In this document: positions 1 through 64,000 of the stretch, in pieces
Layout: the number at the start of each line of letters is the position of its first letter
How positions within the stretch are numbered: position 1 is the stretch's first letter
IMG/VR virus record: IMGVR_UViG_3300008516_000204
Location: 1-64,000 of that record
Length of the DNA: 64,000 nucleotides
Reading direction: 5' to 3' (one strand)
From: a virus
The notes under the pieces: generated by a model
What the model was told of the DNA's origin: nothing
Databases searched by the model: none
The model's input: the letters and a program-made list of their open reading frames with translations, nothing else
Made by a program: the position numbers and the translations under genes

Positions 1-289
1 TATCTATAAATCCCAGCAATTTCTTTAACTTTAACTTATCACCTGCATTATTAAAGGCAAAATGAGTACATATCCCTCTCATAGAAATAATATAAGTCCC
101 TGCTGTAGCATAAGTGTGTATCCTATCTGGATCAGTGGCAGAGGTGATTTCATCTGAAGAACCATCTCCCCAATATACGGTAAAATTATGGGTTCCAGTT
201 CCCAAGGGCAGTGTAAAAGTCTTATCCCCCTCAGTAACGGCTATCTCAAATCTAAAATGCCTATGTAGTGTAGGTAAGGGTAATTTCAT
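1..289 (-). CDS. Partial PKD/Ig-like domain protein (runs off the left edge), probably virion/surface-associated
   Basis: Not in the ORF track. ATG at 289 overlaps the HNH stop (ATGA). Translation MKLPLPTLHRHF...FTLPLGTGTHNFTVYWGDGSSDEITS...HTYATAGTYIISMRG has the PKD WGDG / H-x-Y..GTY signature. Confidence 0.65.
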   Translation of the reverse strand, partial: MKLPLPTLHRHFRFEIAVTEGDKTFTLPLGTGTHNFTVYWGDGSSDEITSATDPDRIHTYATAGTYIISMRGICTHFAFNNAGDKLKLKKLLGFID

Positions 290-1134
290 TTTATTTCACC
301 GATTAATTTAGTAAAATGCTCTTGCCAATAATCTCGGTTAAAATTTGCTCTAATATTACATATTTTGCATAAAGTTATTAAATTATTTTTACTGCAATTT
401 TGTTTGTGGTAATCAATATGATGTATTTCTATATCTCTGCTATAAATAACTAAATGCTCCTCTTGAGTCATTCCACAATTTTGGCAGATATAATTATCTC
501 GTTCTCGTATCTGCTCTTTTATCTTACTATTAAATTCTTTAGAATATGGCTCATATCCTCTGCCATGAATATAACCACACTTTCTTTCTTTGCGAGTTTT
601 GCTTACTTTTTCCCTTATGGCTAATAACTTCATTGGATTATTTAGTAGCATTATTTTTCTAACTTTCTCTCTTACTTCTGGTAAATAAAATGGACTGCTC
701 CTTTTCCTCGCACAAGAACGACATTCTTGATTACCATGTAAAAAATTATCCAAACAAATTTCATTTACTCTACAGGTCTTACAATAATGTTTTTTATGCT
801 TTTCTGTACTATAATTCCAATATTCTTCGAGAGGTCTCTGATTTCGCTTCTTTAAGGGAATATTATAATATTTTAATTTTCTTAAAATAGTAGTACAATG
901 GCAACCAAATTTCTTTGCTATTTCTCTCGGCATTTTATTATGTTTCGCATACTCGATTATCAAAAATTCTTTAGTTATGCAATATTTTGGTTTTCTGATA
1001 TTATATCTTTTCAAATACCTCTTGATAGTAGTAATTCCATACCCAAACTCGTTGGATATTTCTTTAATAGTTTTCTCTTTATGAACTTTTTCCTGTATCA
1101 AAAATTCTTCTGTAATATATGGTTTCCTACTCAA
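286..1134 (-). CDS. HNH homing endonuclease with N-terminal HTH repeats
   Basis: C-terminal RDNYICQNCG...IHHIDYHKQNCSKNNLITLCKICN; two ITxEFLI..HTH repeats at the N-terminus. Confidence 0.9.
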   Translation of the reverse strand: MSRKPYITEEFLIQEKVHKEKTIKEISNEFGYGITTIKRYLKRYNIRKPKYCITKEFLIIEYAKHNKMPREIAKKFGCHCTTILRKLKYYNIPLKKRNQRPLEEYWNYSTEKHKKHYCKTCRVNEICLDNFLHGNQECRSCARKRSSPFYLPEVREKVRKIMLLNNPMKLLAIREKVSKTRKERKCGYIHGRGYEPYSKEFNSKIKEQIRERDNYICQNCGMTQEEHLVIYSRDIEIHHIDYHKQNCSKNNLITLCKICNIRANFNRDYWQEHFTKLIGEIK

Positions 1135-1153
1135 TTATAGCTCCTCTTTTTGG

Positions 1154-1176
1154 AAGGGGAGGGATGCCCTCCCCTT
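1154..1176 (-). terminator. GC-rich stem-loop after the collagen gene (no U-tract on the coding strand)
   Basis: AAGGGGAGGG-ATG-CCCTCCCCTT perfect 10-bp inverted repeat. Confidence 0.5.
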
Positions 1177-1189
1177 TATATTATCAGCA

Positions 1190-2146
1190 TTAGTTTGCAG
1201 TGATTATCAACGCCTTGTAGTCTGGATCGTATACCGCCGAGGGACCAGATGGACCTTGCGGTCCTGTCTTACCAGTAGCTCCTGTTGCACCAGTAACTCC
1301 CTGCGTTCCTTGTGGTCCAGTTGGACCTGTCTCTCCTTGAACGCCTGTGTGTCCTTGAACACCAGTCGGACCAGTTGTTCCAGTCTTGCCTTGAGGTCCT
1401 GTTACACCTGTTTCGCCTTGGACACCCTGAGTTCCTTGTAAACCTGTTGGACCAGTTACTCCCTGTGGACCAGTTGGTCCTTGAACCCCTGTTGGTCCTG
1501 TCTGCCCCTTCTTAACAAATAAATCCCAATAAGCGGTTTCTGTCTCTGGATTTTTATTCGTTCCAGTTTGTAGAGCAATATAGCCAGAACCATTATATTC
1601 CACGCAGTCATTAGCAGCATATTCTACTTCAGAATCCCAAGTTCCTTCCCACTCATAGATTACACCAGTCGGACCAGTCTGCCCTGTTACTCCTTGAGGA
1701 CCCGTCGGTCCAGTTTCGCCCTGTAATCCTGTTGTACCCGTTGGACCTTGCACACCAGTTGTGCCTGTTTTGCCAGTAGCACCTTGTGCTCCCTGTAATC
1801 CAGTGGGACCAGTAGTACCCTGTGTTCCCTGCGGACCTGTGGGACCAGTTTTCCCTAAATATTCTGACCAGTTAGCACCATCAAATTTGTAATATTCATT
1901 TTCATCATCCACCCAACATATATAGCCTTCTGTTGGTGTTATCTTTGTCCAAAGAGCTGTACCTGCCTCACCTGCTGTATTACAGAAAACAATATCATTA
2001 ACAGCAAAAGCTGACCACTGGCCACCTATACCAGCAACGATGTACCTATCACCCTTGCTGGCCGCTGGGGAGGTTACGAGGTCTTTATCTTTTACAGTTT
2101 CCTGAAAACTAAAAACATCTCTTGCATTCACACGATATGTTGACAT
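1190..2146 (-). CDS. Collagen-like (GXT-rich) virion fibre with DUF2793-like N-terminus and an internal CBM5/12-like module
   Basis: Long GPT/GVQ/GxT triplet runs; GDRYIV...W...P.EG..CWV.DE.....FDG..W at the N-terminus; W....Y...D.V.YNG..Y.A module. Confidence 0.85.
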   Translation of the reverse strand: MSTYRVNARDVFSFQETVKDKDLVTSPAASKGDRYIVAGIGGQWSAFAVNDIVFCNTAGEAGTALWTKITPTEGYICWVDDENEYYKFDGANWSEYLGKTGPTGPQGTQGTTGPTGLQGAQGATGKTGTTGVQGPTGTTGLQGETGPTGPQGVTGQTGPTGVIYEWEGTWDSEVEYAANDCVEYNGSGYIALQTGTNKNPETETAYWDLFVKKGQTGPTGVQGPTGPQGVTGPTGLQGTQGVQGETGVTGPQGKTGTTGPTGVQGHTGVQGETGPTGPQGTQGVTGATGATGKTGPQGPSGPSAVYDPDYKALIITAN

Positions 2147-2200
2147 TTTTATTTCACCCCCTGCTCAATTGATTTTTTGTTACTATATTAACAAAATTTT

Positions 2201-2416
2201 TCATAGTTGTTCCTTTTTCACTTCCACCTTTTCTTCGGACTCATCAATAAATTTTACAATTATAAAATCTGGAGCCTTTAGATTATCGCCTTTCTTACTA
2301 TTTTTAAAAGCCACATATATAACTTTATTGAGAGATATTTTTAAGCCCTCTTTTCCATTTTTGAACTTCCGAAGCCATGCCACTCCAACTTTTTCTATCT
2401 TAGCACGCTTATCCAC
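2201..2416 (-). CDS. Small DUF736-like protein
   Basis: KVGVAW..K...G..L.ISL and FKN.KK....APDF motifs. Confidence 0.5.
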   Translation of the reverse strand: MDKRAKIEKVGVAWLRKFKNGKEGLKISLNKVIYVAFKNSKKGDNLKAPDFIIVKFIDESEEKVEVKKEQL

Positions 2417-2437
2417 TATTACCTTCCTTTCTGCATT

Positions 2438-2893
2438 TTACTGCTCAACATTAAAACAATGATAATCACTATCGTATTTGAGCAACTTTTCCATTCTTTC
2501 TTTTACATTTGCGAATATACCTTTTGGATTAGTCCCTAATTCTTCTTCAACTTTTATCAAACCATCCTTTAAAACATTGTGGTCGATAGCCAATACATTT
2601 CTATAAACTCTATCACCAACTTCGTGAGGTGATGCTGTAGTTCCCTGCATACCTCTTTCTAGTGGATTAGCAACTGTACCAAAATGGGTTGCATCCTTTT
2701 CTAAATAACGAACAATTTCACCATTTATGCTAATATAACCAGTGTCAGGAAAACCATTGGTGCTGTCGACCTCAAAAATAGTAGCTACTGCATCAACGCC
2801 TGTAATTAATGTTGTAAATCTATTGTCTTTGGCTTCTAATAATGAAGTATTATCATCAATATTATTAGGATATTTAGGAGTAGCCTCGCCCAT
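2438..2893 (-). CDS. Hypothetical virion-associated protein
   Basis: Coupled within the structural operon; FP..G.I.I.GE.V.Y...RG..GT.A..H motif common in phage structural proteins. Confidence 0.6.
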   Translation of the reverse strand: MGEATPKYPNNIDDNTSLLEAKDNRFTTLITGVDAVATIFEVDSTNGFPDTGYISINGEIVRYLEKDATHFGTVANPLERGMQGTTASPHEVGDRVYRNVLAIDHNVLKDGLIKVEEELGTNPKGIFANVKERMEKLLKYDSDYHCFNVEQ

Positions 2894-3222
2894 CAGCCTA
2901 GCTCTTTCTTTATTTTAAAATTTATTGTATTATAATTGCTCTGAATTCTGCCATCGGGAAAAGTAATCTCTATCTCCCCAAGAAAATCACCCACAGTATC
3001 TAAATCATCTGTCTGCCAAGAATATTCACATACTCCAGCTTCAGCGTCGGTAATATCACAAAGTCGTTTAAATTTATATACCCCACTTCTGAACGCCTTT
3101 TTAAAAATAAATTTGACACTGCATCCTGTTAAAATAATAGCATCACCAGTTTCACCGCAACCATCTTCCCTACATGTAAAACGCAGAATAGGTTTGGTAT
3201 CATTTTGAATGAGTTCTATCAT
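2893..3222 (-). CDS. BppU-like Ig-fold baseplate/fibre-attachment protein
   Basis: IQNDT.P.L.F...L.G.SV.F...G..EY.W...D....G.F..EIEITF.DG pattern. Confidence 0.55.
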   Translation of the reverse strand: MIELIQNDTKPILRFTCREDGCGETGDAIILTGCSVKFIFKKAFRSGVYKFKRLCDITDAEAGVCEYSWQTDDLDTVGDFLGEIEITFPDGRIQSNYNTINFKIKKELG

Positions 3223-3392
3223 TATCTAGTCCCTTTAAATTTAACTTCGATATCGTATTTTTTATGAAACATAGCACTAATTAATCCTTTTACAAATCTA
3301 ACAGTAATGTCTATATATCTTTTTACTACAATAAGAAAAGTATTGTAAACCTGCTTATTATACATAAATGAATTATAAATTTTATTCACCCT

Positions 3393-4481
3393 TTATATAA
3401 TACTTATAATCTGCCCATCTGTAACTGTTACAGTTTTTCCATCTACTGTAGTAAAAGTTCCATTAATTGAATTTTTTGCTAACAATTGTTCTTTATCTGT
3501 TAAAATAGGATGGTCTGGGGTGTTATATGTAGGATTTCCTTCGATTTTACACGAACCATCATACCAACAAGCATCTAATTCACCTGTCAAATAAACAGAA
3601 GTTCTATTGCGTAATTGTAAAACTAAAGTTTCTATATTGCTAAATGCCATTTTTCCCCACTCTTCATGCCCAAGTCCACAAACATAGTCTGCTACTATGT
3701 GTGCTTCTTTTCCATTACAATTAAATGCTGGTGGAGAATTAAAAGATGAATGTCCGACATAAGTTACTTGTTTCAAAGTAACATCTTGATAATCTTCAGT
3801 AAATCTAAAAATTTCATTTGCGCCTTCATCAGACATCCTAAATAATACTATATCTTTAAATATTACATTTTTACCATGCCAATAACCAGAGGAGACAGTT
3901 TTATTTATCTGCCTCATTCCAGAAAGAAATAAATCTCCTTCTATAGTAATATTAGTAATATCTTTTACAGCCGTAGAAGTTATTGTTATATTAGAAGTAA
4001 CTATAATAGTTCCACCATTTATAGTCCTTAAATAATCAATAGCATCGTCAAAGTTATCATAATCTGCTCCAGAAATTCCAACTGTGACAATTGATTTAGT
4101 TAGCCCACCACCATTTATCCATGATAATTCTTTATTCCCATCAGTCTTTAATACCTGCCCAGTTGCCCCATCCTCTGGCAAAACATAAATAGTATCTTCT
4201 GCTAAAACTTCTGGGCTCTTGAACCCAATATGCTTATCGCCATTTTTTATTCTCAATTCTTCTGGAGCATCAAAAGTTTCATTAGGACAAGCAGCAACGA
4301 TGCTATCAAGTATATCCTCATCTTCGGTGGATAAAGTATTAGTGAAGTTTACTTTTAATTCTTGGTCATCTTCCTCCCAATTACACCATTCAATACCCTT
4401 ATCAGTCATTGCTGATGCAGCAACCTCATCATGTATATATTGTAAATGGGGTAATTGAGTTTTAGTGTATTCATATAACAT
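3393..4481 (-). CDS. Tail fibre/spike-like virion protein
   Basis: LP.DG..GQVLKTDG...LSW fibre motif; VG...DY..F.DAI entry to a beta-helix-like region; GTFTT.DGKTVTVTDG.I C-terminus. Confidence 0.6.
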   Translation of the reverse strand: MLYEYTKTQLPHLQYIHDEVAASAMTDKGIEWCNWEEDDQELKVNFTNTLSTEDEDILDSIVAACPNETFDAPEELRIKNGDKHIGFKSPEVLAEDTIYVLPEDGATGQVLKTDGNKELSWINGGGLTKSIVTVGISGADYDNFDDAIDYLRTINGGTIIVTSNITITSTAVKDITNITIEGDLFLSGMRQINKTVSSGYWHGKNVIFKDIVLFRMSDEGANEIFRFTEDYQDVTLKQVTYVGHSSFNSPPAFNCNGKEAHIVADYVCGLGHEEWGKMAFSNIETLVLQLRNRTSVYLTGELDACWYDGSCKIEGNPTYNTPDHPILTDKEQLLAKNSINGTFTTVDGKTVTVTDGQIISII

Positions 4482-4497
4482 CTTTTCTACCTCCTAA

Positions 4498-5607
4498 TTA
4501 TATTTTTCTCATAGATAATCTAACTCTACAAATCATTGCGGTATCTCCATCAGCTTTAAAATCTACATCTATTGTGTGTAAATTAGTATCTGCGAAATTC
4601 AATCTTTTAAATCCAGAAGAATTACTATATTCATCTGCCATATTAGCTTCATGATATACACGATTGATTTGAGTTGTGTCGTCTAATTCAACCTGAACAA
4701 GAGTAGCTGAACCAACTTTACTATTTGCAGTTTCTAAAGACCACTCTAATAAATAATTTCCAATAGAAGGAGGTGTAAATTCCATACTATATTTTTCTTG
4801 CCAAGCAGTATCGGTAGTAGCTGATACTGTTTCATCTTCTGCATAAGTAACATCTGCTATGGGTCCAGTTGGTCCAGTAATACCCTGAATTCCTTGTGGT
4901 CCAGTAGGACCAGTTGTGCCTGTATCACCTTGTAAACCATTCTGCCCAGTAACTCCCTGTGGACCAATAGGCCCTGTAGTTCCTGTTCCTGTAGGACCAG
5001 TGGGACCAGTCTTACCAGTTATACCAGTAACACCATGAGGATTGTCAGTACGAGTATCGTGGTCGCCATCTGTTACTAAATCAAGTTCGGTTTTATTATC
5101 ATGATCGTGTTTTTTAGCTAAAAGGTCGGTATCTATTTCGCCATCTTTAATTACCACGCCTTCAATTGTTATCCCCGCATCAAGTGTGTATTCATTTATT
5201 GTGTCTATAAATCCACAACCTGTTACATCAAGACCACAATCAAATTTAAATTTGTCTTTAGCCTCCTGCCAAATAATTTCTCCATCCCCGTTATTACCAG
5301 AAAATTTAATTTTATAATCTATACCAGTCGCACCATTTCCTATTCTAAGTGCTTCTGCTAGAGATGTATCTATATGCACTCTTCCATCAGCATCCACAGT
5401 AACTTTATCTACCCTTAATGCCTCATCTGTATTTTGAATATGCTTTTTAGCAATAGCATCTTTTATATCATTCTCATCTTCTATGATTACAAAATCTCTT
5501 ATTTCAGATTCAGGATGAGTAGAACAAGTTACATTCTCATCAACAGTCTCCTGCTCTAAATACTCATAGTGAGCACCATCTATACAATAAAATCTAACTT
5601 TATACAT
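4498..5607 (-). CDS. Collagen-like virion fibre protein
   Basis: About 20 GXY triplets; shares HIQNTD, KHxHxNK and DNPH motifs with the neighbouring fibre gene. Confidence 0.75.
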
Positions 5608-5623
5608 AACTTATTCTCCTTTT

Positions 5624-6682
5624 TTAAAATTCTATTAGTAGCCCTGAAACATATACTTCTTCTTCTGGACTCTTTGCCTGAACTTCAAACACAGCTTCCC
5701 CAGAAGGTAAATTTGCTAGTGTCCCTAAATCTATCCCAATAGGTACTAAACTACTTATTCCTGTTACTTCGCAAATAACATTAGCGTTAGTTGAATCGTA
5801 TATGCTAACATCCCCAGGTTTTACTGCGGTTTTAACATGTGCTATCACTTTGATACTAGTAGGACTGCCTAATTTAGTAGTTCCTTTAAAAATAAATCTG
5901 GTAAGGACTGCATAAGTTGCACTTTTGGCGAATAAATAATTATTGGCGTTACCACTCAAAGTAATCTCTATACATTTAGCACCATTAACTAAAGTATTTA
6001 CTTCAGCTTGGGTATATGCCCCTACTTGGGCAGAAGTAACTGTATGAGGATTATCGGTTAAATCTTTATGAGTAACTGCGTCTTTTACATCTGCTACAGC
6101 GACTTCATTGGCCCCACCTTCATCTAATTTTTGGTCTGTACCTTGAGTGTGGGCTTTAGTAACTGCATCATCATAAGCAGTCTTTAAAGCACTTGTAAGA
6201 GCTTCCTCTATTAAATCGAGAGTAGCCTTATTAGCATGTGTATGCTCGTTAATAACGCAAGAATCATAAGCACTTTTTAAAGCGGTTGTAAATGCTTCTT
6301 CTATTGCATCTAGCGTTACTTTGTTAGCATGAGTATGTTCATTCGTAACACAAGAATCGTAGGCAGTCTTTAATGCAGAAGTAAATGCTTCTTCTATCAA
6401 GTCTAAAGTTGCTTTATTTGAATGTTCATGTGCTTTTGTAACAGCATCGTCATATGCTGTTTTTAAAGCAGATGTCAATGCTTCCTCTATAAGGTCTAAA
6501 GTAACTTTATTAACATGACTATGTTTTATATCAACTGCATCTTTAATATCTGCGACTGCTACTTCATTAACTCCACCTTCGTCTAATTTGGTATCTGTAT
6601 TCTGGATATGTGCTTGCTCTACCGCTTCTGCTGTCTCATCATCCTGAATTTTGTCATACTTAGTTGGTTTAAATCTGTCCAT
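5624..6682 (-). CDS. His-repeat fibre protein
   Basis: Four 31-aa repeats flanked by duplicated H.Q.TD.KLDEGG.NEVAVAD.KDAV units. Confidence 0.7.
   Translation of the reverse strand: MDRFKPTKYDKIQDDETAEAVEQAHIQNTDTKLDEGGVNEVAVADIKDAVDIKHSHVNKVTLDLIEEALTSALKTAYDDAVTKAHEHSNKATLDLIEEAFTSALKTAYDSCVTNEHTHANKVTLDAIEEAFTTALKSAYDSCVINEHTHANKATLDLIEEALTSALKTAYDDAVTKAHTQGTDQKLDEGGANEVAVADVKDAVTHKDLTDNPHTVTSAQVGAYTQAEVNTLVNGAKCIEITLSGNANNYLFAKSATYAVLTRFIFKGTTKLGSPTSIKVIAHVKTAVKPGDVSIYDSTNANVICEVTGISSLVPIGIDLGTLANLPSGEAVFEVQAKSPEEEVYVSGLLIEF
6152..6523 (-). repeat. Four tandem 93-nt coding repeats (HxHxNKxTLDxIEEAxTxALKxAYD...)
   Basis: Residues 54-177 of ORF 5624-6682. Confidence 0.9.
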
Positions 6683-6750
6683 TATTATTGCCTCCTAATT
6701 TTTATTGTAATAAGAGATAGAGGCTAAACTGACTTCCCCTTATTTTTTAA

Positions 6751-7206
6751 TTAAACAGTTGTATCACTAACAACAATTTGTGTTACTTTATCGTCTACAT
6801 TATAAGAATAGGTTGATAATTTTGCAGGCTGTCCACCAGCTGCCCCAGTTGCATATTCCTTAATGGTTTCAACCTTGCCAGCCCCATTTCCAGCAGTTAC
6901 ATAAGTATATTCTGCTGTAATATTGGCTTTGTTCAGAGGATTTTCATCAACATCCACAACTCCTGAAATTGTAGAAACTCCTGTAACATGAACTGTTCCA
7001 TCAGCATCCACTTTGATATATTTAGCATTGCCTACAGTTCCATCGGTTGAAGCGATTTTTAAATTGTCTATATTCAAAGATAAAGAATCTACAGATAATT
7101 CAGTATCAACTTTTAAAACACCAAGTCCATCGGCATCTACTGTTGCTGCCAATGGTATAAATTTTACTTGATTCCCATCTTTGACAGAAGCGTATAATCG
7201 AGCCAT
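6751..7206 (-). CDS. Hypothetical virion protein
   Basis: Strong SD (AGGAGG), beta-rich composition, in the structural operon. Confidence 0.6.
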   Translation of the reverse strand: MARLYASVKDGNQVKFIPLAATVDADGLGVLKVDTELSVDSLSLNIDNLKIASTDGTVGNAKYIKVDADGTVHVTGVSTISGVVDVDENPLNKANITAEYTYVTAGNGAGKVETIKEYATGAAGGQPAKLSTYSYNVDDKVTQIVVSDTTV

Positions 7207-7301
7207 ATTTTTCCTCCTTATTATTTCTGATTAAATTTTAATATTTTTACTTTCAGATTCCGCATGGTTTTATTTATAGTGATTTGCGTCTTCACACTTT
7301 G

Positions 7302-7493
7302 TTATCTCCACCAACGAAGTAGACAAAACATTGCCACAGTCAAACCAAAATATAGTGCCTGCATAATTTTGTCAAATTTATGTTGTGAAACATGATTAGT
7401 AAAATGAAGTTTTAAACCCTTTAGTGCCTCATCAAGTTGCCCTACCTTGTTACTCAATTCTACTAATATGTTTATATTATTTTGCTCTGACAT
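7302..7493 (-). CDS. Small coiled-coil protein with C-terminal TM helix (holin-like?)
   Basis: IMQALYFGLTVAMFCLLRWWR hydrophobic tail. Confidence 0.5.
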   Translation of the reverse strand: MSEQNNINILVELSNKVGQLDEALKGLKLHFTNHVSQHKFDKIMQALYFGLTVAMFCLLRWWR

Positions 7494-7502
7494 TTTATTC
7501 CT

Positions 7503-7805
7503 TTACTTCTTAAAAACTTTCGCCAATCCTTTATCTATAAGCTCTTGATTTACATTCCTGCCATTCAAATAGACTATTGCAAGTGAATATTCTTTTGCCA
7601 ACTTAATATCAATCAGAACTTTTTTATCTACTAAAGTATCATTAAGGTATTCAATCGCACCATCAAACTTGCTATTTTTATACTTAAGAGATGAGATATC
7701 TTTCAGTCTAAGGGTTGACCTAACTCTGACTCCAAATCCTAATGAGATTTCAGCATCAAATGTATTAATATTCTTTATATTTTTAATCACAGCTTCATAT
7801 CTCAT
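7503..7805 (-). CDS. Thermonuclease (SNase)-fold protein, catalytic residues degenerate
   Basis: YEA.I....TFD..I.LGFGV.....LRL and NVN.ELI.KGLA scaffold, but DGDT>NINT and no GIDAPE/DKYGR. Confidence 0.7.
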   Translation of the reverse strand: MRYEAVIKNIKNINTFDAEISLGFGVRVRSTLRLKDISSLKYKNSKFDGAIEYLNDTLVDKKVLIDIKLAKEYSLAIVYLNGRNVNQELIDKGLAKVFKK

Positions 7806-7830
7806 TTTCTCTCCAGAATTTTTTTTAGAA

Positions 7831-7869
7831 CCAGTAGGTCTGGGACTACATAAGCCCCAAACCTACCAG
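7831..7869 (-). terminator. About 17-bp stem-loop 3' of the major capsid gene
   Basis: Minus strand CTGGTAGGTTTGGGGCT-TATGT-AGTCCCAGACCTACTGG; mismatches become G-U pairs only on the minus-strand RNA; no U-tract. Confidence 0.6.
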
Positions 7870-7884
7870 ATTATTTAATAGCTA

Positions 7885-8877
7885 TTATACGCTATTTTCA
7901 AGACCGTCGATTCTAACTATAGAACCAACTCCAAGGGTCTGTTTCAAATCTATTCTTTCAGAAATTACCACTCTGAGAGCATCGGCTTCGATAATCTTAT
8001 CGGATTCAAACTTAACTTTCCGTCTGTCACCAATAACAACAGCATCACGTCTCATCAAAACAGCAACACCCTTATCGGCTACCTGGGGAGCTCCACCCTC
8101 CATACAGAGAGCAGTCAACTCTTCAGGAATATAAGGAGATTCCACGAGTTTAATACCCATGTATTGCCCTAATTCACCTTTAAGAATAGTAGCATTCGGA
8201 CCATATTTTTCAACAGTCAAAACAGCAGTTTCTTGGCGTAGTTTAGAAGCAGTGTAAGGACTAACTAAAAGTATTAGTTTATCCACACCACGACCATATT
8301 TACCCATAGCTATTCTAGCAGCCTCGATAGTAGCTAATAGAGAAGTAGCGTAATCCACAGTTTTCCCAGCACCAAGTTTTAGAACACCATCAAATGCTTT
8401 TCTAGCATCCTGAGCGTTCGCCCAACCTAATCCAGTATCACCCTGAATCATAGCTTTTTCTTCCGCAGTTGCCACGCCTTGTGCAAAAGCCTCTTTAATA
8501 AGAGGTAGCATAGCCACTTTAGAATCCTCCTCTACTTCATTGGAAATATCAGTATAAGCCATTAGTTTCTTAGCAGCTAATGTAACTTTCCCTGCAAAAG
8601 CTGAAGTTAAATCAGATTTCGCAGCGGGTGCAGTTGCTTCACCAGAAACATAATAGACTGTAGCATCAGCATCAATTCTAGGAATCTCGAAGCTAGCTGT
8701 AGGCATAGTTATCGTTCTGAAAAGTTCACGACAATAATTCTTCTCCCTGACTAATTCAATAAACTCTTTAGCATATTCTACAGGTAAAAAGTTGCCAATT
8801 TCAGATGATAGCAAGTCTTCAGCATCAGCTTTTTGTAATCCTACTCCAACAGCTTTCTTAATTGCATCGTCTAACAT
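7885..8877 (-). CDS. Major capsid protein, HK97 fold
   Basis: G.FLP.EY...FI..V, IP.......YV.GE, VTL.AKKL.....IS.E..EDS, E.AMI.GD, R..MGKYG motifs; follows the protease; strong SD. Confidence 0.92.
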   Translation of the reverse strand: MLDDAIKKAVGVGLQKADAEDLLSSEIGNFLPVEYAKEFIELVREKNYCRELFRTITMPTASFEIPRIDADATVYYVSGEATAPAAKSDLTSAFAGKVTLAAKKLMAYTDISNEVEEDSKVAMLPLIKEAFAQGVATAEEKAMIQGDTGLGWANAQDARKAFDGVLKLGAGKTVDYATSLLATIEAARIAMGKYGRGVDKLILLVSPYTASKLRQETAVLTVEKYGPNATILKGELGQYMGIKLVESPYIPEELTALCMEGGAPQVADKGVAVLMRRDAVVIGDRRKVKFESDKIIEADALRVVISERIDLKQTLGVGSIVRIDGLENSV

Positions 8878-8939
8878 ATCTTAAAACACCTCCTGTCTTT
8901 ACAGATTCAACCTAGCACAATTTTTCTAGGATATTATTT

Positions 8940-10697
8940 TTATTTTCCAAATACGATTCTGTTCCAACCTCTATCGGTTGTCTTTTTCACATCTCTCTTC
9001 TCCTCATCATTTTTCTTATCAGCATAAGGAGCATCTGCTATAAAACTTTTTCTCTGTGGTTCTTTTTTTACTTTTTCTTTCGTTTTTTCGACTTTCTTTT
9101 CTATCTTCGGCTCTTCTTTCTTTTCCTTGGCTTTAGGTTTCTCAGCTAAAAGTTTCTCACCACAGTCTGGACAAACTTGTTCAATACAAGGAGTACCTCT
9201 TTTGTGCTCTACTTCTTTATCACATTTAAGACAGTAACAAGTACTTCTGCCTCCAACTCCCTGTCTTGGATTACCTTGTCCTTGACCCTGCCCAACTTCG
9301 GGAGCTTTCTCTTCCACTTTAGATTCCTCTACTGCTTTCTCTGGAAGTCTTGAGAGAACCTCATCAATCTTTTTACCTAAATCCTTAAGGCTCGCTAAAA
9401 TTTCTTTTAGAGGAGCTTCAGGAGCTGGGTATTGTTTTCCAGCTTCTTCTTCCTTTTTAGGATATGGGTATTTTTCAGGATAAGGATATTCCTGTCCAAC
9501 CAACTTCGATACCTTTGCTTTTATCTCCTGCAACAACGCTTTTACATCTTCATTGGTCTCTTTTGCGAGAAGCTTATCCAATAAGAAAATAATCTCCTTT
9601 ACCTCTTCACCTAGTTTTGCATAAGGGTATGGATAATAAGGATAGGGATATTGTTTAGCATCTTCAACCTCATCAATTAGAAGTTCCCAGGTTGCTTCAT
9701 CATCGTCTTTTACCTCTTCTTCCTTTTTTTCTTCTACTTTAGGTTCTTCCTTCTTTTCTTCAACTGGTTCAGATTTTTCCTCTTTTGCTTCTGAAACTGT
9801 CTCACCAGTTTTATCTGGTAAAAGATTAATTTGAATAGTAGAAGTGTCATCTGAGGTTGTAGGAGCAGCTTCAGCCTTTGTATCCTCAACTTTTTCTTCG
9901 GACTTAATTTTTTCAGCAGCTTCTTCATCCTCTTTTTCGTACTTCTCCAGATCCTTCTTCTGAGCATCCTCCTTCTCTTCTACTCTACTATCCTCTTTCT
10001 TTTCTACCTTTGTGGGCTCTTCTTTTTTCTCCTCCACAACTTCTTCAGCCTTCTTTTCCTCGGCTTTGGGTTCTGTAGTCTCAACAACATCAGAAGTTCC
10101 ATCAGAAACAGTAATGTCGGTAGTATCAGAATCAGTAGTTTCGATTTTCTTTTCTTCTGCCATTTCTTTCCCCTCCTCTCTCTTTTTGATTTCGTCTGTA
10201 ATCGCTGTGTTAAAAGATTTATTTACTAATGCAAATTTCGCTTCAGGATTAGCTGGTAATCCAACAACACTTACCTCAAATAATTCTATGCCTGTAACCT
10301 CATTATAGCGTTTACCGTCTTTTCCCACTTTTTCCTCCGATGCTATCACTCTACCACCGATGCTGAAACTATCAAGGATGTCCTCTTCTATCAGTGTCCA
10401 CAGTTGGTCGGCTGTCTGGGAAATCTCAACAACAACTTTCAAACCCTTATCATCGATTCCTGTTTCAATGACTTTTCCGACGGGAAATTTTTGATGCTCA
10501 TGTTCGTAGAAAACAGTATGGTTTTCAAGCAAGTGGTCAGCAGCCTGTCGTAACGCTTCTATAGTGATAACTTCATTCTGCCTATCGAGGGCAGCAGTAG
10601 AAGCATACCCTCTGATAAGACGTTTGCCATCCTTTTTAGATTTCTTCAGAATATCTGTGTAAACCTTAAACTGTAAATTATCAAATAAATTGTTCAT
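8940..10697 (-). CDS. HK97-family prohead protease fused to an acidic scaffold-like region
   Basis: IRGYAST...DRQNE, H..PVG, FSIGG, ELFEVSVVGLPANPEA; long E/K-rich C-terminus. Confidence 0.9.
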   Translation of the reverse strand: MNNLFDNLQFKVYTDILKKSKKDGKRLIRGYASTAALDRQNEVITIEALRQAADHLLENHTVFYEHEHQKFPVGKVIETGIDDKGLKVVVEISQTADQLWTLIEEDILDSFSIGGRVIASEEKVGKDGKRYNEVTGIELFEVSVVGLPANPEAKFALVNKSFNTAITDEIKKREEGKEMAEEKKIETTDSDTTDITVSDGTSDVVETTEPKAEEKKAEEVVEEKKEEPTKVEKKEDSRVEEKEDAQKKDLEKYEKEDEEAAEKIKSEEKVEDTKAEAAPTTSDDTSTIQINLLPDKTGETVSEAKEEKSEPVEEKKEEPKVEEKKEEEVKDDDEATWELLIDEVEDAKQYPYPYYPYPYAKLGEEVKEIIFLLDKLLAKETNEDVKALLQEIKAKVSKLVGQEYPYPEKYPYPKKEEEAGKQYPAPEAPLKEILASLKDLGKKIDEVLSRLPEKAVEESKVEEKAPEVGQGQGQGNPRQGVGGRSTCYCLKCDKEVEHKRGTPCIEQVCPDCGEKLLAEKPKAKEKKEEPKIEKKVEKTKEKVKKEPQRKSFIADAPYADKKNDEEKRDVKKTTDRGWNRIVFGK

Positions 10698-12532
10698 TTC
10701 GTTTCCTCCTCTTTCGGTAACTCACTCTTTTCCATAGTCCAAATATCTGTTTTCGGATCTTCTCTCACAAATATATATAATCCTTTAAGATTTTTTCCTT
10801 TAAATCTGACTTTCTTAAATAAATCCGAATCCTCCAAAACTTCCGCTTTACCATCATCTGTCAAAACCGAATAAGCGGGCGTATTTTTTGTAGGATTAGC
10901 ATCAGCATTAACAATGGTCCACAATCTTTCCAGATGGTCCATCCAAACTTTATCATCTTTTTTCAATCGTGGAAATAGAACTGGTTTGGAAGTATATCTC
11001 TCACCCTTTTTGTCTTTAACAGTATAAATTTGCCCTTGAGATGTTTCATCCACTTTTTCCACTACGGTTACTTCAATAAGTTCATCTATTACTCCAGCAG
11101 GAGCCAGTGAACCATCCCATTCAAGTGCTTCCCTCACTTTACAAGGCTTATATATACAGGTTGTCTTATCAATTACTGATGGGTTTTCTGTGCATTGAAA
11201 ATGTGGAAAAGGCATTTCTCCATTATCTATTCTTACATCCCAGTATTGTTCCGATGGTCCACGCCTCACGACTATCTGTCCACGAAACCAATGCCAATGC
11301 AATGCAAATGGAAATGTTCCAACTTTCTTCTCTACAGATTTCTTTTTCGGTTGCTTTTTCAAATATTCAAAATAGGCATCCCTAATTTTCCTTCTTTCTC
11401 CAAGGCTTTCTTTAGTCCAGTATTTGAACTCAATAGGAACATTCTTTTTCAAATCTAATGGCAGTGCTGAAAAGCCTTTCGGTGGAACCCATTTTTTATT
11501 CACTGCTCGTCGTGAAATAACATAGGGGGTTTGCACAATCGGTTGAATACAAACCCAGAATACACCCAGTTTTGGTTTTCCTTCTGGAATTTTTGATGGG
11601 GGCAAAATAATTTTTTGAAGTTCGGATTTTCTAAACACTACGCAACCATTTTTGGTCAATGGAACCCAATTAATTTCAGTTGGATTGAGCTCCTCATTTA
11701 CATAAGCCAATGAAGCATTAAAACTGTTTAAAACATATTCTGGTAAAATTCCTCTCTTTACTAAACTTTCAAAAGCCTTCTGCTCTAATCTGCGAAATAC
11801 TAATCTGCCTTTTAGTTTTCCATCCATCCAGTATTCGTGATAATAACTTTTCTGGCAAAGATACTGTGCCTTGCCCTTATCTACGATTAAAAATACCGCT
11901 GGATATTCCTTAGTGGCTCCTACCGTTCCTTTCGGTGCGACTCCTTGAACCTCCATCCACTCAATTGGTATTCTTGCTTTTTCGTGTGCCCTTAATTCAG
12001 TCGGCTTTATCTGTCCAGCAGCAGTTCTCCGCATTGCAAATTTTCCAGTTTTCCAATCTATTTTAAATGCTTTACCTTCTTTTTCGATTCGCCTTGCCTC
12101 TTTCATAGTCACTACTGGCTCTTTAATAACGCCCTTTATCAAATCATCTATCGTCCAACCAATTGCATATTCGCCACGCTTCGCTATTATACGCAAATCG
12201 GTATGACAGCTCTTGCCTCGCCAATGATGATGGCATATATATTTATATGGACCTTTATCCTCGGCTGGAACTTCCTTGTATAGTAAAACTTGCTTCTCAA
12301 GTCTTTTTTTGGCTTCTGCTAATTCCTCTGGTGTAGTTTCCAAAAATTTTCTTTCCCTTTCTGAAAAATATTTCTTCATTATCTCATTATAGTACTTTCT
12401 AGAAAGTTTTTTCATTTTCTTCGGTTTTGCTGTAAAGACAGAAGGATTTTTTCTTTTTCTTTTAAGTAATTCTTTTAGTATCTTCCGCCCTAATACTAAT
12501 AATTCTTTTTTTGAAACTTCACTTAATTTCAT
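10694..12532 (-). CDS. Protein with two LigD-type DNA 3'-phosphoesterase (PE)-like domains
   Basis: ICHHHWRGKSCHTDLRI...GTVGA....FLIVDKG...GKLKGRLVFRR and FALHWH...QYWDVRI...DDG...FKGKNLKGLYIFVR resemble the LigD PE H..HxDxR and G.KL.G.y.l.R motifs. Confidence 0.65.
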   Translation of the reverse strand: MKLSEVSKKELLVLGRKILKELLKRKRKNPSVFTAKPKKMKKLSRKYYNEIMKKYFSERERKFLETTPEELAEAKKRLEKQVLLYKEVPAEDKGPYKYICHHHWRGKSCHTDLRIIAKRGEYAIGWTIDDLIKGVIKEPVVTMKEARRIEKEGKAFKIDWKTGKFAMRRTAAGQIKPTELRAHEKARIPIEWMEVQGVAPKGTVGATKEYPAVFLIVDKGKAQYLCQKSYYHEYWMDGKLKGRLVFRRLEQKAFESLVKRGILPEYVLNSFNASLAYVNEELNPTEINWVPLTKNGCVVFRKSELQKIILPPSKIPEGKPKLGVFWVCIQPIVQTPYVISRRAVNKKWVPPKGFSALPLDLKKNVPIEFKYWTKESLGERRKIRDAYFEYLKKQPKKKSVEKKVGTFPFALHWHWFRGQIVVRRGPSEQYWDVRIDNGEMPFPHFQCTENPSVIDKTTCIYKPCKVREALEWDGSLAPAGVIDELIEVTVVEKVDETSQGQIYTVKDKKGERYTSKPVLFPRLKKDDKVWMDHLERLWTIVNADANPTKNTPAYSVLTDDGKAEVLEDSDLFKKVRFKGKNLKGLYIFVREDPKTDIWTMEKSELPKEEETK

Positions 12533-12533
12533 A

Positions 12534-14540
12534 TTAGTCTTTCCACTGATTATTCCTCATTTTCCAAGAAGCATAGGCACAACCCAATCGCCAATCATCA
12601 CGAAGTACTGCATCCCCCAATTTAGTCGGGTCATAGGTTCTAATATCTATAATTTTTTGTAAATAAACTTTGTAAATAGTTTCGCCTTCCATTGGAATTA
12701 TTTTTTCCTGAAATACTAATCCTGCTTTCGCTTTCCTCACAGCACTATCTATCGTATCAACTTCTTTATCGGTTTTTCCGAGTTCTCTCGGAGACCAAGC
12801 TGTTACCTTTATCTCATCAGTTTTTTCATCTCGTTCCAAATTAAGTGTCTCATATTCCAGCAAAAATACATCGCCCTTTTTCATCGGTCGTGCGGAGGAA
12901 AATGTTTTCCCGACTTTGAGATATTTTTTCCCACCGATTTCTACTATAAGTTTTTCTGTAACTTTCTTACCCTGCGGGTCAAGTCCAAAAAGATAATTCC
13001 ATATATTTTTCACTTTTGTTTCTATGGCTTCTATGACAATTACATTCGCAACTCCAGAATTGTGAAATTTCCACTGATTACTTCTTTTCCCATCTAATCT
13101 ATATTTAGCAGTTGAGAGTTTAATTACATTTCCTTCTGAGCCATCAAGTTTTCTAAGAAATTGTGTGTGCTTTCTGATGTCTTCTACTGTCTTACTTAAA
13201 ACTGCTGGTACTCTATTCAATTTATATTTTAAATTTGGTTTTCTCCAAGTTGCTTGGGGAAATTTCAAAGTTTTTAATGCCTCCAACCTTTTTTCAAATG
13301 ACTCATTATGAATATCCTTACCATTCAGATAAGTTATGTCATAAACATTTGCAACTAAACCAGTTTCGTCTGGTTCTCCTTTTCTGTGAACTCGCCCTAT
13401 AACAGCTTCTCTCGGTTGATGTTTTAATCCTCCATCTACAGTTTTCCACAACTCAACCTCTGCTACAAACGAAAAATTATCGGAATCGAGTTTCTTTAGC
13501 TCCTCAACCAACTCTGGAAATCTGTCAGTATTATCCTCACCATCTTCACTAATAATTTTTGCTTTACCTTTATCATAGTGAAACTCCAAATTCAATCCAT
13601 CATATTTTTTTGTGGAATACCAAGGCCCCTTACTTTCATTTGCTACAATTGATACAAATAAATCTATAGTTTGTCTTTCTCTTGGAAAATATCCTCTTAT
13701 CGGTTTAAGTGGTAAATAAAATCTGAATAACTTGACTTTATCTTCTTCTGCCGAGGCTTTTGCCTGAGCTTTTATTTCTGGGGATGCTGCTCTTTGTTTA
13801 GTAGTTAAATTTTTCAGGCTCATCTCTACTATATTAAATTCTGGATTTAAAATAAATTCCAATTTACCAAGACAAATATCTGTATCGGATGGCTTAAAAT
13901 TAGCATCAAACCGATACCTGATTCGATGCCAGTATTCTTTAGGAAGTGCTCTCCATATTCTAAACTTGATAGCGACTGAAATAGATGGCGGAAGTTTTGG
14001 ATAGCTAAAAACGAAATCAATATATCTCTTAGTTTCACCTTTTGCTGGTAGTTCGCCAACTAACCACAGAAACTTTTCCTCAAACACAACAGAAGATAAA
14101 CCTTTCAGAATATCATCCAAACAAATATCCTCGCCAATTTCCACGCCAGATGAGCCAACTGGAATATAAGATTTTTCCTCTGATTTTTCTTCCATAACAG
14201 TCATCTGTAATTTTCCCAGTGGAACATTTGAGGTAAAAGGTCCTCGATAGGCATCCATCATAAAATGGCTACGACTTTTTAAATTGTCATCGAGTCCCTG
14301 CATTAATTTTTCTTCCAACTCTCGAAGCATCCTATCTGGTAGATACTCAGCTCGGTATAAAATATCAAAATCACCCTTTGTTTTCTTCCTATTAACTATC
14401 CCTCCTGTCAAAAATAGAAAGGGATTTTTTATTACAAAAGAATCCATAACTGAAATTACTTCCGATAATTTAATAGGTTTCATATCAGGAGTTACCTTTC
14501 TGGGATTAACTATTAAATCTTTTTTGGTACTTTCTTTCAT
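12534..14540 (-). CDS. ATP-dependent DNA ligase with N-terminal nucleotidyltransferase-like domains
   Basis: Motif I KKYDG, III AEVE, IIIa VYDITY, IV EGNVIK, V WK; N-terminal LTGG-x9-DFD Pol-beta-type NTase signature plus a degenerate second copy. Confidence 0.85.
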   Translation of the reverse strand: MKESTKKDLIVNPRKVTPDMKPIKLSEVISVMDSFVIKNPFLFLTGGIVNRKKTKGDFDILYRAEYLPDRMLRELEEKLMQGLDDNLKSRSHFMMDAYRGPFTSNVPLGKLQMTVMEEKSEEKSYIPVGSSGVEIGEDICLDDILKGLSSVVFEEKFLWLVGELPAKGETKRYIDFVFSYPKLPPSISVAIKFRIWRALPKEYWHRIRYRFDANFKPSDTDICLGKLEFILNPEFNIVEMSLKNLTTKQRAASPEIKAQAKASAEEDKVKLFRFYLPLKPIRGYFPRERQTIDLFVSIVANESKGPWYSTKKYDGLNLEFHYDKGKAKIISEDGEDNTDRFPELVEELKKLDSDNFSFVAEVELWKTVDGGLKHQPREAVIGRVHRKGEPDETGLVANVYDITYLNGKDIHNESFEKRLEALKTLKFPQATWRKPNLKYKLNRVPAVLSKTVEDIRKHTQFLRKLDGSEGNVIKLSTAKYRLDGKRSNQWKFHNSGVANVIVIEAIETKVKNIWNYLFGLDPQGKKVTEKLIVEIGGKKYLKVGKTFSSARPMKKGDVFLLEYETLNLERDEKTDEIKVTAWSPRELGKTDKEVDTIDSAVRKAKAGLVFQEKIIPMEGETIYKVYLQKIIDIRTYDPTKLGDAVLRDDWRLGCAYASWKMRNNQWKD

Positions 14541-14560
14541 ATTTTTAAAAATGTTAGGAG

Positions 14561-14641
14561 GACGAATAAGAGGATATCCTCTATATTAGCCCTGGGTTAG
14601 GTCATCTTTTTTGGCTACTTTGGACCCATCCCCTATTCGTC
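14561..14641 (-). ncRNA. Candidate structured RNA element between portal and ligase
   Basis: Closing stem GACGAATAGGGG/CTCTTATTCGTC (G-U pairs on the minus strand), inner TGGGTC/GACCTA and TAGCC/GGCTA pairings. Confidence 0.4.
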
Positions 14642-16015
14642 TCATTCCCTTTCCTTATCTTCTTTCAAAAATTTGATAATTCTTTTCGATCTCTTATCTC
14701 TTTTGGTCTCTTTTTTTCTCTGTTTCTTTTTTGGCTTTTCCTGTGGTTCTTCAATTTCTTCTTGCTCAATTGAACGCTTTTTCTTGGATGGTAATCCCCT
14801 GTCTCTGCGAACTTCCTCGATATCACGAATTCCAGCCTCCAAATCAATCTGGTCTATCTTTGCTGCATCCAAAGCATCTCGTAAATCCAATTCAGCAAAT
14901 TTAAAAGTATATTTATCTGTAAACTCCGAAATTAATGACTTATTTAATTTGGCTGCTATCATTTTTTGGAGTGGAATAATCTTCTCTGTTTTAAAAGCGT
15001 TTGCCTGTTCCTTACTATTGGCTCTATTGCTCGATTCAACAATTCCAACCATAATCGGAGGAACACCAAGAACAGCCAAAATCTCATCTCGGTTAAACTT
15101 CCGCTGATTCAAAAACTCCATATCCTTTGGAGGAGTTCCGATTGGAGTTATCTTTGCCCCGCCTTCTGTTATAATTGTCTTATGGGATTTGCCACTACCC
15201 TTGTAAACAGTTCGCCAATATTCCCTCATTCTCTTCAGCTGTGGTAAGGTACAATTACCTAAATCAACATGAAGTCTTGGTGTTGCATCATTTTTGAAAA
15301 AGTCTTTATTATAAGCTTGAGCATAAAGGTCAGTTTCAATAGGTATGATTAAACTTTCTAAGGGAGATAAACCATAGACCTCTGAACCAGGATTAATTAA
15401 CCTAAAGTGAATAATCTGATTAAGGTCGAATTCGGCAACTACCTGCCAGTCAAAAACTTGAACATAACCCAATATTTTCCCATGCTCATCAACTTTTATT
15501 CTCATTGAGGGACAATATACATTATAAAGGGCTACTGGTAAATCAGTAACCCTATCTCTCACAACCTCAATATAGGCATCGCCATAAATATGCAAATCTG
15601 TAATAATTTCAGCAACTATATCTGAAAATGTATCATCTGCATTGGGTTCTTCTAATAAGTCCTTTAAAGCTCCTATCTGTGAGTTTGAAGATAACTTCTT
15701 GCTCAATACAGCTTCTTTTGAATCAATCGCACCCTCTATAGAAACCAAACGCCACCCGTTTGAGGTGGCGGTTCTAACTATAACATCGACGGCTGCCCGA
15801 ACCCAAGATTCTTTCTTGTATATCTGCTCCAGCATTGAGTAACTAACACGGGTGTCCCTACCTTTGGTTGAATCGCTTTCGCTATAATCGTGAATATATG
15901 ATGCTGGGTCTACTTTGGGCTCTTGGACCACTTTTTTCTGTAGATCTTGTATCTCTGCAATAAGCTTATCTTTTTCTCGCTTATGCCTATTAAAGAAAGG
16001 AAAGGCCAAATTCAC
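14642..16015 (-). CDS. Portal protein, HK97 family
   Basis: WV.AAV..I, PN......I.DL.IYGDAY, IIHFR......YGLSPL, DMEFL..RKF.R.EI....GVPP. Confidence 0.93.
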   Translation of the reverse strand: MNLAFPFFNRHKREKDKLIAEIQDLQKKVVQEPKVDPASYIHDYSESDSTKGRDTRVSYSMLEQIYKKESWVRAAVDVIVRTATSNGWRLVSIEGAIDSKEAVLSKKLSSNSQIGALKDLLEEPNADDTFSDIVAEIITDLHIYGDAYIEVVRDRVTDLPVALYNVYCPSMRIKVDEHGKILGYVQVFDWQVVAEFDLNQIIHFRLINPGSEVYGLSPLESLIIPIETDLYAQAYNKDFFKNDATPRLHVDLGNCTLPQLKRMREYWRTVYKGSGKSHKTIITEGGAKITPIGTPPKDMEFLNQRKFNRDEILAVLGVPPIMVGIVESSNRANSKEQANAFKTEKIIPLQKMIAAKLNKSLISEFTDKYTFKFAELDLRDALDAAKIDQIDLEAGIRDIEEVRRDRGLPSKKKRSIEQEEIEEPQEKPKKKQRKKETKRDKRSKRIIKFLKEDKERE

Positions 16016-17030
16016 TCCTAAAATTGTAAAATTAAGACCAAAAAGATATTAGGGGACAAACTACCCCTCACTACTATTATACGTAAAAAGTCCAAAAATT
16101 ATAAGTAAAATTTTAAAATAATTTCTCTAAATAGCCCTCTACTTACAAAACCATAAGGCAAGTAAAATTTAACATATTGGCATTGAAAGAGTTATAACTA
16201 TTTTGTTTGCATCTAATAGCCCAAATACTACTAATTACTAATAACTACTAAAATAGTATTTCTCTCTGAATTTGTCGCAAAAAGTTATAATAATATGCGA
16301 CAGGCATCCAAATTTTGGAACTTTTCTGATTTTTTCGCAGAAAATTAAGGTATCACCCCAACCACTACAAAAATTTGGAACTATCAATTACTACTTATAA
16401 GTTGTATGTAAACCTACAGTAAACTGTATAAAACTATACATAAATCTGTATAGATACATACAATTCAAAGATATGTGAGAATAGAATTACCAAACAAATA
16501 GTGAGATAAAGGTGTTAATGTTAGGTAATAAGTTACTATACAATATAGCAAGCCTAATCTGACCACAAAATTTTACTACAGGATATAGCAAATCTGGACT
16601 AAATCAAACCTTTGAAAAACAGTATAGAATGAGCTAAGGCAAGAATTATTGTAACCCCAATAAAGATAAAGAGATAAGTACAATCACACCGAAAAGTGTA
16701 AGAATATACACATATAGGTACCCACCGACCAACAATATCATCATAATTTTCGGAAATCATTTATAAATCCCGTTCAATAAATAAGTTGTGTCATTTTATT
16801 ATACTCGTCTCCTCAATCACAGCCTCCGACGACACCCGACGAACAGCGACGGGACGGCTCTGCCTCTCTATATCTGTTATGTTGCTCTGTATTTATACCC
16901 GTTATTTTTATCCCATTTATCCCCCCTGTTTTATTATAATTATATGCTACGGGCAAGAGTATCCCGTTTTTCTCTGTATGTTATAATAGTCTGCTATCTG
17001 TAAGGGTATTCAAAGTTTTTTTATTTTACC
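16016..17030. other. Non-coding divergence hub (candidate origin / genome end / late promoter region)
   Basis: About 1 kb without a credible ORF between the divergent arms; many inverted repeats; purine/pyrimidine skew flips near 16785. Confidence 0.65.
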
Positions 17031-17032
17031 CC

Positions 17033-17060
17033 TTGACATTTCGGTATTTTGTGATAAGCT
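17033..17060 (+). promoter_or_regulatory. sigma70-type early promoter P1
   Basis: TTGACA-N16-TAAGCT with extended -10 TG. Confidence 0.65.
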
Positions 17061-17084
17061 ATAGAGTGGAAGGAGAAAAAGACG

Positions 17085-17204
17085 ATGAGAACGCTAAGAG
17101 GACAGGCAAGGGTGAGAGGAAGCAAAGGCCAGTCAGACATACTGGTTCTGGGGTTTATAGGTTATCTGGTTTTGATTGTGGTTGTGGTTCTTTGTATATT
17201 TTAA
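17085..17204 (+). CDS. 39-aa membrane peptide with a class III (prepilin-like) signal
   Basis: SD GGAAGGAG; MRTLRGQARVRGSKG|QSDILVLGFIGYLVLIVVVVLCIF. Confidence 0.6.
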   Translation: MRTLRGQARVRGSKGQSDILVLGFIGYLVLIVVVVLCIF

Positions 17205-17219
17205 GGGAGGCGATTTAAA

Positions 17220-17450
17220 ATGTTTTCTATAGACAGACAAGAGGAACGAGAGTATAACAAGAGATACGCTAAAGGGGTTAAACCTCGTTATTTTAAGGCT
17301 TATCAAAAATACCCCTGTGTTATAACTTCGGATAAGTGTCAGGCCAGATTGCTACAAAAAAGATTTAAGCATACCACTACAAAAAAAGAGGGTAATTTTT
17401 ATATTGTAACCTTACAGCCTAAAAAGATATATCCTAATGTTACTTATTAG
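17220..17450 (+). CDS. Hypothetical early protein
   Basis: SD GGGAGG, ORF track. Confidence 0.65.
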   Translation: MFSIDRQEEREYNKRYAKGVKPRYFKAYQKYPCVITSDKCQARLLQKRFKHTTTKKEGNFYIVTLQPKKIYPNVTY

Positions 17451-17609
17451 AGAAAGGATTTTAAAATGACTACTATTTACACTTGGATTTATCGCATACT
17501 GGAGACGATAGACGGGGAGCGGGGCTTGAGACTTCTGTCTTATGCAATAGCGGAACGATTAAAGATTAGATTGCTTAACAAAATTAAATAATAAAGGAGG
17601 CGATAAAAA

Positions 17610-17930
17610 ATGGAAGAGCTTATCAAGGCAGTAAAAAAACATTCTGGAATGACAGAAGAAGATTTACTCGGTGTTAGAAATGCAAATGATGGGTATGCGG
17701 GATTTACCTATTACAAAGACACTTGCGAGTTTTACAATGAGTATGCCTCAGAAATATGGAAACAGTTAAACGAGACAGCGGAGCAGTTAGGCCAGACAGT
17801 TATTGAGATGATAGCTTCCTTTGGTTGCAGAGATAGTATCGTTAACGACAACACTTTTAAAAATGCTTTGGCTTGGTTTGCACTTGAGGAGGTAGCAAGA
17901 TATTTGCAAGACAAGAAAGAGACAGACTAA
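17610..17930 (+). CDS. Conserved phage hypothetical early protein
   Basis: SD AGGAGG; GF.YY.DT..FY..N.LAW.A.EE motif seen in phage early proteins. Confidence 0.75.
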   Translation: MEELIKAVKKHSGMTEEDLLGVRNANDGYAGFTYYKDTCEFYNEYASEIWKQLNETAEQLGQTVIEMIASFGCRDSIVNDNTFKNALAWFALEEVARYLQDKKETD

Positions 17931-17959
17931 AAATAGTTTGATACAAAGGAGGTGCTAAA

Positions 17960-18118
17960 ATGGGCAATATGAGTTATTGCAGATTTAGAAATACTGCAAG
18001 AGATTTACAGGATTGCTATGACAATTTAGATAATGATTTATCCGAAGAAGAAAAACAGGCTAGGGAAAGACTTATAGAATTATGTAAAGATATAGCGAGA
18101 GAAACAAAGGGGGCTTAA
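17960..18118 (+). CDS. Small phage protein (NMSYCRF.NT..DL.DC family)
   Basis: SD AGGAGGTG; MGNMSYCRFRNTARDLQDCY...; below the ORF-track cutoff. Confidence 0.75.
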   Translation: MGNMSYCRFRNTARDLQDCYDNLDNDLSEEEKQARERLIELCKDIARETKGA

Positions 18119-18119
18119 A

Positions 18120-18278
18120 ATGAAAGGCAGAATATACCTTACGGGGCGAAAGACCAAACTGGCGAGCAAAATTCGGGTTTATAAGGGCTTCGGGACTTGC
18201 AAGCGGTGCGGTTATGCTTTAGACGATAAGGAGGCGAAGCAGGGACTTTGCAGGGCTTGTCAAGAGCTTAAAACTTGA
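18120..18278 (+). CDS. Small Zn-finger protein
   Basis: CKRCG...LCRACQ; directly follows the previous stop. Confidence 0.6.
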   Translation: MKGRIYLTGRKTKLASKIRVYKGFGTCKRCGYALDDKEAKQGLCRACQELKT

Positions 18279-18888
18279 GGAGGTGAAACTTTAAAATGAA
18301 AACTATAATAAGTTATTATGATAGAGATAAATCACTTTTACACTTGAGAAAGGGGAAATTTGTTATAGACAATGAAGTAGCTAATTATATTAAATATCTT
18401 CTCAAAAGAAGTAACAAGTTAAAAAAGGTGTTAGGAAAATAAAATGACTATAAAAATTGGCTTAAAATTTAAACTTAAAAGGCGAGACTGGATCTTGACT
18501 GGCTTTAGGGATGGCTTACCCCTTATAACTTGCAAAAAGACAGGGCAGGTGCAGAGGCTAAAGGACGAGGACTTATTAAGGCTTGCTAAGGCGAAAACTT
18601 GACAAAAATGGACTTTTAACTTGACTTGCTAAACTTGCTACAGAATAGAGTAAAACTATAAAACGAGGTAAACTTTGAAGCGAGGAGGTGCGAAAAATGA
18701 GATGGCCTAAACTTTCTAAAAGGCACTATGAGAATAGGCGAGACAAAAGAGTTTTTGCTTACTATCGCTTAATAGGCTGGTATAACTTACAGGCACGATT
18801 AGGAAATATCTTATATTCGCTTATAATTCCAGCAAAAAGAACTTAAAAACTCTCTATACTTACAAAAAATTTTGAGGAGGTGTTATAA

Positions 18889-19080
18889 ATGATTACCAAA
18901 ACAGAAGTGGCCAGGGGAACTTTGGGCGATAAAAAGGGCTGGAACTTTGCCGTTTACTTTGCTGGGCGGAAATATCCTAACATTATATCAGCACTGTATA
19001 AGACGAAGAGGGAAACGCAGGCCCAGCTAAAAAGGTACATTGAGACTGGAGACTTGGACACTTACGGATCGGCGGAGTAG
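18889..19080 (+). CDS. Hypothetical early protein
   Basis: SD GAGGAGGTG. Confidence 0.7.
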   Translation: MITKTEVARGTLGDKKGWNFAVYFAGRKYPNIISALYKTKRETQAQLKRYIETGDLDTYGSAE

Positions 19081-19150
19081 ACTTAAAAAAAAGCGTAGAA
19101 ACTGTCTACACTTAACAATAACTGTTGCACTTTGGGGAGGTGGGAAAAAG

Positions 19151-19297
19151 ATGGTACACTTAGGAAATATCATTTTAATAACATTTTGTTTAACAATTTA
19201 TTTATATGGTCTTGCAATAGGACTTAATTTATGGGGTGGCTTATTTGGAGCTATCTTAATTGCTGGATTTGATATAGCGATTAGACTAAAAAAATAG
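19151..19297 (+). CDS. Small membrane protein
   Basis: SD GGAGGTG before ATG 19151; two hydrophobic segments. Confidence 0.6.
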   Translation: MVHLGNIILITFCLTIYLYGLAIGLNLWGGLFGAILIAGFDIAIRLKK

Positions 19298-19623
19298 AAT
19301 GTCTTTAGTTATAAAAGCACTTTCTCCGACGACGGCCTTGTATGATATATAGGGAGTGAGATTGCTGGACAGACGCTTCTCGTACTCTTACACACTTGTT
19401 ACACTTTGGGCTTGGGTATCCTACTTAACTTTATTGACTGCTTACGGTTGCGGAAAAGTTTGACTGGATACTTTGGGGCCGTTTGGCACTTGCGGGGATT
19501 TGGGGCATCGGATATTGTTATCGGTTTTTTGATTAGGTTTGGATTGTTCATCCGCTTTTTTTGATTATTTTTTACTCTGGGCTTTGCTTTTTTCGGCTCA
19601 ATCGGCTATTTTAAAATTTGCTC

Positions 19624-19652
19624 TTGACTTTTCGGGCTTTTTATGGTATACT
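19624..19652 (+). promoter_or_regulatory. sigma70-type early promoter P2
   Basis: TTGACT-N17-TATACT with extended -10 TG. Confidence 0.8.
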
Positions 19653-19701
19653 TATAGAGATTGGATTTACTTATTGACTTTTTAAAAAAGGTAGATTTAA
19701 A

Positions 19702-19866
19702 ATGAGAGTTACAAACTTAAAAAATTGCTATTGCCACACTTGCAAAAAGGCTTTCCACTATTTAGGCATAGCAAGACACCGCAGAGGTCATTTAGACCGC
19801 AAAGAGAATTGTGAAATAACATATACAAATGGAGATACTTATCTTCATAAATTTAGGAAAAAATAA
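19702..19866 (+). CDS. Small C2H2-like Zn-finger protein
   Basis: MRVT...CHTCKKAFHYLGIARHRRGH. Confidence 0.6.
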   Translation: MRVTNLKNCYCHTCKKAFHYLGIARHRRGHLDRKENCEITYTNGDTYLHKFRKK

Positions 19867-19867
19867 A

Positions 19868-20131
19868 ATGAAACACTTACATAAGATAACTTTTAGAGGC
19901 ACGCTTGATATATTAGCATATAATAAGATTTTAAGACTTTTATATGATAATAATATACCTTATAAATACTTTGCTACTTACTCAAAGACAAGGGATGATG
20001 CTGGACTTTTAAAATACTTTGATAGTATTGTCTTTGCCTATGATAAATATATTCCTTATGTTACGAACAGAAAAAGAATATCTATTGAAGAATTGTTTAA
20101 CAGGATTAGAAAAGAAAAGGTAACGATATAA
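19868..20131 (+). CDS. Hypothetical protein
   Basis: Start moved to ATG 19868 (TAAAATG coupling). Confidence 0.55.
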   Translation: MKHLHKITFRGTLDILAYNKILRLLYDNNIPYKYFATYSKTRDDAGLLKYFDSIVFAYDKYIPYVTNRKRISIEELFNRIRKEKVTI

Positions 20132-20132
20132 A

Positions 20133-20396
20133 ATGAAAAACGATATTTTGAAGTGCTTATATGTCTCTGGAGGTGGTACAGAATACGATGGAGGGGATTG
20201 GAAAATAATAACCGATACTGAAAAGTCTCTTTACCTAAAATGTATCAGAGAGCCATTTTTTAAAGGGATAGACGATTTAGTCTTAAAGGTAAAAAAAGAT
20301 AATTCAGGCAAACACTGTTTAAGAATATGGGATGATGGGACTTTTACGATCTATCCTTATAGAAGTGGGACTCCACATTACTTTGAGCCTAAATAA
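20133..20396 (+). CDS. Hypothetical protein
   Basis: ORF track, coupled. Confidence 0.65.
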   Translation: MKNDILKCLYVSGGGTEYDGGDWKIITDTEKSLYLKCIREPFFKGIDDLVLKVKKDNSGKHCLRIWDDGTFTIYPYRSGTPHYFEPK

Positions 20397-20559
20397 AACA
20401 AGAAAATGTGGTGATATAAAATGATAACTTTAACTATATATGCTAAGGATAAAAGAGAGTTATTAGATTACTTTGATAAATTGAAAGAGCTAATCCAAGA
20501 AGGATATACTTCAGGAACTTTTTAGATGGCTGGGATTTAGAAGAGAAGGGGATAGAAAA

Positions 20560-20748
20560 ATGATGACAGTAAGAAAGTTAGCAGAAGCTATAAACAAGGA
20601 TTGCAGAGATTTTAGATACTTCTATGCGATAGGCTTGATAAAGGAGACTTTGGAACTTTGGCGAGAGACTGGCAATTTTACAATGCTAAATAAAACAGCT
20701 AGGATATTTGCTAACCATTACTTAGGAGAATTTAAAAATGAAAGCTAA
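20560..20748 (+). CDS. Hypothetical protein
   Basis: ORF track, purine-rich SD. Confidence 0.55.
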   Translation: MMTVRKLAEAINKDCRDFRYFYAIGLIKETLELWRETGNFTMLNKTARIFANHYLGEFKNES

Positions 20749-20952
20749 GATGTTGAATGGAGAATTTGAGATTTGTCCTGTATGTGGTGAAACTATGGTC
20801 AAAAGGCATAACTTAAATGGATTTAACTGGGTTTGTTTATTTGGCTGTGGTTATATCAAGGAAGCCCAGAAACTTAATAAAGATTGACATACTTGCTCTA
20901 TCTTCTTATTCTGGGCAGATTTATTTGTCTTAACTAAAAGGAAAGCTTAATA

Positions 20953-21414
20953 ATGGAACGACATACAAAATTATATAAGGGATATTGTAAACAATGTGGC
21001 AATAAATTTTCAAGTGGAATAAGCTGGCAAATATATTGTTCAAAGGAATGTCGCCAACTATCAAGAAATAATAGTGGCCAAAGAAGATGGTATCAATTAA
21101 GAAATAGAGCAAAGAAAAGAAATCAATCTTGTTGTACTTTAGATGAATTTAAAAATTTTTATACTCGTAGGAAACATATTTGCGAGTATTGCGAGATGCC
21201 TGAAGATTTAAGTATTAAAAAATACAAGAGGCGAATAGAAATAGATAAAAAAGATGCTACAAAAGGCTATGTAATAGAGAATTTAGCTCTGGCTTGTTAT
21301 AAATGCAATACTGTTAAAAATGATATTTTGACCTATGAAGAAATGAAACAGGTCGGGCATCAGTATATTAAGCCTAAATGGCTTAAAAGCACACAAAAGC
21401 AGGGCAAATTTTAA
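20953..21414 (+). CDS. HNH-like endonuclease
   Basis: CEYC...IEIDKKD..KGY...NL.LAC..CN..K. Confidence 0.8.
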   Translation: MERHTKLYKGYCKQCGNKFSSGISWQIYCSKECRQLSRNNSGQRRWYQLRNRAKKRNQSCCTLDEFKNFYTRRKHICEYCEMPEDLSIKKYKRRIEIDKKDATKGYVIENLALACYKCNTVKNDILTYEEMKQVGHQYIKPKWLKSTQKQGKF

Positions 21415-21542
21415 CGAATTGGCTTATTTGGTGGTTGGCTATGCCGAAATAGAATAATCGCTTGTAAGTGAAATATGAGGGCTTTTCTACTTGACACTTA
21501 AACTTGAAATACGTGGTGGTTAAAAAATCTTAAAATAGGCAC

Positions 21543-21571
21543 TTGACAAATCGGATTTTATGTGGTATACT
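21543..21571 (+). promoter_or_regulatory. sigma70-type early promoter P3
   Basis: TTGACA-N17-TATACT with TGTG extended -10. Confidence 0.85.
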
Positions 21572-21625
21572 TATGGGGTAAGGTTATACTTATTGACTTT
21601 TTTAAAAAATAATGGGGGTGTTAAG

Positions 21626-21868
21626 ATGCGAGTAACTGTAATGTATAGGAATAACTGGTTTGGTGGGGATGGATGGACTTATTATCCTAAGACAGTTGAA
21701 ATATCCGATAATTGTCCTATATGTGGGGGTCCTAGAGGAAAAGCAAAACCTTATCGCTTTTGCGAAGATGGGGAATGGTTCGTTGTAGATACTTGGAAAA
21801 ATCTTTGTGGGCATATTGATTCTTATAAAGATTGTTTAGTAGAAGCAAAAAAATTGTTGGTGGTTTAA
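21626..21868 (+). CDS. Hypothetical Zn-ribbon protein
   Basis: Start moved to ATG 21626 (SD GGGGGTG) because the longer ORF starts inside P3; CPICGGPRG...CGH. Confidence 0.7.
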   Translation: MRVTVMYRNNWFGGDGWTYYPKTVEISDNCPICGGPRGKAKPYRFCEDGEWFVVDTWKNLCGHIDSYKDCLVEAKKLLVV

Positions 21869-21869
21869 A

Positions 21870-22076
21870 ATGTTTACTTGTAAAATAAAAGTTGGGGCAG
21901 AATGGAGATTACCTGCGAGTATAAAAAGACAAGATGAAGCTGGGCACATGCTTATAAAAGGCAAAAAAATGAATGACATTAAAGCGATTAAAAAGATATT
22001 AAAGAGTTTAAAAGGACAGTATAAAACTATTACACAGGAAGAAGATGGGGAGTATATCGTAATTAAGGCGAGTTAA
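21870..22076 (+). CDS. Hypothetical protein
   Basis: ORF track, coupled. Confidence 0.55.
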   Translation: MFTCKIKVGAEWRLPASIKRQDEAGHMLIKGKKMNDIKAIKKILKSLKGQYKTITQEEDGEYIVIKAS

Positions 22077-22077
22077 A

Positions 22078-22380
22078 ATGGAGGATAGAAAAATGAAAGG
22101 CAGAGGAGTTTTAACTAAAAGGGTAAATGAAATTGCTAAGAAAATGATCGGCAGAGAAATATCTCAAATAGAGTTAAGGTTAATACCTTATATTCAATAT
22201 GTAATGGTCAACGAACAAAAAATTAAGATAGAACATATTAACTCTGAAGAACGGAAAATCCTGGCTAAATGGAAAAAAGAAAATTTTATAGAAGGTGGAG
22301 CAACAGGCTTAGCAATAACTAAAGAATTTTGGGACTCTATGTGCGAGATACTTTTTGAAGCATATGTAGATATACAGTAA
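22078..22380 (+). CDS. Conserved phage hypothetical protein
   Basis: RG.LT...ELRL.PY.QY...N...IN.EER.IL..W...KEFWD motif. Confidence 0.7.
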   Translation: MEDRKMKGRGVLTKRVNEIAKKMIGREISQIELRLIPYIQYVMVNEQKIKIEHINSEERKILAKWKKENFIEGGATGLAITKEFWDSMCEILFEAYVDIQ

Positions 22381-22653
22381 TAAAAAAATAATTAAAGATA
22401 TTGCAGGTCGCCTCCTGCTTCCCGAAACCTTTGCGGTGGATATAGGGTTAAACCGCTACTTACTTTTGAAAGGAAAAAATGATGATACTTTATAAAGTCT
22501 TTAAATGTTCAAAATGTGGTGAGATTATAGAATTGCAATATGATGAAACTAAAAGAGTTTATGCTGGCTTTTGTAAAACTTGCAATAGAAAGATAGAAAC
22601 AAGAAGTATCGGAGACGAACAAAGTATAAAGGATAAATATACAGGAGGATAAG

Positions 22654-22950
22654 ATGAAATTATTACGTAGTTTTCTTGAGTTTGTAGAAAAAAGGATTTT
22701 TGGTAAATATGTCTATCATAGAAATCTTTGCCGAAAAGAAGGAAAATGTATAAACTGTGGAAGATATATATGCAGTGGTTGTAATGCTTCTTTTAATGGT
22801 AAGGATTATGGTTATTGTATGGAATGTCAAGCTAAGTTTGAAGGATATAAAAATAGAACGGCTTTACCTTTTAAACCTCTGTTTAAACCTCGTGGGATAA
22901 AAAGATTTAGAATAAGTTGTAATAACAGAGATACAAGTGATGATTATTAA
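22654..22950 (+). CDS. Cys-rich hypothetical protein
   Basis: Three CxxC pairs; SD AGGAGG. Confidence 0.6.
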   Translation: MKLLRSFLEFVEKRIFGKYVYHRNLCRKEGKCINCGRYICSGCNASFNGKDYGYCMECQAKFEGYKNRTALPFKPLFKPRGIKRFRISCNNRDTSDDY

Positions 22951-22987
22951 AAATAAAAAACAATCCTAAATAGAAAGGATAAATAAA

Positions 22988-23095
22988 ATGAACGAATTTG
23001 TAACCATAGTACTCTTGACCTTATTGGTTTTGCTAATCCCTCTTTTAGTAGCAAGCGTTATCGTTAGAAAATCTAAAAATAAAAGTAGAGAGTAG
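22988..23095 (+). CDS. 35-aa single-pass membrane peptide
   Basis: MNEFVTIVLLTLLVLLIPLLVASVIVRKSKNKSRE; SD AAGGA. Confidence 0.55.
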   Translation: MNEFVTIVLLTLLVLLIPLLVASVIVRKSKNKSRE

Positions 23096-23269
23096 TAAGA
23101 TGAAAAAAGATTGGTACTGTTATATTTGTGGAAATAAAGTATTAAAGAGTTATTATCTATGCTCTATGAAAAATTCCACTGATAGAGTTTTCTTGATATG
23201 TAAAAATAAGAACTGTATTGAACAAGTCAATCTTAAAGAAGTGCTAGTAACTAAAATAAAGGAGATAAA

Positions 23270-23524
23270 ATGACATTCGATAGCGACAGGCAATACGATG
23301 CAATGGGAGAGAATTATCCCTTTATTGATAAGAGAAAAGAAGAATATACCCCAGAAGAAGCAATCAAAATTTTGACAGAAGCACAGATGTATAACGAAAT
23401 TAAGAAGTGCATAGAGCATAATGGGCTTGAGGGAACGGAAGATGTGATTAAAAGAGCTTATAGCACTGTACCGAAATTGAGAGAAAAAATGCTTAGGATA
23501 TTGTATCTTATATGGGACAAATAA
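23270..23524 (+). CDS. Hypothetical protein
   Basis: SD AAGGAG. Confidence 0.65.
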   Translation: MTFDSDRQYDAMGENYPFIDKRKEEYTPEEAIKILTEAQMYNEIKKCIEHNGLEGTEDVIKRAYSTVPKLREKMLRILYLIWDK

Positions 23525-23525
23525 A

Positions 23526-23774
23526 ATGAAGAAGCCGAAGATAGCACAAAAATTTAATCTTACTTTCTGGCTACATATAGCCAAAGATTTAGAACTGAGC
23601 CGACAGTTTGAAGAAAGAGGGAATGAGAGACAGAAGAAGGCTCTTAGACAAGCTCAGAAGTATTTAAAGTGGTTAGATATACAAAAGAAAGAGGACAGGG
23701 AGTATTTTGAGAAACAACTTAAGAAAAGGACTAGACCAAAAAAGAAAAAGAAACTAAAGAGAAGGAGAAAATGA
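23526..23774 (+). CDS. Basic hypothetical protein
   Basis: Coupled; K/R-rich tail. Confidence 0.6.
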   Translation: MKKPKIAQKFNLTFWLHIAKDLELSRQFEERGNERQKKALRQAQKYLKWLDIQKKEDREYFEKQLKKRTRPKKKKKLKRRRK

Positions 23775-23775
23775 A

Positions 23776-24039
23776 ATGACAAGTCGAGTTTCCAAAGAAC
23801 TAAGGAGCAAGATTGAAACCCTTGAGTACTACAAAAATGGCTTTGATCACTTAAGCGGGGCCAATGTCCACGCTGTCAATGTCAAGATAAGGAAGTATAA
23901 AGCCATTGCGGATATTTTACTAATTACCGATGCTGAAAATGGTACTCTTGAAAGATACAATAATTGTGAATATCCTTTAGACTTACTTGAGGGAACATTT
24001 ATTAAAAAAGATAAATATGCTAAACTGAAAAGGAATTAA
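23776..24039 (+). CDS. Hypothetical protein
   Basis: SD AAGGAG. Confidence 0.65.
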   Translation: MTSRVSKELRSKIETLEYYKNGFDHLSGANVHAVNVKIRKYKAIADILLITDAENGTLERYNNCEYPLDLLEGTFIKKDKYAKLKRN

Positions 24040-24952
24040 AATGTTAGGATATAAATGTCGTTATTGTGGTGCTCTAAAGTTTCCTGATGGTAAAGGTTGC
24101 CAATGTGGAGCAAGTTATTCTTCCTTGAAAGTAATTAAATTAAAAAACACTTTGAGACCAGAAAAAGATAAAGGGTATTATGGAAAAGAGGGAAAATAAA
24201 TGCGAGCAGTTAGGATTATTAAAAATAATGATGGGACTTATTCCGCTTATATCTTTAGTCGTTGTATTTACACTGGAACTTATGAAAATTGTGTCAGAGA
24301 ATTAAGTTATCATAATGAATATATTTAAAATGATGGAGAAAAAAATTAAATAGGAAAAATAAAAAACAAATAATGCAAAAAGCAAGACAAAGAAATATAA
24401 AATTTATTTCAAAAGTTTGTCAAGAACATTGGATAGAATAAATAAAAAAGATGAAATAGAAAGGAAGATTATAAAATGTCTTATAATATGACCCTAGTAA
24501 ATTTGGCTCTTAAGAAAGCCGAACAGTATGAGAAAGCAGGGGATACCAAGAAAAGGGATTACTGGCTTGCTTACGCTGAACGGGCAGAAAAGGCGTACAA
24601 GAAACTTGAAAAGAATAATGCCTAACCGATACTATTATACCAGTTACTATACAGAGCATATATAATATATAACAATAGTACCTTTTCTACTACAGGTTGT
24701 TGAAGATTGGCGTAACTCTTTTTATGATAGGAGGATGTAGGAGAAAAATCAGCAATTTTGTGAGATGGACTTGCTTCAGGTTATAATAAATCTATATTTT
24801 GTAGTAATACTACATTATGTGGTAAATGGATATAACTTCTTAGTACGAACGAGGTTATGATAGCGAAAAGATAGGGTTACTTAACTGATATTGTGAAAAG
24901 TGAAAAAAGTTGAAAATGTGATTTAGAAAAATCTGGGGTTAAATCAAGGAAG

Positions 24953-25534
24953 ATGAAAATGAAAACGGACTTAAAAAAATGTAATGTTTGCAACAAATGG
25001 AAGTCCTTAATGGAATTTTATAAACGGGGTAATGAAGAAAATAAATTGCGTAATAAATGTAAAAAATGTTTTCAAAAGTATCATCAAAAGCGTTTACATT
25101 ATCTGAAATGTTATCTGAAAAAATATCGTCAAAAAAATAAGATAAAAATAAGACACAGAAGAAGGAAATACTATGAAGCTAATAAAGATAAACTCTTAAG
25201 AGAAAGAAAAATTCATTTTAGAAAAGTAAAATTAACTTGGCTTCCTTATTTAAAATCCAATCCAAGATGTGAAATTTGTGGCAAGCAACTCAATTATTTT
25301 TCAAGAAGCAATAATGGAGTATATTTTGACCATAAAAAACTGTCAGAAAAAATAAAAACAACCCCAGTTTCTTGGTTACAAACTCATCCTTATACATTAG
25401 AAAATATGAAAATTTGGAGAACTTGTAACTTTGGTATTTTATGTAATCATTGTAATCGCACTTTGCCAAGTAAAGATAGAGAGAAATGGCTAAGGAAAGT
25501 AACTCGATATGTCTATGAAATAGATAATTTTTAA
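24953..25534 (+). CDS. HNH/endonuclease VII-like protein
   Basis: K.C..C...K...EF...CK.C N-terminus; CEICG...FDH...LC..CN. Confidence 0.7.
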   Translation: MKMKTDLKKCNVCNKWKSLMEFYKRGNEENKLRNKCKKCFQKYHQKRLHYLKCYLKKYRQKNKIKIRHRRRKYYEANKDKLLRERKIHFRKVKLTWLPYLKSNPRCEICGKQLNYFSRSNNGVYFDHKKLSEKIKTTPVSWLQTHPYTLENMKIWRTCNFGILCNHCNRTLPSKDREKWLRKVTRYVYEIDNF

Positions 25535-25542
25535 AAAATTAC

Positions 25543-25571
25543 TTGACAAGAAACAGTTTTTGTGGTATACT
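25543..25571 (+). promoter_or_regulatory. sigma70-type early promoter P4 (heads the operon containing the GGDEF gene)
   Basis: TTGACA-N17-TATACT with TGTG extended -10. Confidence 0.85.
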
Positions 25572-25599
25572 TATGATGGAACTTGGAAAGGAGAATTAG

Positions 25600-25848
25600 A
25601 TGAAGTGTCCCTATGTTTCTAATCCCGATAAAATTGATAAACGATTTAATGAGCCTCTGAATTATAAAGATTTTGGAGGGGCTGTAGATTATACTTTCTT
25701 TAATCATATTGACCCATTTGGAAAAACAAGACGAGTGCAATTTTGTGAACTTTGTGGGCGCAAGCAAGATGTCTTTGAATGTCTTAATGAAAGTGAATGG
25801 AAAAATTGTCCCCATTATAAAATTGCAAAAGAAAGGAAACTAAAATGA
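25600..25848 (+). CDS. Hypothetical protein
   Basis: SD AGGAG. Confidence 0.65.
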   Translation: MKCPYVSNPDKIDKRFNEPLNYKDFGGAVDYTFFNHIDPFGKTRRVQFCELCGRKQDVFECLNESEWKNCPHYKIAKERKLK

Positions 25849-26084
25849 CCCAATCCGAAATGCTGAAGAAAATCCAGGACTCCAATGGCAGGATAATGAA
25901 CATCGTCTTCATCAAGAGGGACGGGACTCGGCGCAGTATGAACTGTCGGCTCGGAGTGAGGAAGGGCGTTACTGGCAAGGGGATAAAAGGATTTTTAATT
26001 GATAATGCTGGTATGCTATTACAAAGTTTATCGCCAACAGTAGAGATAGATACCATTACATTAATCGATGGAGAGGAGTATTAA
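25845..26084 (+). CDS. Phage SH3-like protein (FIK.DGT.R.M.CRLGV family)
   Basis: Motif common in phage early regions. Confidence 0.6.
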   Translation: MTQSEMLKKIQDSNGRIMNIVFIKRDGTRRSMNCRLGVRKGVTGKGIKGFLIDNAGMLLQSLSPTVEIDTITLIDGEEY

Positions 26085-26085
26085 G

Positions 26086-26376
26086 ATGAAAAATAATTAT
26101 TCCCAATTTTATAAGGGGGTTTATTCTCAAGATAATCCCGAAGGAAATGCTTATGGTTGGATACAATGGAAGGGAACAGATGTCTGTGTAGATTTGCACT
26201 GTAAATGTGGTTATCACGACCATTTTGATGGAGATTTTTTCTATTACTTTGAATGTCCTAAATGCCATAGAAAGTATGCAGTTGGGCAGAATATAAAATT
26301 GATAGAACTTACTGAAGAGCAGATAAAACTTGGTAGAGTTAATGATTTTCAAAATGGAGAAAAGGAGAGGAATTAA
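26086..26376 (+). CDS. Zn-binding hypothetical protein
   Basis: WIQWKGTDVC.D..C.CG...CP.C. Confidence 0.7.
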   Translation: MKNNYSQFYKGVYSQDNPEGNAYGWIQWKGTDVCVDLHCKCGYHDHFDGDFFYYFECPKCHRKYAVGQNIKLIELTEEQIKLGRVNDFQNGEKERN

Positions 26377-26377
26377 A

Positions 26378-26602
26378 ATGATAACAAGTAGTGGAGCTAT
26401 TTGTGATATTTGTGGAAAATATATTTTACCCTTAGACCCAAAAGAAAGAGTCAATTGTTTTGGTATTAAGGGAATAACCGAAACCCTACATTGTGATAAT
26501 AAGTGTAAAGAATTATTATTAAATATTAAAAAAGATTGGACTCAATTACCTAAAGAAGGAAGACTTTATAAAGCCTTTGCAGAAACAAACGAGGAGAAAT
26601 AA
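26378..26602 (+). CDS. Hypothetical protein
   Basis: CDICG; start moved to 26378. Confidence 0.6.
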   Translation: MITSSGAICDICGKYILPLDPKERVNCFGIKGITETLHCDNKCKELLLNIKKDWTQLPKEGRLYKAFAETNEEK

Positions 26603-26603
26603 A

Positions 26604-26858
26604 ATGTATTACTACTTAACAGACCAAGAATTGCGAACTTTGGAAACTGAGCTTGCCAATATAAAAAATGCCCTTAGAGGATTGCAGTTTCTGGATGGCG
26701 AGGAGAGATTTCGGAATTTGTCTTCGGAAGAAAGGCTGGAATATACCAACAGGAAGAGACCTTGCATAGTCTGCGGTGGAGATATAGTTATGCACAGTGG
26801 TGGGGACAGTTATGAGATTATTTGTAGCGAGTGCGGGTTTATATATGATGAGGATTAG
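26604..26858 (+). CDS. Zn-ribbon hypothetical protein
   Basis: CIVCG...CSECG; SD GAGGAG. Confidence 0.6.
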   Translation: MYYYLTDQELRTLETELANIKNALRGLQFLDGEERFRNLSSEERLEYTNRKRPCIVCGGDIVMHSGGDSYEIICSECGFIYDED

Positions 26859-26873
26859 GAGGAATAAGAAAAA

Positions 26874-27107
26874 ATGAATAAATTTTTATTAGCTTATACT
26901 ATATTTGTGGCAATTTGGTTTTTAAATATCTGTTATGACTTAATTAAAACCCTCTTGGTAAAATTCTGGATAGCAAGAGGAAGATGTCCAAAGTGTCTTA
27001 AACATTTTTGGGCTTACAATGATTATGGAATAGAGTTTGATTACTGTCCAGATCATATTGATGAGGCTTATTATGAGGATGGGGTTAAAGTAATTTTTAG
27101 AGATTAA
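26874..27107 (+). CDS. Membrane-anchored Zn-ribbon protein
   Basis: N-terminal TM, CPKC...CPDH. Confidence 0.6.
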   Translation: MNKFLLAYTIFVAIWFLNICYDLIKTLLVKFWIARGRCPKCLKHFWAYNDYGIEFDYCPDHIDEAYYEDGVKVIFRD

Positions 27108-27119
27108 GGAGAGAATGAA

Positions 27120-27713
27120 ATGAGACTATGGTCAATTCATCCACACTATCTTGACAGACAAGGACTTTTAGCCGTTTGGAGAGAGGGATTATTAGCCCAA
27201 AAAGTATTGATACAGGGAGAATATAAACTTTGTTCTTGTATCAACGGAGTAGTAAGAAAATTTATAGATGTATCTCCTGTTGGTAAACATAGATGGGGAT
27301 ATGTCAAGTGTCGAAATTGTAAAGGCACAACTAAAATAAAAACTCCTTATTACAATCATCCACAACTTTTGCGTTTTAAACAATGTAAAAATTCTATTAG
27401 AACTATAAACTATTATTTAAGAAAGATTTGGGAAGAAAGTGTCAAAAGAAAATATAATTTCGATATAAATAAAATAAAAGATGTTTATGCAGTAGAAGAA
27501 TTAACAGTAACAACAGGACAATTAGAGTATGAATTTAAACATTTACAAAATAAATTATTTGAAAGAAATAAAAAACAATACATTAAAAACAAAAAATATA
27601 TTTCAAAATATAATTTAAAATGGGGTATTGTTTGTGATGTAAAGAAAATAGAACCTCATCCTTTATTCAAAGTAGTAAAAGGAGATATTGAATCTTGGGA
27701 AAAAATAAAATAG
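27120..27713 (+). CDS. Pyrimidine dimer DNA glycosylase / endonuclease V family, with Zn-finger insert
   Basis: MRLWSIHP.YLD..GL.A.WRE.LLAQKVL, Y.NHPQL.RF, GQL.YE..HL, HPLF.V..G.IE.WEK. Confidence 0.88.
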   Translation: MRLWSIHPHYLDRQGLLAVWREGLLAQKVLIQGEYKLCSCINGVVRKFIDVSPVGKHRWGYVKCRNCKGTTKIKTPYYNHPQLLRFKQCKNSIRTINYYLRKIWEESVKRKYNFDINKIKDVYAVEELTVTTGQLEYEFKHLQNKLFERNKKQYIKNKKYISKYNLKWGIVCDVKKIEPHPLFKVVKGDIESWEKIK

Positions 27714-27806
27714 GCTATCTTGTTTGCCTGTCAAGAAACTATATAAATTAGAAAAGTGGTAGAGCTATCAAAAGAGCAGGACAGCCTACTATGGAGGAGA
27801 AAATCA

Positions 27807-27941
27807 ATGGCAGGTCGAAAGCAATTAAAAGGAGTTAAGAAAAACAGACGGAAAACCTCCGCTGGCAGAAGAAGTCGAAGCAAGAGAAAGAAGTCTGTAG
27901 TAAAGAGACGGAGACTGAGATTGTTGGAGAAGAAGAAATAA
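27807..27941 (+). CDS. 44-aa extremely basic (protamine-like) protein
   Basis: SD GGAGGAG; MAGRKQLKGVKKNRRKTSAGRRSRSKRKKSVVKRRRLRLLEKKK. Confidence 0.65.
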   Translation: MAGRKQLKGVKKNRRKTSAGRRSRSKRKKSVVKRRRLRLLEKKK

Positions 27942-28383
27942 CAACATTGATTAAATAAAGGAGAAGATAATGAAATTGATTTATTATTTGAAATATTTTT
28001 TACTTGGCTTATGGGATGAACGAAATTATGTAGCATATCAAACTAAAGAGTTTATTAAAGATATTCACGAACTAACATTAAGTAGAATAAAATGAATTAT
28101 TTAGAGAAAGAAAAAGAACGAGAAGAATTGCAAAAGCTAATAGAGCAAGACAGAGAAGATGATAGTGCTGATTTTAGGCAATATGGCTTCTTAAAATGGA
28201 GAGTGAGGGAATAATGTTTATCGTAATTGAGTATATTAAAAATACTTATAATAATTGTAGCCTAGGCAGAAATGAAGAGGGGGATGTTATCTTCTTTGGA
28301 AGCGAGCATAGCGCCGAGCAATGGGCGAGAGTAAATTGTGTTCAAGACTATAAAATAGCAGAACTATGAATGAGGAGGATAAA

Positions 28384-28509
28384 ATGACATATAAAAATGT
28401 GCTTACCATAGCGATTGTTAGCCTTGCAATAGTTTTTGGTCTGCTGATTCTGCGGATAGGCTATATTTTAACAGAGATTTTGCATCAACTTCTTTCATCT
28501 TTAGTATAA
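28384..28509 (+). CDS. Small membrane peptide
   Basis: SD GAGGAGG; hydrophobic VLTIAIVSLAIVFGLLIL. Confidence 0.55.
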   Translation: MTYKNVLTIAIVSLAIVFGLLILRIGYILTEILHQLLSSLV

Positions 28510-28524
28510 ATAGAGGAGCTAAAA

Positions 28525-28623
28525 ATGTTTTTACTTAAGATAGGAATAGGAGTGATTATTTTCCTGCTTACAGTTGCTTACTTGATTTGTCGGGAAAAAG
28601 AGGAATATAAGCCAGATAAATAA
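28525..28623 (+). CDS. Small membrane peptide
   Basis: SD GAGGAG; MFLLKIGIGVIIFLLTVAYLIC. Confidence 0.55.
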   Translation: MFLLKIGIGVIIFLLTVAYLICREKEEYKPDK

Positions 28624-28852
28624 AGGAGATGTAATGAAAAATAAATATTGTCCATATTGCAAGAGTAAGAATATACAGAAAGTAGTCATTAAATTTTCAA
28701 ATAGTCAGGAACAACGAGTAGGTCTTTGTATGAGTTGCAAAAAGATTTTCAGTATTAAAAAAGGAAAATAAAATGCTACTATTGGCGGTATTATTAATTC
28801 TTTTAATTTGCTAGCTGATTAACAAATTTATGGAAATATGAGGAAGGTGAAA

Positions 28853-29092
28853 ATGAGAAAGAAAGAGTATAGGAAGGTAGAACTAACTTGCGTAGATATA
28901 ATTTCTTATGAGAAAGGAATTTGGAAACCAGAAGAATTGGAATTGCCAGAAGTAAAGATAGTCGGTTATTTGTGGTTTAAAGACAAGGAAAAGGTTGCTC
29001 TTAAAAGGATAGAAGGACATCCTGAAGATGAGCCCATTCTAATACCATTGGGATGCGTAAAGAAGATGACCTATCTTAAGGAAGTAAAATGA
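28853..29092 (+). CDS. Hypothetical protein
   Basis: V.L..VD...VGYL......V.L.....IP.GCV; overlaps the GGDEF start (ATGA). Confidence 0.65.
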   Translation: MRKKEYRKVELTCVDIISYEKGIWKPEELELPEVKIVGYLWFKDKEKVALKRIEGHPEDEPILIPLGCVKKMTYLKEVK

Positions 29093-29607
29093 CTAAAAGA
29101 GAACTTCAGCGAAAATTAAAGAAATTAGAAACCAAACTAAAAAGATATAAAAAATTTAGTTGGTATGATGACTTAACCAATCTTTTTAATAGAAGAAAAT
29201 TAAAGAGAGATTTGAATAGGTTATGCTATGATTATAAGAGATATAGACATATATTTATGATGATTTTAATAGATATAGATGGATTTAAAGAAATAAACGA
29301 CACCAAAGGACATTTGGAAGGAGATAGAGTTTTAAAGAAATTTGCAAATATAATTAAAAAAGCTATTAGAGAAACTGACAGAGCCTACAGACCGAGTGGA
29401 GACGAATTTGTTATTGTATTACCTCATAGTAATATTAAAAGTGCCAATAATGTTATACGAAGAATTAAGACAAATGCACAGGTAAATATAAGTTATGGAA
29501 TAGATAGAGGAAAGAAACCAAAAGAATTGCTTATTAATATAGATAAAAAAATGTATGAAAATAAAAGGAAGAATACTACAAAGAATAGAATAATAACTGG
29601 GACTTGA
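29089..29607 (+). CDS. Diguanylate cyclase (coiled coil + GGDEF domain)
   Basis: DDLT..NRR, IDIDGFKEINDTKGHLEGD, I-site RETD five residues before the A-site SGDEF, ISYG, D..MY..K. Confidence 0.93.
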   Translation: MTKRELQRKLKKLETKLKRYKKFSWYDDLTNLFNRRKLKRDLNRLCYDYKRYRHIFMMILIDIDGFKEINDTKGHLEGDRVLKKFANIIKKAIRETDRAYRPSGDEFVIVLPHSNIKSANNVIRRIKTNAQVNISYGIDRGKKPKELLINIDKKMYENKRKNTTKNRIITGT

Positions 29608-29632
29608 CAAATTAGGTTTTATAGCATATACT
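29604..29632 (+). promoter_or_regulatory. sigma70-type promoter P5 overlapping the GGDEF stop codon
   Basis: TTGACA (29604-09)-N17-TATACT (29627-32). Confidence 0.85.
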
Positions 29633-29663
29633 TAAATATATAGGTTAAAGAGTAACTTAACGA

Positions 29664-29747
29664 TATCCTCGATAAAGGTAAACCAGCCGAAAGACTGGGG
29701 CACAAAACTCAAGGTCGTTTTAAGCGAAGCCGAGTTGCCGAAGGATA
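29664..29747 (+). ncRNA. c-di-GMP-I (GEMM) riboswitch aptamer 1
   Basis: P1 TATCCTCG/CGA-AGGATA; GATAAAGGTAAA-CCAG-CCGAAAGA-CTGG-GGCACAAA-ACTC...AGCC-GAGTTGCCGA matches the GEMM consensus including the GNRA loop. Confidence 0.9.
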
Positions 29748-29764
29748 GGTAATTCGGCTTTTTT
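29727..29764 (+). terminator. Intrinsic terminator overlapping aptamer 1 (ON switch)
   Basis: AAGCCGAGTTGCC-GAAGGATA-GGTAATTCGGCTT ending in a T6 run. Confidence 0.88.
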
Positions 29765-29813
29765 ATTTAGGAGGAATTTCTGAAGTAGTATAACTTCAAC
29801 ACACAATTTGATT

Positions 29814-29888
29814 TACGATAAAGGCAATTCGCTAGTATAGCGAAGCGCAAAGCTGTGGGTCAGAGATGATAGCCGAGCTACCACAGTA
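29814..29888 (+). ncRNA. c-di-GMP-I (GEMM) riboswitch aptamer 2
   Basis: CGATAAAGGCAA-TTCGCTA-GTA-TAGCGAA-GCGCAAA-GCT..GGGTC..GATAGCC-GAGCTACC. Confidence 0.85.
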
Positions 29889-29909
29889 TTCGGTAGCTCG
29901 GCTTTTTTT
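29871..29909 (+). terminator. Intrinsic terminator overlapping aptamer 2 (ON switch)
   Basis: Perfect 12-bp AGCCGAGCTACC/GGTAGCTCGGCT stem ending in a T7 run. Confidence 0.92.
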
Positions 29910-29928
29910 CTAAAAAAGGAGGTCTAAA

Positions 29929-30510
29929 GTGCCTATGAAATTAATTAACCGATTAATAATAGCAACTATTTTATGCTCGGTAAACTTAATAGCTTATGGG
30001 GAAGTGATGGAGGGCGAGGGTTTTGCTATCGGTGGGTTAAAGGGCAGATATTATGAAAATGGTGGATGTATCTATTTTATTGGGGATTTTACAGAGAAAG
30101 AAATTATTATGCACCAACAAAAATATGAAAAAAGAATGACTAAAAGAGCAAGGCAAGTCGATGGTGAAATACAGCGAAAACATGAAATAGAGATTGAGAA
30201 AATTAGGGCTCAGGCATTGAGAGATTACCTAATTGCTCAAGATATGCCATTACGAGAAATTGCGGATGCTATGAGAAATCTTAAAATTAGGCAGAATGTA
30301 AATATAGGAGATATTACTTCCTCAAGTTCTTCTTCTATTGGGGATATAACAAATACATCCTCCTCAATTTCCGAAGGCAGTAATGCTACAGGAACTGGTG
30401 GAACTTTAACCAATACAAATACCAATTCGGCCAGAAGTTGGGGTTGCCCTTGTATAAAATGTCTTGAAGCGCCACTGCTTGAGACCATACCAAAAGAATT
30501 AGAATATTAA
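29929..30510 (+). CDS. Riboswitch-controlled putative secreted protein (coiled coil + S/T/N-rich tail)
   Basis: SD AAGGAGGT, GTG start; signal-peptide-like N-terminus ending IAYG; IGDIT-Sn repeats. Confidence 0.75.
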   Translation: MPMKLINRLIIATILCSVNLIAYGEVMEGEGFAIGGLKGRYYENGGCIYFIGDFTEKEIIMHQQKYEKRMTKRARQVDGEIQRKHEIEIEKIRAQALRDYLIAQDMPLREIADAMRNLKIRQNVNIGDITSSSSSSIGDITNTSSSISEGSNATGTGGTLTNTNTNSARSWGCPCIKCLEAPLLETIPKELEY

Positions 30511-30539
30511 AAATTAGTTTACTAAATGAGGAGGAGCTA

Positions 30540-30884
30540 ATGTGTCCAAAACAATACAAAGAAATATTCCGAGGAAAGACTGCTCGAACTCTGGAACTAT
30601 TGAGAGAGGAACAAGAACCCAAAACTCCTCTGGAAATTCTCATTGAGGAGGAGAAAAATGAGTTTGATGTTACCCAGAAAAAGCAGGAACATTTAGTCAA
30701 GGAAGTCAGGAGGGCTTTGAAAAGTTTGACATTAAGACAAAGGCAATGTATCAGATTATACTTTACAAGGAACAAAAAGCAGAAAGAAATAGCTCAAATA
30801 TTAGGCATTAATCAGAATGTAGTAACAGTACATCTTGCGAGAGCGAAAAAAAAGTTAAAAAAAGTGCTTAAAGGGAAGCGATAA
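30540..30884 (+). CDS. sigma70 region-4 (HTH) domain regulator
   Basis: AL..LT.RQR..I.L.F......KEIA..LGI....V..HL.RA.KKL; no region 2 visible. Confidence 0.85.
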   Translation: MCPKQYKEIFRGKTARTLELLREEQEPKTPLEILIEEEKNEFDVTQKKQEHLVKEVRRALKSLTLRQRQCIRLYFTRNKKQKEIAQILGINQNVVTVHLARAKKKLKKVLKGKR

Positions 30885-30885
30885 A

Positions 30886-31152
30886 ATGCCGAAAAAACAC
30901 TATATTATGAGGGGTAAAAAGTTGAAAAGAGATAGAAAAATGACCTATCCTGTTACAGACAGAGAGGTTGAAGAATTTATCTACAATGCTTTTGAACGCC
31001 AGAACCCACCGAGTATATTCAAAATGGCCCTTGACCGATTGAAGGAAGAGGGCTTTCGTTTTGATACAGCCAGAAACCTGCGAAAAAATTGGGATAGGCT
31101 TATAGATAGGGCTTTGGAGATTAGAGAGGAACTTGATAGAGAGGAGATATAA
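30886..31152 (+). CDS. Hypothetical protein
   Basis: Coupled, ORF track. Confidence 0.65.
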   Translation: MPKKHYIMRGKKLKRDRKMTYPVTDREVEEFIYNAFERQNPPSIFKMALDRLKEEGFRFDTARNLRKNWDRLIDRALEIREELDREEI

Positions 31153-31153
31153 A

Positions 31154-31468
31154 GTGAGAAAGTTATTTATAATTTTATTTATATTAGGATTAGTATTTTT
31201 TAGTAAAACAAACTATTCTCCATATTCTTGGCAAATTGCAATAAATCCAAGAGAAATTCATACTATAAATAAGATTGATTTAACATATCGAATTAAAGGG
31301 TTTCAATTAGTGGTATGGAAAAGACTATCATTTGAACCCTACATAGGTTTTCCTATCTTTACTTTAACAGGAGAATTGGAAAGAGAATGGATTAAAGAAA
31401 AGGGTGAAGCAGAAATTTTTGCAGATAAAATGATAAAAATACATAAAGTTATAGAGGAGATGAAATGA
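31154..31468 (+). CDS. Membrane-anchored hypothetical protein
   Basis: GTG start after SD GAGGAG; N-terminal TM. Confidence 0.6.
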   Translation: MRKLFIILFILGLVFFSKTNYSPYSWQIAINPREIHTINKIDLTYRIKGFQLVVWKRLSFEPYIGFPIFTLTGELEREWIKEKGEAEIFADKMIKIHKVIEEMK

Positions 31469-31825
31469 AAAAGAAATTAGAAGTCATAACCAAAGTCAAT
31501 AAGAGTGAGTGCTATATCTGCAAAGGCAGTGATAAGGATTGCAGGGCCTGTAATGGAACTGGCATTTACAAGGATAAGACCTATTTCTTCATTGTGAACG
31601 GTTATGCCTATTCTGGGGATACTTTAAAATAAGGGGAATAGAATGATACAGACAATCTTAACTTATGTCCAGCCGATAACAATAATCGCTTTCATAGTGG
31701 CAGGAACCTGCTGTTTATTGCTTAGACCGATACAGTTAACTACTGGCATTATTAACTATTTGCTTGGTGCTATCAATTTCTTTATTTTTTACGGGCTAAA
31801 AATTTTAGGGAGGTAGAAAAATAAA

Positions 31826-32104
31826 ATGAGAAAATTAAAAAAATATTTGAAGTATAAAAGATTTATAAGAAAAATTAGAAATCAATTACCTATTCGTCAT
31901 CCAGAAACAGGACAATGGTTAAATTGGGATGTAGAACTTATTAGAATTGGTAGTAAATATAACCCAATGACAGGCGAGGAATATGGAGGCTATTTAACAT
32001 TAAGTATAACTCAACATAATGACTATATATCTGTAGATGATACTGTTTATAGATATAACTGGAAGAAAAAAAGAATAGAACAAACTGGAGCTAGATGGAG
32101 ATAA
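31826..32104 (+). CDS. Hypothetical protein
   Basis: SD GGGAGGT. Confidence 0.65.
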   Translation: MRKLKKYLKYKRFIRKIRNQLPIRHPETGQWLNWDVELIRIGSKYNPMTGEEYGGYLTLSITQHNDYISVDDTVYRYNWKKKRIEQTGARWR

Positions 32105-32105
32105 G

Positions 32106-32978
32106 ATGAAAACCGATTTCCAAGATTTACTCATCGCACTAAATCTGTTGCCATTGAACAAGAGGCAGATTAACGCCCTGCTTTTGCTTTACTCTTACTA
32201 TCTCGACTCAAATGGGGATAATTCCGAAAAAGTCAGTATAAAAGACCTGAGCCTCCAAATCGGACTGGACAGCACAGTTGGCTCATTCACTCTGGATAGT
32301 TTGATAGATTACAATATTTTGGGCTCTGTTGTGCTAAAAGAGTTTGTGGTAAAAAAGGAGATTGCACAGCATTTTCAGCGAGATTTCCTGCAAACTTTAA
32401 AAGGCAAAAAAAATCTGGTAAAACAGGCTATCAGCAGGGTGGGATTTTTTATCAAAGAGGGAACGAAGATTTATGTCTTCAACCCAGTTTTGGAGAGCTG
32501 GAAATATCCGAGCTGGTACAAGTTGAGAAAGGCACTTAAAATTTTAAAGACAAGATTTCCAGCAAACGAGTTTTTGAAAAATCTGTCAAGCACTCTTGAG
32601 AAAAATTCTAAGAATACGAGGAAGAAAGTTACCGACAAAGAGGGAAGGATAAACGCACCCTATCTGGTCAGGGTGTTTCTGTCCAAGTTCAACAATGCCT
32701 ATGGAAAGAAATACACGCCGAACTGGGCGATGGACAGCATCAAAATGAACAATCTCATCAGGCAGTTTGAGAAGAACAATATGACTGCAAAGGATGTTCC
32801 AGATTTTCTGGACTGGACTTTCGGGAAAGCGGAGGAAAGAAAACTATCTATGCACACAGGACTGTTGCGGACTTTTGCAAACGAGTATGTGATAAAGGAT
32901 ATTCATCGGATAAAGCGAAATCGGAAGTTTCGAGAAACGATAGATGGAGACAAATTTATTCGGACAAAGGAGGAATAA
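32106..32978 (+). CDS. Hypothetical protein, possible replication initiator/loader (wHTH-like N-terminus)
   Basis: Upstream of primase-helicase; SIKDLS..IGL HTH-like segment; helical C-terminal domain. Confidence 0.5.
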   Translation: MKTDFQDLLIALNLLPLNKRQINALLLLYSYYLDSNGDNSEKVSIKDLSLQIGLDSTVGSFTLDSLIDYNILGSVVLKEFVVKKEIAQHFQRDFLQTLKGKKNLVKQAISRVGFFIKEGTKIYVFNPVLESWKYPSWYKLRKALKILKTRFPANEFLKNLSSTLEKNSKNTRKKVTDKEGRINAPYLVRVFLSKFNNAYGKKYTPNWAMDSIKMNNLIRQFEKNNMTAKDVPDFLDWTFGKAEERKLSMHTGLLRTFANEYVIKDIHRIKRNRKFRETIDGDKFIRTKEE

Positions 32979-32979
32979 G

Positions 32980-33267
32980 ATGAAAAGATTATTGATTAGT
33001 TTATTGGTAGGAGTTATTTTATTTGTTAATATGCCTTCTTATGCTTTGACTAAAGAAGAAGCAGATGGATATGTAGGAATGAAAAATGTTATAGTTTTGA
33101 CTTATGGATTGCTCAATCCTATAGAAGGCTTGAGATGTAACATCATAGCTGGAAGAACAATTGTCGAGAAAAATGGGAATTATGATGTTTATCTTTTGGA
33201 AAAATTAAATGGAGATGTGATTAGTATAAGAATTGAATATATCATCGAAGTATTAACAACTCAATAA
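32980..33267 (+). CDS. Secreted hypothetical protein
   Basis: SD AGGAGG; MKRLLISLLVGVILFVNMPSYA signal peptide. Confidence 0.65.
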   Translation: MKRLLISLLVGVILFVNMPSYALTKEEADGYVGMKNVIVLTYGLLNPIEGLRCNIIAGRTIVEKNGNYDVYLLEKLNGDVISIRIEYIIEVLTTQ

Positions 33268-33562
33268 ATAGATACCGCCTCATCTTCTTTTTTAAAACTA
33301 TGAGATATATTAGCAAGAGAAAATACAAGAAACTGATTAACCTCGTGGAAAAAATACTCTCTTCTGGGGAGGAATATGATGTTGCGAGGGAGTATTTTAT
33401 CGTGGAAGTTATCTTGGAACGGTTGCATATAAAGGTGGAGAAATAATGGCGATATTTTATCAGATAGTAGCGGGATTTCTTATGCTTTGTCTTCTTGGAT
33501 TGGTGGGATTTTTGGTTGCAATAGTTATTAGAGGGTTATGGCAAATATTTTGGAGATAAAAA

Positions 33563-33745
33563 ATGACTAAGATTAAAAGTGATAGGAAAATCCATAAATT
33601 ACATTACGGTATCAATATGCGTTCTCCTTATTATCGTTCTTCTTGTGGAAGGTGGAATGATTTAAAAATGGTAGGAACTTTTCAAGGAAAAGAAGTAACT
33701 TGTAAAACATGTTTGAGGTCAATGAGAAAGAAAGAGAGAAATTAA
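33563..33745 (+). CDS. Small Zn-binding protein
   Basis: IH....CG....VTCKTC. Confidence 0.6.
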   Translation: MTKIKSDRKIHKLHYGINMRSPYYRSSCGRWNDLKMVGTFQGKEVTCKTCLRSMRKKERN

Positions 33746-33749
33746 ATAA

Positions 33750-36044
33750 GTGAGAATAAAAAATTTAGAAGAACTAAAAAATAAACTCAGACCTTATTTA
33801 AAGGAATATCTCGAACTCAATGATACTGTATTCGAGGGGAATCACCTGACCTGTCCCTGTCGGTCTAATCACAGGAACGATGACAACACCCCATCTGCGA
33901 CATTCTTCCCCGACGATGAGCATATCAAGTGCTTTGTGTGTGACGATGTATCCAATGCCGACATATTTGCTTGTGCTTATTTTCTTGAGGGAAAGCCTCT
34001 TACTGGTTCTGAATTTATCAGTGATAATGTTTTATACTTGGCGAAAAAGTTTGATATCTCCTATAAGGTGGAGGACATAAGCGACAGGGAAAAGCAAGCG
34101 AGTCAGTTGCGAGAAATTTTGGAAGTGGCTAACAAGATGATGAAAGCGGTAATAAAGCAGGAACATTCCTCGTTGAAAAAAGTCAAGGATTATATTAAGA
34201 AAAGACATTGGGATAAAATCATAGACAAGTTTGAGTTTGGTTACTGCCTTTATGAGAAGTTAATTGCTAATCTTTTGAAGCGGGGATATACCAAAGAACA
34301 GCTTGAAATGGCTGGCTTAACAGATAAAGATAATGGGAGAAACCAGAATAGTGCCAAAGGCGTTTTGAATAATCGGCTCGTATTTCCCATTAGGGACGGA
34401 TATGGCAGGATAACTGGGTTTGCTAGCAGACGATTAAGCGACAAAAATGGGGAGCAGAAATACATCAACTTTAGGGCGACTAATTTGTATAAAAAAGCCG
34501 AGATACTATATAACTTGAAAGAGGCGAAAAATCATCCCAAAGTCTATCTTGTTGAGGGGTATGCCGATGTGTGGTCTTTGGCTTTAAAAGGAGTGGATAA
34601 TGTCATTGCTCTGGGAGGTTTGGGATTTAGTGATAAGCAATATGACCTTTTGGTGTATAATAGGATTAAGCAGTTGACACTCTGTCTTGATAATGATGAG
34701 GCTGGAAAAGAAGCGACTACCCGAATTGTTGAAGAAAAATTAAAGGCAAAAAGGGATATAGAAGTTTTTATCAAAGAGCCAAATGGAAATAAAGATCCAG
34801 ATGAATACTTACAAAGACATAGTGCTGAAGATTTTCTTGGCTTACCAGAGTTCACCATTTTTGAGTGGAAACTTAAGGACTTGAAAGAGAATAAAGAGAA
34901 TGAGTTTCTCAAAAATGACTTGATCCAGTTGGTAGTTAATGAGGAAGATTATGTAACCACCGAACAGATGATAAGGGATCTGGCCGAGGTTTTAAATGTT
35001 ACTTTTGAGACACTCAAAAAAGAAGTTGAGCGAAACAGGAAATTGGGTAGTGGCAAATATTTGCTAACTTCACGTGATATATTGAAAGAGAAAGCATCTC
35101 TTGAAACCGAAGTAAACCAGTTCGAGTCTTGGGCTTGGTCGAGGGGTGGTGGACTTTTGGGTCTGAAAACTGGCTATCCGATACTCACGAAAAAATTAGA
35201 TGGGTTGCAAAATGCTTTCTATCTGCTCGCTGGACAGACAAACATAGGAAAATCAGCAGTCTTATTAAATCTGGCCTTAAATCTTACGAAACATAACGAT
35301 GTCTTTGTATTGTTCTTTTCCATTGATGATAATATCAGGCAAATACTTCCGAGAATAATTGCTGCCGATACTAATTTGGAAATAAATACTGTGGCAAATC
35401 CGAAGTTCAAGATTAAATATAACAAGGAACTCAAACCAGAAAGAGCCGAAGAGTTGCTCAAAGCCCGTGAAAAAGCGATGACCAACCTAAAATCCTTGTC
35501 AAATTCTTTTGCCGTAAAAGAGGAAAACGATATTCGCAGCATAGAGGAGATGGAAAAATACATCCGAATATACAAGGAGATTGCGGGCAAGAAGCAGTTG
35601 GTTGTAATCGTTGACAATCTGCACAGGATAAAAAGCGAACTGAGGTTCGGCTCGGTGAGGGAGACATATATGTATGTGTCGGACACGCTGAAAAGATGGA
35701 AGACCGATTATGATATTCCAGTTGTGGCCACAGCCGAACTCAAGAAGATAAACTCGTTGCGGAGACCGTTGGGCGACGATATTAAGGAATGTGTTGATTT
35801 GCAGTTCGATTCAGATTTTACAGCACTACTCTACAATGATTTTGATTTGCGGGATGACAGTACCCTGTATTTTGTGGATAATAATGGGAAATCCCAACCT
35901 GTCATTGAAATAAGCGTTATCAAGAACAAGACGGGCGGGTTCAAGGGAAAGTTATACTACAAATTTTATAAAAATTTTTCCAAGATAGTTGAGGCTTCAA
36001 GAGAGGAAATGGAGCAATACTTTTCAGATTTTATAGGAAGATAA
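33750..36044 (+). CDS. DnaG-type primase fused to a DnaB-like helicase
   Basis: Zn finger CPC..H..D.TPS...CF.C; FPI....GF..R, KYIN; TOPRIM VEGY.D, DND.AG, KDPDE; Walker A AGQTNIGKS, Walker B IVD, KNK.G. Confidence 0.93.
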   Translation: MRIKNLEELKNKLRPYLKEYLELNDTVFEGNHLTCPCRSNHRNDDNTPSATFFPDDEHIKCFVCDDVSNADIFACAYFLEGKPLTGSEFISDNVLYLAKKFDISYKVEDISDREKQASQLREILEVANKMMKAVIKQEHSSLKKVKDYIKKRHWDKIIDKFEFGYCLYEKLIANLLKRGYTKEQLEMAGLTDKDNGRNQNSAKGVLNNRLVFPIRDGYGRITGFASRRLSDKNGEQKYINFRATNLYKKAEILYNLKEAKNHPKVYLVEGYADVWSLALKGVDNVIALGGLGFSDKQYDLLVYNRIKQLTLCLDNDEAGKEATTRIVEEKLKAKRDIEVFIKEPNGNKDPDEYLQRHSAEDFLGLPEFTIFEWKLKDLKENKENEFLKNDLIQLVVNEEDYVTTEQMIRDLAEVLNVTFETLKKEVERNRKLGSGKYLLTSRDILKEKASLETEVNQFESWAWSRGGGLLGLKTGYPILTKKLDGLQNAFYLLAGQTNIGKSAVLLNLALNLTKHNDVFVLFFSIDDNIRQILPRIIAADTNLEINTVANPKFKIKYNKELKPERAEELLKAREKAMTNLKSLSNSFAVKEENDIRSIEEMEKYIRIYKEIAGKKQLVVIVDNLHRIKSELRFGSVRETYMYVSDTLKRWKTDYDIPVVATAELKKINSLRRPLGDDIKECVDLQFDSDFTALLYNDFDLRDDSTLYFVDNNGKSQPVIEISVIKNKTGGFKGKLYYKFYKNFSKIVEASREEMEQYFSDFIGR

Positions 36045-36045
36045 A

Positions 36046-36255
36046 ATGGATATAAATAGTATAAGCAAACTGTATGGCAAATCGGTTATAGAAACATTTA
36101 ATGAGAAATATCATAAATTTGATATAGTGGATAGGAGTTATCTTGAAAAATCTCTGCTTACCAAATCAGTCCAAGATTTTTATTTTACAGTGAGTTTAAG
36201 GCTTATAGCAGATTATCTTAAATGTATGCTACAGGAGAGGAAAAATGCAAAATAA
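36046..36255 (+). CDS. Hypothetical protein
   Basis: Coupled. Confidence 0.55.
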   Translation: MDINSISKLYGKSVIETFNEKYHKFDIVDRSYLEKSLLTKSVQDFYFTVSLRLIADYLKCMLQERKNAK

Positions 36256-36451
36256 AGACAGCCGAAGGCTCGTGGGCATTTACCTAAAATTGAAGGAGTA
36301 TGAGGGCGAACTGCTTGAAATGGAGTTTTCACATCCCAACCATAAAGAGTTCAAGGCCATTATATTGAGATGTGTTGATGAGTTGGATGAGGTTGCTCAC
36401 TTGCTTGTTGTGGAAGCGAATCAGATAAAGGGAGATAAAAATGAAAAATAA
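36245..36451 (+). CDS. Hypothetical protein
   Basis: SD, overlapping neighbours. Confidence 0.6.
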   Translation: MQNKDSRRLVGIYLKLKEYEGELLEMEFSHPNHKEFKAIILRCVDELDEVAHLLVVEANQIKGDKNEK

Positions 36452-36677
36452 AATTAAGAAGACAAAGCAACTTATAAAGAAACTAGAGCCTTATTGGAAA
36501 GAACTGCAAGAAATTGAAAGAGAGTACTATAGTGCAGTTTATAGATTAGAAAAGAGAATGTCAAAAGAAATTGGGATATTGGGTTTAGAGTTTTTCCAAT
36601 GTGATAATTTCTTTGTAGGAATTGGTAATTTAGAGAGGACATTGCCACTTATTCACGCTAGGGAGTTAGAAAAATGA
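36441..36677 (+). CDS. Hypothetical protein
   Basis: SD, overlapping neighbours. Confidence 0.6.
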   Translation: MKNKIKKTKQLIKKLEPYWKELQEIEREYYSAVYRLEKRMSKEIGILGLEFFQCDNFFVGIGNLERTLPLIHARELEK

Positions 36678-37213
36678 TAGTTACCGATACTAAACAATTA
36701 CTAATATCTTGTAAAAATGTTCAGCCAGAACAGGCAAAAGAAATTATCCAAAAGCTGGAGAAGGAACTTGTCTTACACAAAAATGGCATAGGACTTTCAG
36801 CAAACCAAATCGGCATCGATGCTAAAGTCGCTATCATTCGTATTCCTGACAAGGAAAAGATTGACCTGATAAATCCCAAAATAGTCGAGCATAGCAAGGA
36901 AATCGTGTTCTACAAAGAGGGTTGTTTGAGCTTGCCTGACCAGAAAAAGGAGATAACGATCCAGAGATACGAGCAGATAACCATCGAGAATGGATTTGAC
37001 AGGACTAAATATGTATTGTATGGGATGGAAGCGATTGCTTGTCAACACGAGATAGACCACCTAAATGGGTTATTGATTACTGATAAGCAAGCCAAACCAT
37101 ATGCAAGACCAGAAAGAAAGATAGGCAGGAACGAGAGATGCAAAGTTTGTGATATGAAATATAAAAAGCACACAAATTCCAATCACGGATTTATTCCAAA
37201 AGAGGGGGAATGA
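36674..37213 (+). CDS. def: Peptide deformylase with SEC-C-like C-terminus
   Basis: GIGLSANQ, EGCLS, QHEIDH; tail KIGRNERC..C..KYKKH. Confidence 0.93.
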   Translation: MIVTDTKQLLISCKNVQPEQAKEIIQKLEKELVLHKNGIGLSANQIGIDAKVAIIRIPDKEKIDLINPKIVEHSKEIVFYKEGCLSLPDQKKEITIQRYEQITIENGFDRTKYVLYGMEAIACQHEIDHLNGLLITDKQAKPYARPERKIGRNERCKVCDMKYKKHTNSNHGFIPKEGE

Positions 37214-38088
37214 TTGAGATGATAAAGTCATTGAGACGAATATTATACACAGTTTTGGTAATCGCTGTTTTGTCCAATGCTTTTATTCATATAAGGGAAA
37301 TTGAAAAGTCGATTTCATTAGAACAAAAAGTAGAAAAAAATGAGACTGTATCACGATTTTCTTTCCAGTTAATAGGTAGCATTTTTGATAATTATGCCAA
37401 AATTATTGCCGATTTGTATAATAGAGTTGATGTTCTTTCTAAAAAGATAGTTGCGGTCAAACCAGATTTTGAAAGATTGATGAACGGAACGGTTATTATT
37501 TACAATGAAGAATATGTAGTTGCTGGGGTGTGCATAGAAGAGGATGAGGATTTTTATTATATCCTGACAGTTCAGCACTTGCTTGGAGATAGAGAAAATG
37601 AAATTTCAAGTCATATAGATACCGTCCCCGAATCGAATATGGGACTGGCTGTCAAATTAGAAAAGATTCAGCAATTTTTTCAAGAGAAAGCATTACAGCA
37701 ATTTGTCCCCAGTGAAGATATTACAGCTATAACTGTCCAGATGAGAAATCATACAATGGTAGCTGGGGAATTTTTATTTGTAAATTATGATTTAGATTTG
37801 GGTTTCCTGAGAATATATAAAAGTGAAAGAGTGGAACTTGAGGTATTAAAATTGGCCGAACCTTATCCCAAAGTAGGAGATGAAGTCTATGTTTTAGGAC
37901 ATCCATTAGGGAGAAAATACAATCTTTCAAAAGGTATAGTGAGCAAAACAGATATTGATTCCACTTATTTTGGTATTGATGCTCTTACTACTTTTGGTAA
38001 TTCGGGAGGTGCTGTTTTTAATAATAGAGGAGAAATCATTGGTATCTGTAGTATGGTTCCAGTGTATAGCTTTGAAATAGAGGAATAA
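37210..38088 (+). CDS. Membrane-anchored trypsin-like serine protease
   Basis: ILTVQH, DL..L, GHPLG, GNSGG; N-terminal TM and coiled coil. Confidence 0.88.
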   Translation: MIEMIKSLRRILYTVLVIAVLSNAFIHIREIEKSISLEQKVEKNETVSRFSFQLIGSIFDNYAKIIADLYNRVDVLSKKIVAVKPDFERLMNGTVIIYNEEYVVAGVCIEEDEDFYYILTVQHLLGDRENEISSHIDTVPESNMGLAVKLEKIQQFFQEKALQQFVPSEDITAITVQMRNHTMVAGEFLFVNYDLDLGFLRIYKSERVELEVLKLAEPYPKVGDEVYVLGHPLGRKYNLSKGIVSKTDIDSTYFGIDALTTFGNSGGAVFNNRGEIIGICSMVPVYSFEIEE

Positions 38089-38107
38089 AAACTACCAAAA
38101 ATAGGAG

Positions 38108-39325
38108 ATGATTAAAATGAAAAAGAAAACTAATTTAGTGCAGTTTAACAAGGATTACAACAGGGGGTTGACTACCACTCAACTGTCCATTAAATATGGC
38201 ATCAGCGAAAGGACTGTTGAGAGAATAGCAGCCAAACAAAGAGCAAAAGGACAGTTAAACTATAAGAAATATATTACCAAATCAGGGGTTATCAAGGAAG
38301 ATGCTTCTGTAACACAGAAAGAATTGTTGAAACTTTTGGCTCTTTATGAGACCAAATCTGTAGTTGCCAAGAAACTGGGCATAAGTGAAGGCAAAGTGAG
38401 GGGATTATGCAAGCAATATAATATAATCGATTCAACAACTCGTTCTAAACTTCTGGTAGAATCCTTGCACGAACTTACGAAAGATGTTAAACCATATCAG
38501 GCAGCCAAAACCCATTCACATATTACTGGCGAAACGCTGGTAATCCAATTAACCGACTGGCATGCTGGAAAAATAGTAAAAGACCAACAGGGTAATGTGG
38601 TCTATAACGAAGCCGTATTTAAGCGGAGAATGGATAAATTCTGTGCCCAGATATTGAAGCTATTGGACAACCACATTAAGAAAGGGACTAAAATCAATGA
38701 TGTGGTTCTCATCTCGACTGGAGATAATGCCAATGGCGAAGACATATATGCAACACAGGCATATGAACAAGAGCTTGCACCTCCTTATCAGGTAATGTTG
38801 GTTGTGGAAGTGTTTACCAAATTGATTCAGGCTTTGCTAGATAGGAAACTAAATGTTAAGTTTTATGGGGTAAAGGGAAATCATGGTCGCCTTGGCAAGG
38901 ATAAAGACCCGAATTCCAACTGGGATATTATGATATACCTTATCCTCAAATATCAAGCGTATGCTAATAATAAAAAGGTTGAGATAAATTTTTCTACTTT
39001 AGATTACCTCAATTTTGAAATACAGGGATGGAAATACCACATTCGGCATATAGCACCAGAGCAACCAGACACATCTGCAAGCAGGGCGAAGTTTGGTGGG
39101 TGGGCTGGTATGCACAACGCCGATGCGATAGTCTATGGACACTTTCATCACTTCGGCATTTTCGATGCCAATGGAACGAGAGTGTTCAGGGGCGGTTCGC
39201 CCATCGGTGCGGATGAGTTTGCCGAATCTTTGGCTAAAGAGGCTGACCCAGTTCAGTTGGTCTGGGGCGTTTCAAAGGAGAGGATTCTGACCTTTAGCTA
39301 TGCGGTTGATTTAGCGGATATTTAA
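38108..39325 (+). CDS. HTH + calcineurin-like metallophosphoesterase
   Basis: DWH, GD, GNH, H, GHFH motifs; two N-terminal HTHs. Confidence 0.85.
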   Translation: MIKMKKKTNLVQFNKDYNRGLTTTQLSIKYGISERTVERIAAKQRAKGQLNYKKYITKSGVIKEDASVTQKELLKLLALYETKSVVAKKLGISEGKVRGLCKQYNIIDSTTRSKLLVESLHELTKDVKPYQAAKTHSHITGETLVIQLTDWHAGKIVKDQQGNVVYNEAVFKRRMDKFCAQILKLLDNHIKKGTKINDVVLISTGDNANGEDIYATQAYEQELAPPYQVMLVVEVFTKLIQALLDRKLNVKFYGVKGNHGRLGKDKDPNSNWDIMIYLILKYQAYANNKKVEINFSTLDYLNFEIQGWKYHIRHIAPEQPDTSASRAKFGGWAGMHNADAIVYGHFHHFGIFDANGTRVFRGGSPIGADEFAESLAKEADPVQLVWGVSKERILTFSYAVDLADI

Positions 39326-39476
39326 TGAGGAGCAATAAAATGATTTTTGGATTTTGGGATAAAATTATGTTTACAATTATTGCTTATAGTATGATGATTT
39401 ATTATTACATAAAAATCCACTTAGAAATTTTGGGAGTGATTTATTTAATTAAGGTAGTAAAAAGGAGGGTACCTTA

Positions 39477-39758
39477 ATGCCTTATATTACACAAAGAGAC
39501 AAGGATAGATTTACAGCTAATGCAGATAATAATGGAGTAGCAGAATATCTAAGTAGATTAGGATTAGGAGAATTTGCTGGGCATCTAAATTATCTCAATT
39601 TTAAGATAGTTCGTAGATGGATAAAAAAGAACGGCAAAAAATATTTTGCATTTGCTACTATTGTAGGAACTTTAATTTGTTGTATATTAGAGATTTATCG
39701 CAGATTAGTCGCTCCTTATGAAGACAAAAAAATTCGTGAAAACGGGGATGTGAAGTGA
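39477..39758 (+). CDS. Conserved phage protein (MPYI...G.LNY...E.YRR..APYED.K..ENGDV family)
   Basis: Recognisable motif set. Confidence 0.75.
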   Translation: MPYITQRDKDRFTANADNNGVAEYLSRLGLGEFAGHLNYLNFKIVRRWIKKNGKKYFAFATIVGTLICCILEIYRRLVAPYEDKKIRENGDVK

Positions 39759-39946
39759 TGGGATTTTTTGAGTTTGGAGAGGATATTTTTAAAGAGGAAT
39801 ATAAAGATAGTTTGGATAGATTTACTAAAAGAGCATTGAATAGGGCTGCTAAAGATATTAATTTTTTAAACAAGATATCTGACAAAATTCGTTCTCGAAT
39901 TGAGTCTATCAGAAAATTTAATAAGATAATTGATAATATAAAATAA
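39755..39946 (+). CDS. Hypothetical protein
   Basis: Coupled. Confidence 0.5.
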   Translation: MMGFFEFGEDIFKEEYKDSLDRFTKRALNRAAKDINFLNKISDKIRSRIESIRKFNKIIDNIK

Positions 39947-39947
39947 T

Positions 39948-42900
39948 ATGAAAACTATAGCATTAGCAATGATAGTCAAAAACGAATCGAGAGTGATAAA
40001 GCGTTGCCTCGATTCTGTCAAAAACATTATTGACTATTATGTGATAATAGAGGACACCGCTTCTACCGATGGCACAGCAGATATTATTCGTGAAACCCTG
40101 AAAGATATCCCAGGCGAGATAATACAGAAGGACTGGGTAGGATTTGCGGATACTCGAAACCATTATATTGAGGCATCGAAAGGGAAGGCGGATTATATTT
40201 TGGTAATGGATGCCGACCAAATTTTGGAAGTTGATAACGATTTTGACAAGGATAAATTGGACAAGGACATTTATAACTGTATCGTGAAATATCCCACATT
40301 GCAACACCATTTCCCCAAGATATTTAGACCAGATTGCGGATGCAAATATAAGGGCATTATACATAACTTTTTATCTACGAGTAATGTAACTGTGGGACAG
40401 CTAAATAATATCAGATTTTTAGATCTACACGACGGGAAGCGGGCAATGAATTATTCGGAAAAGATAAAGAAAGATATTGAGATTTTGAAAAGTGCTATTA
40501 AGGCAGACCCAGCAAATAAAGTGAGATATACATTTTACTTGGCACAATCTTTGCGTGAAGATGGAAGATATGAACAGGCTATTAGATACTATAAGAAACG
40601 AGTAAGTTATAAGGGTTGGCGAGAGGAAGTTTATCGAAGTTTATACCAAATAGGTAATTGTTATTTAGCACTTAAAGATTATAATAGAGCTATCTACAGT
40701 TACTTAAAAGCATATAATTACAGACCAACGAGGGCAGAATCTATTTTCAAATTAGCACTTTTATATCGCAATCTCGGACAGAGGCAATTGGCGTACGAAT
40801 TTTCTAAAATAGGAATCGGGATTAAGTATCCCAAATCCGATACATTATTTGTTGAGCATAATATCTACGATTATCTAATGTTGTTTGAGTATTCAATTGC
40901 CCTTTATTATGTAGGAAGATATGCGGAGTCGATTAGGGTTTGTAATAGGATAGATTCTATGGTGGGAGTTCCCAAATCTATTAAAGAACAGAATAGAAAA
41001 AATCGGGAGTTCTCGCTGAATAAGATTTCAGAGTGGTCTATGGACAAGGAAATGTATAATTGGATAAGAAGAAATGTACCCAGAGGGGGTACTATACTTG
41101 AACTTGGAAGTGGGAAAAGCACGATAGATTTAGAAAAGGATTATAGAGTATATTCAGTAGAGCATAGTAAAGAGTGGTTAAATCTCTCACCCAAAAGTAG
41201 ATATATTTATGCTCCGATAAGAAAGGGTTGGTATGATATTGATGTATTGAAAAGGGAGATGCCAATTCACTATAATTTGATAATTGTGGATGGTCCGCCA
41301 GGATATATAGGAAGAAAGGGTTTCTATGAGAATCTAAAATTGTTTAATACCAAAGTTCCCATTCTATTTGACGATACCAATCGCAAAGCAGAAAAAGGTT
41401 TATTGGAAAAGGTAGCAAAGAAATTAAGAACCAAATATACAGAATATAATGTCAGTAATAAAAAGTTTGCTGTGCTTAATTATATAGAGAAAAAGCCTAA
41501 GAAATATGATGTTATTTTCTATGATAATGTTACAACACCATTTACTTCAAGGACTTGGAAAAGTAAGGCTGTCGGGGCTTCAATATTGGAAGCATCATTA
41601 TTGCTAACTGAACTCGCTAAAGAGAAGAAAGTTTTGGCTTTTTCTCGGACAGATAAGTCAAAGGTACAAGATAGAATTTTGTGGAAGAATTATAATAATT
41701 GCTACAATTATGAGTGCGATACTCTGATAGTTTTCAGATACAGTAGTTTGCCTCCAATTAAGTATAAAAGACTTATCGTATGGGCACACGATGCACCACC
41801 ACTCGCCCATAGGCATTTATTTGAAGCATTAAATAGGGATAACGCAACTTTGGTTACAATATCGGATTGGCAGAAATCTCTTTTCGAAAAATATGTAAAG
41901 AATATTGAGACGATAAGATTATGGCTTCCAGATTGGATTTACAGTTATAAGACAGAAAAAGACCCAAATAAATATATCTATGCGAGTGCCAATGTGAAAG
42001 GATTAGATAGCACGATTAAACTGTGGTCGGAACTAAAAAGAGATAGCCGAATGATAGGGGCAACCTTGTATGTTTGTACGCCTGGATATGACAAAGTGGA
42101 TGAACAAAAATTGAGGGAAGCAGGTGTAGTATTTTTAGGAAGCCTTCCAACATTAGAAGATGTAATCAGGGAAATTGCAAGTTCGGTAGGAATGTTTTAT
42201 GTCAATGATTTTCCAGAGACATTTGGGGTATCTCCTTATTTGGCAGAAGTATTAGGTTGCCGAACTCATATTTTATGTGTAAAAGGATTTGGTGCTTTGA
42301 GAGAAGTGTTGAATAGCGATTTACTGACAGATGATAGGGATAAGTTTATGGCAGATGTTTTGGAGGCACATCAAAATGGTGGGCATATATTTGAGCCAGA
42401 TGTACTTACAAAAGAGGAACAATATAGAAAATGGAAGGCAATGATAGATAAAAAGGAAATCACCGAAATCCTACAGGAAAGCGATATTCCAAAAGGGATG
42501 TATTTGAGGAATTTTGAGGGTGGTAAAGAGGGATTACAGGAACTGATTAGCAACTTACCGAAGAATTGTGTTATGGCTGAAATTGGAAGTTATATTGGAG
42601 AGTCTACTGAATTATTTGCTAAAAATTGTTTTAGAGTTTATGCTATCGATGCTTGGGAAAATTATTACGATAAAAATGATAAATCATCTTATCAGTATCC
42701 TATGAAGTTAGTAGAGCAGGCTTTTGATGTTAAAACAAAAAAATTCTTTCTTAAGATAGTAAAAATAAAAAAATATAGTAAAGAAGCAAGTGAGACTTTT
42801 GGAAACAAGATTTTTGATTTTGTCTACATAGATAGCAATCATCAGTATGAGAATATCCTTGAGGATATTAAGATTTGGTTGCCGAAGATAAAGCCGAATG

Positions 42901-43031
42901 GGATGATAGGCGGGCACGATTATGGCTATTTACCCAATGTTACAAAAGCGGTTGATAAAGTATTCGGGGAGCAGAAAGTAGAAACTTTTGAGGACACAAG
43001 TTGGTTGGTTAGATTGGAAAATGTAAAATGA
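39948..43031 (+). CDS. Multidomain GT2-TPR / SAM methyltransferase / GT-B-like / methyltransferase protein
   Basis: MIVKNE..I.RCL.S, STDGT, MDAD; TPR helices; LELGSG.ST, VDGP; PETFG...AE; EIGS..G.S, YID..H.YE, GHDY. Confidence 0.85.
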   Translation: MKTIALAMIVKNESRVIKRCLDSVKNIIDYYVIIEDTASTDGTADIIRETLKDIPGEIIQKDWVGFADTRNHYIEASKGKADYILVMDADQILEVDNDFDKDKLDKDIYNCIVKYPTLQHHFPKIFRPDCGCKYKGIIHNFLSTSNVTVGQLNNIRFLDLHDGKRAMNYSEKIKKDIEILKSAIKADPANKVRYTFYLAQSLREDGRYEQAIRYYKKRVSYKGWREEVYRSLYQIGNCYLALKDYNRAIYSYLKAYNYRPTRAESIFKLALLYRNLGQRQLAYEFSKIGIGIKYPKSDTLFVEHNIYDYLMLFEYSIALYYVGRYAESIRVCNRIDSMVGVPKSIKEQNRKNREFSLNKISEWSMDKEMYNWIRRNVPRGGTILELGSGKSTIDLEKDYRVYSVEHSKEWLNLSPKSRYIYAPIRKGWYDIDVLKREMPIHYNLIIVDGPPGYIGRKGFYENLKLFNTKVPILFDDTNRKAEKGLLEKVAKKLRTKYTEYNVSNKKFAVLNYIEKKPKKYDVIFYDNVTTPFTSRTWKSKAVGASILEASLLLTELAKEKKVLAFSRTDKSKVQDRILWKNYNNCYNYECDTLIVFRYSSLPPIKYKRLIVWAHDAPPLAHRHLFEALNRDNATLVTISDWQKSLFEKYVKNIETIRLWLPDWIYSYKTEKDPNKYIYASANVKGLDSTIKLWSELKRDSRMIGATLYVCTPGYDKVDEQKLREAGVVFLGSLPTLEDVIREIASSVGMFYVNDFPETFGVSPYLAEVLGCRTHILCVKGFGALREVLNSDLLTDDRDKFMADVLEAHQNGGHIFEPDVLTKEEQYRKWKAMIDKKEITEILQESDIPKGMYLRNFEGGKEGLQELISNLPKNCVMAEIGSYIGESTELFAKNCFRVYAIDAWENYYDKNDKSSYQYPMKLVEQAFDVKTKKFFLKIVKIKKYSKEASETFGNKIFDFVYIDSNHQYENILEDIKIWLPKIKPNGMIGGHDYGYLPNVTKAVDKVFGEQKVETFEDTSWLVRLENVK

Positions 43032-43270
43032 AAACTATAAAAGAAGTTTATTATAGCCCCAAATATAATCGATTTGTTCAAATTAGAGGACTCCGAGATG
43101 ATGGATATATAATTGGAGGTTTTACTATTTTTTATAATGATGCTTTTACCACTACCAGAAATAGCAAGATGAGTAGAAATTTCTGTAAAGATTTTATTGA
43201 AATTGATAATATAGATGAGCTCAAATTTGCTAAATTGGATGAAAATACTAATACTTGGAGAATAAAATGA
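43028..43270 (+). CDS. Hypothetical protein
   Basis: ATGA-type overlaps on both sides. Confidence 0.55.
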   Translation: MKTIKEVYYSPKYNRFVQIRGLRDDGYIIGGFTIFYNDAFTTTRNSKMSRNFCKDFIEIDNIDELKFAKLDENTNTWRIK

Positions 43271-44070
43271 ACATAGGTATCTGGGGAACTGGCATAGTAG
43301 GCTCGGCAACAGGCAGGGTGCTTGAGCAGGCACACAAGGTCTATTACTATGATAAGTATAAAAAAGACCCCAAACTTACTACTGATAAAGAGTTGGTGGA
43401 TAATTGCCAGATTATATTCATTACTGTTCCTACACCTATGTTGCGAAGCGGTAGGATTGGTATAAGAGATATAAAAGACTCTCTATTTCAAATACAAAGA
43501 TTGACGAAATTGAGGAAGATAATTGTTATCAAAAGCACAGTAGTCCCAGGTACTACCAAGCGATTTGTCTACAAGTTTCCACAGTTTGACTTTGCCCATA
43601 ATCCAGAATTTTTGCGGGCTAAATATGCTTATGAAGATATGTTAAACTCCAAAAGAGTAGTGCTTGGTGTGGATAAAGATGAAATTTTCCAGATACTTGA
43701 GAAAATGTATCGTGAGATATTTAAGGAAATTCCTATTATAAAGGCGACATTCACCGAAGCCGAGATAGTAAAATATGCCTCCAATATAATGTTAGCTGGG
43801 CAGATAGCACTGGCTAATGAATTGTATCAGGTTTGTAAGCAGTTAAGAATAGACTATAAAATAATTGAACAAGTTTTAAGTTATGATAAAAGAATAGGAA
43901 CAAATATTAAAATGCCAGGTTTGGATGGTAAATTAGGTTTCGGTGGTGGATGTTTTCCTAAAGACCTCAATGCACTGATTTATAGGTCAAGGGAAGCGGG
44001 TTATCGCCCATATTTGTTGGAAGAAATTTGGCGATTAAATGTGAGAGTTAGGAAAGGTGCTAAAAAATGA
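43267..44070 (+). CDS. ugd: UDP-glucose/GDP-mannose dehydrogenase family (lacks the C-terminal domain)
   Basis: G.G.VG Rossmann, VPTP, KSTV.PG, NPEFL, AE..K...N, GFGG.CFPKD. Confidence 0.9.
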   Translation: MNIGIWGTGIVGSATGRVLEQAHKVYYYDKYKKDPKLTTDKELVDNCQIIFITVPTPMLRSGRIGIRDIKDSLFQIQRLTKLRKIIVIKSTVVPGTTKRFVYKFPQFDFAHNPEFLRAKYAYEDMLNSKRVVLGVDKDEIFQILEKMYREIFKEIPIIKATFTEAEIVKYASNIMLAGQIALANELYQVCKQLRIDYKIIEQVLSYDKRIGTNIKMPGLDGKLGFGGGCFPKDLNALIYRSREAGYRPYLLEEIWRLNVRVRKGAKK

Positions 44071-44720
44071 CAAACGAGCATATCCTAAAAGTCTATTTGG
44101 CAGGTCCGATGGAAGACATTCCAGATGGTGGTATTCAGTGGCGAAACAGGATTACACCCAAATTAATTGAATATTTTGGCGATAGAATTGTCATTCAAGA
44201 CCCTTGCCGAATGGAAAACGATAAACTAAAGGGCTTCGTAGACCCAAATACTCCATTGGAAAAAGTCAAAGAGGTATTGCAGGGTTGGAGACAGGGTGGG
44301 CATTGGGATAAGTTTGACCCAGCAATGGAAAAGATAATTGATATGGATTTTGATTGTGTCGAGAAAAGTGATTTTATTATTCTCTTCCTAAAATTTAAAG
44401 ATAGGGATGGTAAAAAAGTTCAAATGGGTGGAACTATCAGTGAACTCACTTACGCTTACAGACATCGTATTCCAATTTATGCGGTTACATACAATACTAT
44501 TTCAGAAGAGAATAGTTGGATAGTTCGTATGGCACGGGGAAAAACAAAAGCTATTGGAGATAGAAAGATTTATCCCAATTTTGCCCAAGCATTGGAAGCC
44601 ATCAAAGAGGATTATAGGGAATTTAAGGTACCCAAGAAAGAAGCCGAAAAAGCATTAAAGGAATTCAAATCCGAACAAAAACCTGATGAACCCCTTAAGG
44701 AAGCTAAAGGTGAAAAATGA
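44067..44720 (+). CDS. Nucleoside 2-deoxyribosyltransferase-like protein
   Basis: VYLAGPM, D...V..SD, GT..E..YA. Confidence 0.8.
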   Translation: MTNEHILKVYLAGPMEDIPDGGIQWRNRITPKLIEYFGDRIVIQDPCRMENDKLKGFVDPNTPLEKVKEVLQGWRQGGHWDKFDPAMEKIIDMDFDCVEKSDFIILFLKFKDRDGKKVQMGGTISELTYAYRHRIPIYAVTYNTISEENSWIVRMARGKTKAIGDRKIYPNFAQALEAIKEDYREFKVPKKEAEKALKEFKSEQKPDEPLKEAKGEK

Positions 44721-45151
44721 TTAATTACTTAATAGGTATAGGACTAAGTTTGGTTCTTAGTGGTTTGATTGGGTGGGAACGAGAATCCCAAAAGAAACCA
44801 GCAGGACTGAGAGATGCTATGCTAATTTGTCTTGGTGCTACTATGTTTACTATTATCTCGCTTATTTTAAGGGATGTTCCTGCTTCTGAAGGAGTTAAGT
44901 ATGATTTAGGAAGAATTATTGCTTACACTGTGGCTGGTGTCGGCTTTCTTGGTGGTGGGGTTATGCTAACCAATAAAAAGAAAATTGAGGGAATTACCAC
45001 AGCAAGTATGCTTTGGGCGATTGTAGGTATCGGAATTTTATGTGGGTTAGGGGAATATTTATTGGCTAGCATTTGTACGGGAGCAATTTATTTAACCTTA
45101 AAATTAAAATATGTTCAAATTAAAATAATTAAACAAAAAAATAAGAAATGA
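44717..45151 (+). CDS. mgtC: MgtC/SapB family membrane protein
   Basis: IG.ERE...K.AGLR, R..A..V.G.GFLG.G, G.TTA...W. Confidence 0.9.
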   Translation: MINYLIGIGLSLVLSGLIGWERESQKKPAGLRDAMLICLGATMFTIISLILRDVPASEGVKYDLGRIIAYTVAGVGFLGGGVMLTNKKKIEGITTASMLWAIVGIGILCGLGEYLLASICTGAIYLTLKLKYVQIKIIKQKNKK

Positions 45152-45738
45152 GAAAATTAATATTATTAGCAATATTCATAAGTTTATCTATATATTTGAT
45201 TAAGACGAATTTTGTAGAGCTTAAATATCATTTGCCCCTGCCTATAAAAATAGAAACCAGAGCAAATCTGACAGAGACTAAAAAAATGTTGCAGGGCAAT
45301 CCGATGAAAATAGCAAGATGGTTGGATAACAATATAACTGGAAAGTCAGATGGAAGAATTCAGTATGCCCAAACACCAGAAGAGACATTTGAGAGGCGCA
45401 CTGGTGATTGCGAAGATTATAGTATTTTGGCAAAATATTTTTTAGATTCTCGATATGATGAAATTTATTTAATAATCTGGCAAGGAAAGTCTAAGTCCTC
45501 ATCTGAACATTATGCAAAGCGTAAACAACAATCAATATGTCACTGTATTTGTGTATTCAAGATAGGCGAAAAAATGTGGGGTATAATGGATAATAGCAAT
45601 TTTATAATGGCTTATGGTTCAATAGAAGATATAGTTAAAGCAGATTGTGAATTTAGAGATACTAGGATTGGGCGTGCCTATATTGTGCGATTTACTCACT
45701 ATATTTATCGAAGAATTAAGAAACTGGATATAAAATGA
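45148..45738 (+). CDS. Transglutaminase-like cysteine protease (BTLCP/LapG-like), N-terminal anchor
   Basis: QTPEET..R.TGDCEDY.I.AKY...H....MDN triad. Confidence 0.75.
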   Translation: MRKLILLAIFISLSIYLIKTNFVELKYHLPLPIKIETRANLTETKKMLQGNPMKIARWLDNNITGKSDGRIQYAQTPEETFERRTGDCEDYSILAKYFLDSRYDEIYLIIWQGKSKSSSEHYAKRKQQSICHCICVFKIGEKMWGIMDNSNFIMAYGSIEDIVKADCEFRDTRIGRAYIVRFTHYIYRRIKKLDIK

Positions 45739-46271
45739 CCAAGAGAAAGAAAAATAAGAAATCACGACGAGACAAATCCCGTGTCCTACATCTATTCAAG
45801 GAAATCAATAGCGATAGTGTTGAAAATATTATCACAAAACTCCTCGAATTAGATAGGGACAGGAAGCGGAGGCTCATTACCATTTATATAAATTCTCCTG
45901 GTGGGGATTGTGGTTCAGGATTTGCTCTCATCGATATTATGGAAAAATGTAAGTGCCCTATTAAAACAATCGCTGTGGGCGAGGTGGCGAGTATGGCTGT
46001 TCCAATTTTTTTGGCTGGAACGCAGGGAAGGCGCTATATCTCCAAGCATACATTTCTTATGATACATCCGCTTCATTTGGGAGCGAGGGATTATTTATCT
46101 TTCGCTAAATCGAGAGTGTTAAATGCCGAAGAACTTGAGAAATTGTATGACAACTATGTTATTGATAGAAGCAATTTACCTAAAAAGATTATAGATAAGG
46201 CAAAGACTAAAGAAGTATGGCTTAATGCTAAAGAGTGTTTAAAATATGGGTTGGCTGACAAGGAACTATAA
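45735..46271 (+). CDS. clpP: ClpP-family protease
   Basis: I.INSPGG, G..ASMA, MIH, W..A.E...YGL.D. Confidence 0.9.
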   Translation: MTKRKKNKKSRRDKSRVLHLFKEINSDSVENIITKLLELDRDRKRRLITIYINSPGGDCGSGFALIDIMEKCKCPIKTIAVGEVASMAVPIFLAGTQGRRYISKHTFLMIHPLHLGARDYLSFAKSRVLNAEELEKLYDNYVIDRSNLPKKIIDKAKTKEVWLNAKECLKYGLADKEL

Positions 46272-46523
46272 ATGAAAAGGCTTAAGAAAATCAAGCAGAT
46301 ACAGAAATTTCAGAGGGCTTATACAGCCCTCACGAGTAAGCTATTCGAGGCTGTAAAAAATGATGAGCCAGACGATTTCAAGAAGCTGGTTATGGGTTAT
46401 CTGATGGAACAGCAGAGATTGAATACGGAATTCTCTATGGACTTATTAAGGGCGATTCCAAAGGAAGTTGATAAGGACAGATTTGATAATATTATAAAAC
46501 CATTAGAAAAGGAGATTGGATAA
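46272..46523 (+). CDS. Hypothetical protein
   Basis: Coupled. Confidence 0.6.
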   Translation: MKRLKKIKQIQKFQRAYTALTSKLFEAVKNDEPDDFKKLVMGYLMEQQRLNTEFSMDLLRAIPKEVDKDRFDNIIKPLEKEIG

Positions 46524-46855
46524 TGCTAAAAAAAGACAGAGATAAGAGCAGAAAGATTCAAGCCAAAGAGAAGGATATCCCAAGAAAACTATCCTATTTC
46601 AATGAGTTTATAGGACATATGAAAAGCATTATACTCCAAGGGACAGACAAATATACTGGGGCAGAAAAGGACAAAGCCGAAACTATAGATATTATGCCCC
46701 AAGTTGTCGGGGAAGATGGGTATGTGAGTTTCATTATCTGTGATATATTAAAGAGGTTGATTAGGTTCAAGAATGATAGGAGAGAGAGAGATATAATCAA
46801 AATAGCTGTCTGGTGTTATTTACTGTTAAAATTTTATAAGGATAAACACAAATGA
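46523..46855 (+). CDS. Hypothetical helical protein
   Basis: G..KY...D..K..D.K.A.W pattern reminiscent of all-alpha nucleotide hydrolases; weak. Confidence 0.55.
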   Translation: MLKKDRDKSRKIQAKEKDIPRKLSYFNEFIGHMKSIILQGTDKYTGAEKDKAETIDIMPQVVGEDGYVSFIICDILKRLIRFKNDRRERDIIKIAVWCYLLLKFYKDKHK

Positions 46856-47406
46856 AAAAATATCAAATTATATATGTAGATCCTCCTTGGTCTTACAACG
46901 ATCAAGGTTGTCAAGGAACAATGGCAAATCATTATAAAGGTATGAAACTGGAGGATATTAAGAATCTTCCTGTGAACCAAATAGCCGATAAGAATAGTAT
47001 ATTATTTTTATGGACAACTTATCCAATGTTGCAAGAGGCATCGGAAGTGATAAAGGCATGAGGCTTTCAATACAAGAGTATTGCCTTTCAATGGGTCAAA
47101 CTAAATCCCAAAGCCCTAACCCCTTTCTATGGATTAGGGAGACGGACACGGGGTAATACAGAACCATGTTTATTGGCAACAAAAGGTAAGCCTAAAAGAG
47201 TAAGTGCCTCTGTTTTTCAACTAATATTTGCTCCTCGCAGAAAGCATAGTCAAAAACCAGATATAGCAAGAGATAAAATCATTCAACTAGTAGGAGATTT
47301 ACCTCGTATAGAATTGTTTGCTACAGAGAAAATAAAAGGATGGGATTCAATAGGTTATGAGATCGATGGCAAGGATATACGAGATGTTTTACAGGAGATG
47401 ATATGA
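46852..47406 (+). pseudogene. MT-A70 family adenine methyltransferase interrupted by an in-frame TGA (47059-61)
   Basis: DPPW; IKA*GFQYKSIAFQWVK continues in frame to NTE.CL.ATKG..HSQKP..RIELFA. Confidence 0.85.
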
Positions 47407-48317
47407 AAACAAATAAAAATCTTAATTATTATATCAAGGTCTGTAAGAAATTGATAGATAGGCCATACAATAAATTCAATCTGGGCAACTATCGAGGCAT
47501 TATGGCATCTGAATATGATACCCCTGTTTACTCCTACCCAACAAAATCAGATAGCCCGATTAAGTTGATGGCAGGACAGCATAGAGAAGCCCAGATTATT
47601 TCCACCGATTATCAATTTAAGCATAATAAAAGGCGAATTATCTTGGTGGGAAAAGGGATTTTATTTGATTCAGGTGGATATAATCTAAAGCCCAAAATGG
47701 TGAATATGAAAAGTGATATGGCTGGGATGGCTGTCTCATTTGCTGTAGCTTCTTATTTTAAAAAGCAAAATGATGTAATTGCCTTCTGCCCTGTTGCAAC
47801 GAATTTTCTTGATGGAAATCAGATAATCCCTGGCGATGAAATAAAAATAGGTAATAAAATTGTTAAAATAACCAATACAGATGCGGAGGGAAGATTGATT
47901 TTAGCCGAGGCACTTTCTGAATTAAAAGTCAAACCCACAGATATAGTAATCACAGTTGCGACTTTAACTGGGGTTGTGGGCTATGCGATAGGTGATAAGG
48001 CTACTGGCGTTTTTAGTCCTAATAAAAGATTGGCAAATAAGTATTTGGAAGCATCTAAAAAGGCAAAAGAACTGGCATGGGAATTGCCCTTATGGGATTA
48101 TTTGCAGAAGCATTTTGATAAGAAGAAAATTAAAAATGTCCAGAAGATAAATCCAGGTGCCTCAATGGGAGCAATGTTTCTCAAGCAATTTGTTAGATAT
48201 CCCCAAAACTGGTTACATCTCGATATCGCTTATTCTGCTTGGGATAAGAAAAAGGAAAAGGCAACTGGTGAGCCAATTAAATCGTTAGTTCAATTTATAG
48301 AAAGGATAGGGCAGTAG
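47403..48317 (+). CDS. pepA: M17 leucyl aminopeptidase (catalytic domain)
   Basis: VGKGI.FDSGG..LK, MK.DMAG, NTDAEGRL, ATLTG, HLDIA. Confidence 0.92.
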   Translation: MKTNKNLNYYIKVCKKLIDRPYNKFNLGNYRGIMASEYDTPVYSYPTKSDSPIKLMAGQHREAQIISTDYQFKHNKRRIILVGKGILFDSGGYNLKPKMVNMKSDMAGMAVSFAVASYFKKQNDVIAFCPVATNFLDGNQIIPGDEIKIGNKIVKITNTDAEGRLILAEALSELKVKPTDIVITVATLTGVVGYAIGDKATGVFSPNKRLANKYLEASKKAKELAWELPLWDYLQKHFDKKKIKNVQKINPGASMGAMFLKQFVRYPQNWLHLDIAYSAWDKKKEKATGEPIKSLVQFIERIGQ

Positions 48318-48319
48318 AT

Positions 48320-48520
48320 ATGTCGCTGAAACGGTCTATTGTTATCGATGATAGGCACTGTATATGCAAAAATTGCAAGCGTAGTAATGTCTGCCCAATC
48401 TATACTAAATACCAGAAAATGCTTGACTTGATGGAGAATATCGAACCCGATAAATATTTGATTAAGATAACAGCACATATTAGGAAATGCAATAACTTTT
48501 TATCAGACGAGGAGGTGTAA
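48320..48520 (+). CDS. Cys-rich hypothetical protein
   Basis: C.C.NC....VC...C. Confidence 0.55.
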   Translation: MSLKRSIVIDDRHCICKNCKRSNVCPIYTKYQKMLDLMENIEPDKYLIKITAHIRKCNNFLSDEEV

Positions 48521-48521
48521 A

Positions 48522-48869
48522 ATGACGAAGATGATTCCATGTTTTGTGTGTTCCAAATTAGTTGAGGCGATTGAGGACAAGGCGATAGCGAAACTGTGTC
48601 CCGAACACGATACAGCCCAGAATCGAGAGGAAATGCGTAACACTCCAGTTCATCAGCTCTTGAGAAGGCTCAATGATTCCATTCAGAAGCAGGTTGACCA
48701 AGTTACGAATGATGTAGGAACGACCAATGCCAAGTATGAGGAAATCAGGCAGGAACTGGTTATTTTGCAGGGCAAGATAGACAGCTTGGAGACGACCCCA
48801 GCATCAGCACCTGTGGTTGAAGAACCGAAAGATACCACAAAATTAAATGAATATGGTGAGTTGATCTAA
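48522..48869 (+). CDS. Zn-finger/coiled-coil hypothetical protein
   Basis: SD GAGGAGGT. Confidence 0.65.
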   Translation: MTKMIPCFVCSKLVEAIEDKAIAKLCPEHDTAQNREEMRNTPVHQLLRRLNDSIQKQVDQVTNDVGTTNAKYEEIRQELVILQGKIDSLETTPASAPVVEEPKDTTKLNEYGELI

Positions 48870-49060
48870 TTTTTGAAAGGGAATAAAATGACAGATGTTC
48901 AATTTCGAATAATGCAAGAAGCTGTAGCTAATCTGCTTAAAGTAAAAGACGAGATGGCTAAAGGTCTATTTGAAATGTATAAGGCATATCAGAAAGCAGG
49001 CTTTAAGAAGAAAGAGGCTATGGAGTTGTTGAAAACTATTCTGAAACCATAGGGGATAGA

Positions 49061-49393
49061 ATGAAGAAAAGTTTGGTAGGGTGGGCTAAAAGTGAACAAT
49101 GGTTTTTAGGTCTTATTAAAACAGTAATGGAAGTTAAAAAAGTTCCTTTCTGGTTATTTGAAGATAAAGATTTTATGGCATCTATTACTTTTGGGGCTTC
49201 TTGTTTTTATTGTGAAGAAGATTTTTTATATTGGTTGGATAAATTCTTAAATGGGCTTTCAAGACATTCTCAAGAATTAGTTAATAGAGTATCTTGTATA
49301 AGAATAGTAGAAGAACTAAAAAGAAGATATGATTTGACAGATGAAAAAGGCAAGAAAGAAATTAGAGAGGAATTGTCAAAGATCACATATTAA
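49061..49393 (+). CDS. Hypothetical protein
   Basis: ORF track. Confidence 0.55.
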   Translation: MKKSLVGWAKSEQWFLGLIKTVMEVKKVPFWLFEDKDFMASITFGASCFYCEEDFLYWLDKFLNGLSRHSQELVNRVSCIRIVEELKRRYDLTDEKGKKEIREELSKITY

Positions 49394-49402
49394 GGAGAAT
49401 AA

Positions 49403-49618
49403 ATGGAGAAAAATACCATCACAATAGGCAATGTCATCAGGCTTACGCAGGAGAATGGGCGATATACTGTTGAAGAAAAAACCGATGGCAAATGGATAGA
49501 GATAGCGAGATTTGCTCTGGGAATTGATATGATTACCTATGTCAAGGGCTATCTGGATGAGTATGTTGAGCAGATGAAACGATATGGCAACAATATAGAA
49601 GAACAGAAGGAAAAATGA
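49403..49618 (+). CDS. Hypothetical protein
   Basis: SD AAGGAG. Confidence 0.6.
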   Translation: MEKNTITIGNVIRLTQENGRYTVEEKTDGKWIEIARFALGIDMITYVKGYLDEYVEQMKRYGNNIEEQKEK

Positions 49619-50328
49619 TTAGACTTAAGACAGATAAAGATATTCAGTTAATTGAGAAGGCAATCGAAATAGGAAAAAATGCTTTATCGGTTGCCAAGCA
49701 AATTACTGTTGTCGGGATTACTACACAGGAGATAGATAGGCAAGTGGAAGCATACATTCTTAAAAAGGGTGCCGCTCCCTCGTTCAAAGGCTACAAGGGC
49801 TTTCCTACTGCTTGTTGTATAAGTTTGAATAATGAGATAGTACATGGATATCCCAGAGATAACAAGATAAAAAGCGGTGATATAGTCAAGATAGATATTG
49901 GTATATGCTTTAAGAGCAGATATTCCGACCAAGCAATTACATTTGTAGTTGGAGAAGGCAAGTCTAAAAAGCATCTTGATTTAGTATATACAACCAAACT
50001 GGCATTAGAGAGAGCAAAAAAGGTTGCTATTCCAAATAATACTTTGAATCAGATTTCGTGGGAAATACAGCGAACAGCACAGGAAAATGGATTGGGTATA
50101 GTTACTGCTTATACAGGACATGGCGTGGGTTTTGAAATTCACGAAGAACCAATTATCAGAAATATTGTTACTCCAAATGAAAATATGCGATTAGTAAAAG
50201 GAATGGTGTTGGCTATTGAGCCGATGTTTGCATTAGGAAAGGGCGATGTTGAAGATAAAGGATATGCTGTTGTAACTAAAGATAATAGTATGTCCTCCCA
50301 TTTTGAGGAAACAATTATCGTAAGATGA
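49615..50328 (+). CDS. map: Methionine aminopeptidase type I
   Basis: CIS.N..IVHG, D.G...D, GHGVG..IHE, AIEPM, HFE.T. Confidence 0.94.
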   Translation: MIRLKTDKDIQLIEKAIEIGKNALSVAKQITVVGITTQEIDRQVEAYILKKGAAPSFKGYKGFPTACCISLNNEIVHGYPRDNKIKSGDIVKIDIGICFKSRYSDQAITFVVGEGKSKKHLDLVYTTKLALERAKKVAIPNNTLNQISWEIQRTAQENGLGIVTAYTGHGVGFEIHEEPIIRNIVTPNENMRLVKGMVLAIEPMFALGKGDVEDKGYAVVTKDNSMSSHFEETIIVR

Positions 50329-50930
50329 AAAAGAGTAAGACAAAAAAACTACTGTGTGAATATTGGAATCAGGGCAAAATCTGCGGTCTTGATAGAACTA
50401 AGCATTGCCCCTATACCAAAGCCACCAGTTACAAATGCGAGAGCTGGCTCAAGCGGATAAAACGACGCAAGAAAGGGATACATATTCCTGTGATAATTAC
50501 CGATACAAGAGAAAATTGTGGCTACTTATTCAAGGGCAAAGAGGCAGAGGCAAAAATAGTTATGAAGAAACTGGCAACAGGAGATTACAGTTTGGAAGGC
50601 TTCGAGAACGATATAGTCATAGAAAGAAAGCGGATAAACGAACTCTTTGGGAATTTTGCTGGGGACAGGGAACGATTTATGCGGGAAGTTGAACGAATGG
50701 AAAAAATCCCATATAAGTTTCTCTTGATAGAGGGTTCATTCAAAGATTTAGCCCAAATGAAAAAAGTCCCAGGCAAAGTCAGTATTAAATTAGTGGTGGC
50801 TACCCTCATCAGTTTGATGATAAAGCACAATGTAAAAGTTGTATTCGCTGGAAATCCGAAACTGGCGGAACAGTTGGCATATAGGATTCTTATCAAGTTT
50901 TTTAACTATAAGATAAAAGGGGATGTATAA
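50325..50930 (+). CDS. ERCC4 (XPF)-type nuclease
   Basis: DTRE, L.TGDY, IERK, RF..E..R, LLIEG. Confidence 0.88.
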   Translation: MKKSKTKKLLCEYWNQGKICGLDRTKHCPYTKATSYKCESWLKRIKRRKKGIHIPVIITDTRENCGYLFKGKEAEAKIVMKKLATGDYSLEGFENDIVIERKRINELFGNFAGDRERFMREVERMEKIPYKFLLIEGSFKDLAQMKKVPGKVSIKLVVATLISLMIKHNVKVVFAGNPKLAEQLAYRILIKFFNYKIKGDV

Positions 50931-51304
50931 TGGGAACTAATTACTATTTAAGAACAGATATTTGTAAAAGTTGTAAGAGATATGAAGAGATTCATTTAGG
51001 TAAGCATAGTTTTGGTTGGGTATTCCATCTACAATTTAACGATGGCAAATTTTATGAGCACTGGAGAGGAATGAGAAAATGGCTGAGAGACAAGACAAAA
51101 AGTGGTGCAAAGATATTCGATGAATATGAAAAAGAAGTTAATTTATGCAGTTTTATAAGATTAGTTCAAAAATTCCAGAGAGATAAGAAGAATAGAAGGC
51201 ACAATGATTATGTGAAAAAGAATTTTCCCTATAACCCTGAGTATTTAAAGGATATGATTGTAGATGCAGATAATTTTGAATTTGCTAATTACGAATTTAG
51301 TTAA
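50930..51304 (+). CDS. Conserved phage protein (MGTNYY...H.GK.S.GW family)
   Basis: Recognisable motifs, EFS C-terminus. Confidence 0.75.
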   Translation: MGTNYYLRTDICKSCKRYEEIHLGKHSFGWVFHLQFNDGKFYEHWRGMRKWLRDKTKSGAKIFDEYEKEVNLCSFIRLVQKFQRDKKNRRHNDYVKKNFPYNPEYLKDMIVDADNFEFANYEFS

Positions 51305-51459
51305 AAAAAGAGAAATAGAAAGGAAATATAATGGAGTTTATTAGATTCTTACGATTTTGGTGGCGATACAAAGCATTGGGATTTAAAAGATGTTGGAGAG
51401 AAAGAGAGAATTTTAAAAGATTAGTTCGTTTAATAGACGAGTTTTAGGAGGAGAATTAG

Positions 51460-51720
51460 ATGGATTGGTTAGATAAAGAACTTGCTTTTATAACTTGGCT
51501 TTATAAATATAGTAACTTTTTTGGACAGTTAAAGCGGAAAGAGTTTAAGGAATTTCTCACCAGAAAAGAGGCTTGGGAACAATTTTGTAAGGAAATAGGA
51601 GAAGATAGGTGTCCAAACTGTGGTGGTGAATATCAACAGATTGGAAAATATTTCACCGCAGAAGGATATAAGATTTTAATTGATGGCTGTAAAAATTGTG
51701 GGCACACGAGGGAAAGATAA
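51460..51720 (+). CDS. Zn-ribbon hypothetical protein
   Basis: CPNCG...CKNCG. Confidence 0.6.
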   Translation: MDWLDKELAFITWLYKYSNFFGQLKRKEFKEFLTRKEAWEQFCKEIGEDRCPNCGGEYQQIGKYFTAEGYKILIDGCKNCGHTRER

Positions 51721-51721
51721 A

Positions 51722-51961
51722 ATGGCAAATGATGTATGGCTTATGACTCCCGAAATCTATATGGAGATATACAGATTGGCTGTGAAGCATGGCAAGAAGG
51801 TTGGGGATTCGATGGCGGAGGAGTTTAAGGAAATTTTGCAAAAGAGAAAAGGTGAAATCGAGCATCTGGGGACTTCTGATAAGGATGCAGATTTATTGAC
51901 AGGGAATCTTCGTGAAGAAGGTTTGAAAATAATAAACCTCAGAGAACTGGAAAAAGAATGA
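51722..51961 (+). CDS. Hypothetical protein
   Basis: Start moved to 21-nt-free coupled ATG 51722 right after the previous stop. Confidence 0.55.
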   Translation: MANDVWLMTPEIYMEIYRLAVKHGKKVGDSMAEEFKEILQKRKGEIEHLGTSDKDADLLTGNLREEGLKIINLRELEKE

Positions 51962-51980
51962 TACTGCGAAAGGTAAACAA

Positions 51981-52190
51981 ATGAAACATCCTAAATTAAG
52001 AGCAAGGAAAAGACCAAAAAGAACGAATATCCGTAAAACTAAGCAAGATATTACAGAAATTATTGAAAATAGTCAAAGAGATATTCGTTGGTATTTGGCT
52101 AAAGATATTATGGATTATTTGAAGAAAAGAGGTATGTTAGATGTCAGGAAGAAAGACAAGAAGAAAAATAAAAAGAAGAAAAAGAAATAA
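51981..52190 (+). CDS. Basic hypothetical protein
   Basis: K/R-rich. Confidence 0.5.
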   Translation: MKHPKLRARKRPKRTNIRKTKQDITEIIENSQRDIRWYLAKDIMDYLKKRGMLDVRKKDKKKNKKKKKK

Positions 52191-52422
52191 ACATAGATTA
52201 AGAACAAGAGGATTTGTTGAAAATCTTACACATTTCTTTTTAAAAGGAAGAGTTACTGACAAGTATACCAAAATAACTACTTTAATGATTATAGTATTAG
52301 AACTATATTGGACAACATTAGATTCTGTTTGGTTTGCTGTTGAAATGTGGTCTCCAATTCCAGTATTAGTAAACATATTGGTTATGTTATTCTTACTTCG
52401 ATTAATAAATGGGAAGTAGAAA

Positions 52423-52623
52423 ATGAAAGACCCAAAAAGAATAAATAGAATATCAAAATTGATTGGGAAGATTTGGAGAAAAAATCCTAGTTTGAGATTA
52501 TGCCAATTAATAGGAAATTGCTTTAATTTTAGCACAAACGATACTTCAATAATAAACGATTTATATTATATAGAAGATGACGAATTGGAACGAAGATTAA
52601 GAGAGATATATAAGGAGGAATAA
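52423..52623 (+). CDS. Conserved phage protein (M.DP.RI...W...P.LR..QL family)
   Basis: Motif plus YYIEDD. Confidence 0.75.
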   Translation: MKDPKRINRISKLIGKIWRKNPSLRLCQLIGNCFNFSTNDTSIINDLYYIEDDELERRLREIYKEE

Positions 52624-52625
52624 AG

Positions 52626-52919
52626 TTGAGTCTGCATAAGACATTGAAGCCGAGAAGAAAAAAGGTTCGTTCCGTTCTAAAGAGACATGAAAGATTGGCA
52701 AAGGCTATTAGGGAACGGAATTGGCTCAAAAAGATGGGTGCATATGGTTTACCCAAGTTTAACCCACTAAAATTTAAAGTGAAAAAGAAAGAGGAAGAAG
52801 AGCAAACAACTACATTAGGTAAAGTTGATATTGTAGCACAGCATAAATTAGAGAAAGAAAAATTAAGAGAAGAAAAAAAACAGAGAAAGAAAGGGAAAGA
52901 TACAACTGGAATAAGATGA
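52626..52919 (+). CDS. Small basic protein, PVC-superphylum signature protein family (TIGR04137-like)
   Basis: MS.H..L....RSVLKR.ER....W......GLPK then a K-rich tail; SD AAGGAGG with TTG start. Confidence 0.8.
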   Translation: MSLHKTLKPRRKKVRSVLKRHERLAKAIRERNWLKKMGAYGLPKFNPLKFKVKKKEEEEQTTTLGKVDIVAQHKLEKEKLREEKKQRKKGKDTTGIR

Positions 52920-53518
52920 TTAAATATTGCCTATGTGGTAATAAAATAGATAAAAGGTCTAAAAATTGTAGAATATGTGCTAACTTGGGAATAAATAATC
53001 CAAGATATGAATTTAGTAAATATAATATAACTAAAGAATTTTTGATAGAAGAATATCTTAATAATAGAAATTCCATTTCTCAAATTGCAAGAAAGAAAAA
53101 ATGTTCCGAATCTTGTATTTATAGTAAATTGAAGAAATTTCAAATTCGGATTAGGACAAGAAGCGAAGCTAATAAAGGAATAAGTAGAGGTTTGGGTAAG
53201 AAACGACTTCCTTTTACAAAGGTGTGGAAAAGAAGAATTAGTGAAAACCATGCAGATTTTTCTGGTAAAAATAATCCCAGATTTGGTAAAAGATTATCCA
53301 AATAAACGAGAAGAAAAATCAGAACTACAAAAGTCAAACATCATGTTTATTTAAAAGAAAATAAAGACGATACGGTACTTATTAAGCAATCAATTCATCG
53401 TAAATTACACGCATATGCTTATAATTATTTAGTAGAACTTGGTTTAATTAAAAAATATATTAAATGGTTTGAAAAAAAATTGAAAATAAAATTAATGAAA
53501 ACTATGGGGAGGAAATAA
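52916..53518 (+). pseudogene. HTH/NUMOD3/HNH homing endonuclease with an in-frame TAA (53303-05)
   Basis: GKRLSK*TRRKI (NUMOD3, E expected) continues in frame to KHHVY...IHRKLH. Confidence 0.75.
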
Positions 53519-53735
53519 TAAGTAATGAAAATTGTATTGTACATATTATTAGGTTATGCGGTGATGGCAATAATTTGCTTTTGTTTAGTGGTGAGAACAT
53601 TGAGTAGTATATAAATGAAGGAGGAAAAATGACATTGACTCCATTACAGCAGTTAATAATTATGGGAACTATCTATGTTTCTGTCTATGTTGGGATAGTT
53701 CTGTTTCTAAGACATTGTTACAGGAAAGATAAAAA

Positions 53736-55232
53736 ATGAAGCTCAAGAACCACCTATATTATTCAGAAAAAGGAATCAGGTTATACAATGCAGATTGTCT
53801 GGATGTTATGCGGAAACTGCCAGATGATTATGTGGATTTGATTGTAACCGATCCTCCTTATGGAATTTCCTTCATGGCAAAGGAGTGGGATACTTTTAAT
53901 GAGGTTAAGGATATTCAAAAAGAATTTAGTAATACTGTTTATGCTAAAAAAGGATTCAAGAAATTACCAAGAAATAAACCCTTTGGAATGATTAAATTTT
54001 TCGTGCCTATTTGGAAAGAAGCATTAAGAGTATTAAAGCCAGGAGCCTTTGCTTTTGTAATGTGTGCTCCTCGTCAGGATGTATTAAGTAAACAGATAGT
54101 AGCATTACAAGAGGCTGGATTTGAAACTGGGTTTAGTAGTGTTTATTGGAGTTATGCAACAGGATTCCCAAAAGCAAGTAATATAGGAAAGAAAATAGAT
54201 AAGAGATTAGGCAAAGAAAGAAAAATTATAGGAAAAAAACCAGGAAATTATGCTGATATTCGTAGAGACAAAAAAACAGGGCAGGATAGTCTTCATGGAG
54301 GGATTGCGACACAAAGAGAAAGAATAGAAAGTTTTATTACCGAACCAGCATCACCACAAGCCAAATCTCTTGATGGTTCTTATGGTGGCTTCCAACCCAA
54401 GCCAGCAGTTGAAATAATAATAGTAGCAATGAAACCTTTATCTGAAAAATCATATATAGACCAAGCATTAAAGAATAAACATGGTATTACATATTTAGAT
54501 AACTGTAGAATTCCTTATGAAAGTGATAATGACAAGAAGAAAGCCAAATTTGGGACTCAAACAGATATCAGGGGGAATGCTTATAATAAGAATAGACCAA
54601 GCGAGGGAAAAATTTATGCTAAAAATGTTTTATCATCCCAAAAAGGTCGTTTTCCCGCAAATTTGCTCGTGAGTAATGATGTATTAAATGATGGTGGGAA
54701 TTACAAAACAGGTAATCTGAATAGACGAGGTAATAGCAAATATTGGGGTTTAAATGGACAGGCTTTAAATCACAAGGGTAGTTCTGGTTCATATTCTCGT
54801 TATTTTTCACTTGATAAATGGTGGATAGAAAGAGTTAAAAAATTACCCCCAGAAGTTCAGAAAGTATTTCCTTATTTAATAGTGCCTAAAGCTAGTAAAA
54901 GAGAGAAAAATAGAGGATGCGAAAATTTACCTAAAAAACAAAAAGTATTTAATGGTCAAAGTAATCAATCATCTAAAGATATAAAAGATGTAGAAGAAAG
55001 ATTTACCACACAACCTACAAGTAATAATCACCCTACTGTAAAACCTATAAAACTCATGAGTTATCTCATTACTTTGGGAAGTAGGGAAAATGACATCGTA
55101 TTAGACCCGTTTGCTGGCTCTGGAACTACCTTGATTGCTTCCAAATTGCTCAATAGAAAAGGAATAGGAATTGAACTAAGCAAAGAATACTGCGAGATAG
55201 CGAAGCACAGGATAAAAGGTCGGTCAAAATGA
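53736..55232 (+). CDS. DNA amino-methyltransferase (N6A/N4C, beta class)
   Basis: TDPPY ... HPTVKP ... DPFAGSGTT. Confidence 0.92.
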   Translation: MKLKNHLYYSEKGIRLYNADCLDVMRKLPDDYVDLIVTDPPYGISFMAKEWDTFNEVKDIQKEFSNTVYAKKGFKKLPRNKPFGMIKFFVPIWKEALRVLKPGAFAFVMCAPRQDVLSKQIVALQEAGFETGFSSVYWSYATGFPKASNIGKKIDKRLGKERKIIGKKPGNYADIRRDKKTGQDSLHGGIATQRERIESFITEPASPQAKSLDGSYGGFQPKPAVEIIIVAMKPLSEKSYIDQALKNKHGITYLDNCRIPYESDNDKKKAKFGTQTDIRGNAYNKNRPSEGKIYAKNVLSSQKGRFPANLLVSNDVLNDGGNYKTGNLNRRGNSKYWGLNGQALNHKGSSGSYSRYFSLDKWWIERVKKLPPEVQKVFPYLIVPKASKREKNRGCENLPKKQKVFNGQSNQSSKDIKDVEERFTTQPTSNNHPTVKPIKLMSYLITLGSRENDIVLDPFAGSGTTLIASKLLNRKGIGIELSKEYCEIAKHRIKGRSK

Positions 55233-55304
55233 CATTGTTGATTGCAGTGCTTTTAATTTTACTAGTAAGTTATGGAGTAGTTAAATTATTAAACTGGTGA
55301 TGAT

Positions 55305-56123
55305 ATGAAGCAATATACTTTAGAACAATTTAAAACCAAATTGAATAAGATCTATTGCTGCGAGTGTTTGAAAGGAATGCAGGCTATACCAGATAAATCT
55401 GTAGATTTAGTAGTTACTTCTCCTCCCTACGATGCTATTAGAGATTATAAAGGATTTGGTTTGGATTTGAATAAAGTTGGAATTGAGTTAGGAAGAATAT
55501 TAAAAGAAGGAGGTATTTGTGTAATAGTTATTCAGGATCAAACTAAAAATTTTAGAAAGTCATTAACTTCTTTTAAAACTATAGTCAATTGGTGTGAAAA
55601 TACAGAGATGGATTTATTTGAGTGTGTAATTTATTCTCGTCAAGGGAGACCTGGAGCTTGGTGGAAAACAAGATTTAGAGTAGACCACGAATATATACCG
55701 ATTTTTTTAAAAGGGAAAAGACCTCAATATTTTGATAAATCTCATTTAACAGTTAAATTAGACCATAATTGGAGCGCAAAAGGAACAACTAGAATGACAG
55801 ATGGGAGAACTTTACATAATACAAGTGGAAATATTGGAAATACTAAAACACAAGGAACTATTTTTCATTATTCCAATTCTGCTTCTGAATCTTGCATTGA
55901 TAAAAAAATTAAACTCAAACATCCAGCAACTTTTCCAGATAAATTAGCGGAAGATTTTATTAAATGTTTTTGTCCAGAGAATGGAATTGTTCTTGACCCA
56001 TTTATGGGAAGTGGAACTACTTTAAAAATGGCTAAATTAAATGGTAGAAAGTTTATCGGTTTTGAAATATCGCAAGAATATGTAGATATCGCTAATAAAC
56101 GATTAGCAGAAATTAAGGATTAA
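55305..56123 (+). CDS. DNA N4-cytosine/N6-adenine methyltransferase (beta class)
   Basis: TSPPY ... HPATFP ... DPFMGSGTT. Confidence 0.92.
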   Translation: MKQYTLEQFKTKLNKIYCCECLKGMQAIPDKSVDLVVTSPPYDAIRDYKGFGLDLNKVGIELGRILKEGGICVIVIQDQTKNFRKSLTSFKTIVNWCENTEMDLFECVIYSRQGRPGAWWKTRFRVDHEYIPIFLKGKRPQYFDKSHLTVKLDHNWSAKGTTRMTDGRTLHNTSGNIGNTKTQGTIFHYSNSASESCIDKKIKLKHPATFPDKLAEDFIKCFCPENGIVLDPFMGSGTTLKMAKLNGRKFIGFEISQEYVDIANKRLAEIKD

Positions 56124-56125
56124 AT

Positions 56126-58666
56126 ATGTCTATATACTGCACAAAATGTCCTTTACACTTAACAAGCTTTACAAACGACAAGAAACATAAGGTAATCTGT
56201 CTTTCTGGTTGTGGCTCTAAATCTGCCAAGATTATGCTCATCGGCGAAGCACCAGGGAATGATGAGCTATTTAAGAAAGAGCCATTTGTGGGCAAGGCAG
56301 GCAAAGAACTGGACAAATGTTTGAAAGAGGCAGGGATAAATCGAGCCGAGATATTTTTGAGCAATAGTTGTCGTTGCCGACCACCAGATAATCGTGACCC
56401 AAATGCCAAAGAACTAAAAGCCTGCCGAGAATTTTTGGTGAATGAGATAAACGCTATCAAACCCAATGTCATCGGGCTTCTCGGTAATATAGCGATGAAG
56501 CAGGTTCTGGGCAAAACTGGTTCACTAAAGTATCAGGGGCAACCATTTTGGAGCGATGAGTTTCAGGTTACTTGTATACCACTTATTCATCCCAGTTATA
56601 TTATTAGAAATCAGGATAATATGGAGATTAGGGAGAAATTTATCAATGCCCTCAAATTTGTTAAGGAAGCCAGCAAAACTAAAAATCCAATTAAGCGGAA
56701 AGTTTCACCAGTTAAATATGTAGTTTGCGATAATATGAAGAAAGTTAAGGCACTATTTTCAAGATTAAGGCAGATTAAAGAGAATTCTATTGACACAGAA
56801 TCGACTTCCTTGCGACCTTATAATGGCAAATTGCTTTGTGCGTCTTTTAGCTGGAAGGAAAATACTGGAATAGTCCTGCCTATTTTGGGCAGAAACCTCA
56901 AGCGGATTTGGAACAATCAGCAATATAATTGGATCTTGGGCGAGCTTCGCAAATATTTTAGTAGAAAAAATGTCAAGAAAATATATCAAAATGGTAAGCA
57001 TGATATTCAATGGTTCAAATATCACCTCGGCATAGAAAGCACGATAGAGTTTGATACTCAGTTGGCTCATTATTCTTTGAATATGGAATCGCCTCGACAC
57101 AGTCACGGACTAAAGGAAATGGCTTGGACTTTTACAGATATGGGGAACTATGCTGAAAAAGTTGACCCAAAACAATTTGGCGACCCAAAATATATTAAAG
57201 AACATTACGATGATATAATGCAATATGCCTGTGCGGATGCCGATTGCACTTTCAGGATTTACCGCAAATTATCGCCACAAATTACAAAAGAAAAAATGGA
57301 CTATGTTCTTTATAACATAATGCTTCCAGAATCCATAGTCTTGGCAGATATTGAACTAAATGGTGTCCAAATTGACAGGAAAAAATTGGAACGACTAAAA
57401 TTTCAGTATGCTCGCAACTTGAATGCAACCGAAACCAAACTTTATTCTCTGCCAGCGATTAAAACAGTTGGGAACAAGCAATATAAGAAACTTGTTGATA
57501 AGCAGAAAGCCAAGTATAAAAATTCCAAAATAATTAAGAAGCGACACACATTAAAAGAATATCTGGACAAGGTTGAGCGACCCAAGTTCAATTTCAAATC
57601 GCACCAGCAATTAGCCATATTGTTTTATGATATTTTGAAAATGCCCAAACCAGAGAAAACGAAGAAGGGAACAGCATTATCCACAGATAAAAAGACATTG
57701 GAAAAATTGGAAGGGAAACATCCCGTTATAAAACTGATTCTCAAATATAAGAAGCTGACGAAGATGTATAATACTTATATCTGCCCGACACTTGAATCTT
57801 TGGATGAGAACGACAGGATACACACGGAATATAATCAGCACATCACTCGGACTGGTAGAATTTCGTCAAGCAGACCGAATCTCCAGAATGTTCCGAAGGA
57901 GTATGGCAAGGATTTTAGGGACTGTTTTATAGCAAAAAAGGGACATAGACTATTGGAAGCAGATTCGAAACAAATCGAGTTTAGAGTATTGGCACATTTA
58001 TCCCAAGACCAGAGAATGATTGCTGATATAAAAAGTGGAAAAGATATTCATACCATTACAGCATCAAGATTGTATAGGACAAAAGAAGAAGATGTTACCA
58101 AGGAACAGCGTGATAAAAGCAAGCCATTCGTTTTCGGCGTACCTTATGGTCGTGGTGCGAAAGCCATCGCTGAACAATATAAGCTGACGCTGAAAGAGGC
58201 GGAGGAACAGTTGAGATACTTCAATCAGATTTATCCGAGGGCTTCCAGATGGAACAAGGCAGCAGTGAGTGGTGCTAAAAGACACGAATATGTTAAGAGT
58301 TGGTTCGGGAGAAAAAGACCACTATTCCATATTAATGATAAGGATAAAATGTTGTCCGAGAAAGACGAGAGAAAAGTCGTGGCATCGGCTGTCCAATCAA
58401 CCGCTTCAGACATTGTTGCCTTGCAAATGGTTGAGGTATATAAGAGATTAAGGGCGAATACCAAATCCAGAATTGTGCTAACCATTCACGATAGCATTGT
58501 AAGCGAAGTTCCCGACAATGAGATTGAAAAGGTTACAGGAATAGTAAAAGAGGAGATGACCAAAGCTCCTAAAGGATTCAGAGTTCCTCTGGATACCGAT
58601 GTCAAGGTCGGGGAACAATGGGGTTCTATGCACGATTCAGATAAGGTTGAAAGCGAGGAAGAATAA
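56126..58666 (+). CDS. polA: Family A DNA polymerase with N-terminal family-4 uracil-DNA glycosylase (SPO1-like)
   Basis: C..C.L, GEAPG..E, PFVG.AG, CRPP.NR, HPSY; exo DTE/N.K.D/YA..D; TGR.SS..PNLQN, D..QIE.R, K...FG..YG, HD. Confidence 0.95.
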   Translation: MSIYCTKCPLHLTSFTNDKKHKVICLSGCGSKSAKIMLIGEAPGNDELFKKEPFVGKAGKELDKCLKEAGINRAEIFLSNSCRCRPPDNRDPNAKELKACREFLVNEINAIKPNVIGLLGNIAMKQVLGKTGSLKYQGQPFWSDEFQVTCIPLIHPSYIIRNQDNMEIREKFINALKFVKEASKTKNPIKRKVSPVKYVVCDNMKKVKALFSRLRQIKENSIDTESTSLRPYNGKLLCASFSWKENTGIVLPILGRNLKRIWNNQQYNWILGELRKYFSRKNVKKIYQNGKHDIQWFKYHLGIESTIEFDTQLAHYSLNMESPRHSHGLKEMAWTFTDMGNYAEKVDPKQFGDPKYIKEHYDDIMQYACADADCTFRIYRKLSPQITKEKMDYVLYNIMLPESIVLADIELNGVQIDRKKLERLKFQYARNLNATETKLYSLPAIKTVGNKQYKKLVDKQKAKYKNSKIIKKRHTLKEYLDKVERPKFNFKSHQQLAILFYDILKMPKPEKTKKGTALSTDKKTLEKLEGKHPVIKLILKYKKLTKMYNTYICPTLESLDENDRIHTEYNQHITRTGRISSSRPNLQNVPKEYGKDFRDCFIAKKGHRLLEADSKQIEFRVLAHLSQDQRMIADIKSGKDIHTITASRLYRTKEEDVTKEQRDKSKPFVFGVPYGRGAKAIAEQYKLTLKEAEEQLRYFNQIYPRASRWNKAAVSGAKRHEYVKSWFGRKRPLFHINDKDKMLSEKDERKVVASAVQSTASDIVALQMVEVYKRLRANTKSRIVLTIHDSIVSEVPDNEIEKVTGIVKEEMTKAPKGFRVPLDTDVKVGEQWGSMHDSDKVESEEE

Positions 58667-59005
58667 ATGAAACACAAAAATCATGAATGGCAATTAACCA
58701 ATTTGGAATTATCTAAACGCTTAAAGGAATTAGGAGTAAAGCAAGAGAGTTTGTGGTGGTGGGTTAATTTTGAAGGTATTTCAAAAGATGACCCTGCTTA
58801 TGGCGGTTATCCTGATTGGCAATTAGTGCAAGAAGATAATGATTTTAGCGATAGAGATGCTTACTCCGCCTTTACTGTTGCTGAATTGTATCAAATTCAT
58901 TGGAAAGCATTTGGCAGATTTCCAAGCGTAATAGGACTTAAGCCTACTCAAATAGCAAATTATTTAGCAGAAGAACTTATAGAGAGAAAAAAGAAATATA
59001 AATGA
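58667..59005 (+). CDS. Conserved phage hypothetical protein
   Basis: LELSK.LKELGV.QES...SAFTVAEL motif. Confidence 0.7.
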   Translation: MKHKNHEWQLTNLELSKRLKELGVKQESLWWWVNFEGISKDDPAYGGYPDWQLVQEDNDFSDRDAYSAFTVAELYQIHWKAFGRFPSVIGLKPTQIANYLAEELIERKKKYK

Positions 59006-59177
59006 AACTATTTGACATCAAATTCAACACCATACCTGTCAGAAAATGGCTAAACGAGCATCGATGCCATAGAAAAAGGCAGTTCTCGGCATATGACGAG
59101 GAAAATCATGGGATAGTTTGTGTAAAATGTCTGGATTGCAATCAACTTTTTATATTGGATGAGATAGGAGGTTTGAG

Positions 59178-59435
59178 ATGAAGATAGCAACTAAATTAAA
59201 TATGCTCCCAACTAATATTATAGGGAAACCTGTAAAATATGATAGAATTAAAGTTGGAAAGATAATTGAGGTTAATAGTCCTACCCAAGGTTTTGTAACT
59301 ATAAAAATAGATACTAAATATTGTAAGTTATTAAGAGAGCTTATAAGAAGCAAATTAGTAAAAACACAAATAAAAGCAGATAATTTATTGCTCTATTCAG
59401 AAAAAAGATTCCCTCAAAAGATAAAGGAGGAATAA
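59178..59435 (+). CDS. Hypothetical protein
   Basis: SD AGGAGG. Confidence 0.55.
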   Translation: MKIATKLNMLPTNIIGKPVKYDRIKVGKIIEVNSPTQGFVTIKIDTKYCKLLRELIRSKLVKTQIKADNLLLYSEKRFPQKIKEE

Positions 59436-59436
59436 A

Positions 59437-59625
59437 ATGAAGATAACCAAAGTTGTTCGTGGGTTCGGGAAAAATATCAATCTGGGCAACTATGAATCGG
59501 CTCGGTTCTTCGCCTCACTGGAAGCCGAAGTCAACGATGGCGATGATGTCAAGAAAGTTTCCAAGCAGCTTCAAAAGGGCGTGGAACATCTCGTTAATCA
59601 GGATATTAAGAAATACAAAGGATAG
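59437..59625 (+). CDS. Conserved phage protein (NLGNYES family)
   Basis: INLGNYESAR motif; SD. Confidence 0.75.
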   Translation: MKITKVVRGFGKNINLGNYESARFFASLEAEVNDGDDVKKVSKQLQKGVEHLVNQDIKKYKG

Positions 59626-59634
59626 AAGGAATTA

Positions 59635-59874
59635 ATGTTTTATAAAATATATAGATATTTAGCAGAATTTTTCTTGGAAAGATGTGGTTTTCTGCCAACA
59701 GAAATAAAAAGAGTATTTGCTACGCATTTAGTAAAAAATATTCCAACTGGTGAGAAATTTTGCATAGCTCCAGAGAATATAGAGAATAGCCAAGTTTCGC
59801 TTCAAGAAATAAAAGAAATATGCTCTTCAGTTGAATATAGTGCTGAAGAAGATTTGTATAACTGCATAAGATAG
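59635..59874 (+). CDS. Hypothetical protein
   Basis: ORF track. Confidence 0.5.
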   Translation: MFYKIYRYLAEFFLERCGFLPTEIKRVFATHLVKNIPTGEKFCIAPENIENSQVSLQEIKEICSSVEYSAEEDLYNCIR

Positions 59875-60041
59875 GAGCTCCAAATATGGAAAAAAAAGAT
59901 GATATCATACTATCTCGAAGTGAGCAAGGCTTATGTCCTTTTTGCAAAGAACTTATCGGAACAGATTTTAAAGTAGTAGAATACAGAGGTAAAAAAATTT
60001 GGGTTTGTAAAAAACACCCAATAAGCGAATAGGAGGCTAAT

Positions 60042-60482
60042 ATGAAAACCTTGGACAGAATCATCAGGGAACTCAAGCTGACCGACGACATCAAGCGGAT
60101 TTCGAAGGTCGAGCAGCGAATCCCCAGAAATGGCATTATCCCAGAAAACGATGCCATGATATTGCATGTGCTATTCCTGCAAGCAAAAATGAAGCTGACA
60201 GACTTGGTAACGAAAGCCAAGAGGTATGAGCAGCACATAAAGATAACGAGGAATAATAAGTTAAATCTGCTTACATCCAAATCTGGCGAAAAAAGCGAGG
60301 CTGCGAAGTTGAGGATAGCACATGGTAATAAGGAGTGGCAGGTTTTGCAAGAGGAGAGGGTAAATGCAGAAATTCTGGTGGACTGGCTTATAAACAAGCG
60401 TCGGGATTTTGGGGATGCTTCTATTATGTGCCGAGAAACATTGAAGTTTGTGCGTGAGGATAAAAATCAAGAACAAAAATAA
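60042..60482 (+). CDS. Helical protein, possible UvsY-like recombination mediator
   Basis: Coiled-coil pattern, size and position next to SSB/RecA; function is inference. Confidence 0.45.
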   Translation: MKTLDRIIRELKLTDDIKRISKVEQRIPRNGIIPENDAMILHVLFLQAKMKLTDLVTKAKRYEQHIKITRNNKLNLLTSKSGEKSEAAKLRIAHGNKEWQVLQEERVNAEILVDWLINKRRDFGDASIMCRETLKFVREDKNQEQK

Positions 60483-60495
60483 ATGATAAGGAGGT

Positions 60496-61050
60496 GTGAA
60501 AATGGCTGACAGAAAAGACAATAACGACCTTGCCAACTTCGAGGTTAAAGTCAGTGATGGTCAGGGTGGCGATTATTATCTTCTGCCCGAACGGACTTGG
60601 TTAGCAGCAAAATTAATCGCTGTAAAATCCAAGAATACCCAAAAGGGGCAGAGAGCCAACTTTGTCTATGAAACAGTCAAGGAATATGATGGCGAAACTC
60701 GTAGAGCATATCGTTCAGTTCCGCTTCATAAGACTGTTACAGAGAAGGCTGATTTATATGTAACCATAGCTGAACATCTTGGCAGACCTTTGGAAGTTGA
60801 TGAGAGCGTTAAACTTGGTGATTTGACTGGGAAAGTTTATCTCATTTCTTTGGATAATAAAGAAGTCGGGGAAAATACTTACCAGAATGTTACCAAGGTC
60901 AAGCCTTACAAGGGAAAGGGCAAAACTACCACTCGTCGCAGACCTGTGGAGATAGCAGAAGAAGAACCCTTACTTGTAGATGATGATTTGAAGGAAACAC
61001 AGGCAGAACCACAAGAGGAAGAAATTAGCGAGGAAGAGCTTCCTTTCTAA
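60496..61050 (+). CDS. Single-stranded DNA-binding protein
   Basis: OB-like N-terminus, acidic tail ending EEELPF. Confidence 0.75.
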   Translation: MKMADRKDNNDLANFEVKVSDGQGGDYYLLPERTWLAAKLIAVKSKNTQKGQRANFVYETVKEYDGETRRAYRSVPLHKTVTEKADLYVTIAEHLGRPLEVDESVKLGDLTGKVYLISLDNKEVGENTYQNVTKVKPYKGKGKTTTRRRPVEIAEEEPLLVDDDLKETQAEPQEEEISEEELPF

Positions 61051-61065
61051 TTAAAATGCTTAATC

Positions 61066-61092
61066 GGTGGGGTGTCCAAGCGATACCCCACC
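61066..61092 (+). terminator. Stem-loop after ssb (no U-tract)
   Basis: GGTGGGGTGTC-CAAGC-GATACCCCACC. Confidence 0.55.
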
Positions 61093-61118
61093 TAAAGCAA
61101 ATTTAAAAAGGTATAATA

Positions 61119-61745
61119 ATGAAAGTAATTGATTTATTTTGCGGTGCTGGTGGAGCCAGTATAGGTTTGAAGCAAGCAGGCTTTAATTATATTCTTGGTA
61201 TTGATATAAATAATCAACCAGAATATCCTTTTGAGTTTATTAAATCTAATGTATTTGATATGGATGCTAATTTTTTAAGGCGATTTGATTTTATTTGGGC
61301 TTCACCGCCTTGTCAAAAATATACTTGGGCTTCAAAGAAGTGGCAAAATAGGGGCAAAAAATATCCTGATTATATTAAAAGAACTAGAGAAATGCTTTTA
61401 AAAGTTAGCAAACCCTTTGTTTTAGAGAATGTTATTAATGCACCATTAAGAAAAGACTTAATTCTTTGTGGTGAGATGTTTAACCTAAAAGTTATAAGGC
61501 ATAGGATTTTTGAAATCGAAGGTTTTCAAGCAGAACAACCAAAACATAAGAAGCACAAAGGAACAGTAAGACAAGGATATTATGTTACTGTTGCGGGTCA
61601 TGGTGGAGATGGTAAAGCAAGTTTAAAAAGTTGGCAAGAAGCGATGAAAATTAATTGGATAGCAGATAAAAAAATGTTAGCAGAGGCAGTTCCTCCAGCT
61701 TATGCAAAATATATCGGAGAACAATTTATAAAATGCAAATCCTAG
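61119..61745 (+). CDS. C5-cytosine DNA methyltransferase (short type)
   Basis: DLFCGAGG, SPPCQ, ENV, R.R.F, EA.PP.Y. Confidence 0.9.
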   Translation: MKVIDLFCGAGGASIGLKQAGFNYILGIDINNQPEYPFEFIKSNVFDMDANFLRRFDFIWASPPCQKYTWASKKWQNRGKKYPDYIKRTREMLLKVSKPFVLENVINAPLRKDLILCGEMFNLKVIRHRIFEIEGFQAEQPKHKKHKGTVRQGYYVTVAGHGGDGKASLKSWQEAMKINWIADKKMLAEAVPPAYAKYIGEQFIKCKS

Positions 61746-62329
61746 GAATTGATTTAGACACGAATTACTGTGGTGTCGCAATATTAGACCATAACCTACG
61801 CTTAATTAAGCGAAAGCTCCTTACTCTATCTGGCAAGACGGAAATTCAGAAAATGATTGAATTGGCTTTTTACATCTATTCTATTAAGCACAGTATTGAT
61901 GAGATAGTTATTGAGGATACTTTTATGGCGAAAAATGCCAAAACATTTAAACATTTATCAAGATTGGCGGGAGCAATTGAGTATCTCTGTTATCGCAAGT
62001 TTAATAAAGAGGCACATTTTATTATGGCACGACAAGCACGAGGGTATTCACAGCTTAAGGGCAACTGCAAAAAAATAGAAACCCAGTTAAAAATTGCCAA
62101 GGAATATGGATTGGTGGATGACAAGATTTTTTATAAGTATCATGGCAAAATCGGAAACCTGTATCAGCAATACAAGGACAAGAAAATAACCAAGGGGCAG
62201 TTCGACTACCGAGCCGACAAAAAGTTTAGCGAGGAGTTTTTCGAGGAAACCAAATTATCAAATCACGAGGCTGATGCTGTGATTATCGGCAAGGCACTAA
62301 TTCTGCGATTAAAGGAGAAAAAGATATGA
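61733..62329 (+). CDS. RuvC-like Holliday junction resolvase
   Basis: ILGID...G.A, IVIE, ADA..IG. Confidence 0.75.
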   Translation: MQILGIDLDTNYCGVAILDHNLRLIKRKLLTLSGKTEIQKMIELAFYIYSIKHSIDEIVIEDTFMAKNAKTFKHLSRLAGAIEYLCYRKFNKEAHFIMARQARGYSQLKGNCKKIETQLKIAKEYGLVDDKIFYKYHGKIGNLYQQYKDKKITKGQFDYRADKKFSEEFFEETKLSNHEADAVIIGKALILRLKEKKI

Positions 62330-62664
62330 GTTTTTATTGCAAATCCTGCGGACTTGCTCCAAAAGGAGTGAAGCAACAGAAGGTAGTAACCAAGGCGAGA
62401 AATGTAAAATACCTTTTTCGCAATATCTATCTCAGTAGGCAGATCGATAACATTACTGGTATCCCCAAACTTATCCCCTCAGCTCCTAAAGTCGTGAAAG
62501 AAACCTCTGGATTTGAGATAATTGAACAGACTATCTACTGTCCTAAATGTGCACCAGAGGATGACAAACCCGAAGTTGTGGGAACAGTTAATAGGTATAT
62601 CGACAGAACCGTTTATGTGAGGGACAGGGAAAAGAGAGGGATGTTTAGCAGGAGGAGAAGGTAA
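62326..62664 (+). CDS. Zn-binding hypothetical protein
   Basis: CKSC...CPKC. Confidence 0.6.
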   Translation: MSFYCKSCGLAPKGVKQQKVVTKARNVKYLFRNIYLSRQIDNITGIPKLIPSAPKVVKETSGFEIIEQTIYCPKCAPEDDKPEVVGTVNRYIDRTVYVRDREKRGMFSRRRR

Positions 62665-62819
62665 GATGTATGGACATATCCAATGCAATAAGCATACAAG
62701 GCAGTTTCCCGAACTGGGAATTCGAATTGAATATTTTCGTCGAACTAAAGGTAGAAAGATTCATATGACTGTATCTCTATGGACTATCAGAATATATCTT
62801 TTTATATAAGGAGAAATAA

Positions 62820-63839
62820 ATGGGAGAACTTGAAAAAATTATCAATGAAATAAATAAACAGTATCCAGGCTCGGTTATGCGACTCGGAAAATGTGCCTAT
62901 ACCAAGAAGAAACGGGTTTCCACTGGCTCTTTTGCGCTTGATATGGCGACTGGTGGAGGCATACCAGAAGGGAGCATAATCGAGATGTTTGGCCCATTAT
63001 CTTCGGGAAAAACATTTTCGGCACTCAAACTGGTCGCCGAAGTCCAGAAAATCGGAAGAAAGGCAGCATATATCGATTTGGAAAACGCCATCGATTTGGA
63101 GTGGTGCGAAAAATTGGGGGTAAACAACAAAGAGCTGATTATATCCCAACCTTCTTCGGCAGAACAGGCGATAGATACCGTTGACAAGTTGGTTAGAAGC
63201 AGAGAATTGGGGATTATTGTGATTGACAGCTTGGCGAGTATGACCCCGCTAGTAGAGATAGAAAGCTCGGCTGAAGACCAGCAAATGGGAGTCGCTGCCC
63301 GTCTCGCCAACAAAATGGTTCGGAAGGTTCAATCGGCACTGCAACCAGTTGATTTGGGAAAGGGAGAATCTTATAATAGGTGTATCGTTGTCTTCATTAA
63401 CCAGATTAGGATGAAAATCGGAGTGCTATATGGTAATCCTGAAACCACGCCTTGTGGAAAAGGTGTTGGATTTTGTGCTGCTATTCGGATTAGATTAAGC
63501 AGAAAAGAATGGCTTCAGGAAGGAACTGGCGTGAATAAAAAGACTGTTGGGCAGGTTGTCGCCTTCAAGACGGTTAAGAACAAGACCTATGAGCCATTCA
63601 GAGTGGGAACTTTCAACATTTATTTCAAGGATGGTTCAATAGACAATTATGCAAGCATCATTCAGTATGGAATATTCTATGAGTATATTAAGAGGGCAGG
63701 GGCGATTTATACTTTTGAGAAGAAAAAATTTAAAGGCAAGGTTGCCTTAATCAATCATTTAAAGGCTCATCCTAAATTGGTTGGAAAACTCAAGACCGAT
63801 ATAAAGAAAGCACTGTTTAGAGGAAATGAAGAAGAATAA
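62820..63839 (+). CDS. recA: RecA-family recombinase
   Basis: STGS..LD.A.GGG.P.G, GP.SSGKT, D.E.A.D, IDS.A, INQIR.KIGV.YGNPETT. Confidence 0.95.
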   Translation: MGELEKIINEINKQYPGSVMRLGKCAYTKKKRVSTGSFALDMATGGGIPEGSIIEMFGPLSSGKTFSALKLVAEVQKIGRKAAYIDLENAIDLEWCEKLGVNNKELIISQPSSAEQAIDTVDKLVRSRELGIIVIDSLASMTPLVEIESSAEDQQMGVAARLANKMVRKVQSALQPVDLGKGESYNRCIVVFINQIRMKIGVLYGNPETTPCGKGVGFCAAIRIRLSRKEWLQEGTGVNKKTVGQVVAFKTVKNKTYEPFRVGTFNIYFKDGSIDNYASIIQYGIFYEYIKRAGAIYTFEKKKFKGKVALINHLKAHPKLVGKLKTDIKKALFRGNEEE

Positions 63840-64000
63840 ATTAGTTATATACGGCTGTCCCCATTGCAGAGAATATTTGTGCAAATGTGATTATTATAGA
63901 TACTGTATGTATTGTGGCAAATCCTATGATAAGAATAAATTGATAATTTTGAAGACTATAACTTGGGAGGATTTTGGTTGTGAATAAATCCTGTTCTAAC

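Follow-up and report, generated by a model that had tools for sequence, protein, structure and literature searches.

Does a phage that encodes an apparent diguanylate cyclase also sense the product of that enzyme, and does it do so in order to time its own genes? The question is raised by a locus in the window that we analysed, a stretch of 64,000 nucleotides from the start of a complete phage genome of 106 kb that comes from marine sediment. A block of rightward genes on the + strand runs from 16.8 to 85.4 kb of this genome, and inside it a small GGDEF gene lies directly ahead of two c-di-GMP-I riboswitches in tandem. The parts, the geometry of their overlaps, their conservation and their rarity can be observed directly, and the parts are these:

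28838..29092, + strand: conserved 84-aa early gene, the left border of the module (homologues in two relatives, 73% in L003 and 51% in L004)
29089..29607, + strand: stand-alone GGDEF diguanylate cyclase candidate, 172 aa (PF00990, TIGR00254)
29667..29742, + strand: c-di-GMP-I aptamer 1, with a GAAA tetraloop (RF01051, 50.9 bits, E 5e-7)
29729..29766, + strand: intrinsic terminator 1 (stem 29729-29758), -18 kcal/mol, six T (terminator scans, fold)
29813..29885, + strand: c-di-GMP-I aptamer 2, with a pentaloop instead of a GNRA loop (RF01051, 49.3 bits, E 1e-6)
29872..29910, + strand: intrinsic terminator 2 (stem 29872-29902), -21 kcal/mol, 11-bp perfect stem, seven T (own scan, fold)
29929..30510, + strand: first gene behind the proposed gate, 193 aa (open reading frame; homologues in L003, 53%, and at a different position in L004, 45%)
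30540..30884, + strand: sigma-70 region 3/4-only protein, 114 aa (PF08281, PF04545)

An earlier, sequence-only reading of this DNA had described two c-di-GMP-I aptamers, each overlapped by an intrinsic terminator in an ON layout, and had suggested a search with RF01051 (GEMM-I) as a check. That search bore the description out. Against an Rfam gathering score of 35 bits, both aptamers stand 14-16 bits over the cut-off; both span the full model (1-87), both were found again when the whole genome was searched, and they are the only Rfam matches in the 64 kb. In minimum-free-energy folds (z-scores -3.7 and -4.7) the 3' strand of the aptamer is the 5' arm of the terminator at both sites, with no separate antiterminator, which is the layout of an ON riboswitch and is also seen in L003. 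Terminator 2 is absent from the consensus scan because of its 9-nt loop, although our own scan detects it. Over the whole genome, that scan found no intergenic intrinsic terminators on the + strand other than these two. The loop of aptamer 2 reads AGUAU (GAAAU in L003), and across the four aptamers of the window and L003, admittedly a small sample, 4 of the 15 consensus pairs predicted are changed on both sides. In the Rfam alignments both aptamers read AAAGG..., ...CAAA... and ...GCC/ACC, placing a G before helix 1, an A after helix 1 and a C after helix 2 at what we take to be the ligand-contact positions by Vc2 numbering. The A, rather than G, at the middle position separates both from the GGC variant. 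At the specificity position, G selects c-di-GMP and A selects cGAMP (PMC9481103).

The promoter ahead of the riboswitches is the last of four related copies, which together form the largest direct-repeat family between 16 and 64 kb:

19602..19656, + strand: early promoter family copy 1, CTTGACT-N17-TATACT with a TG extension (direct-repeat family D1, promoter scan)
21521..21575, + strand: copy 2, TTGACA-17-TATACT (repeat and promoter scans)
25521..25575, + strand: copy 3, TTGACA-17-TATACT, the nearest upstream of the cyclase gene (repeat and promoter scans)
29582..29636, + strand: copy 4, hexamers at 29604-29632 (repeat and promoter scans; conserved in L003)

Copy 4 is again TTGACA-17-TATACT, with 11 of 12 consensus matches. 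Its -35 hexamer, starting at 29604, overlaps the TGA stop codon of the cyclase candidate (29605-29607), just as had been noticed beforehand, and the start of that gene overlaps the stop of the 84-aa gene (ATGA).

From this arrangement we propose a c-di-GMP-dependent antitermination gate on rightward transcription, together with a phage enzyme that would set the level of the ligand; on balance we lean towards this reading, if only slightly. Host RNA polymerase would start at the four related sigma-70-type early promoters (19.6-29.6 kb), and the small GGDEF protein would be among the early products. All rightward transcripts, whether read through from upstream or started at 29604, would meet the two c-di-GMP-I riboswitches in series. 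With no ligand, each RNA would fold into its terminator and transcription would stop. With c-di-GMP bound, the aptamer would hold the 5' arm of the terminator, and the polymerase would read on into the genes for an exported-looking small protein, for the sigma region-4 regulator and for replication and recombination. With two independent ON switches in series, the chances of read-through would be multiplied, making the response to the ligand steeper. The phage cyclase would guarantee the ligand, read-through being delayed until the enzyme accumulates, and its RxxD site would cap the ligand level; host c-di-GMP alone may be enough to open the gate. We infer the activity of the enzyme, the binding of the ligand, the ON behaviour in vivo and the number of downstream genes that depend on the gate.

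Comparison with related phages bears on whether the enzyme and the riboswitches belong together. Relatives by primase-helicase comprise four close ones (81-96%; the contigs of two are too short to reach this region) and more distant ones at 24-45%, and apart from L003 none has a GGDEF gene or an RF01051 match. Searching IMG/VR with the cyclase sequence alone found no relative. L003 is a sister phage with a 95% identical primase-helicase, and the synteny check in IMG/VR that had been advised succeeded there: the promoter, both aptamers and both terminators are kept at 87% nucleotide identity, with a c-di-GMP enzyme in the same slot. Stems differ from those of the window by compensatory and G-U changes, the stem of terminator 2 being kept through G-U changes, and the L003 counterpart of aptamer 2 scores 57.1 bits. 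The enzyme in the L003 slot is a REC-GGDEF-HD-GYP protein with intact motifs (HD-GYP domain PF13487, E 8.5e-35, with HDIGK and HHERWDGTGYP present). The GGDEF domains of the two phages are only 31% identical, against 70-95% for the flanking genes, so two different c-di-GMP enzymes adjoin the same riboswitches. Judging by its domains, the receiver-controlled GGDEF/HD-GYP enzyme of L003 could either raise or lower c-di-GMP, and it fits the idea of a phage that sets the ligand level better than that of a simple timer.

The third relative, L004, has neither cyclase nor riboswitches. Its 84-aa gene is joined directly to the sigma region-4 gene, and its counterpart of the 193-aa gene lies at another place and has no riboswitch. 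Because L004 does without the module, the gate must be dispensable, an accessory layer rather than a core requirement of this phage group; and because the phage without riboswitches is also without the enzyme, the two co-vary as one module. The early-to-middle c-di-GMP gate of the sequence-only reading thus keeps its anatomy, which is conserved in L003, but sits less easily with the absence of the module from L004 and with an L003 enzyme unlike a simple timer. A stronger version would be an autonomous checkpoint, in which c-di-GMP from the phage's own early enzyme opens the two serial switches to the regulator and the replication genes, with a kinase signal tuning the licence in L003; this we hold only tentatively, and would stop somewhat short of endorsing.

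The layout is present in only two genomes, the window phage and L003. Small censuses on the writer and reader sides gave no second lineage, as none of 79 other viral GGDEF contigs and 3 with true c-di-GMP-I aptamers pairs both in this way, and a blastn search of GenBank phages (INPHARED) with positions 29000-33000 returned zero matches. Nor did we find a phage reported in the literature to carry both a c-di-GMP writer and a c-di-GMP reader, in agreement with what had been claimed at the outset. Riboswitches are rare in phages (PMC5473149). The module is real, rare and mechanistically plausible, unproven, and built from known parts. The tandems of Bacillus thuringiensis, Bc2 upstream of cap and the triple-tandem Bc3-5 (PMC4933901, PMC4759541), have the same aptamer class, a terminator for each aptamer, a ligand that prevents termination and a steeper serial response, and tandem c-di-GMP-I ON riboswitches do give a more digital response (PMC4759541, PMC9481103). 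Those tandems and the 347 c-di-GMP-I doublets catalogued by Sherlock et al. 2022 (PMC9481103) are chromosomal, serve adhesin or surface genes and take their ligand from host enzymes encoded elsewhere, whereas the phage pair lies at the boundary between early and replication genes, directly behind a phage cyclase gene. Phage-borne c-di-GMP-I riboswitches are also reported in the C. difficile prophages phiCD630-1 and -2, as cdi1_4 and cdi1_5 (Sudarsan 2008 via PMC5473149; PMC7699646), but these are single OFF-type elements in temperate prophages, ahead of an antitoxin RNA, and neither a phage cyclase nor the gating of replication genes is described for them (PMC5473149, PMC7699646). Riboswitch-controlled GGDEF/EAL genes of bacteria, and an IMG/VR provirus (G025; L042/L104), resemble the window phage in having a c-di-GMP-I aptamer and a GGDEF gene in one locus, but in reversed order; in the provirus the riboswitch precedes the enzyme, in the 5' leader of a GGDEF gene (716 aa) with an apparent EAL-type C-terminus. 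That arrangement is apparently feedback on the enzyme's own expression, and the locus is probably host-type DNA. In lambda, as in other phages timed by antitermination, early transcripts stop at terminators until an early phage product (N or Q in lambda) permits read-through to the delayed-early genes. N and Q are proteins and act by modifying RNA polymerase at the nut and qut sites, whereas the effector proposed here is a small molecule acting on nascent RNA; there is no homology, and the likeness is in working only.

The alternative that survives best is that the riboswitches read the c-di-GMP of the host, and with it a sessile or motile state, the phage enzyme serving mainly to reprogram the host (motility, receptors, matrix or superinfection exclusion) and its adjacency being incidental or a matter of fine-tuning. 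Writers without readers do occur: Clostridium phage Clo-PEP-1 (gp61, 146 aa) and the IMG/VR genomes L024 and L026, which carry the closest IMG/VR homologues of the cyclase (SGDEF in L026, EGDEF in L024), encode similarly sensorless proteins with a short N-terminal helix and a compact GGDEF domain. These stand-alone genes also lie among early or replication genes, and no c-di-GMP-I riboswitch was found in the three genomes. The receiver and phosphodiesterase domains of the L003 enzyme suggest integration of a host signal, and phages are known to manipulate host c-di-GMP, as with the phage peptide Yip, an activator of the Pseudomonas cyclase YfiN (PMC11461919). Yip likewise raises c-di-GMP in the infected cell, but through a host enzyme and with no phage sensor described (PMC11461919). 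A purely host-directed role does not readily explain why two non-orthologous c-di-GMP enzymes occupy the exact slot upstream of the same conserved riboswitches, or why enzyme and riboswitches are absent together in L004, and we consider it unlikely. Elsewhere in the genome we found no EAL, HD-GYP or PilZ domain, no second GGDEF and no c-di-GMP-II riboswitch. As for the host, the L003 enzyme has its best genome matches in Clostridia, though these reach only 39% identity, and the style of promoters and Shine-Dalgarno sequences and the terminator-type riboswitches hint weakly at Bacillota. No tyrosine integrase was found in the genome, nor any tRNA gene in the window.

If the proposed gate operates, its reach depends on the genes behind it:

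30886..64000, + strand: rightward genes behind the switches, a block that extends to about 85.4 kb of the genome (gene calls; no intergenic + strand terminator found)
33750-36044, + strand: primase-helicase
36674-37213, + strand: peptide deformylase
38108-39325, + strand: exonuclease
56126-58666, + strand: PolA
61733-62329, + strand: RuvC-like gene
62820-63839, + strand: UvsX/RecA-like gene

The primase-helicase, PolA and RecA genes predicted behind the switches are in place, although the estimate of about 33 kb of coupled genes was too short, as the rightward block ends only at about 85.4 kb in a genome of 106 kb. The first gene, of 193 codons, has a GTG start with AAGGAGG 6 nt upstream. Its product is rich in Ser and Thr in one region and in Cys at the C-terminus, and at its N-terminus it has a hydrophobic, signal-like segment. 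Searches of Pfam, PHROG and NCBIfam assigned it to no family, and the atlas yielded no lead; its earlier description as a secreted protein has the hydrophobic segment as its only basis. The sigma70-region-4 protein was correctly recognised, with a region 4 helix-turn-helix and PDB profile matches to region 4 of FliA, SigK and WhiG. Region 2 is missing (TIGR02937 covers only model positions 70-165 of 165), and the protein is therefore not filed as a sigma factor; it is a candidate region-4-type DNA-binding regulator. A split sigma, in which the 84-aa protein would supply the absent region 2, was considered and rejected, as neither Pfam and NCBIfam nor a sequence-profile search of the PDB matched that protein to a sigma factor.

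A second alternative limits the riboswitches to these first genes. The GGDEF gene, promoter, riboswitches and 193-aa gene would then form a mobile moron-like cassette regulating the exported-looking protein and perhaps the sigma region-4 gene, with the replication genes on unrecognised promoters. The absence of the module from L004, where the 193-aa homologue has no riboswitch, fits such a cassette, as does the typical use of bacterial c-di-GMP-I ON switches to control surface or exported proteins (PMC4933901, PMC9481103). There are also downstream sigma-70-like matches: those at 41247, 57372 and 69671 reach 11 of 12 consensus positions, though without the flanking conservation of the early family, and weaker ones lie elsewhere. 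The assertion that no further consensus promoter follows hence survives at the quality of the early family, for which promoter and repeat scans found no member downstream of 30886, but not for these three matches. On the other side, no terminator follows the 193-aa gene and only 29 nt separate it from the sigma region-4 gene; neither a promoter-like repeat family nor a terminator was found in 30-85 kb; and read-through from the four early promoters would be stopped at the riboswitches too. A search of the intergenic gaps for a common middle or late promoter motif found none. Overall, we judge the cassette quite unlikely. For the proposed gate, we infer control over all the downstream replication genes solely from the lack of promoters and terminators that we could recognise, and promoters for a phage factor, weak intragenic sigma-70 promoters or Rho-dependent events may operate downstream.

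In the proposed gate, the 172-aa protein would supply the ligand. The GGDEF assignment is secure at the level of the domain, with 120.4 bits for PF00990 (cut-off 23.8; E 7.9e-35) and 115.8 bits for TIGR00254 (cut-off 37.4). An N-terminal helix is followed by DIDGFK, ND, GD, the I-site RETD and SGDEF, the last departing from the canonical GG[D/E]EF motif by a Ser in place of the first Gly. The metal- and substrate-binding residues are present (DIDGFK, IND, EGD, K159), the RxxD inhibitory site stands five residues before the motif (RETD-RAYRP-SGDEF), and the PDB relatives are active cyclases. Homologues at 63-75% identity exist, and another study's 1.4-kb contig holds a fragment about 80% identical but does not extend far enough to give gene context. 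Throughout a family of 14 proteins (160-191 aa) with a conserved N-terminal helix, the metal-binding, substrate-binding and SGDEF residues are invariant, Ser included, which indicates selection rather than decay; the RxTD site is nearly invariant (R always, T and D at least 90%). A homodimer prediction scored 0.25 against a mark of 0.42 and was counted neither way. A natural SGDEF enzyme, ECA3270, is active, while an A-to-S change at the first motif position killed activity in another cyclase (PMC3974145). With a non-canonical motif for which an active natural example exists, we use the label "cyclase candidate". An Asp versus Ser rule holds at the guanine-specifying position of GGDEF enzymes (PMC6456294), and the presence of the Asp rules out a Hypr cGAMP synthase. 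This Asp and the ligand-contact positions of the aptamers point to c-di-GMP over cGAMP, and the Asp together with the aptamer G position led us to rule out a cGAMP reading. The 172-aa protein most likely makes c-di-GMP. That it is instead inactive, an RxxD receptor or a maker of another nucleotide, the riboswitches seeing host ligand only, is improbable: the replaced Gly, the EGDEF of L024 and the frequent receptor role of degenerate GGDEF domains (PMC3974145) speak for it, but the invariance of the other catalytic and substrate-binding residues and of the Ser, the guanine-specifying Asp (PMC6456294) and the active natural SGDEF enzyme (PMC3974145) speak against it.

The usual view of c-di-GMP is of a signal belonging to the host, one that phages do no more than disturb. 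A cyclase gene beside tandem sensors, at the only terminators found on the main axis of transcription, points to a new form of viral timing or conditioning, in which the part of an antiterminator protein would fall to a small molecule that the phage makes itself and that acts on RNA. If the proposed gate is real, phage development would have an RNA-based equivalent of protein antitermination that runs on a small molecule, and this would be the first virus shown to write and read a bacterial cyclic dinucleotide for the timing of its own genes. The system would also offer synthetic biology a compact, portable module of a writer and a digital reader. Cyclic-dinucleotide signalling could then be internal to a virus, which bears on how phages sense biofilm or motile hosts in sediments.

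The sequence-only reading had described a GGDEF gene with a promoter over its stop codon, two c-di-GMP-I aptamers each overlapped by an intrinsic terminator, and, downstream, a sigma4 protein, a primase-helicase, PolA and a RecA-type gene. This observation is confirmed, and most of the described elements are present in the window.

Features of the module, in order along the window
29089-29607, + strand: GGDEF ORF, 172 aa, full-length domain (PF00990, E 7.9e-35; also TIGR00254), candidate cyclase
29604-29632, + strand: last early promoter, TTGACA-17-TATACT; the -35 hexamer overlaps the TGA stop of the candidate cyclase gene
29667-29742, + strand: aptamer 1, c-di-GMP-I, 50.9 bits
29729-29766, + strand: terminator 1, hairpin and T-run, -18 kcal/mol
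29813-29885, + strand: aptamer 2, c-di-GMP-I, 49.3 bits
29872-29910, + strand: terminator 2, hairpin and T-run, -21 kcal/mol
Following gene, + strand: 193-aa ORF with an N-terminal hydrophobic segment; GTG start, AAGGAGG 6 nt before it

The two aptamers are the only Rfam matches in the 64 kb (RF01051, gathering score 35). Folding aptamer plus platform to minimum free energy gives the terminator, with the aptamer 3' strand as its 5' arm, and these folds have z-scores of -3.7 and -4.7 against shuffled sequences. Because aptamer and terminator share a strand and both riboswitches lack a separate antiterminator, a ligand-stabilised aptamer is predicted to exclude the terminator and so to act as an ON switch, a geometry known from Bc2 and Bc3-5 of B. 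thuringiensis (PMC4933901, PMC4759541). Rfam alignments place in both aptamers an unpaired G before the first helix, an A directly after it and a C after the second helix. At the first position G marks c-di-GMP binders and A marks c-AMP-GMP binders (PMC9481103), while A rather than G at the second sets both aptamers apart from the 'GGC' variant family, whose own model scores them below its cut-off.

As a separate observation, CCUC (29667-29670) just before aptamer 1 pairs in the folds with GGAGG (29770-29774) after terminator 1, enclosing the whole first riboswitch, and the sister phage contig L003 has CUCC and GGAG in the same places (L003:4879-4985). No start codon follows the GGAGG. The pairing may reflect either a long-range helix or coincidence.

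The 172-aa protein has DIDGFK, IND, the GD aspartate and the C-terminal lysine. Asp rather than Ser at the GD position is the mark of a canonical diguanylate cyclase as opposed to a Hypr cGAMP synthase (PMC6456294), and since this aspartate agrees with the G and A nucleotides of the aptamers, the writer (the GGDEF enzyme) and the reader (the riboswitches) appear to use the same molecule, c-di-GMP. The weak point of the enzyme assignment is the catalytic motif, which is SGDEF. When the protein is aligned with 13 further homologues from other assemblies (45-75% identity, 160-191 aa), the Ser and the catalytic and substrate-binding residues are all invariant and the RxTD inhibitory site nearly so; this pattern argues for a functional enzyme family rather than a decayed domain, and for the 172-aa protein as a candidate cyclase.

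The window covers bases 1-64000 of an IMG/VR virus record 106,111 bp long, which is listed as complete (100%) with direct terminal repeats. The repeat is an exact 99 bp (window 1-99 and genome 106013-106111), and therefore may simply reflect circular assembly, where the ends of a circular or circularly permuted genome overlap, rather than a true terminal repeat. GC content is 31-39%, no tyrosine integrase was found in the genome, and the DNA is present in marine sediment metagenomes, with no RNA run among those listed.

Gene layout of the genome
286-16760, leftward: left arm genes, including portal and head proteins
16.8 to 85.4 kb, rightward: central block, every gene in this direction
85.6-106 kb, leftward: right arm genes

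The rightward block has an unusual load of DNA-modification genes (window 39948-43031, 53736-56123 and 61119-61745), among them a fusion of glycosyltransferase and methyltransferase (1027 aa) and three other DNA methyltransferases; all are probably anti-restriction functions. A denV-like pyrimidine-dimer DNA glycosylase among the early genes (27120-27713) and a peptide deformylase among the replication genes (36674-37213) are auxiliary functions.

No direct-repeat family in 16-64 kb is larger than that of four homologous 55-nt promoter copies, at 19602, 21521, 25521 and 29582. The copy at 29582, with hexamers from 29604, is the last of this early family, and none was found right of 29.6 kb. 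To that extent the claim that no further consensus promoter follows still stands; it has to be softened for the matches at 41247, 57372 and 69671, the best other sigma-70-like sequences, which have 11/12 positions in the hexamers and lack the family's conserved flanks. Two of them are inside long ORFs (41247 in 39948-43031, 57372 in PolA). The downstream intergenic gaps, most of them occupied by small ORFs, share no motif, and a whole-genome scan for intergenic + strand terminators returned the two riboswitch terminators only. Both read-through from the early promoters and new starts at 29604 would therefore face the same double barrier, past which the scans recognise neither a stop nor a new start of transcription over about 55 kb. 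Beyond it the 193-aa ORF is separated by a 29-nt spacer from a 114-aa sigma-70 region 4 protein, with the primase-helicase, PolA and a UvsX/RecA-like gene further downstream. Since region 2 is absent, the 114-aa protein falls short of a complete sigma factor; we speculate that it is the next regulator in the cascade. This map supports a c-di-GMP-dependent gate before the regulator and replication genes, as read by scans that are blind to promoters for phage-specific factors and to weak internal promoters.

With the primase-helicase as a handle, we found two informative relatives. L003, an 81.7-kb contig (77% complete) whose primase-helicase is 95% identical, shares with the window, at 87% nucleotide identity, the promoter and the two aptamers with their terminators, with compensatory changes in the first aptamer stem and G-U changes in terminator 2. 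Its upstream gene differs: the product, 513 aa long, is a REC-GGDEF-HD-GYP protein in which the phospho-acceptor region is intact, the catalytic motif is RIGGDEF, the I-site reads RQDD, and the HD and HHERWDGTGYP motifs are present. The GGDEF domains are 31% identical, against 70-95% for neighbouring genes, and thus two non-orthologous c-di-GMP enzymes occupy the same slot with the same riboswitches downstream. Judged by its motifs, this receiver-controlled bifunctional enzyme suggests selection for ligand control, not merely production. Its Clostridia matches (39% identical), together with the promoter and Shine-Dalgarno style and the terminator-type riboswitches, are a weak hint of a host among the Bacillota. 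L003 also has an extra 237-aa ORF (7027-7740) with DUF559/Vsr-like and NUMOD3 matches, homing-endonuclease-like and not in the window, between the homologues of window genes 31465-31632 and 31643-31816.

The second relative, L004 (primase-helicase 83% identical), has neither a GGDEF gene nor a riboswitch on its 22-kb contig. Here the conserved 84-aa gene that borders the module on the left is followed within two bases by the sigma region 4 gene; 1 kb upstream, and without a leader RNA, is the counterpart of the 193-aa gene. From the comparison of L003 with L004, enzyme and riboswitches are present or absent jointly, as one module of 1.45 kb (29089-30539), which is thus an accessory layer and not something that the phage group requires. 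Relatives further away (24-45% identity) have neither.

L004 shows some further peculiarities. A near-consensus promoter, TTGACA-17-TATTAT, directly follows its sigma region 4 gene (L004:5495-5523), so that the last early promoter comes after this gene in L004 and before it in the window. In its 1189-aa primase-helicase (10001-13570), similarity to the window protein covers residues 1-502 and resumes at about 519; an in-frame insertion of ~1.3 kb directly behind the Walker A motif (GQTNIGK) separates the two parts and resembles an intein in the DnaB-type helicase domain. In the intergenic stretch just upstream of the 193-aa-gene homologue, 11 C stand in a row (3489-3500), perhaps a tract prone to slippage, perhaps an artefact of the assembly.

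The literature describes riboswitches as rare among phages; C. difficile prophages supply two examples of the c-di-GMP-I class (PMC5473149, PMC7699646). One phage peptide is known to activate a cyclase of its host (PMC11461919), and bacteria commonly have c-di-GMP-I switches in tandem (347 doublets; PMC9481103). In a writer-side IMG/VR sample, limited by exact-pattern seeding and not exhaustive, 1/79 other contigs with a GGDEF gene had an RF01051 match. This is a provirus in which a 716-aa GGDEF gene, its C-terminus apparently EAL-type, has the riboswitch in its own 5' leader, a host-type feedback layout, in contrast to the enzyme-then-riboswitch order of the window. In IMG/VR the window cyclase has its closest relatives in L024 and in L026 (a complete 89-kb phage, also SGDEF), as stand-alone genes and without a riboswitch, and, unlike the window, Clostridium phage Clo-PEP-1 (gp61, a 146-aa GGDEF protein) yielded no c-di-GMP-I riboswitch. 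A core-motif scan on the reader side, likewise a seeded sample, returned 93 matching stretches; among the 80 listed as loci, three records have true c-di-GMP-I aptamers (66-74 bits), none with GGDEF. These three, L217 (G118, 53 kb, complete), L229 (G130) and L235 (G136, two aptamers 1.9 kb apart), are further rare phage-borne c-di-GMP riboswitches. Our literature search found no published phage with both cyclase and riboswitch; the components are of known kinds, and the circuit as a whole was not found described.

The proposal that the phage both makes and senses c-di-GMP as a gate is partly supported: the L003 synteny and the uniqueness of the terminators strengthen it, and all of its functional steps are ones that we infer. 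A ligand-dependent antitermination gate, with the ligand level controlled by the phage itself, is the most likely reading, and we consider it somewhat better than an even bet. Early expression of the cyclase would raise c-di-GMP; in response, two ON switches in series would make transcription of the 193-aa gene, the gene of the region-4 regulator and the replication genes set in sharply, and the I-site of the cyclase would limit overshoot. It is conceivable, though distinctly less probable, that the switches mainly read the c-di-GMP state of the host, the phage enzyme serving host takeover. We think it unlikely that the module is a local cassette acting on the first one or two genes only. That the SGDEF protein is not a synthase seems improbable, given a Ser and catalytic and substrate-binding residues invariant with 13 homologues and an active natural SGDEF cyclase (PMC3974145).

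Follow-up and report, generated by a model that had tools for sequence, protein, structure and literature searches.

A predicted minimal diguanylate cyclase next to tandem c-di-GMP riboswitches in a 106-kb phage: a possible viral second-messenger circuit

Described systems and the phage locus

The nucleotide c-di-GMP is viewed as a lifestyle signal of cells. Bacterial riboswitches of the c-di-GMP-I class are known to occur in tandem, with 347 doublets and 12 triplets on record, and a separate terminator for each aptamer gives pseudo-cooperative, 'more digital' control of the downstream genes (PMC9481103); the survey that describes these tandems makes no mention of phages (PMC9481103). Riboswitches are considered rare in phages (PMC5473149), and the phage precedent for this class consists of single c-di-GMP-I riboswitches in C. 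difficile prophages, such as that of the phiCD119 lysis module, with only two prophage examples listed in a 2017 census. Small GGDEF proteins are annotated in several phages, namely Bacillus phage SP-15 (183 aa), Bordetella phage CN1 (152 aa), Bacillus phage G (gp350) and the C. perfringens phages CPD4/P21; a search of the literature found no tested function for any of these proteins and no phage described as having a cyclase paired with a c-di-GMP riboswitch. Among the characterized cyclases, the closest systems are the coiled-coil-activated enzymes, i.e., WspR with its stalk (represented by 3i5c), DgcB (6ttr), IsPadC (5llx), SiaD and DgcR, in which, as in the phage protein described here, a helix runs straight into the DxLT motif.

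We analyzed the first 64 kb (64,000 nucleotides, hereafter the window) of IMGVR_UViG_3300008516_000204, an IMG/VR virus record that is complete at 106,111 bp and has direct terminal repeats; the locus of interest is present in DNA runs of marine-sediment metagenomes. The head genes, which encode the portal, the S78 prohead protease and the capsid protein, are located on the − strand, and the + strand from about 16 kb carries many small early ORFs followed by genes for a primase-helicase, an exonuclease, methyltransferases and the DNA polymerase. No integrase or resolvase is detectable in the genome, and the phage is probably virulent. A DNA search of the INPHARED phage collection yielded no close relative of this phage, and no tRNA genes were found within the window. 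Outside the locus, the − strand encodes an ATP-dependent DNA ligase domain protein of 667 aa (12534-14540) and a 611-aa protein without a Pfam match (10694-12532), both located between the portal and prohead protease genes, an odd location for DNA-repair genes, and two proteins with collagen triple-helix repeats (1190-2146 and 4498-5607) that are probably tail fibres, the former also containing DUF2793 and a weak, sub-threshold CBM_5_12 match. On the + strand, a pyrimidine-dimer DNA glycosylase (27120-27713; Pyr_excise, E 9e-17) is encoded among the early genes, and a 1027-aa fusion of glycosyltransferase and methyltransferase parts (PHROG matches) is encoded at 39948-43031.

The features of the locus are as follows:

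25543-25571, +, sigma-70-type early promoter (consensus match): TTGACA, 17 nt, TATACT, with a TG extension
28838-29092, +, ORF of 84 aa, the stop codon of which overlaps the cyclase start codon (ATGA)
29089-29607, +, predicted minimal diguanylate cyclase, 172 aa: stalk helix and compact GGDEF domain, SGDEF A-site, RxxD I-site
29604-29632, +, promoter (consensus match): TTGACA, 17 nt, TATACT; 11/12 matches
29667-29742, +, c-di-GMP-I riboswitch aptamer 1 (RF01051, 50.9 bits, E 5e-7)
29726-29768, +, intrinsic terminator T1: 14-bp stem (29726-29761), then a U-run
29813-29885, +, c-di-GMP-I riboswitch aptamer 2 (RF01051, 49.3 bits, E 1.3e-6)
29871-29910, +, intrinsic terminator T2: 12-bp stem (29871-29903), then U7
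29929-30510, +, first gene of the predicted gated unit, 193 aa: signal-peptide or TM-like N-terminus, charged helical region, S/T-rich tail
30540-30884, +, second gene of the predicted gated unit, 114 aa: sigma-70 region-4-only protein (ECF-like; Pfam Sigma70_r4_2, E 1.8e-12)
30886-36044, +, tightly packed ORFs that run into the primase-helicase gene (33750-36044)

The phage doublet resembles the bacterial tandems in that the aptamers belong to the same class and each has its own terminator, but, unlike them, it belongs to a 106-kb phage that is probably virulent, follows directly on the gene for the predicted ligand synthase and precedes regulatory and replication genes. Likewise, the cyclase shares with the coiled-coil-activated enzymes the fold, the catalytic residues and the RxxD I-site, but lacks any sensor or receiver domain, has a strongly basic stalk of only about three heptads, and contains a domain with SGDEF that is about 19 positions shorter and has no terminal strand; the identity to these enzymes is 23-35%. 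The proteins of SP-15, CN1, phage G and CPD4/P21 show at most 35% identity to the cyclase.

The predicted minimal cyclase and its relatives

The protein encoded at 29089-29607 matches PF00990 (Pfam GGDEF) with an E-value of 7.9e-35 and 120.4 bits (cut-off 23.8), residues 25-162 being aligned with profile positions 2-158 of 161, and TIGR00254 with 115.8 bits, above the cut-off of 37.4; it also matches PHROG families 5594 and 14602 and reaches none of the NCBIfam equivalog cut-offs. Residues 1-26 form a basic N-terminal helix with 11 K/R against 2 D/E, which gives the stalk a net charge of about +9, and a heptad pattern of L6, L10, L13, L17 and Y20 can be read from the cyclase sequence. The GGDEF domain starts at D27-D-L-T30 and contains IDID (D62, D64), N70, GH (74-75), GD (78-79) and an I-site, R94-E-T-D97, that lies exactly five residues ahead of the A-site S103-G-D-E-F107. 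The sequence-only reading of this ORF had listed DxLT, IDID, the guanine-binding N and D, RxxD and SGDEF, all of which are indeed present, and had noted that only a short basic coiled-coil stretch precedes DxLT, which agrees with the 26-residue basic N-terminus.

Because there are no indels between the motifs, cyclase residues can be numbered as PleD minus 265, in a motif-by-motif reading rather than a printed alignment to PleD, with the equivalences D62 = D327, K67 = K332, N70 = N335, D79 = D344, R94/D97 = R359/D362, R101 = R366 and S103 = G368. In PleD, D327 binds the metal, K332, E370 and K442 contact the phosphates, and N335 and D344 recognize guanine (PMC7288161). The phage protein retains the full set of metal, phosphate and guanine residues (D62, K67, N70, D79, D105 and K159), and its I-site comprises R125, the helix Arg corresponding to PleD R390, in addition to RxxD. 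The departure from the canonical GG(D/E)EF A-site is the replacement of the first Gly by S103, with G104, D105, E106 and F107 kept. In the Hypr enzymes, i.e., cGAMP synthases, the determinant of specificity is Ser or Thr in place of the Asp at PleD D344 (PMC7288161); the phage cyclase has Asp (D79) at this position, so that it lacks the Hypr determinant, and this Asp is kept in 37 of the 39 relatives described below. Given this Asp, as opposed to Ser, at the Hypr position and the intact catalytic and I-site residues, the best reading is a sensor-less, coiled-coil-type GGDEF protein that is predicted, from sequence and structural model, to be a feedback-limited c-di-GMP synthase.

Replacement of the first A-site Gly by Ser or Ala with activity kept has been described for Pectobacterium ECA3270 and for V. 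cholerae MbaA and VCA0965 (PMC3974145, PMC8079147), and activity of the SGDEF form itself is documented for ECA3270 (PMC3974145) and MbaA (PMC8079147), which bears out the earlier statement that SGDEF variants can be active. VCA0965 became inactive when Ser was introduced as its first A-site residue (PMC3974145), so that tolerance of Ser at this position depends on context. All three are large, sensor-linked bacterial proteins, unlike the phage cyclase, and the comparison implies no orthology. Since natural SGDEF enzymes are active, S103 lowers the claim of cyclase activity without excluding it.

In an AlphaFold2 monomer model of the cyclase (pLDDT 93, pTM 0.83), a stalk helix (residues 3-23) leads into a compact GGDEF fold. 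The modelled domain is shorter than the canonical one: it lacks about 19 profile positions, has four main strands and ends in a long helix that no further strand follows. In a Foldseek search, the best PDB matches are coiled-coil-linked cyclases (probability 1.00, TMq 0.74-0.83), e.g., IsPadC with GTP (5llx, TMq 0.82) and the DgcB coiled coil plus GGDEF (6ttr, 0.83), with further matches to the GCN4-WspR fusion (3i5c), SiaD (7e6g), DgcR (6zxm) and PleD. These matches, obtained with a model of the monomer, would fit the earlier idea of constitutive, dimer-driven activity.

Sequence searches identified a clade of about 160-aa proteins that are 45-75% identical to the cyclase and all contain SGDEF, as well as a wider set of stand-alone mini-GGDEFs (148-194 aa) from metagenomes and viral contigs. 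In a family alignment of 39 minimal relatives (148-194 aa), D62, K67, N70, R94, R101, G104, E106, F107 and K159 are invariant, and D105 is kept in all relatives except one (38/39). The I-site Asp is replaced by Glu in five relatives, and the position of R125 is occupied by Arg in 35 and by Lys in the other four. Within the A-site, the first residue alone is free (G in 17 relatives, S in 16, E in 2, and A, N, Q and Y once each), and relatives at 53% identity have the canonical GGDEF; conservation in the family extends to the basic heptad helix and to the 'KYKKLS' junction. As judged from this alignment, the conservation pattern is that of a conserved enzyme and not of a degenerate receptor of the PelD/PopA type, the catalytic residues being conserved and the I-site Asp less so. 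Among 185,579 species genomes (one per species), we detected no relative above 42% identity and only generic GGDEF matches of at most 44% identity, partial and spread across many phyla; given the lack of a close relative in these genomes, the clade looks phage-restricted, or at least confined to phages and metagenomes. A single-protein search of IMG/VR with the cyclase gave no match, and a protein search of INPHARED gave matches of at most 38.5% identity.

Promoters, tandem riboswitches and the genes predicted to be gated

The promoter at 25543 is the nearest one upstream of the cyclase and is the one to which we would assign the cyclase operon; no + strand terminator was found between this promoter and position 29726. 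The exact pattern TTGACA-N17-TATACT occurs at three sites in the 106 kb (21543, 25543 and 29604), all on the + strand and within 21.5-29.6 kb, against a chance expectation of about 0.05, a composition estimate made by hand and not a tool output; these promoters are consensus matches only. A variant, TTGACT-N17-TATACT, is present at 19624 (+), and two copies of the repeated early promoter carry the TG extension. No consensus early promoter was found on the + strand beyond 29632. The ATGA overlap between the 84-aa ORF and the cyclase gene suggests that the two are translationally coupled; the 84-aa ORF has no Pfam, NCBIfam or PADLOC match. At the other end of the cyclase gene, the −35 hexamer of the 29604 promoter includes the stop codon, TGA. 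PADLOC assigned neither the cyclase nor its neighbours to a defence family, and membership of the cyclase in a lysogeny or defence module was considered and rejected, there being neither an integrase or resolvase nor a PADLOC hit.

An Rfam scan of the window gave exactly two hits, both to the c-di-GMP-I riboswitch and both directly 3' of the cyclase gene; both aptamers span model positions 1-87 of 87, with scores above the RF01051 gathering score of 35, and they are the only c-di-GMP-I hits in the complete genome. Each aptamer is coupled to an expression platform through shared strands: the 5' arm of T1 (29726-29739) is the 3' strand of an aptamer 1 helix, and the 5' arm of T2 (29871-29882) is the 3' strand of an aptamer 2 helix. 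The minimum-free-energy fold in the ligand-free state contains the terminator in both units. Because aptamer and terminator are mutually exclusive, both riboswitches are predicted, from these folds, to be ON switches. Aptamer variants selective for cGAMP carry a G-to-A change at the position equivalent to G20, and both phage aptamers have G at what is, by our own mapping on the Rfam alignment, presumably this position. A strict hairpin-plus-U-run scan of the + strand from 16 to 106 kb gave T1 and T2 and no other intrinsic terminator. Over these 90 kb, the long + strand block thus seems to be without other intrinsic stops under the strict scan. The genome encodes one GGDEF domain, and searches of it for EAL, HD-GYP and PilZ domains and for c-di-GMP-II riboswitches gave no hit; therefore, the two aptamers are the only recognisable c-di-GMP receptors of the phage.

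The 193-aa protein encoded immediately downstream of T2 has no family match, and a search of the ESM Atlas gave no usable hit. The 114-aa protein matches Pfam r4 and r4_2, and its match to TIGR02937 covers only model positions 70-165 of 165; it thus contains region 4 only, as opposed to the combination of regions 2 and 4 that defines an ECF-type sigma factor. Judging by its sequence, this DNA-binding protein is a candidate regulator of the next gene class. Given that the subsequent ORFs are packed and that no later strict terminator or consensus early promoter is present on this strand, the gated transcription unit probably extends through 30886-36044 and would then include the primase-helicase gene.

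A syntenic sister phage (IMGVR_UViG_3300024353_000005, hereafter L003), in which the flanking proteins are mostly 70-92% identical, keeps the promoter base for base, both aptamers and both terminators, with compensatory changes in the stems; the counterpart of aptamer 2 scores 57.1 bits. The homologue of the 84-aa ORF is in the same place (73% identical), the first gated protein has a homologue that is 58% identical over 89 aligned residues, and the sigma region-4 protein is 80% identical. The cyclase slot, which is bounded by the 81/84-aa ORF and the promoter, is occupied in L003 by a gene for a 513-aa REC-GGDEF-HD-GYP protein (3386-4927), the GGDEF domain of which has RxxD plus GGDEF and is only 30% identical to the 172-aa cyclase; the ATGA stop/start overlap is present here as well if the enzyme starts at Met13. 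With this domain architecture, the slot enzyme would be a phage-borne protein that both makes and degrades c-di-GMP under the control of phosphorylation. In L003, terminator 2 and the first gated gene are also about 190 bases further apart, and the additional sequence holds a 71-aa Cys-rich ORF (5197-5412) without a counterpart in the window. The cyclase gene reads about 10 residues beyond the usual end of the family, into the conserved promoter flank, and this 3' overrun looks like a cassette junction. Given that two non-orthologous c-di-GMP enzymes fill the same slot ahead of the same sensor, the comparison of the two sequences argues that the adjacency of writer and reader is under selection.

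Exact-pattern scans of IMG/VR for the riboswitch module retrieved the L003 contig alone, so that the coupling of cyclase and riboswitch was found in two phages only. No c-di-GMP riboswitch was found in the fetched flanks of about 40 other GGDEF-encoding viral or metagenome loci, a set that left out the loci of SP-15, CN1, phage G and CPD4/P21. The locus L076 encodes an SGDEF cyclase that is 68-70% identical, has no riboswitch and carries a RuvB-like gene directly after the cyclase gene; the minimal-cyclase contigs L077/L078, L005 and L007 are likewise devoid of c-di-GMP riboswitches, and a complete, unrelated 89-kb phage (G002) encodes a 159-aa ISGDEF cyclase and has no c-di-GMP-I or -II riboswitch and no PilZ domain, i.e., no recognisable c-di-GMP receptor. 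Near the GGDEF genes of two other viral contigs, Rfam hits above gathering were obtained for an ssNA-helicase RNA (L019, 7141-7188) and a skipping-rope RNA (L074, 582-665), and a 358-kb jumbo-phage contig (L015, IMGVR_UViG_3300017963_000188) has a gene for a 514-aa GGDEF protein with a tmRNA gene and ten tRNA genes on its flanks.

A possible circuit and its alternatives

The reading that we favor is that an active minimal cyclase serves as the writer for the adjacent gate of tandem ON riboswitches, and we assign it a probability of roughly 0.55; here, we infer the activity and dimerisation of the enzyme, the ON logic in vivo, the timing and the extent of the gated unit. Counting against this reading are the Ser at the first A-site position, the missing C-terminal strand and the very basic stalk of the enzyme, the close relatives without riboswitches and the restriction of the coupling to two phages. 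Under the proposed mechanism, the cyclase would be transcribed early from host-type promoters, and the accumulating c-di-GMP would bind the two tandem aptamers of the leader transcribed from the promoter in which the cyclase stop codon lies. Each bound aptamer would withhold the 5' arm of its own terminator, and RNA polymerase would then read through both into the genes that encode the secreted or membrane protein and the sigma region-4 regulator, and probably on into the replication module. With two gates in series, leak would be low and the threshold steep, properties from which it would follow that the circuit acts as a delay timer or a commitment switch, one that would also integrate the host's own c-di-GMP level, and genome replication would raise the dose of the cyclase gene and thus create positive feedback. 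The complete scheme, namely an autonomous circuit of a virulent phage in which the cyclase writes and the tandem ON riboswitches license the switch from early genes to regulator and replication genes, with gene dose supplying the feedback, the I-site setting a ceiling and the slot being refittable with a sensor-controlled enzyme that would turn the timer into a decision device, is tentative, and we would place it a shade below even odds.

The sequence-only reading had presented the cyclase as a stand-alone source of c-di-GMP. The sensor-less synthase part of that proposal is strengthened by the sequence and structural comparisons, whereas a stand-alone host manipulator as the main story fares poorly in view of the tandem riboswitches downstream and the retention of the module in L003. 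The broader alternative along these lines is that manipulation of the host is the real job of the cyclase, through shutdown of motility or pili, changes in surface glycans or matrix, or a block to superinfection, with the riboswitches reading host c-di-GMP and the adjacency being incidental. The minimal cyclases in phage contigs without riboswitches (L076, L077/L078, L005, L007) speak for it, as do the small GGDEF proteins of the isolated phages SP-15, Bordetella CN1, Bacillus phage G and the C. perfringens phages, and the 89-kb phage with its cyclase but neither a c-di-GMP riboswitch nor PilZ lends some support to it, including effects on biofilm and motility; because the relatives in L076, L077/L078, L005 and G002 lack riboswitches, the family would have a riboswitch-independent role in other phages, and this role is presumably host-directed. 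For the present locus, we nevertheless consider the alternative rather unlikely, given that both related phages carry the gene for a c-di-GMP enzyme, non-orthologous between the two, in the slot before the conserved promoter and riboswitches, and that in the absence of a recognisable integrase or resolvase long-term reprogramming of the host is less obviously useful. The host-directed and circuit roles are compatible and not mutually exclusive.

The remaining alternatives concern the enzyme itself. A catalytically dead protein might bind c-di-GMP at the I-site and act as a binder or sponge that keeps the ON gate shut or blunts host signalling, and the non-canonical SGDEF A-site, the truncated domain and the presence of RxxD with its R125 partner could all be taken in this sense, degenerate GGDEF receptors being well known (PMC7288161). 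Such receptors, however, lose the catalytic residues and keep RxxD, and the 39 relatives display the reverse, with Glu at the I-site in five of them; together with the canonical GGDEF of the relatives at 53% identity, this makes the possibility an improbable one. More doubtful still is the idea that the enzyme makes another nucleotide (cGAMP, c-di-AMP or a linear product), which the aptamers would either sense or be unrelated to. The Hypr GGDEFs show that the fold can change its product (PMC7288161), and the first A-site position is unusually free in the clade, but D79 (PleD D344) is retained in all relatives except two and N70 in all of them, and both aptamers score as c-di-GMP-I riboswitches with, presumably, the G20-equivalent G; a different product thus appears very improbable.

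If the preferred reading, with the cyclase as writer for the tandem riboswitch gate, is correct, the phage would possess a viral developmental timer built on a nucleotide second messenger, a circuit that would parallel the peptide (arbitrium) and quorum-sensing circuits of phages, and the pair formed with L003 would represent a natural module swap at a fixed regulatory slot, minimal cyclase versus REC-GGDEF-HD-GYP. In practical terms, the locus may yield a cyclase that is very small, at about 160 aa, and probably constitutive, and may offer synthetic biology a compact tandem ON switch with low leak. For the family, a clade that looks phage-only and in which the first A-site position is free would amount to a natural experiment on the need for that glycine.

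Follow-up and report, generated by a model that had tools for sequence, protein, structure and literature searches.

Riboswitches of the c-di-GMP-I class (GEMM-I; Rfam family RF01051) have as their reference structure the Vc2 aptamer of Vibrio cholerae, reportedly described by Smith and by Kulshina in 2009. Vc2 is a three-helix junction in which G20, A47 and C92 contact the ligand and in which the GAAA tetraloop of the first hairpin docks into a receptor in the second hairpin. Members that lack the receptor, designated 'type 2', have been described ever since the motif was discovered.

Tandem c-di-GMP-I riboswitches outnumber every other known tandem class, 347 doublets and 12 triplets being on record, and have been read as giving digital responses for binary lifestyle changes (PMC9481103). 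A second survey also reported that the class is enriched in tandem form (PMC12452182). In Bacillus thuringiensis, three near-identical units make up the Bc3-5 triplet, which precedes cspABCDE on the chromosome. Measurements showed this triplet to be more stringent and more digital than doublets or singlets; its terminator has a 5′ arm that takes in the C92-type binding base, P1 and a portion of the last helix (PMC4759541). Because of these surveys and measurements, both the architecture that we describe here and the sharpened threshold ascribed to it are already known. In phages riboswitches are rarely found, and a survey of 2017 named two examples of the c-di-GMP-I class, both in Clostridioides difficile prophages (PMC5473149).

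The phage record IMGVR_UViG_3300008516_000204 comprises 106,111 bp with direct terminal repeats, and its first 64 kb (64,000 nucleotides, hereafter the window) encode a portal protein, a primase-helicase and other phage functions. A leader of 320 nt, flanked by a GGDEF gene and by the gene encoding a 193-aa protein, houses two matches to RF01051, both of which pass the curated gathering score of 35 bits that sets membership of the family (Table 1). Beyond these two, no RF01051 match was found in the whole 106,111-bp record, and the leader contains no open reading frame of at least 60 aa. We interpret the leader as two complete and independent c-di-GMP-I riboswitches in series, a reading to which we assign, from sequence and computed structure, a probability of about 0.8. 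The presence of two GEMM-I aptamers in series had already been proposed in an earlier, sequence-only reading of this DNA, and it is borne out by the two family matches and by the finding that each aptamer has an expression platform of its own.

As in the surveyed tandems, the two aptamers belong to the same class, lie in one leader, have their own terminators and are predicted to act independently, that is pseudo-cooperatively; unlike in that survey, which covered bacterial genomes and whose text does not treat phages, the doublet resides in a 106-kb phage and follows a phage gene for a c-di-GMP enzyme (PMC9481103). With Bc3-5 the locus shares the proposed ON logic and the independence of the units, but it has two diverged units, and these precede genes for a putative membrane protein and a sigma-region-4 protein (PMC4759541). 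Like the C. difficile prophage elements (Sudarsan 2008, cited in PMC5473149) it is a phage-borne c-di-GMP-I riboswitch. As far as the 2017 survey describes them, however, those are single aptamers in temperate phages with a known host, whereas here a doublet is found in a large uncultured phage, beside a phage GGDEF gene.

Table 1. Predicted elements of the riboswitch leader and the adjoining genes. Positions are those of the window.
Feature	Position	Strand	Description and basis
Stand-alone GGDEF protein, 172 aa	29089..29607	+	PF00990 E 7.9e-35; TIGR00254 115.8 bits (cut-off 37.4)
Leader promoter	29604..29632	+	sigma-70-type TTGACA-17-TATACT; both hexamers identical in L003
Aptamer 1, c-di-GMP-I	29664..29747	+	RF01051 match 29667-29742, 50.9 bits, E 5.3e-07; pair table
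Aptamer 1 P1	29664-69/29742-47	+	UAUCCU/AGGAUA, clean 6 bp
Aptamer 1 binding-base equivalents	G20 = G29677, A47 = A29704, C92 = C29738	+	pair table
Aptamer 1 2-bp helix adjoining G20	29678-79/29702-03	+	GU/AC
Aptamer 1 first hairpin	29683-98	+	CCAGCC-GAAA-GACUGG, GAAA = 29689-29692
Aptamer 1 second hairpin	29706-36	+	AG bulge, UUUUAAG loop
Intrinsic terminator 1	29726..29767	+	14-pair stem 29726-39/29748-61, then U run; -22.4 kcal/mol
Spacer	29769..29798	+	Shine-Dalgarno-like AGGAGG 29769-74, then 6-bp hairpin 29781-86/29793-98
Aptamer 2, c-di-GMP-I	29810..29891	+	RF01051 match 29813-29885, 49.3 bits, E 1.3e-06; pair table
Aptamer 2 P1	29810-11/29890-91 + 29814-16/29886-88	+	weak, bulged, 2+3 pairs
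Aptamer 2 binding-base equivalents	G20 = G29823, A47 = A29849, C92 = C29881	+	pair table
Aptamer 2 2-bp helix adjoining G20	29824-25/29847-48	+	GC/GC
Aptamer 2 first hairpin	29828-44	+	7 bp, GUA triloop
Aptamer 2 second hairpin	29851-79	+	short, AG bulge, GAGA loop 29863-29866
Intrinsic terminator 2	29871..29909	+	perfect 12-pair stem 29871-82/29892-903, then U7; -22.8 kcal/mol
First regulated gene, 193 aa	29916..30510	+	includes AAGGAGG ribosome-binding site; start GTG 29929 or ATG 29935
Second regulated gene, 114 aa	30540..30884	+	PF08281, PF04545; TIGR02937 51.6 bits (cut-off 42.9)

Both aptamers open with CGATAAAGG (at 29670 and 29816) and, like Vc2, have equivalents of G20, A47 and C92, the last of which we take to be the first C after the last helix, following the Vc2 numbering. 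The pair tables were drawn up from explicit coordinates, a MAFFT alignment of the four aptamers of the window and of the related phage contig L003 being one column off around the first hairpin of aptamer 1. In all four the secondary structure of the family, consisting of P1, the 2-bp helix, the internal loop, the hairpins and the AG bulge, is paired. The sequence-only reading was accurate on the common start, on the retained G20 equivalent that marks the c-di-GMP type and on the difference between the two aptamers in the 2-bp helix at the base of the first hairpin. Its helix names differ from common usage, and it omitted the 6-bp P1 of aptamer 1 and both terminators.

The loops also agree with what had been described. 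The GAAA loop of aptamer 1, beneath which lies a single C-A mismatch, is unlike that of Vc2 in that it finds no partner: a tetraloop receptor of the CCUAAG/UAUGG type is absent from the second hairpin of this aptamer. Aptamer 2 has a first loop that is not GNRA and carries its GNRA sequence (GAGA) on the short second hairpin instead. Neither aptamer, then, has a first-hairpin GNRA loop that could dock into a second-hairpin receptor, an arrangement that defines the 'type 1' subclass only and is unnecessary for c-di-GMP-I membership. To call the tertiary contacts atypical, as the sequence-only reading did, is to overstate the case, since such loops fall within the variation of other members; first loops are non-GNRA in several other aptamers that start with GGCAA, across many phyla. 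The bulge in P1 of aptamer 2 is likewise present, but this helix consists of 2+3 pairs only, is constructed differently in L003 and is thus weakly supported.

The scores of the two aptamers, around 50 bits, compare with 85-89 bits for canonical members in other viral contigs, so that the term 'divergent' given to them is apt and the strength of binding is uncertain. Scores that are modest for the family would also be expected if the matches were due to chance and the region were merely a pair of terminators between operons. This explanation, to which we give practically no weight, is already contradicted by two same-strand matches above the curated cut-off in one intergenic leader with a promoter upstream, by the standard manner in which each aptamer overlaps a terminator, and by the conservation of the arrangement in L003.

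In both units the 5′ arm of the terminator is formed by the 3′ strand of the second aptamer hairpin together with the C92 equivalent; the terminator loop of unit 1 also contains the 3′ strand of P1. A terminator scan yielded three sites compared with 0.5 in shuffled sequences. The leader as a whole folds with a z score of -6.15, and both terminators appear in its minimum-energy and centroid structures. In computations without ligand the terminator is the preferred fold of the full units 1 and 2 (-37.5 and -41.6 kcal/mol), and folds restricted to the aptamer are less stable (-18.8 and -22.6 kcal/mol). Each aptamer has its own platform, and the pair is served by one upstream promoter and one downstream ribosome-binding site, as is characteristic of a tandem. 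Judged from these predicted folds, the layout of each unit is that of a standard transcriptional ON switch, and because each aptamer has its own terminator, whose 5′ arm lies inside the aptamer, the leader would comprise two independent ON switches in series.

According to the proposed mechanism, host RNA polymerase would initiate at the sigma-70-type promoter of the leader. When c-di-GMP is lacking, each unit would fold into its strong terminator hairpin and transcription would end at the U run. When c-di-GMP is bound co-transcriptionally, P1 and the second hairpin would sequester nucleotides of the terminator 5′ arm and allow read-through. Two complete units in series would mean two independent decisions, both of which must be passed, so that the probabilities of read-through would be multiplied; the basal level would be lower and the response to c-di-GMP steeper than with a single unit. 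The output would be the 193-aa protein and the sigma-region-4 protein, and probably also the products of the small genes behind them. We infer that the aptamers bind the ligand, that the logic in vivo is ON and that the response is steeper; by analogy with the described tandems, a steeper and more digital response of the phage doublet is to be expected.

As for the ligand, G at the specificity position is found in c-di-GMP binders and A in binders of c-AMP-GMP (PMC9481103). Neither aptamer has the A at the G20 position that distinguishes the c-AMP-GMP type (GEMM-Ib), nor the G at the A47 position that distinguishes the GGC variant; in L003, matches to the model of that variant (RF03167) scored 50.4 and 31 against a cut-off of 59. 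These observations bear on the suggestion, made in the sequence-only reading, that the two aptamers respond to different ligands, for example c-di-GMP and 3′3′-cGAMP, and thereby form a two-input AND gate. The aptamers do differ in their loops, internal loops and P1, and AND gates are known from ON/ON tandems whose members belong to different classes (PMC9481103). The G at the specificity position and the equivalents of A47 and C92 are nevertheless present in both, and the enzyme gene beside the leader is of the ordinary GGDEF kind; the suggestion finds no support, and we consider two different ligands very unlikely. Given the same differences in loops, internal loops and P1, it is possible that the two aptamers differ in affinity for the ligand.

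In the phage contig L003, whose primase-helicase is 95% identical to that of the window, the promoter hexamers are unchanged, and the two aptamers, each with its terminator, are found again together with the spacer hairpin. Identity between the two phages amounts to 80-81% in the aptamers and 67% in the spacer. Aptamer 2 of L003 matches RF01051 with 57.1 bits, and its second-hairpin loop is of the GNRA type in both phages (GAGA in the window, GAAA in L003). Aptamer 1 of L003 scores 33.5 bits, slightly below the 35-bit cut-off; UA replaces the conserved AAA, and the GNRA loop is lost, with GAAUU in its place. Both aptamers of L003 have the G20, A47 and C92 equivalents. In aptamer 1 the first hairpin has changed from CCAGCC/GACUGG in the window to CCCACU/AGUGGG in L003 with the pairing kept, one to three pairs being strictly compensatory depending on the register, and P1 of this aptamer is kept by means of a shift of one pair. 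In terminator 2 the changes are one-sided, with G-U pairs keeping the stem paired. The covariation rests on very few events, in that the leader occurs in two phages only and the count depends on the alignment register. The sequence conservation is thus modest as evidence, coming from two phages, and all of it points in one direction. The leader is absent from the relatives L004 and L007; L007 is a metagenome contig in which a homologue of the regulated gene lies in a different operon and has no riboswitch upstream. In L003 some 180 additional nucleotides (5140-5322) lie between terminator 2 and the gene homologous to that of the 193-aa protein; they include a short reading frame rich in Cys (…CKDCQNKNCKW…), which the window lacks.

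The divergence of aptamer 1 raises the question of whether unit 2 is the sole working sensor and unit 1 a decaying duplicate. Terminator 1 would then be a fixed attenuator or the end of an upstream early operon, and the leader would regulate as one riboswitch whose maximal output is reduced. Consistent with such decay are the C-A mismatch and the GAAA loop without receptor in the window, the lower score, the lost GNRA loop and the altered AAA in L003, and the 5′ half of aptamer 1, which is where the leader differs most between the phages. A decaying unit is hard to reconcile, however, with the retention of G20, A47, C92, P1 and all helices in both phages, with a window aptamer 1 that lies above the Rfam cut-off, and in particular with the re-paired first hairpin and the shifted P1, which point to continued selection on the fold of aptamer 1. 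We therefore regard a single working sensor as unlikely, though deserving of some consideration, and prefer the reading that both units are functional.

The units themselves are probably related by descent. Unit 1 (29661-29806) aligns with unit 2 (29807-29945) with a z score of 5.3, and since this alignment continues through the terminator, the U run, AGGAGG and TCTGAAGT/TCTAAAGT, the probable origin of the doublet is the duplication of one entire unit, in which aptamer, terminator and ribosome-binding site were copied together. In the spacer, AGGAGG and the hairpin are then probably what is left of the duplicated unit's ribosome-binding site and start. As regards the hairpin (29781-29798), which the sequence-only reading had singled out, its six base pairs are kept in L003 with one change from G-C to A-U, but its fold is no better than those of shuffled sequences (z -0.42).

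The 5′ strand of P1 of aptamer 1 (29666-29670) is complementary to the Shine-Dalgarno-like purine run after terminator 1 (29771-29775; UCCUC/GAGGA). Its counterpart in L003 pairs 4878-4882 with 4980-4984 (UCUCC/GGAGA), two positions covarying relative to the window. This pairing may be a helix that closes off unit 1 after read-through, or a by-product of the duplicated ribosome-binding site. Together with the distance of only 62 nt between the units, it could also be taken to mean that the two aptamers constitute one cooperative sensor, in the manner of glycine aptamers. Yet each aptamer has a complete terminator with a U run, which is the published mark of independence (PMC9481103), and no helices between the aptamers were found; one cooperative sensor consequently appears extremely unlikely, and we retain the reading of two independent switches.

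On the + strand there are four strong promoters that resemble one another (19624, 21543, 25543 and 29604), and that of the leader comes last. The pattern of this family can be written cTTGACaaa...TTTTat.tGGTATACTTAt, with 11-12 of 12 hexamer positions matching. The four mark the early region, which is read by the host polymerase. Other + strand matches with 11 of 12 positions occur at 41247, 57372 and 69671 and lack the extended family pattern; leaving these three aside, no comparably strong sigma-70-type promoter was seen at an obvious intergenic site of the + strand beyond 29604.

Immediately upstream of the leader lies the GGDEF gene, whose stop codon is located inside the -35 hexamer of the leader promoter. 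Its product has the A-site SGDEF and, five residues upstream, RETD as an RxxD I-site, and is likely to be a diguanylate cyclase on the basis of these motifs and the family matches. The same slot in L003 (3275-4816) is occupied by a gene for a 513-aa REC-GGDEF-HD-GYP protein, the GGDEF domain of which is 32% identical to that of the window. The flanks are orthologous, the small upstream open reading frame being 73% and the sigma-region-4 protein 79% identical. On this comparison, the exchange of the c-di-GMP enzyme genes is a cassette swap directly upstream of the same leader. The presence of two different c-di-GMP enzyme genes in one slot argues for a functional link to the switch, albeit an unproven one.

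The first gene under putative control of the switch encodes a protein with an N-terminal hydrophobic helix, on account of which it is predicted to be a membrane protein, followed by a conserved core with a long helix and by a tail rich in Ser, Thr and Asn. It has no family match in Pfam, PHROGs or NCBIfam and no usable match in the ESM Atlas, and its structure model is of low confidence (pLDDT 55). Homologues were identified in L003, in L007 and as P0002 on a 110-kb contig; the alignment-based search for them returned the contigs L003 and L007 only. When viral contigs were searched with the 193-aa or the GGDEF protein singly, no matches were obtained, and a protein-alignment search of genome contigs likewise gave none. 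The 114-aa product of the second gene covers positions 70-165 of TIGR02937 only, corresponding to region 4 of sigma-70/ECF sigma factors. It falls short of the length of a full sigma factor and may act as a region-4-like activator or as an appropriator of the polymerase. Farther downstream of the riboswitch the window contains a block of genes for a peptide deformylase (36674-37213), a trypsin-like protease (37210-38088) and an M17 aminopeptidase (47403-48317), functions of host-like protein maturation.

The public runs that contain the phage DNA are marine sediment metagenomes, with no RNA run listed among them, and the riboswitch region has no nucleotide match in the INPHARED phage collection. 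Neither the portal protein nor the aptamers point to a host. The portal protein matches Streptomyces phages at only 28% identity, which is uninformative in this respect, and the likeness of the aptamers permits no assignment, since a pattern scan of bacterial genomes placed similar aptamers in many phyla, including Omnitrophota, Planctomycetota, Clostridia and Deltaproteobacteria. The window contains no tRNA genes.

An exact-pattern scan of IMG/VR combined with Rfam revealed at least nine additional viral contigs carrying single c-di-GMP-I-clan aptamers, six of them RF01051 and three of the GGC variant. A looser pattern scan of viral contigs produced 118 chance matches and no real aptamer. In one contig (L135) a riboswitch of the clan lies between two GGDEF genes, and in two others (L143 and L156) an HD-GYP gene is found downstream of the riboswitch and a pemK RNA motif some 2.7 kb downstream. 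Two GGC-variant aptamers (RF03167) are 1.9 kb apart in L146. In L151 the two aptamers are 0.5 kb apart with an open reading frame between them, and hence belong to separate leaders.

As the tandem class is numerous and its digital behaviour has been measured, the RNA element alone adds little. The interest lies in the phage setting, namely a doublet placed between a c-di-GMP enzyme gene and a sigma-like regulator in two phages that have different enzymes. If the enzyme feeds the switch, the locus would represent a compact, virus-borne second-messenger circuit and would offer a natural pair of diverged c-di-GMP sensors with a sharp threshold. Tentatively, and with more doubt than confidence, such a phage-run circuit could be a developmental checkpoint. 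The early phage enzyme (GGDEF in the window, REC-GGDEF-HD-GYP in L003) would set the level of c-di-GMP in the infected cell, and once the sharp threshold was crossed the tandem ON riboswitch would open the last early promoter to the sigma-region-4 regulator and the genes that follow. A checkpoint of this kind fits the slot that holds two different c-di-GMP genes between orthologous flanks, and it fits the position of the leader promoter as the last of the four strong sigma-70-type promoters, with no comparable intergenic one seen later on the + strand apart from the three further 11/12 matches. If this is true, a second-messenger riboswitch would serve as a viral early-to-middle timer or as a gate that responds to the state of the host.

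Follow-up and report, generated by a model that had tools for sequence, protein, structure and literature searches.

A phage-adapted, tail-swapped version of the PVC signature small basic protein, conserved across a wide range of AT-rich environmental phages

Background

The locus described here raises the question of whether a virus can carry the small basic protein considered as a signature of PVC (Planctomycetes-Verrucomicrobia-Chlamydiae) bacteria and, if so, from which host the gene was taken and what the virus does with it. The cellular protein, known as CT421.2 and represented by the TIGR04137 model, was described as a PVC-restricted protein of unknown function, about 53 residues long in Chlamydiaceae and longer than 80 in Planctomycetes (Gupta et al. 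2012, PMC3444138). In C. trachomatis, CT421.2 ranks with the most strongly expressed genes (PMC5541142). A preliminary description, made from the DNA letters, had recognised the pattern of this protein in one ORF of a phage and had proposed a PVC host, with Omnitrophota as the candidate phylum.

The phage genome and the setting of the gene

The window, i.e. the whole stretch of 64,000 nucleotides that was analysed, corresponds to positions 1 to 64,000 of IMG/VR record IMGVR_UViG_3300008516_000204, a complete virus genome of 106,111 bp with direct terminal repeats and a G + C content of 35%. The genome encodes a portal, an S78 prohead protease, an HK97-type capsid, a primase-helicase, a UDG-PolA polymerase, two DNA methylases and RecA, together with Def, Map, an M17 aminopeptidase, ClpP and a trypsin-like peptidase; it also carries two c-di-GMP-I riboswitches. 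The sequencing runs matching the phage were four marine-sediment DNA runs from one study, the probable source, and no RNA run was found. Coordinates of the features discussed below are given in Table 1.

The product of the small basic protein gene has a pI of 10.6 and a net charge of +21, and contains the motifs MSLHKTL…RSVLKRHERL…W…GLPK…LKFKVKK as they had been quoted. Its TTG start is confirmed by the relatives, which carry ATG at the position aligned to TTG 52626. The stop codon of the upstream ORF (52423-52623) occupies 52621-52623, 2 nt before this TTG, and the TGA stop of the gene overlaps the ATG of the next ORF at 52916. Promoter-like and terminator-like sites around the gene were none beyond chance, and the gene is therefore placed inside a polycistronic block. 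It sits in the early/replication block of the genome, in a tightly coupled operon.

In one public collection the ORF is recorded only from the internal Met37, and automatic gene callers thus tend to truncate the gene. A 62-aa protein (P0027) is a similar truncated gene call. Another entry (P0028, 220 aa, from a contig of 811 bp) resembles the phage tail only, at its own C-terminus, and is probably a mis-call.

Table 1. Features of the window at and around the small basic protein gene
Feature	Coordinates	Strand	Description
ERCC4-domain nuclease	50325-50930	+	Between Map and the small-ORF block; 87-89% identical in L003 and L004
69-aa ORF with poly-Lys tail	51981-52190	+	Neighbour conserved in both phage clades; membership tentative
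Shine-Dalgarno AAGGAGG	52612-52618	+	7 nt 5' of the TTG; within the end of the upstream ORF
Phage small basic protein CDS	52626-52919	+	97 aa, TTG start, TGA stop (ORF translation)
N-domain, residues 1-58	52626-52799	+	Homologous to TIGR04137 / CT421.2 as judged by profile; predicted short helix 20-30, rest extended
Phage-specific tail, residues 59-97	52800-52916	+	TTLGKVD…; predicted helix 69-94
C-terminal basic motif …KKGKDTTGIR	52887-52916	+	Consensus K-K-x-S/K-[RK]-[DE]-x-T-G-[IVR]-[RK], common to both phage clades
DNA polymerase A	56126-58666	+	Fused N-terminal uracil-DNA-glycosylase-superfamily domain, plus 3'-5' exonuclease domain

Relationship to the PVC signature protein

The TIGR04137 model aligned residues 1-46 of the phage protein with model positions 1-48 of 50 (E 5.6e-8), i.e. 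it was covered as a full model from the first residue of the protein. The HMM search suggested in the preliminary description thus returned a significant match over nearly the whole model, at a score (32.5 bits) that stays below the curated 50-bit cutoff. Four phage relatives reached 37.5, 39.1, 49.7 and 53.3 bits, the last of which (locus L004) lies above the cutoff.

The search was also performed in the other direction, using a phage profile (A1) built from the ~97-aa relatives of the phage protein. Over 185,579 species genomes, this profile found cellular proteins with 40-47% identity across residues 1-54, and the cellular proteins so recovered pass the cutoff of TIGR04137 with 56-69 bits. 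Against 1.84 billion representatives it matched 409 clusters, nearly all of them via their own N-terminal ~60 residues, and the named proteins among these clusters are "small basic protein (TIGR04137)". P0031 is a named Omnitrophota small basic protein, and P0033 and P0036 were annotated as TIGR04137 by JGI.

Residues conserved in the family (S2, H4, L7, V17, R20, E22, R23, W33, L42, P43 and K44) are kept in the phage protein; the near-invariant S6 column has T instead, and the other invariant or near-invariant columns of alignments A1, A4 and A5 are all present. The 10-residue block RSVLKRHERL is identical between the phage protein and Omnitrophota proteins. In the labelled CT421.2 alignment (reviewer alignment, supplement of PMC2474590), the pattern MS.H/D…, (R/K)(N/S)VLKR.ER…, W…, GLPK… matches the phage motifs. 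A fortuitous match, in which a lysine-rich ORF resembles a short basic HMM by composition or by chance and without common ancestry, would fit the sub-cutoff score and the TIGR04137 matches in 9 of 14 control genomes at E <= 10, but it is contradicted by the absence of matches in all 14 at E <= 0.001, by the shared block and by the score of L004, and it is effectively refuted by the reciprocal recovery of cutoff-passing cellular proteins, which leaves it a negligible probability.

Other databases were also searched. The phage protein has no match in Pfam, and TIGR04137 is its sole match in NCBIfam; PHROGs gave no match. Homology to a recognised ribosomal protein family was not found in the Pfam, NCBIfam and PDB sequence searches, and PDB sequence searches with alignments A1 and A4 returned no homologous chain, ribosomal or other. 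The PDB matches to Poxin (E 0.045) and NOTUM (E 0.69) were considered as noise. A protein atlas search with the whole protein or its head gave no usable match.

Homology was accepted despite the sub-cutoff score because of the reciprocal recovery, the specificity of the model, the score of L004, the conserved residues, the dN/dS of the head (see below) and the published alignment. On sequence grounds, the gene encodes a diverged form of the PVC signature protein that is adapted to phages, and the proposal of a phage-borne homolog is upheld.

A conserved head and a replaced tail

The N-terminal ~50 residues of the phage proteins share MS.H.SLK, RSVLKR.ER, W and GLPK with CT421.2/TIGR04137, and both phage and cellular proteins are small and strongly basic. 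As in the Omnitrophota copies, a K-x-K-x-K-K-E-K stretch follows GLPK in the phage proteins. The two differ beyond this region, where the Ala/Pro/Gly-rich tail of the cellular proteins is replaced in the phage by a conserved charged helix ending in T-G-x-R/K. The phage tail (TTLGKVDLLEQHKLAKE…) has 10% Ala/Pro/Gly and 49% charged residues, compared with 62-75% Ala/Pro/Gly in the tails of Omnitrophota and of high-GC cellular copies.

The C-terminal motif was found in 29 of 50 phage-type proteins and in 1 of 253 cellular-type proteins. Endings are …KDTTGIR in the window protein, …SREITGVR in L005 and …TSKDVTGIR in L023 and L024. The ratio dN/dS is 0.04-0.06 for the head (N-domain) and 0.11-0.32 for the tail; purifying selection maintains the gene in a wide range of AT-rich phages from the environment. 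AlphaFold2, run with a 58-sequence alignment, gave no globular fold (pLDDT 70.8, pTM 0.32) and modelled the N-terminus as an extended basic chain, with one helix over KRHERLAKAIRE (residues 20-30) and a second, long one in the tail (residues 69-94).

Genomic context also separates the phage and cellular genes. The phage gene lies on a complete virus genome and not on a PVC chromosome, so that it is no single-copy chromosomal gene, and the phage is without the neighbourhood of SPOR protein, small basic protein and tRNA-binding protein that marks the cellular locus. In Omnitrophota (the GTDB phylum of MAG G005), a copy scoring above the cutoff was found in 144 of the 151 genomes sampled, and in all but one of these it is the only copy. 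A free-standing tRNA-binding-domain protein (PF01588) is encoded downstream at all four Omnitrophota loci, directly or after one gene, and a SPOR-domain protein precedes the small basic protein gene (L009, L011). The gene order at L006, L007, L009 and L011 is HD-GYP/GAF, SPOR, small basic protein, PF01588, 3-dehydroquinate synthase.

Distribution among phages

About 50 phage-type copies were found, and they form two clades that correspond to phages with PolA-type and PolB-type replication regions. This conservation across a broad group of phages had been missed in the preliminary description. The first clade holds 25 further homologs of ~97 aa, conserved over their full length. Close relatives of the phage are the IMG/VR loci L002-L004 (PolA 84-93% and portal 92% identical), in which the small basic protein gene is found at the equivalent position, ahead of the methylase and PolA. 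In the record of L004 (G157), PolA is split in two matching parts within one 1274-aa frame (C1:30665-34471), which is a probable intein. L005 (JBHLKP010000003.1, G001:C3), of 80.9 kb, encodes a small basic protein with 55% identity and a portal 33% identical to that of this phage. It is filed under a "Candidatus Hodarchaeota archaeon" MAG (Asgard), and is most likely a more distant phage contig that was mis-binned in the Hodarchaeota MAG.

The proteins of the second clade, which lack Ala-rich tails, are encoded on contigs L012-L014 of IMG/VR and on about 20 loci from metagenomes, with a G + C content of 24-39% (mostly 27-33%). These loci share with the phage Def (42% identity), the trypsin-like peptidase (37%), ClpP (31-34%), the M17 aminopeptidase (62%) and RecA (35%), as well as methylases, and also the small ORFs that flank the small basic protein gene; in place of PolA they carry a family-B polymerase and SbcCD-like genes. 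One of the polymerases (L013:24-4154, 1376 aa) contains a LAGLIDADG domain. The 69-aa poly-Lys ORF of Table 1 has 65% identity in L003 and 49-50% in the clade-2 loci L026 and L030, and its product may be a partner conserved alongside the small basic protein.

Trees were built on about 62 columns; their deep support is weak and they contain no labelled Chlamydiota, Verrucomicrobiota or Planctomycetota sequences. Within this frame, each phage clade is monophyletic, with supports of 96 and 85 in FastTree (313 rows) and of 94 and 86 in IQ-TREE (101 rows). Forcing the two phage clades into one was not rejected and gave a marginally better tree (ΔlnL +1.5, p-AU 0.54). The C-terminal motif, considered as a derived character common to both clades, supports one capture event and a later dispersal among the phages; from these sequences, an ancestor of the phages most likely captured the gene once from a PVC-group host.

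A search of 50,697 deposited phage records gave no match to the small basic protein, and no report of TIGR04137 or of the PVC signature protein in phages was found in the literature searched, which, with the PHROG result, agrees with the earlier statement that none was known. What is new here is that a known cellular family has a viral form with a swapped tail, present across a broad phage group.

Host of the phage

The phage profile gave six cellular genome matches, each of which either bears the label Omnitrophica or lies in a small "uncultured Planctomycetia" MAG; among the latter, L008 (genome G114) belongs to the same GTDB phylum as the Omnitrophota MAG G005. The block RSVLKRHERL is common to these matches. 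The organism-named proteins near the phage profile or in the best 120 family matches are all Omnitrophota, so that the nearest labelled cellular copies come from the phylum first proposed. The phage head is 39-47% identical to labelled Omnitrophota and 36-37% identical to the high-GC cellular copies. In the trees the phage clades adjoin the clade that holds all 12 labelled Omnitrophota; the phylogeny with host copies called for earlier thus points to this phylum, at a weak support of 73-80. Proteins of Chlamydiae, Verrucomicrobia and Lentisphaerae have 51-53 aa in the labelled alignment (PMC2474590), whereas phage and Omnitrophota proteins continue past GLPK. The two c-di-GMP-I riboswitches of the phage fit Omnitrophota, since the same riboswitch is found above the gathering score in 89 of 121 Omnitrophota genomes (G005-G124), often in several copies. 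Up to 12 copies occur in Omnitrophota genomes of ~2 Mb.

Two compositional pointers to Omnitrophota given in the preliminary description had to be abandoned. Its AT-richness sets the phage apart, the matching Omnitrophota loci having a G + C content of 43-57%, so that the phage is 10-20 points lower; its K-rich extension, unlike the Omnitrophota tails, is charged and phage-specific. The other genes examined were as follows. No close portal homolog exists in 251 Omnitrophota genomes, 5 of which match at only 24-29% identity. RecA of Omnitrophota is uniformly 38-43% identical to that of the phage and Map 38-47% identical, in both cases no closer than ordinary cross-phylum similarity, and Def gave no match to Omnitrophota at E <= 1e-35.

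These data can also be read as an old capture from a PVC cell by phages that now infect non-PVC hosts, in which the protein would serve as a general basic nucleic-acid binder. Such a history would account for an identity of only 39-51% to any cellular copy, for the lack of an Omnitrophota signal from RecA, Map, Def and portal, for the low G + C content of the phages (27-35%) relative to the matching MAG loci, and for the carrier contig binned with an Asgard archaeon. The bin in which a phage contig was filed says nothing about its host, however, and the strong purifying selection on the head, with family-conserved residues kept, is expected if a PVC-specific partner is still met; the abundance in Omnitrophota of the riboswitch class used by this phage also speaks against a non-PVC host, which we consider as rather improbable. 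A PVC-group bacterium is quite probably the host. Omnitrophota specifically is plausible and unproven, with chances that we would put at about even; motifs, named matches and a weakly supported tree suggest this affinity.

Possible function

The phage protein may be a captured family member, adapted by the swap of its tail, that acts as a competitor of the host protein, or a replacement for it, at its nucleic-acid target. This role is proposed because of the strictly conserved head, the replaced tail and the setting of the gene in a coupled operon of the early/replication block, and we give it a somewhat better than even chance. The phage would have kept the conserved basic head of the host protein and swapped its Ala/Pro/Lys-rich tail for a charged helix ending in T-G-x-R/K. 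The head would occupy the same nucleic-acid site as the abundant, near-universal protein of the host, and the new tail would alter the outcome at that site by bringing in a phage factor or by putting the host function out of action. Made during host takeover, the phage protein would then be a competitor or replacement. Nucleic-acid binding itself is predicted for the family in the literature; the pI, the net charge and the modelled lack of a globular fold bear on it indirectly.

As to the target, the ribosome or RNA is the tentative first choice, slightly favoured over nucleoid DNA; nucleoid DNA and any other target are each less probable. The preference comes from the tRNA-binding neighbour in cells, from the NCBIfam short name of the TIGR04137 model, which ends in "rRNA", and from the Def, Map, M17 aminopeptidase and ClpP of the phage. 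Against this explanation, the setting among the ERCC4 nuclease, methylases and PolA (in clade 2, PolB and SbcCD) fits DNA binding at least as well as a ribosomal role. Carried further, the PVC signature protein would be an unrecognised lineage-specific translation component, either ribosome-bound or associated with rRNA or tRNA, and the phages would encode a tail-swapped replacement that reprograms PVC/Omnitrophota ribosomes together with the phage Def, Map, aminopeptidase and ClpP. We hold this extended form to be possible and on the unlikely side; if it is true, the C-terminal T-G-x-R/K peptide would be an effector or docking element. Phage-encoded ribosomal proteins such as bS21 were reportedly described by Mizuno and colleagues in 2019, and phage bS21 is thought to replace the host copy and to bias the machinery towards the phage. 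Like phage bS21, the present protein is a small, basic, host-derived housekeeping protein of large environmental phages; unlike bS21, the PVC protein is no recognised ribosomal protein, and its association with the ribosome, for the host or the phage version, is a proposal.

A nucleoid function would make the host protein histone-like, and the phage version a DNA-binding takeover factor that remodels or shuts down the host chromosome or coats replicating phage DNA. The location of the gene in the replication/DNA-modification block of both phage clades and the extremely basic character of the protein agree with it. So does the Ala/Pro/Lys-rich composition of the cellular tails, which resembles that of the DNA-binding tails of histone H1 and of chlamydial Hc1-type proteins. 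The cellular gene, however, is operonic with a tRNA-binding-domain protein and not with DNA-metabolism genes, the model name ends as stated above, and it is precisely the would-be DNA-condensing part, the Ala/Pro/Lys tail, that the phage drops; a nucleoid role is possible and on the unlikely side. The HU-like TF1 of SPO1 and phage H-NS-family proteins are used in takeover or replication, and the protein described here would likewise be a phage copy of an abundant host protein predicted to bind nucleic acids, although it has no sequence or fold relationship with HU or H-NS.

Small basic DNA-neutralising virion proteins exist in other viruses, and the small size, high positive charge and lack of fold of the phage protein would suit a virion-packaged DNA-condensing or internal protein that neutralises capsid DNA or is injected with it; this is very unlikely for a gene encoded on the strand opposite to the head genes (286-16015, minus strand), ~36 kb away from them, and found among early/replication genes in every phage examined.

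Implications

The protein has been used for more than a decade as the single molecular marker exclusive to PVC bacteria, and its PVC-only status needs a footnote, since viruses carry it too. The classification of metagenomic bins by this marker is affected, as illustrated by the carrier contig that sits in an Asgard archaeon MAG. The phage version could also serve as a sequence marker for phages of PVC/Omnitrophota hosts, almost none of which have been cultivated. Phages seldom hold a housekeeping gene of the host under strong selection unless it acts at a control point. If the proposed competitor or replacement role is right, the head-kept, tail-swapped design would assign binding of the shared target to one half of the protein and the specific function to the other, and the phage version may offer a route into the role of a near-universal PVC protein.
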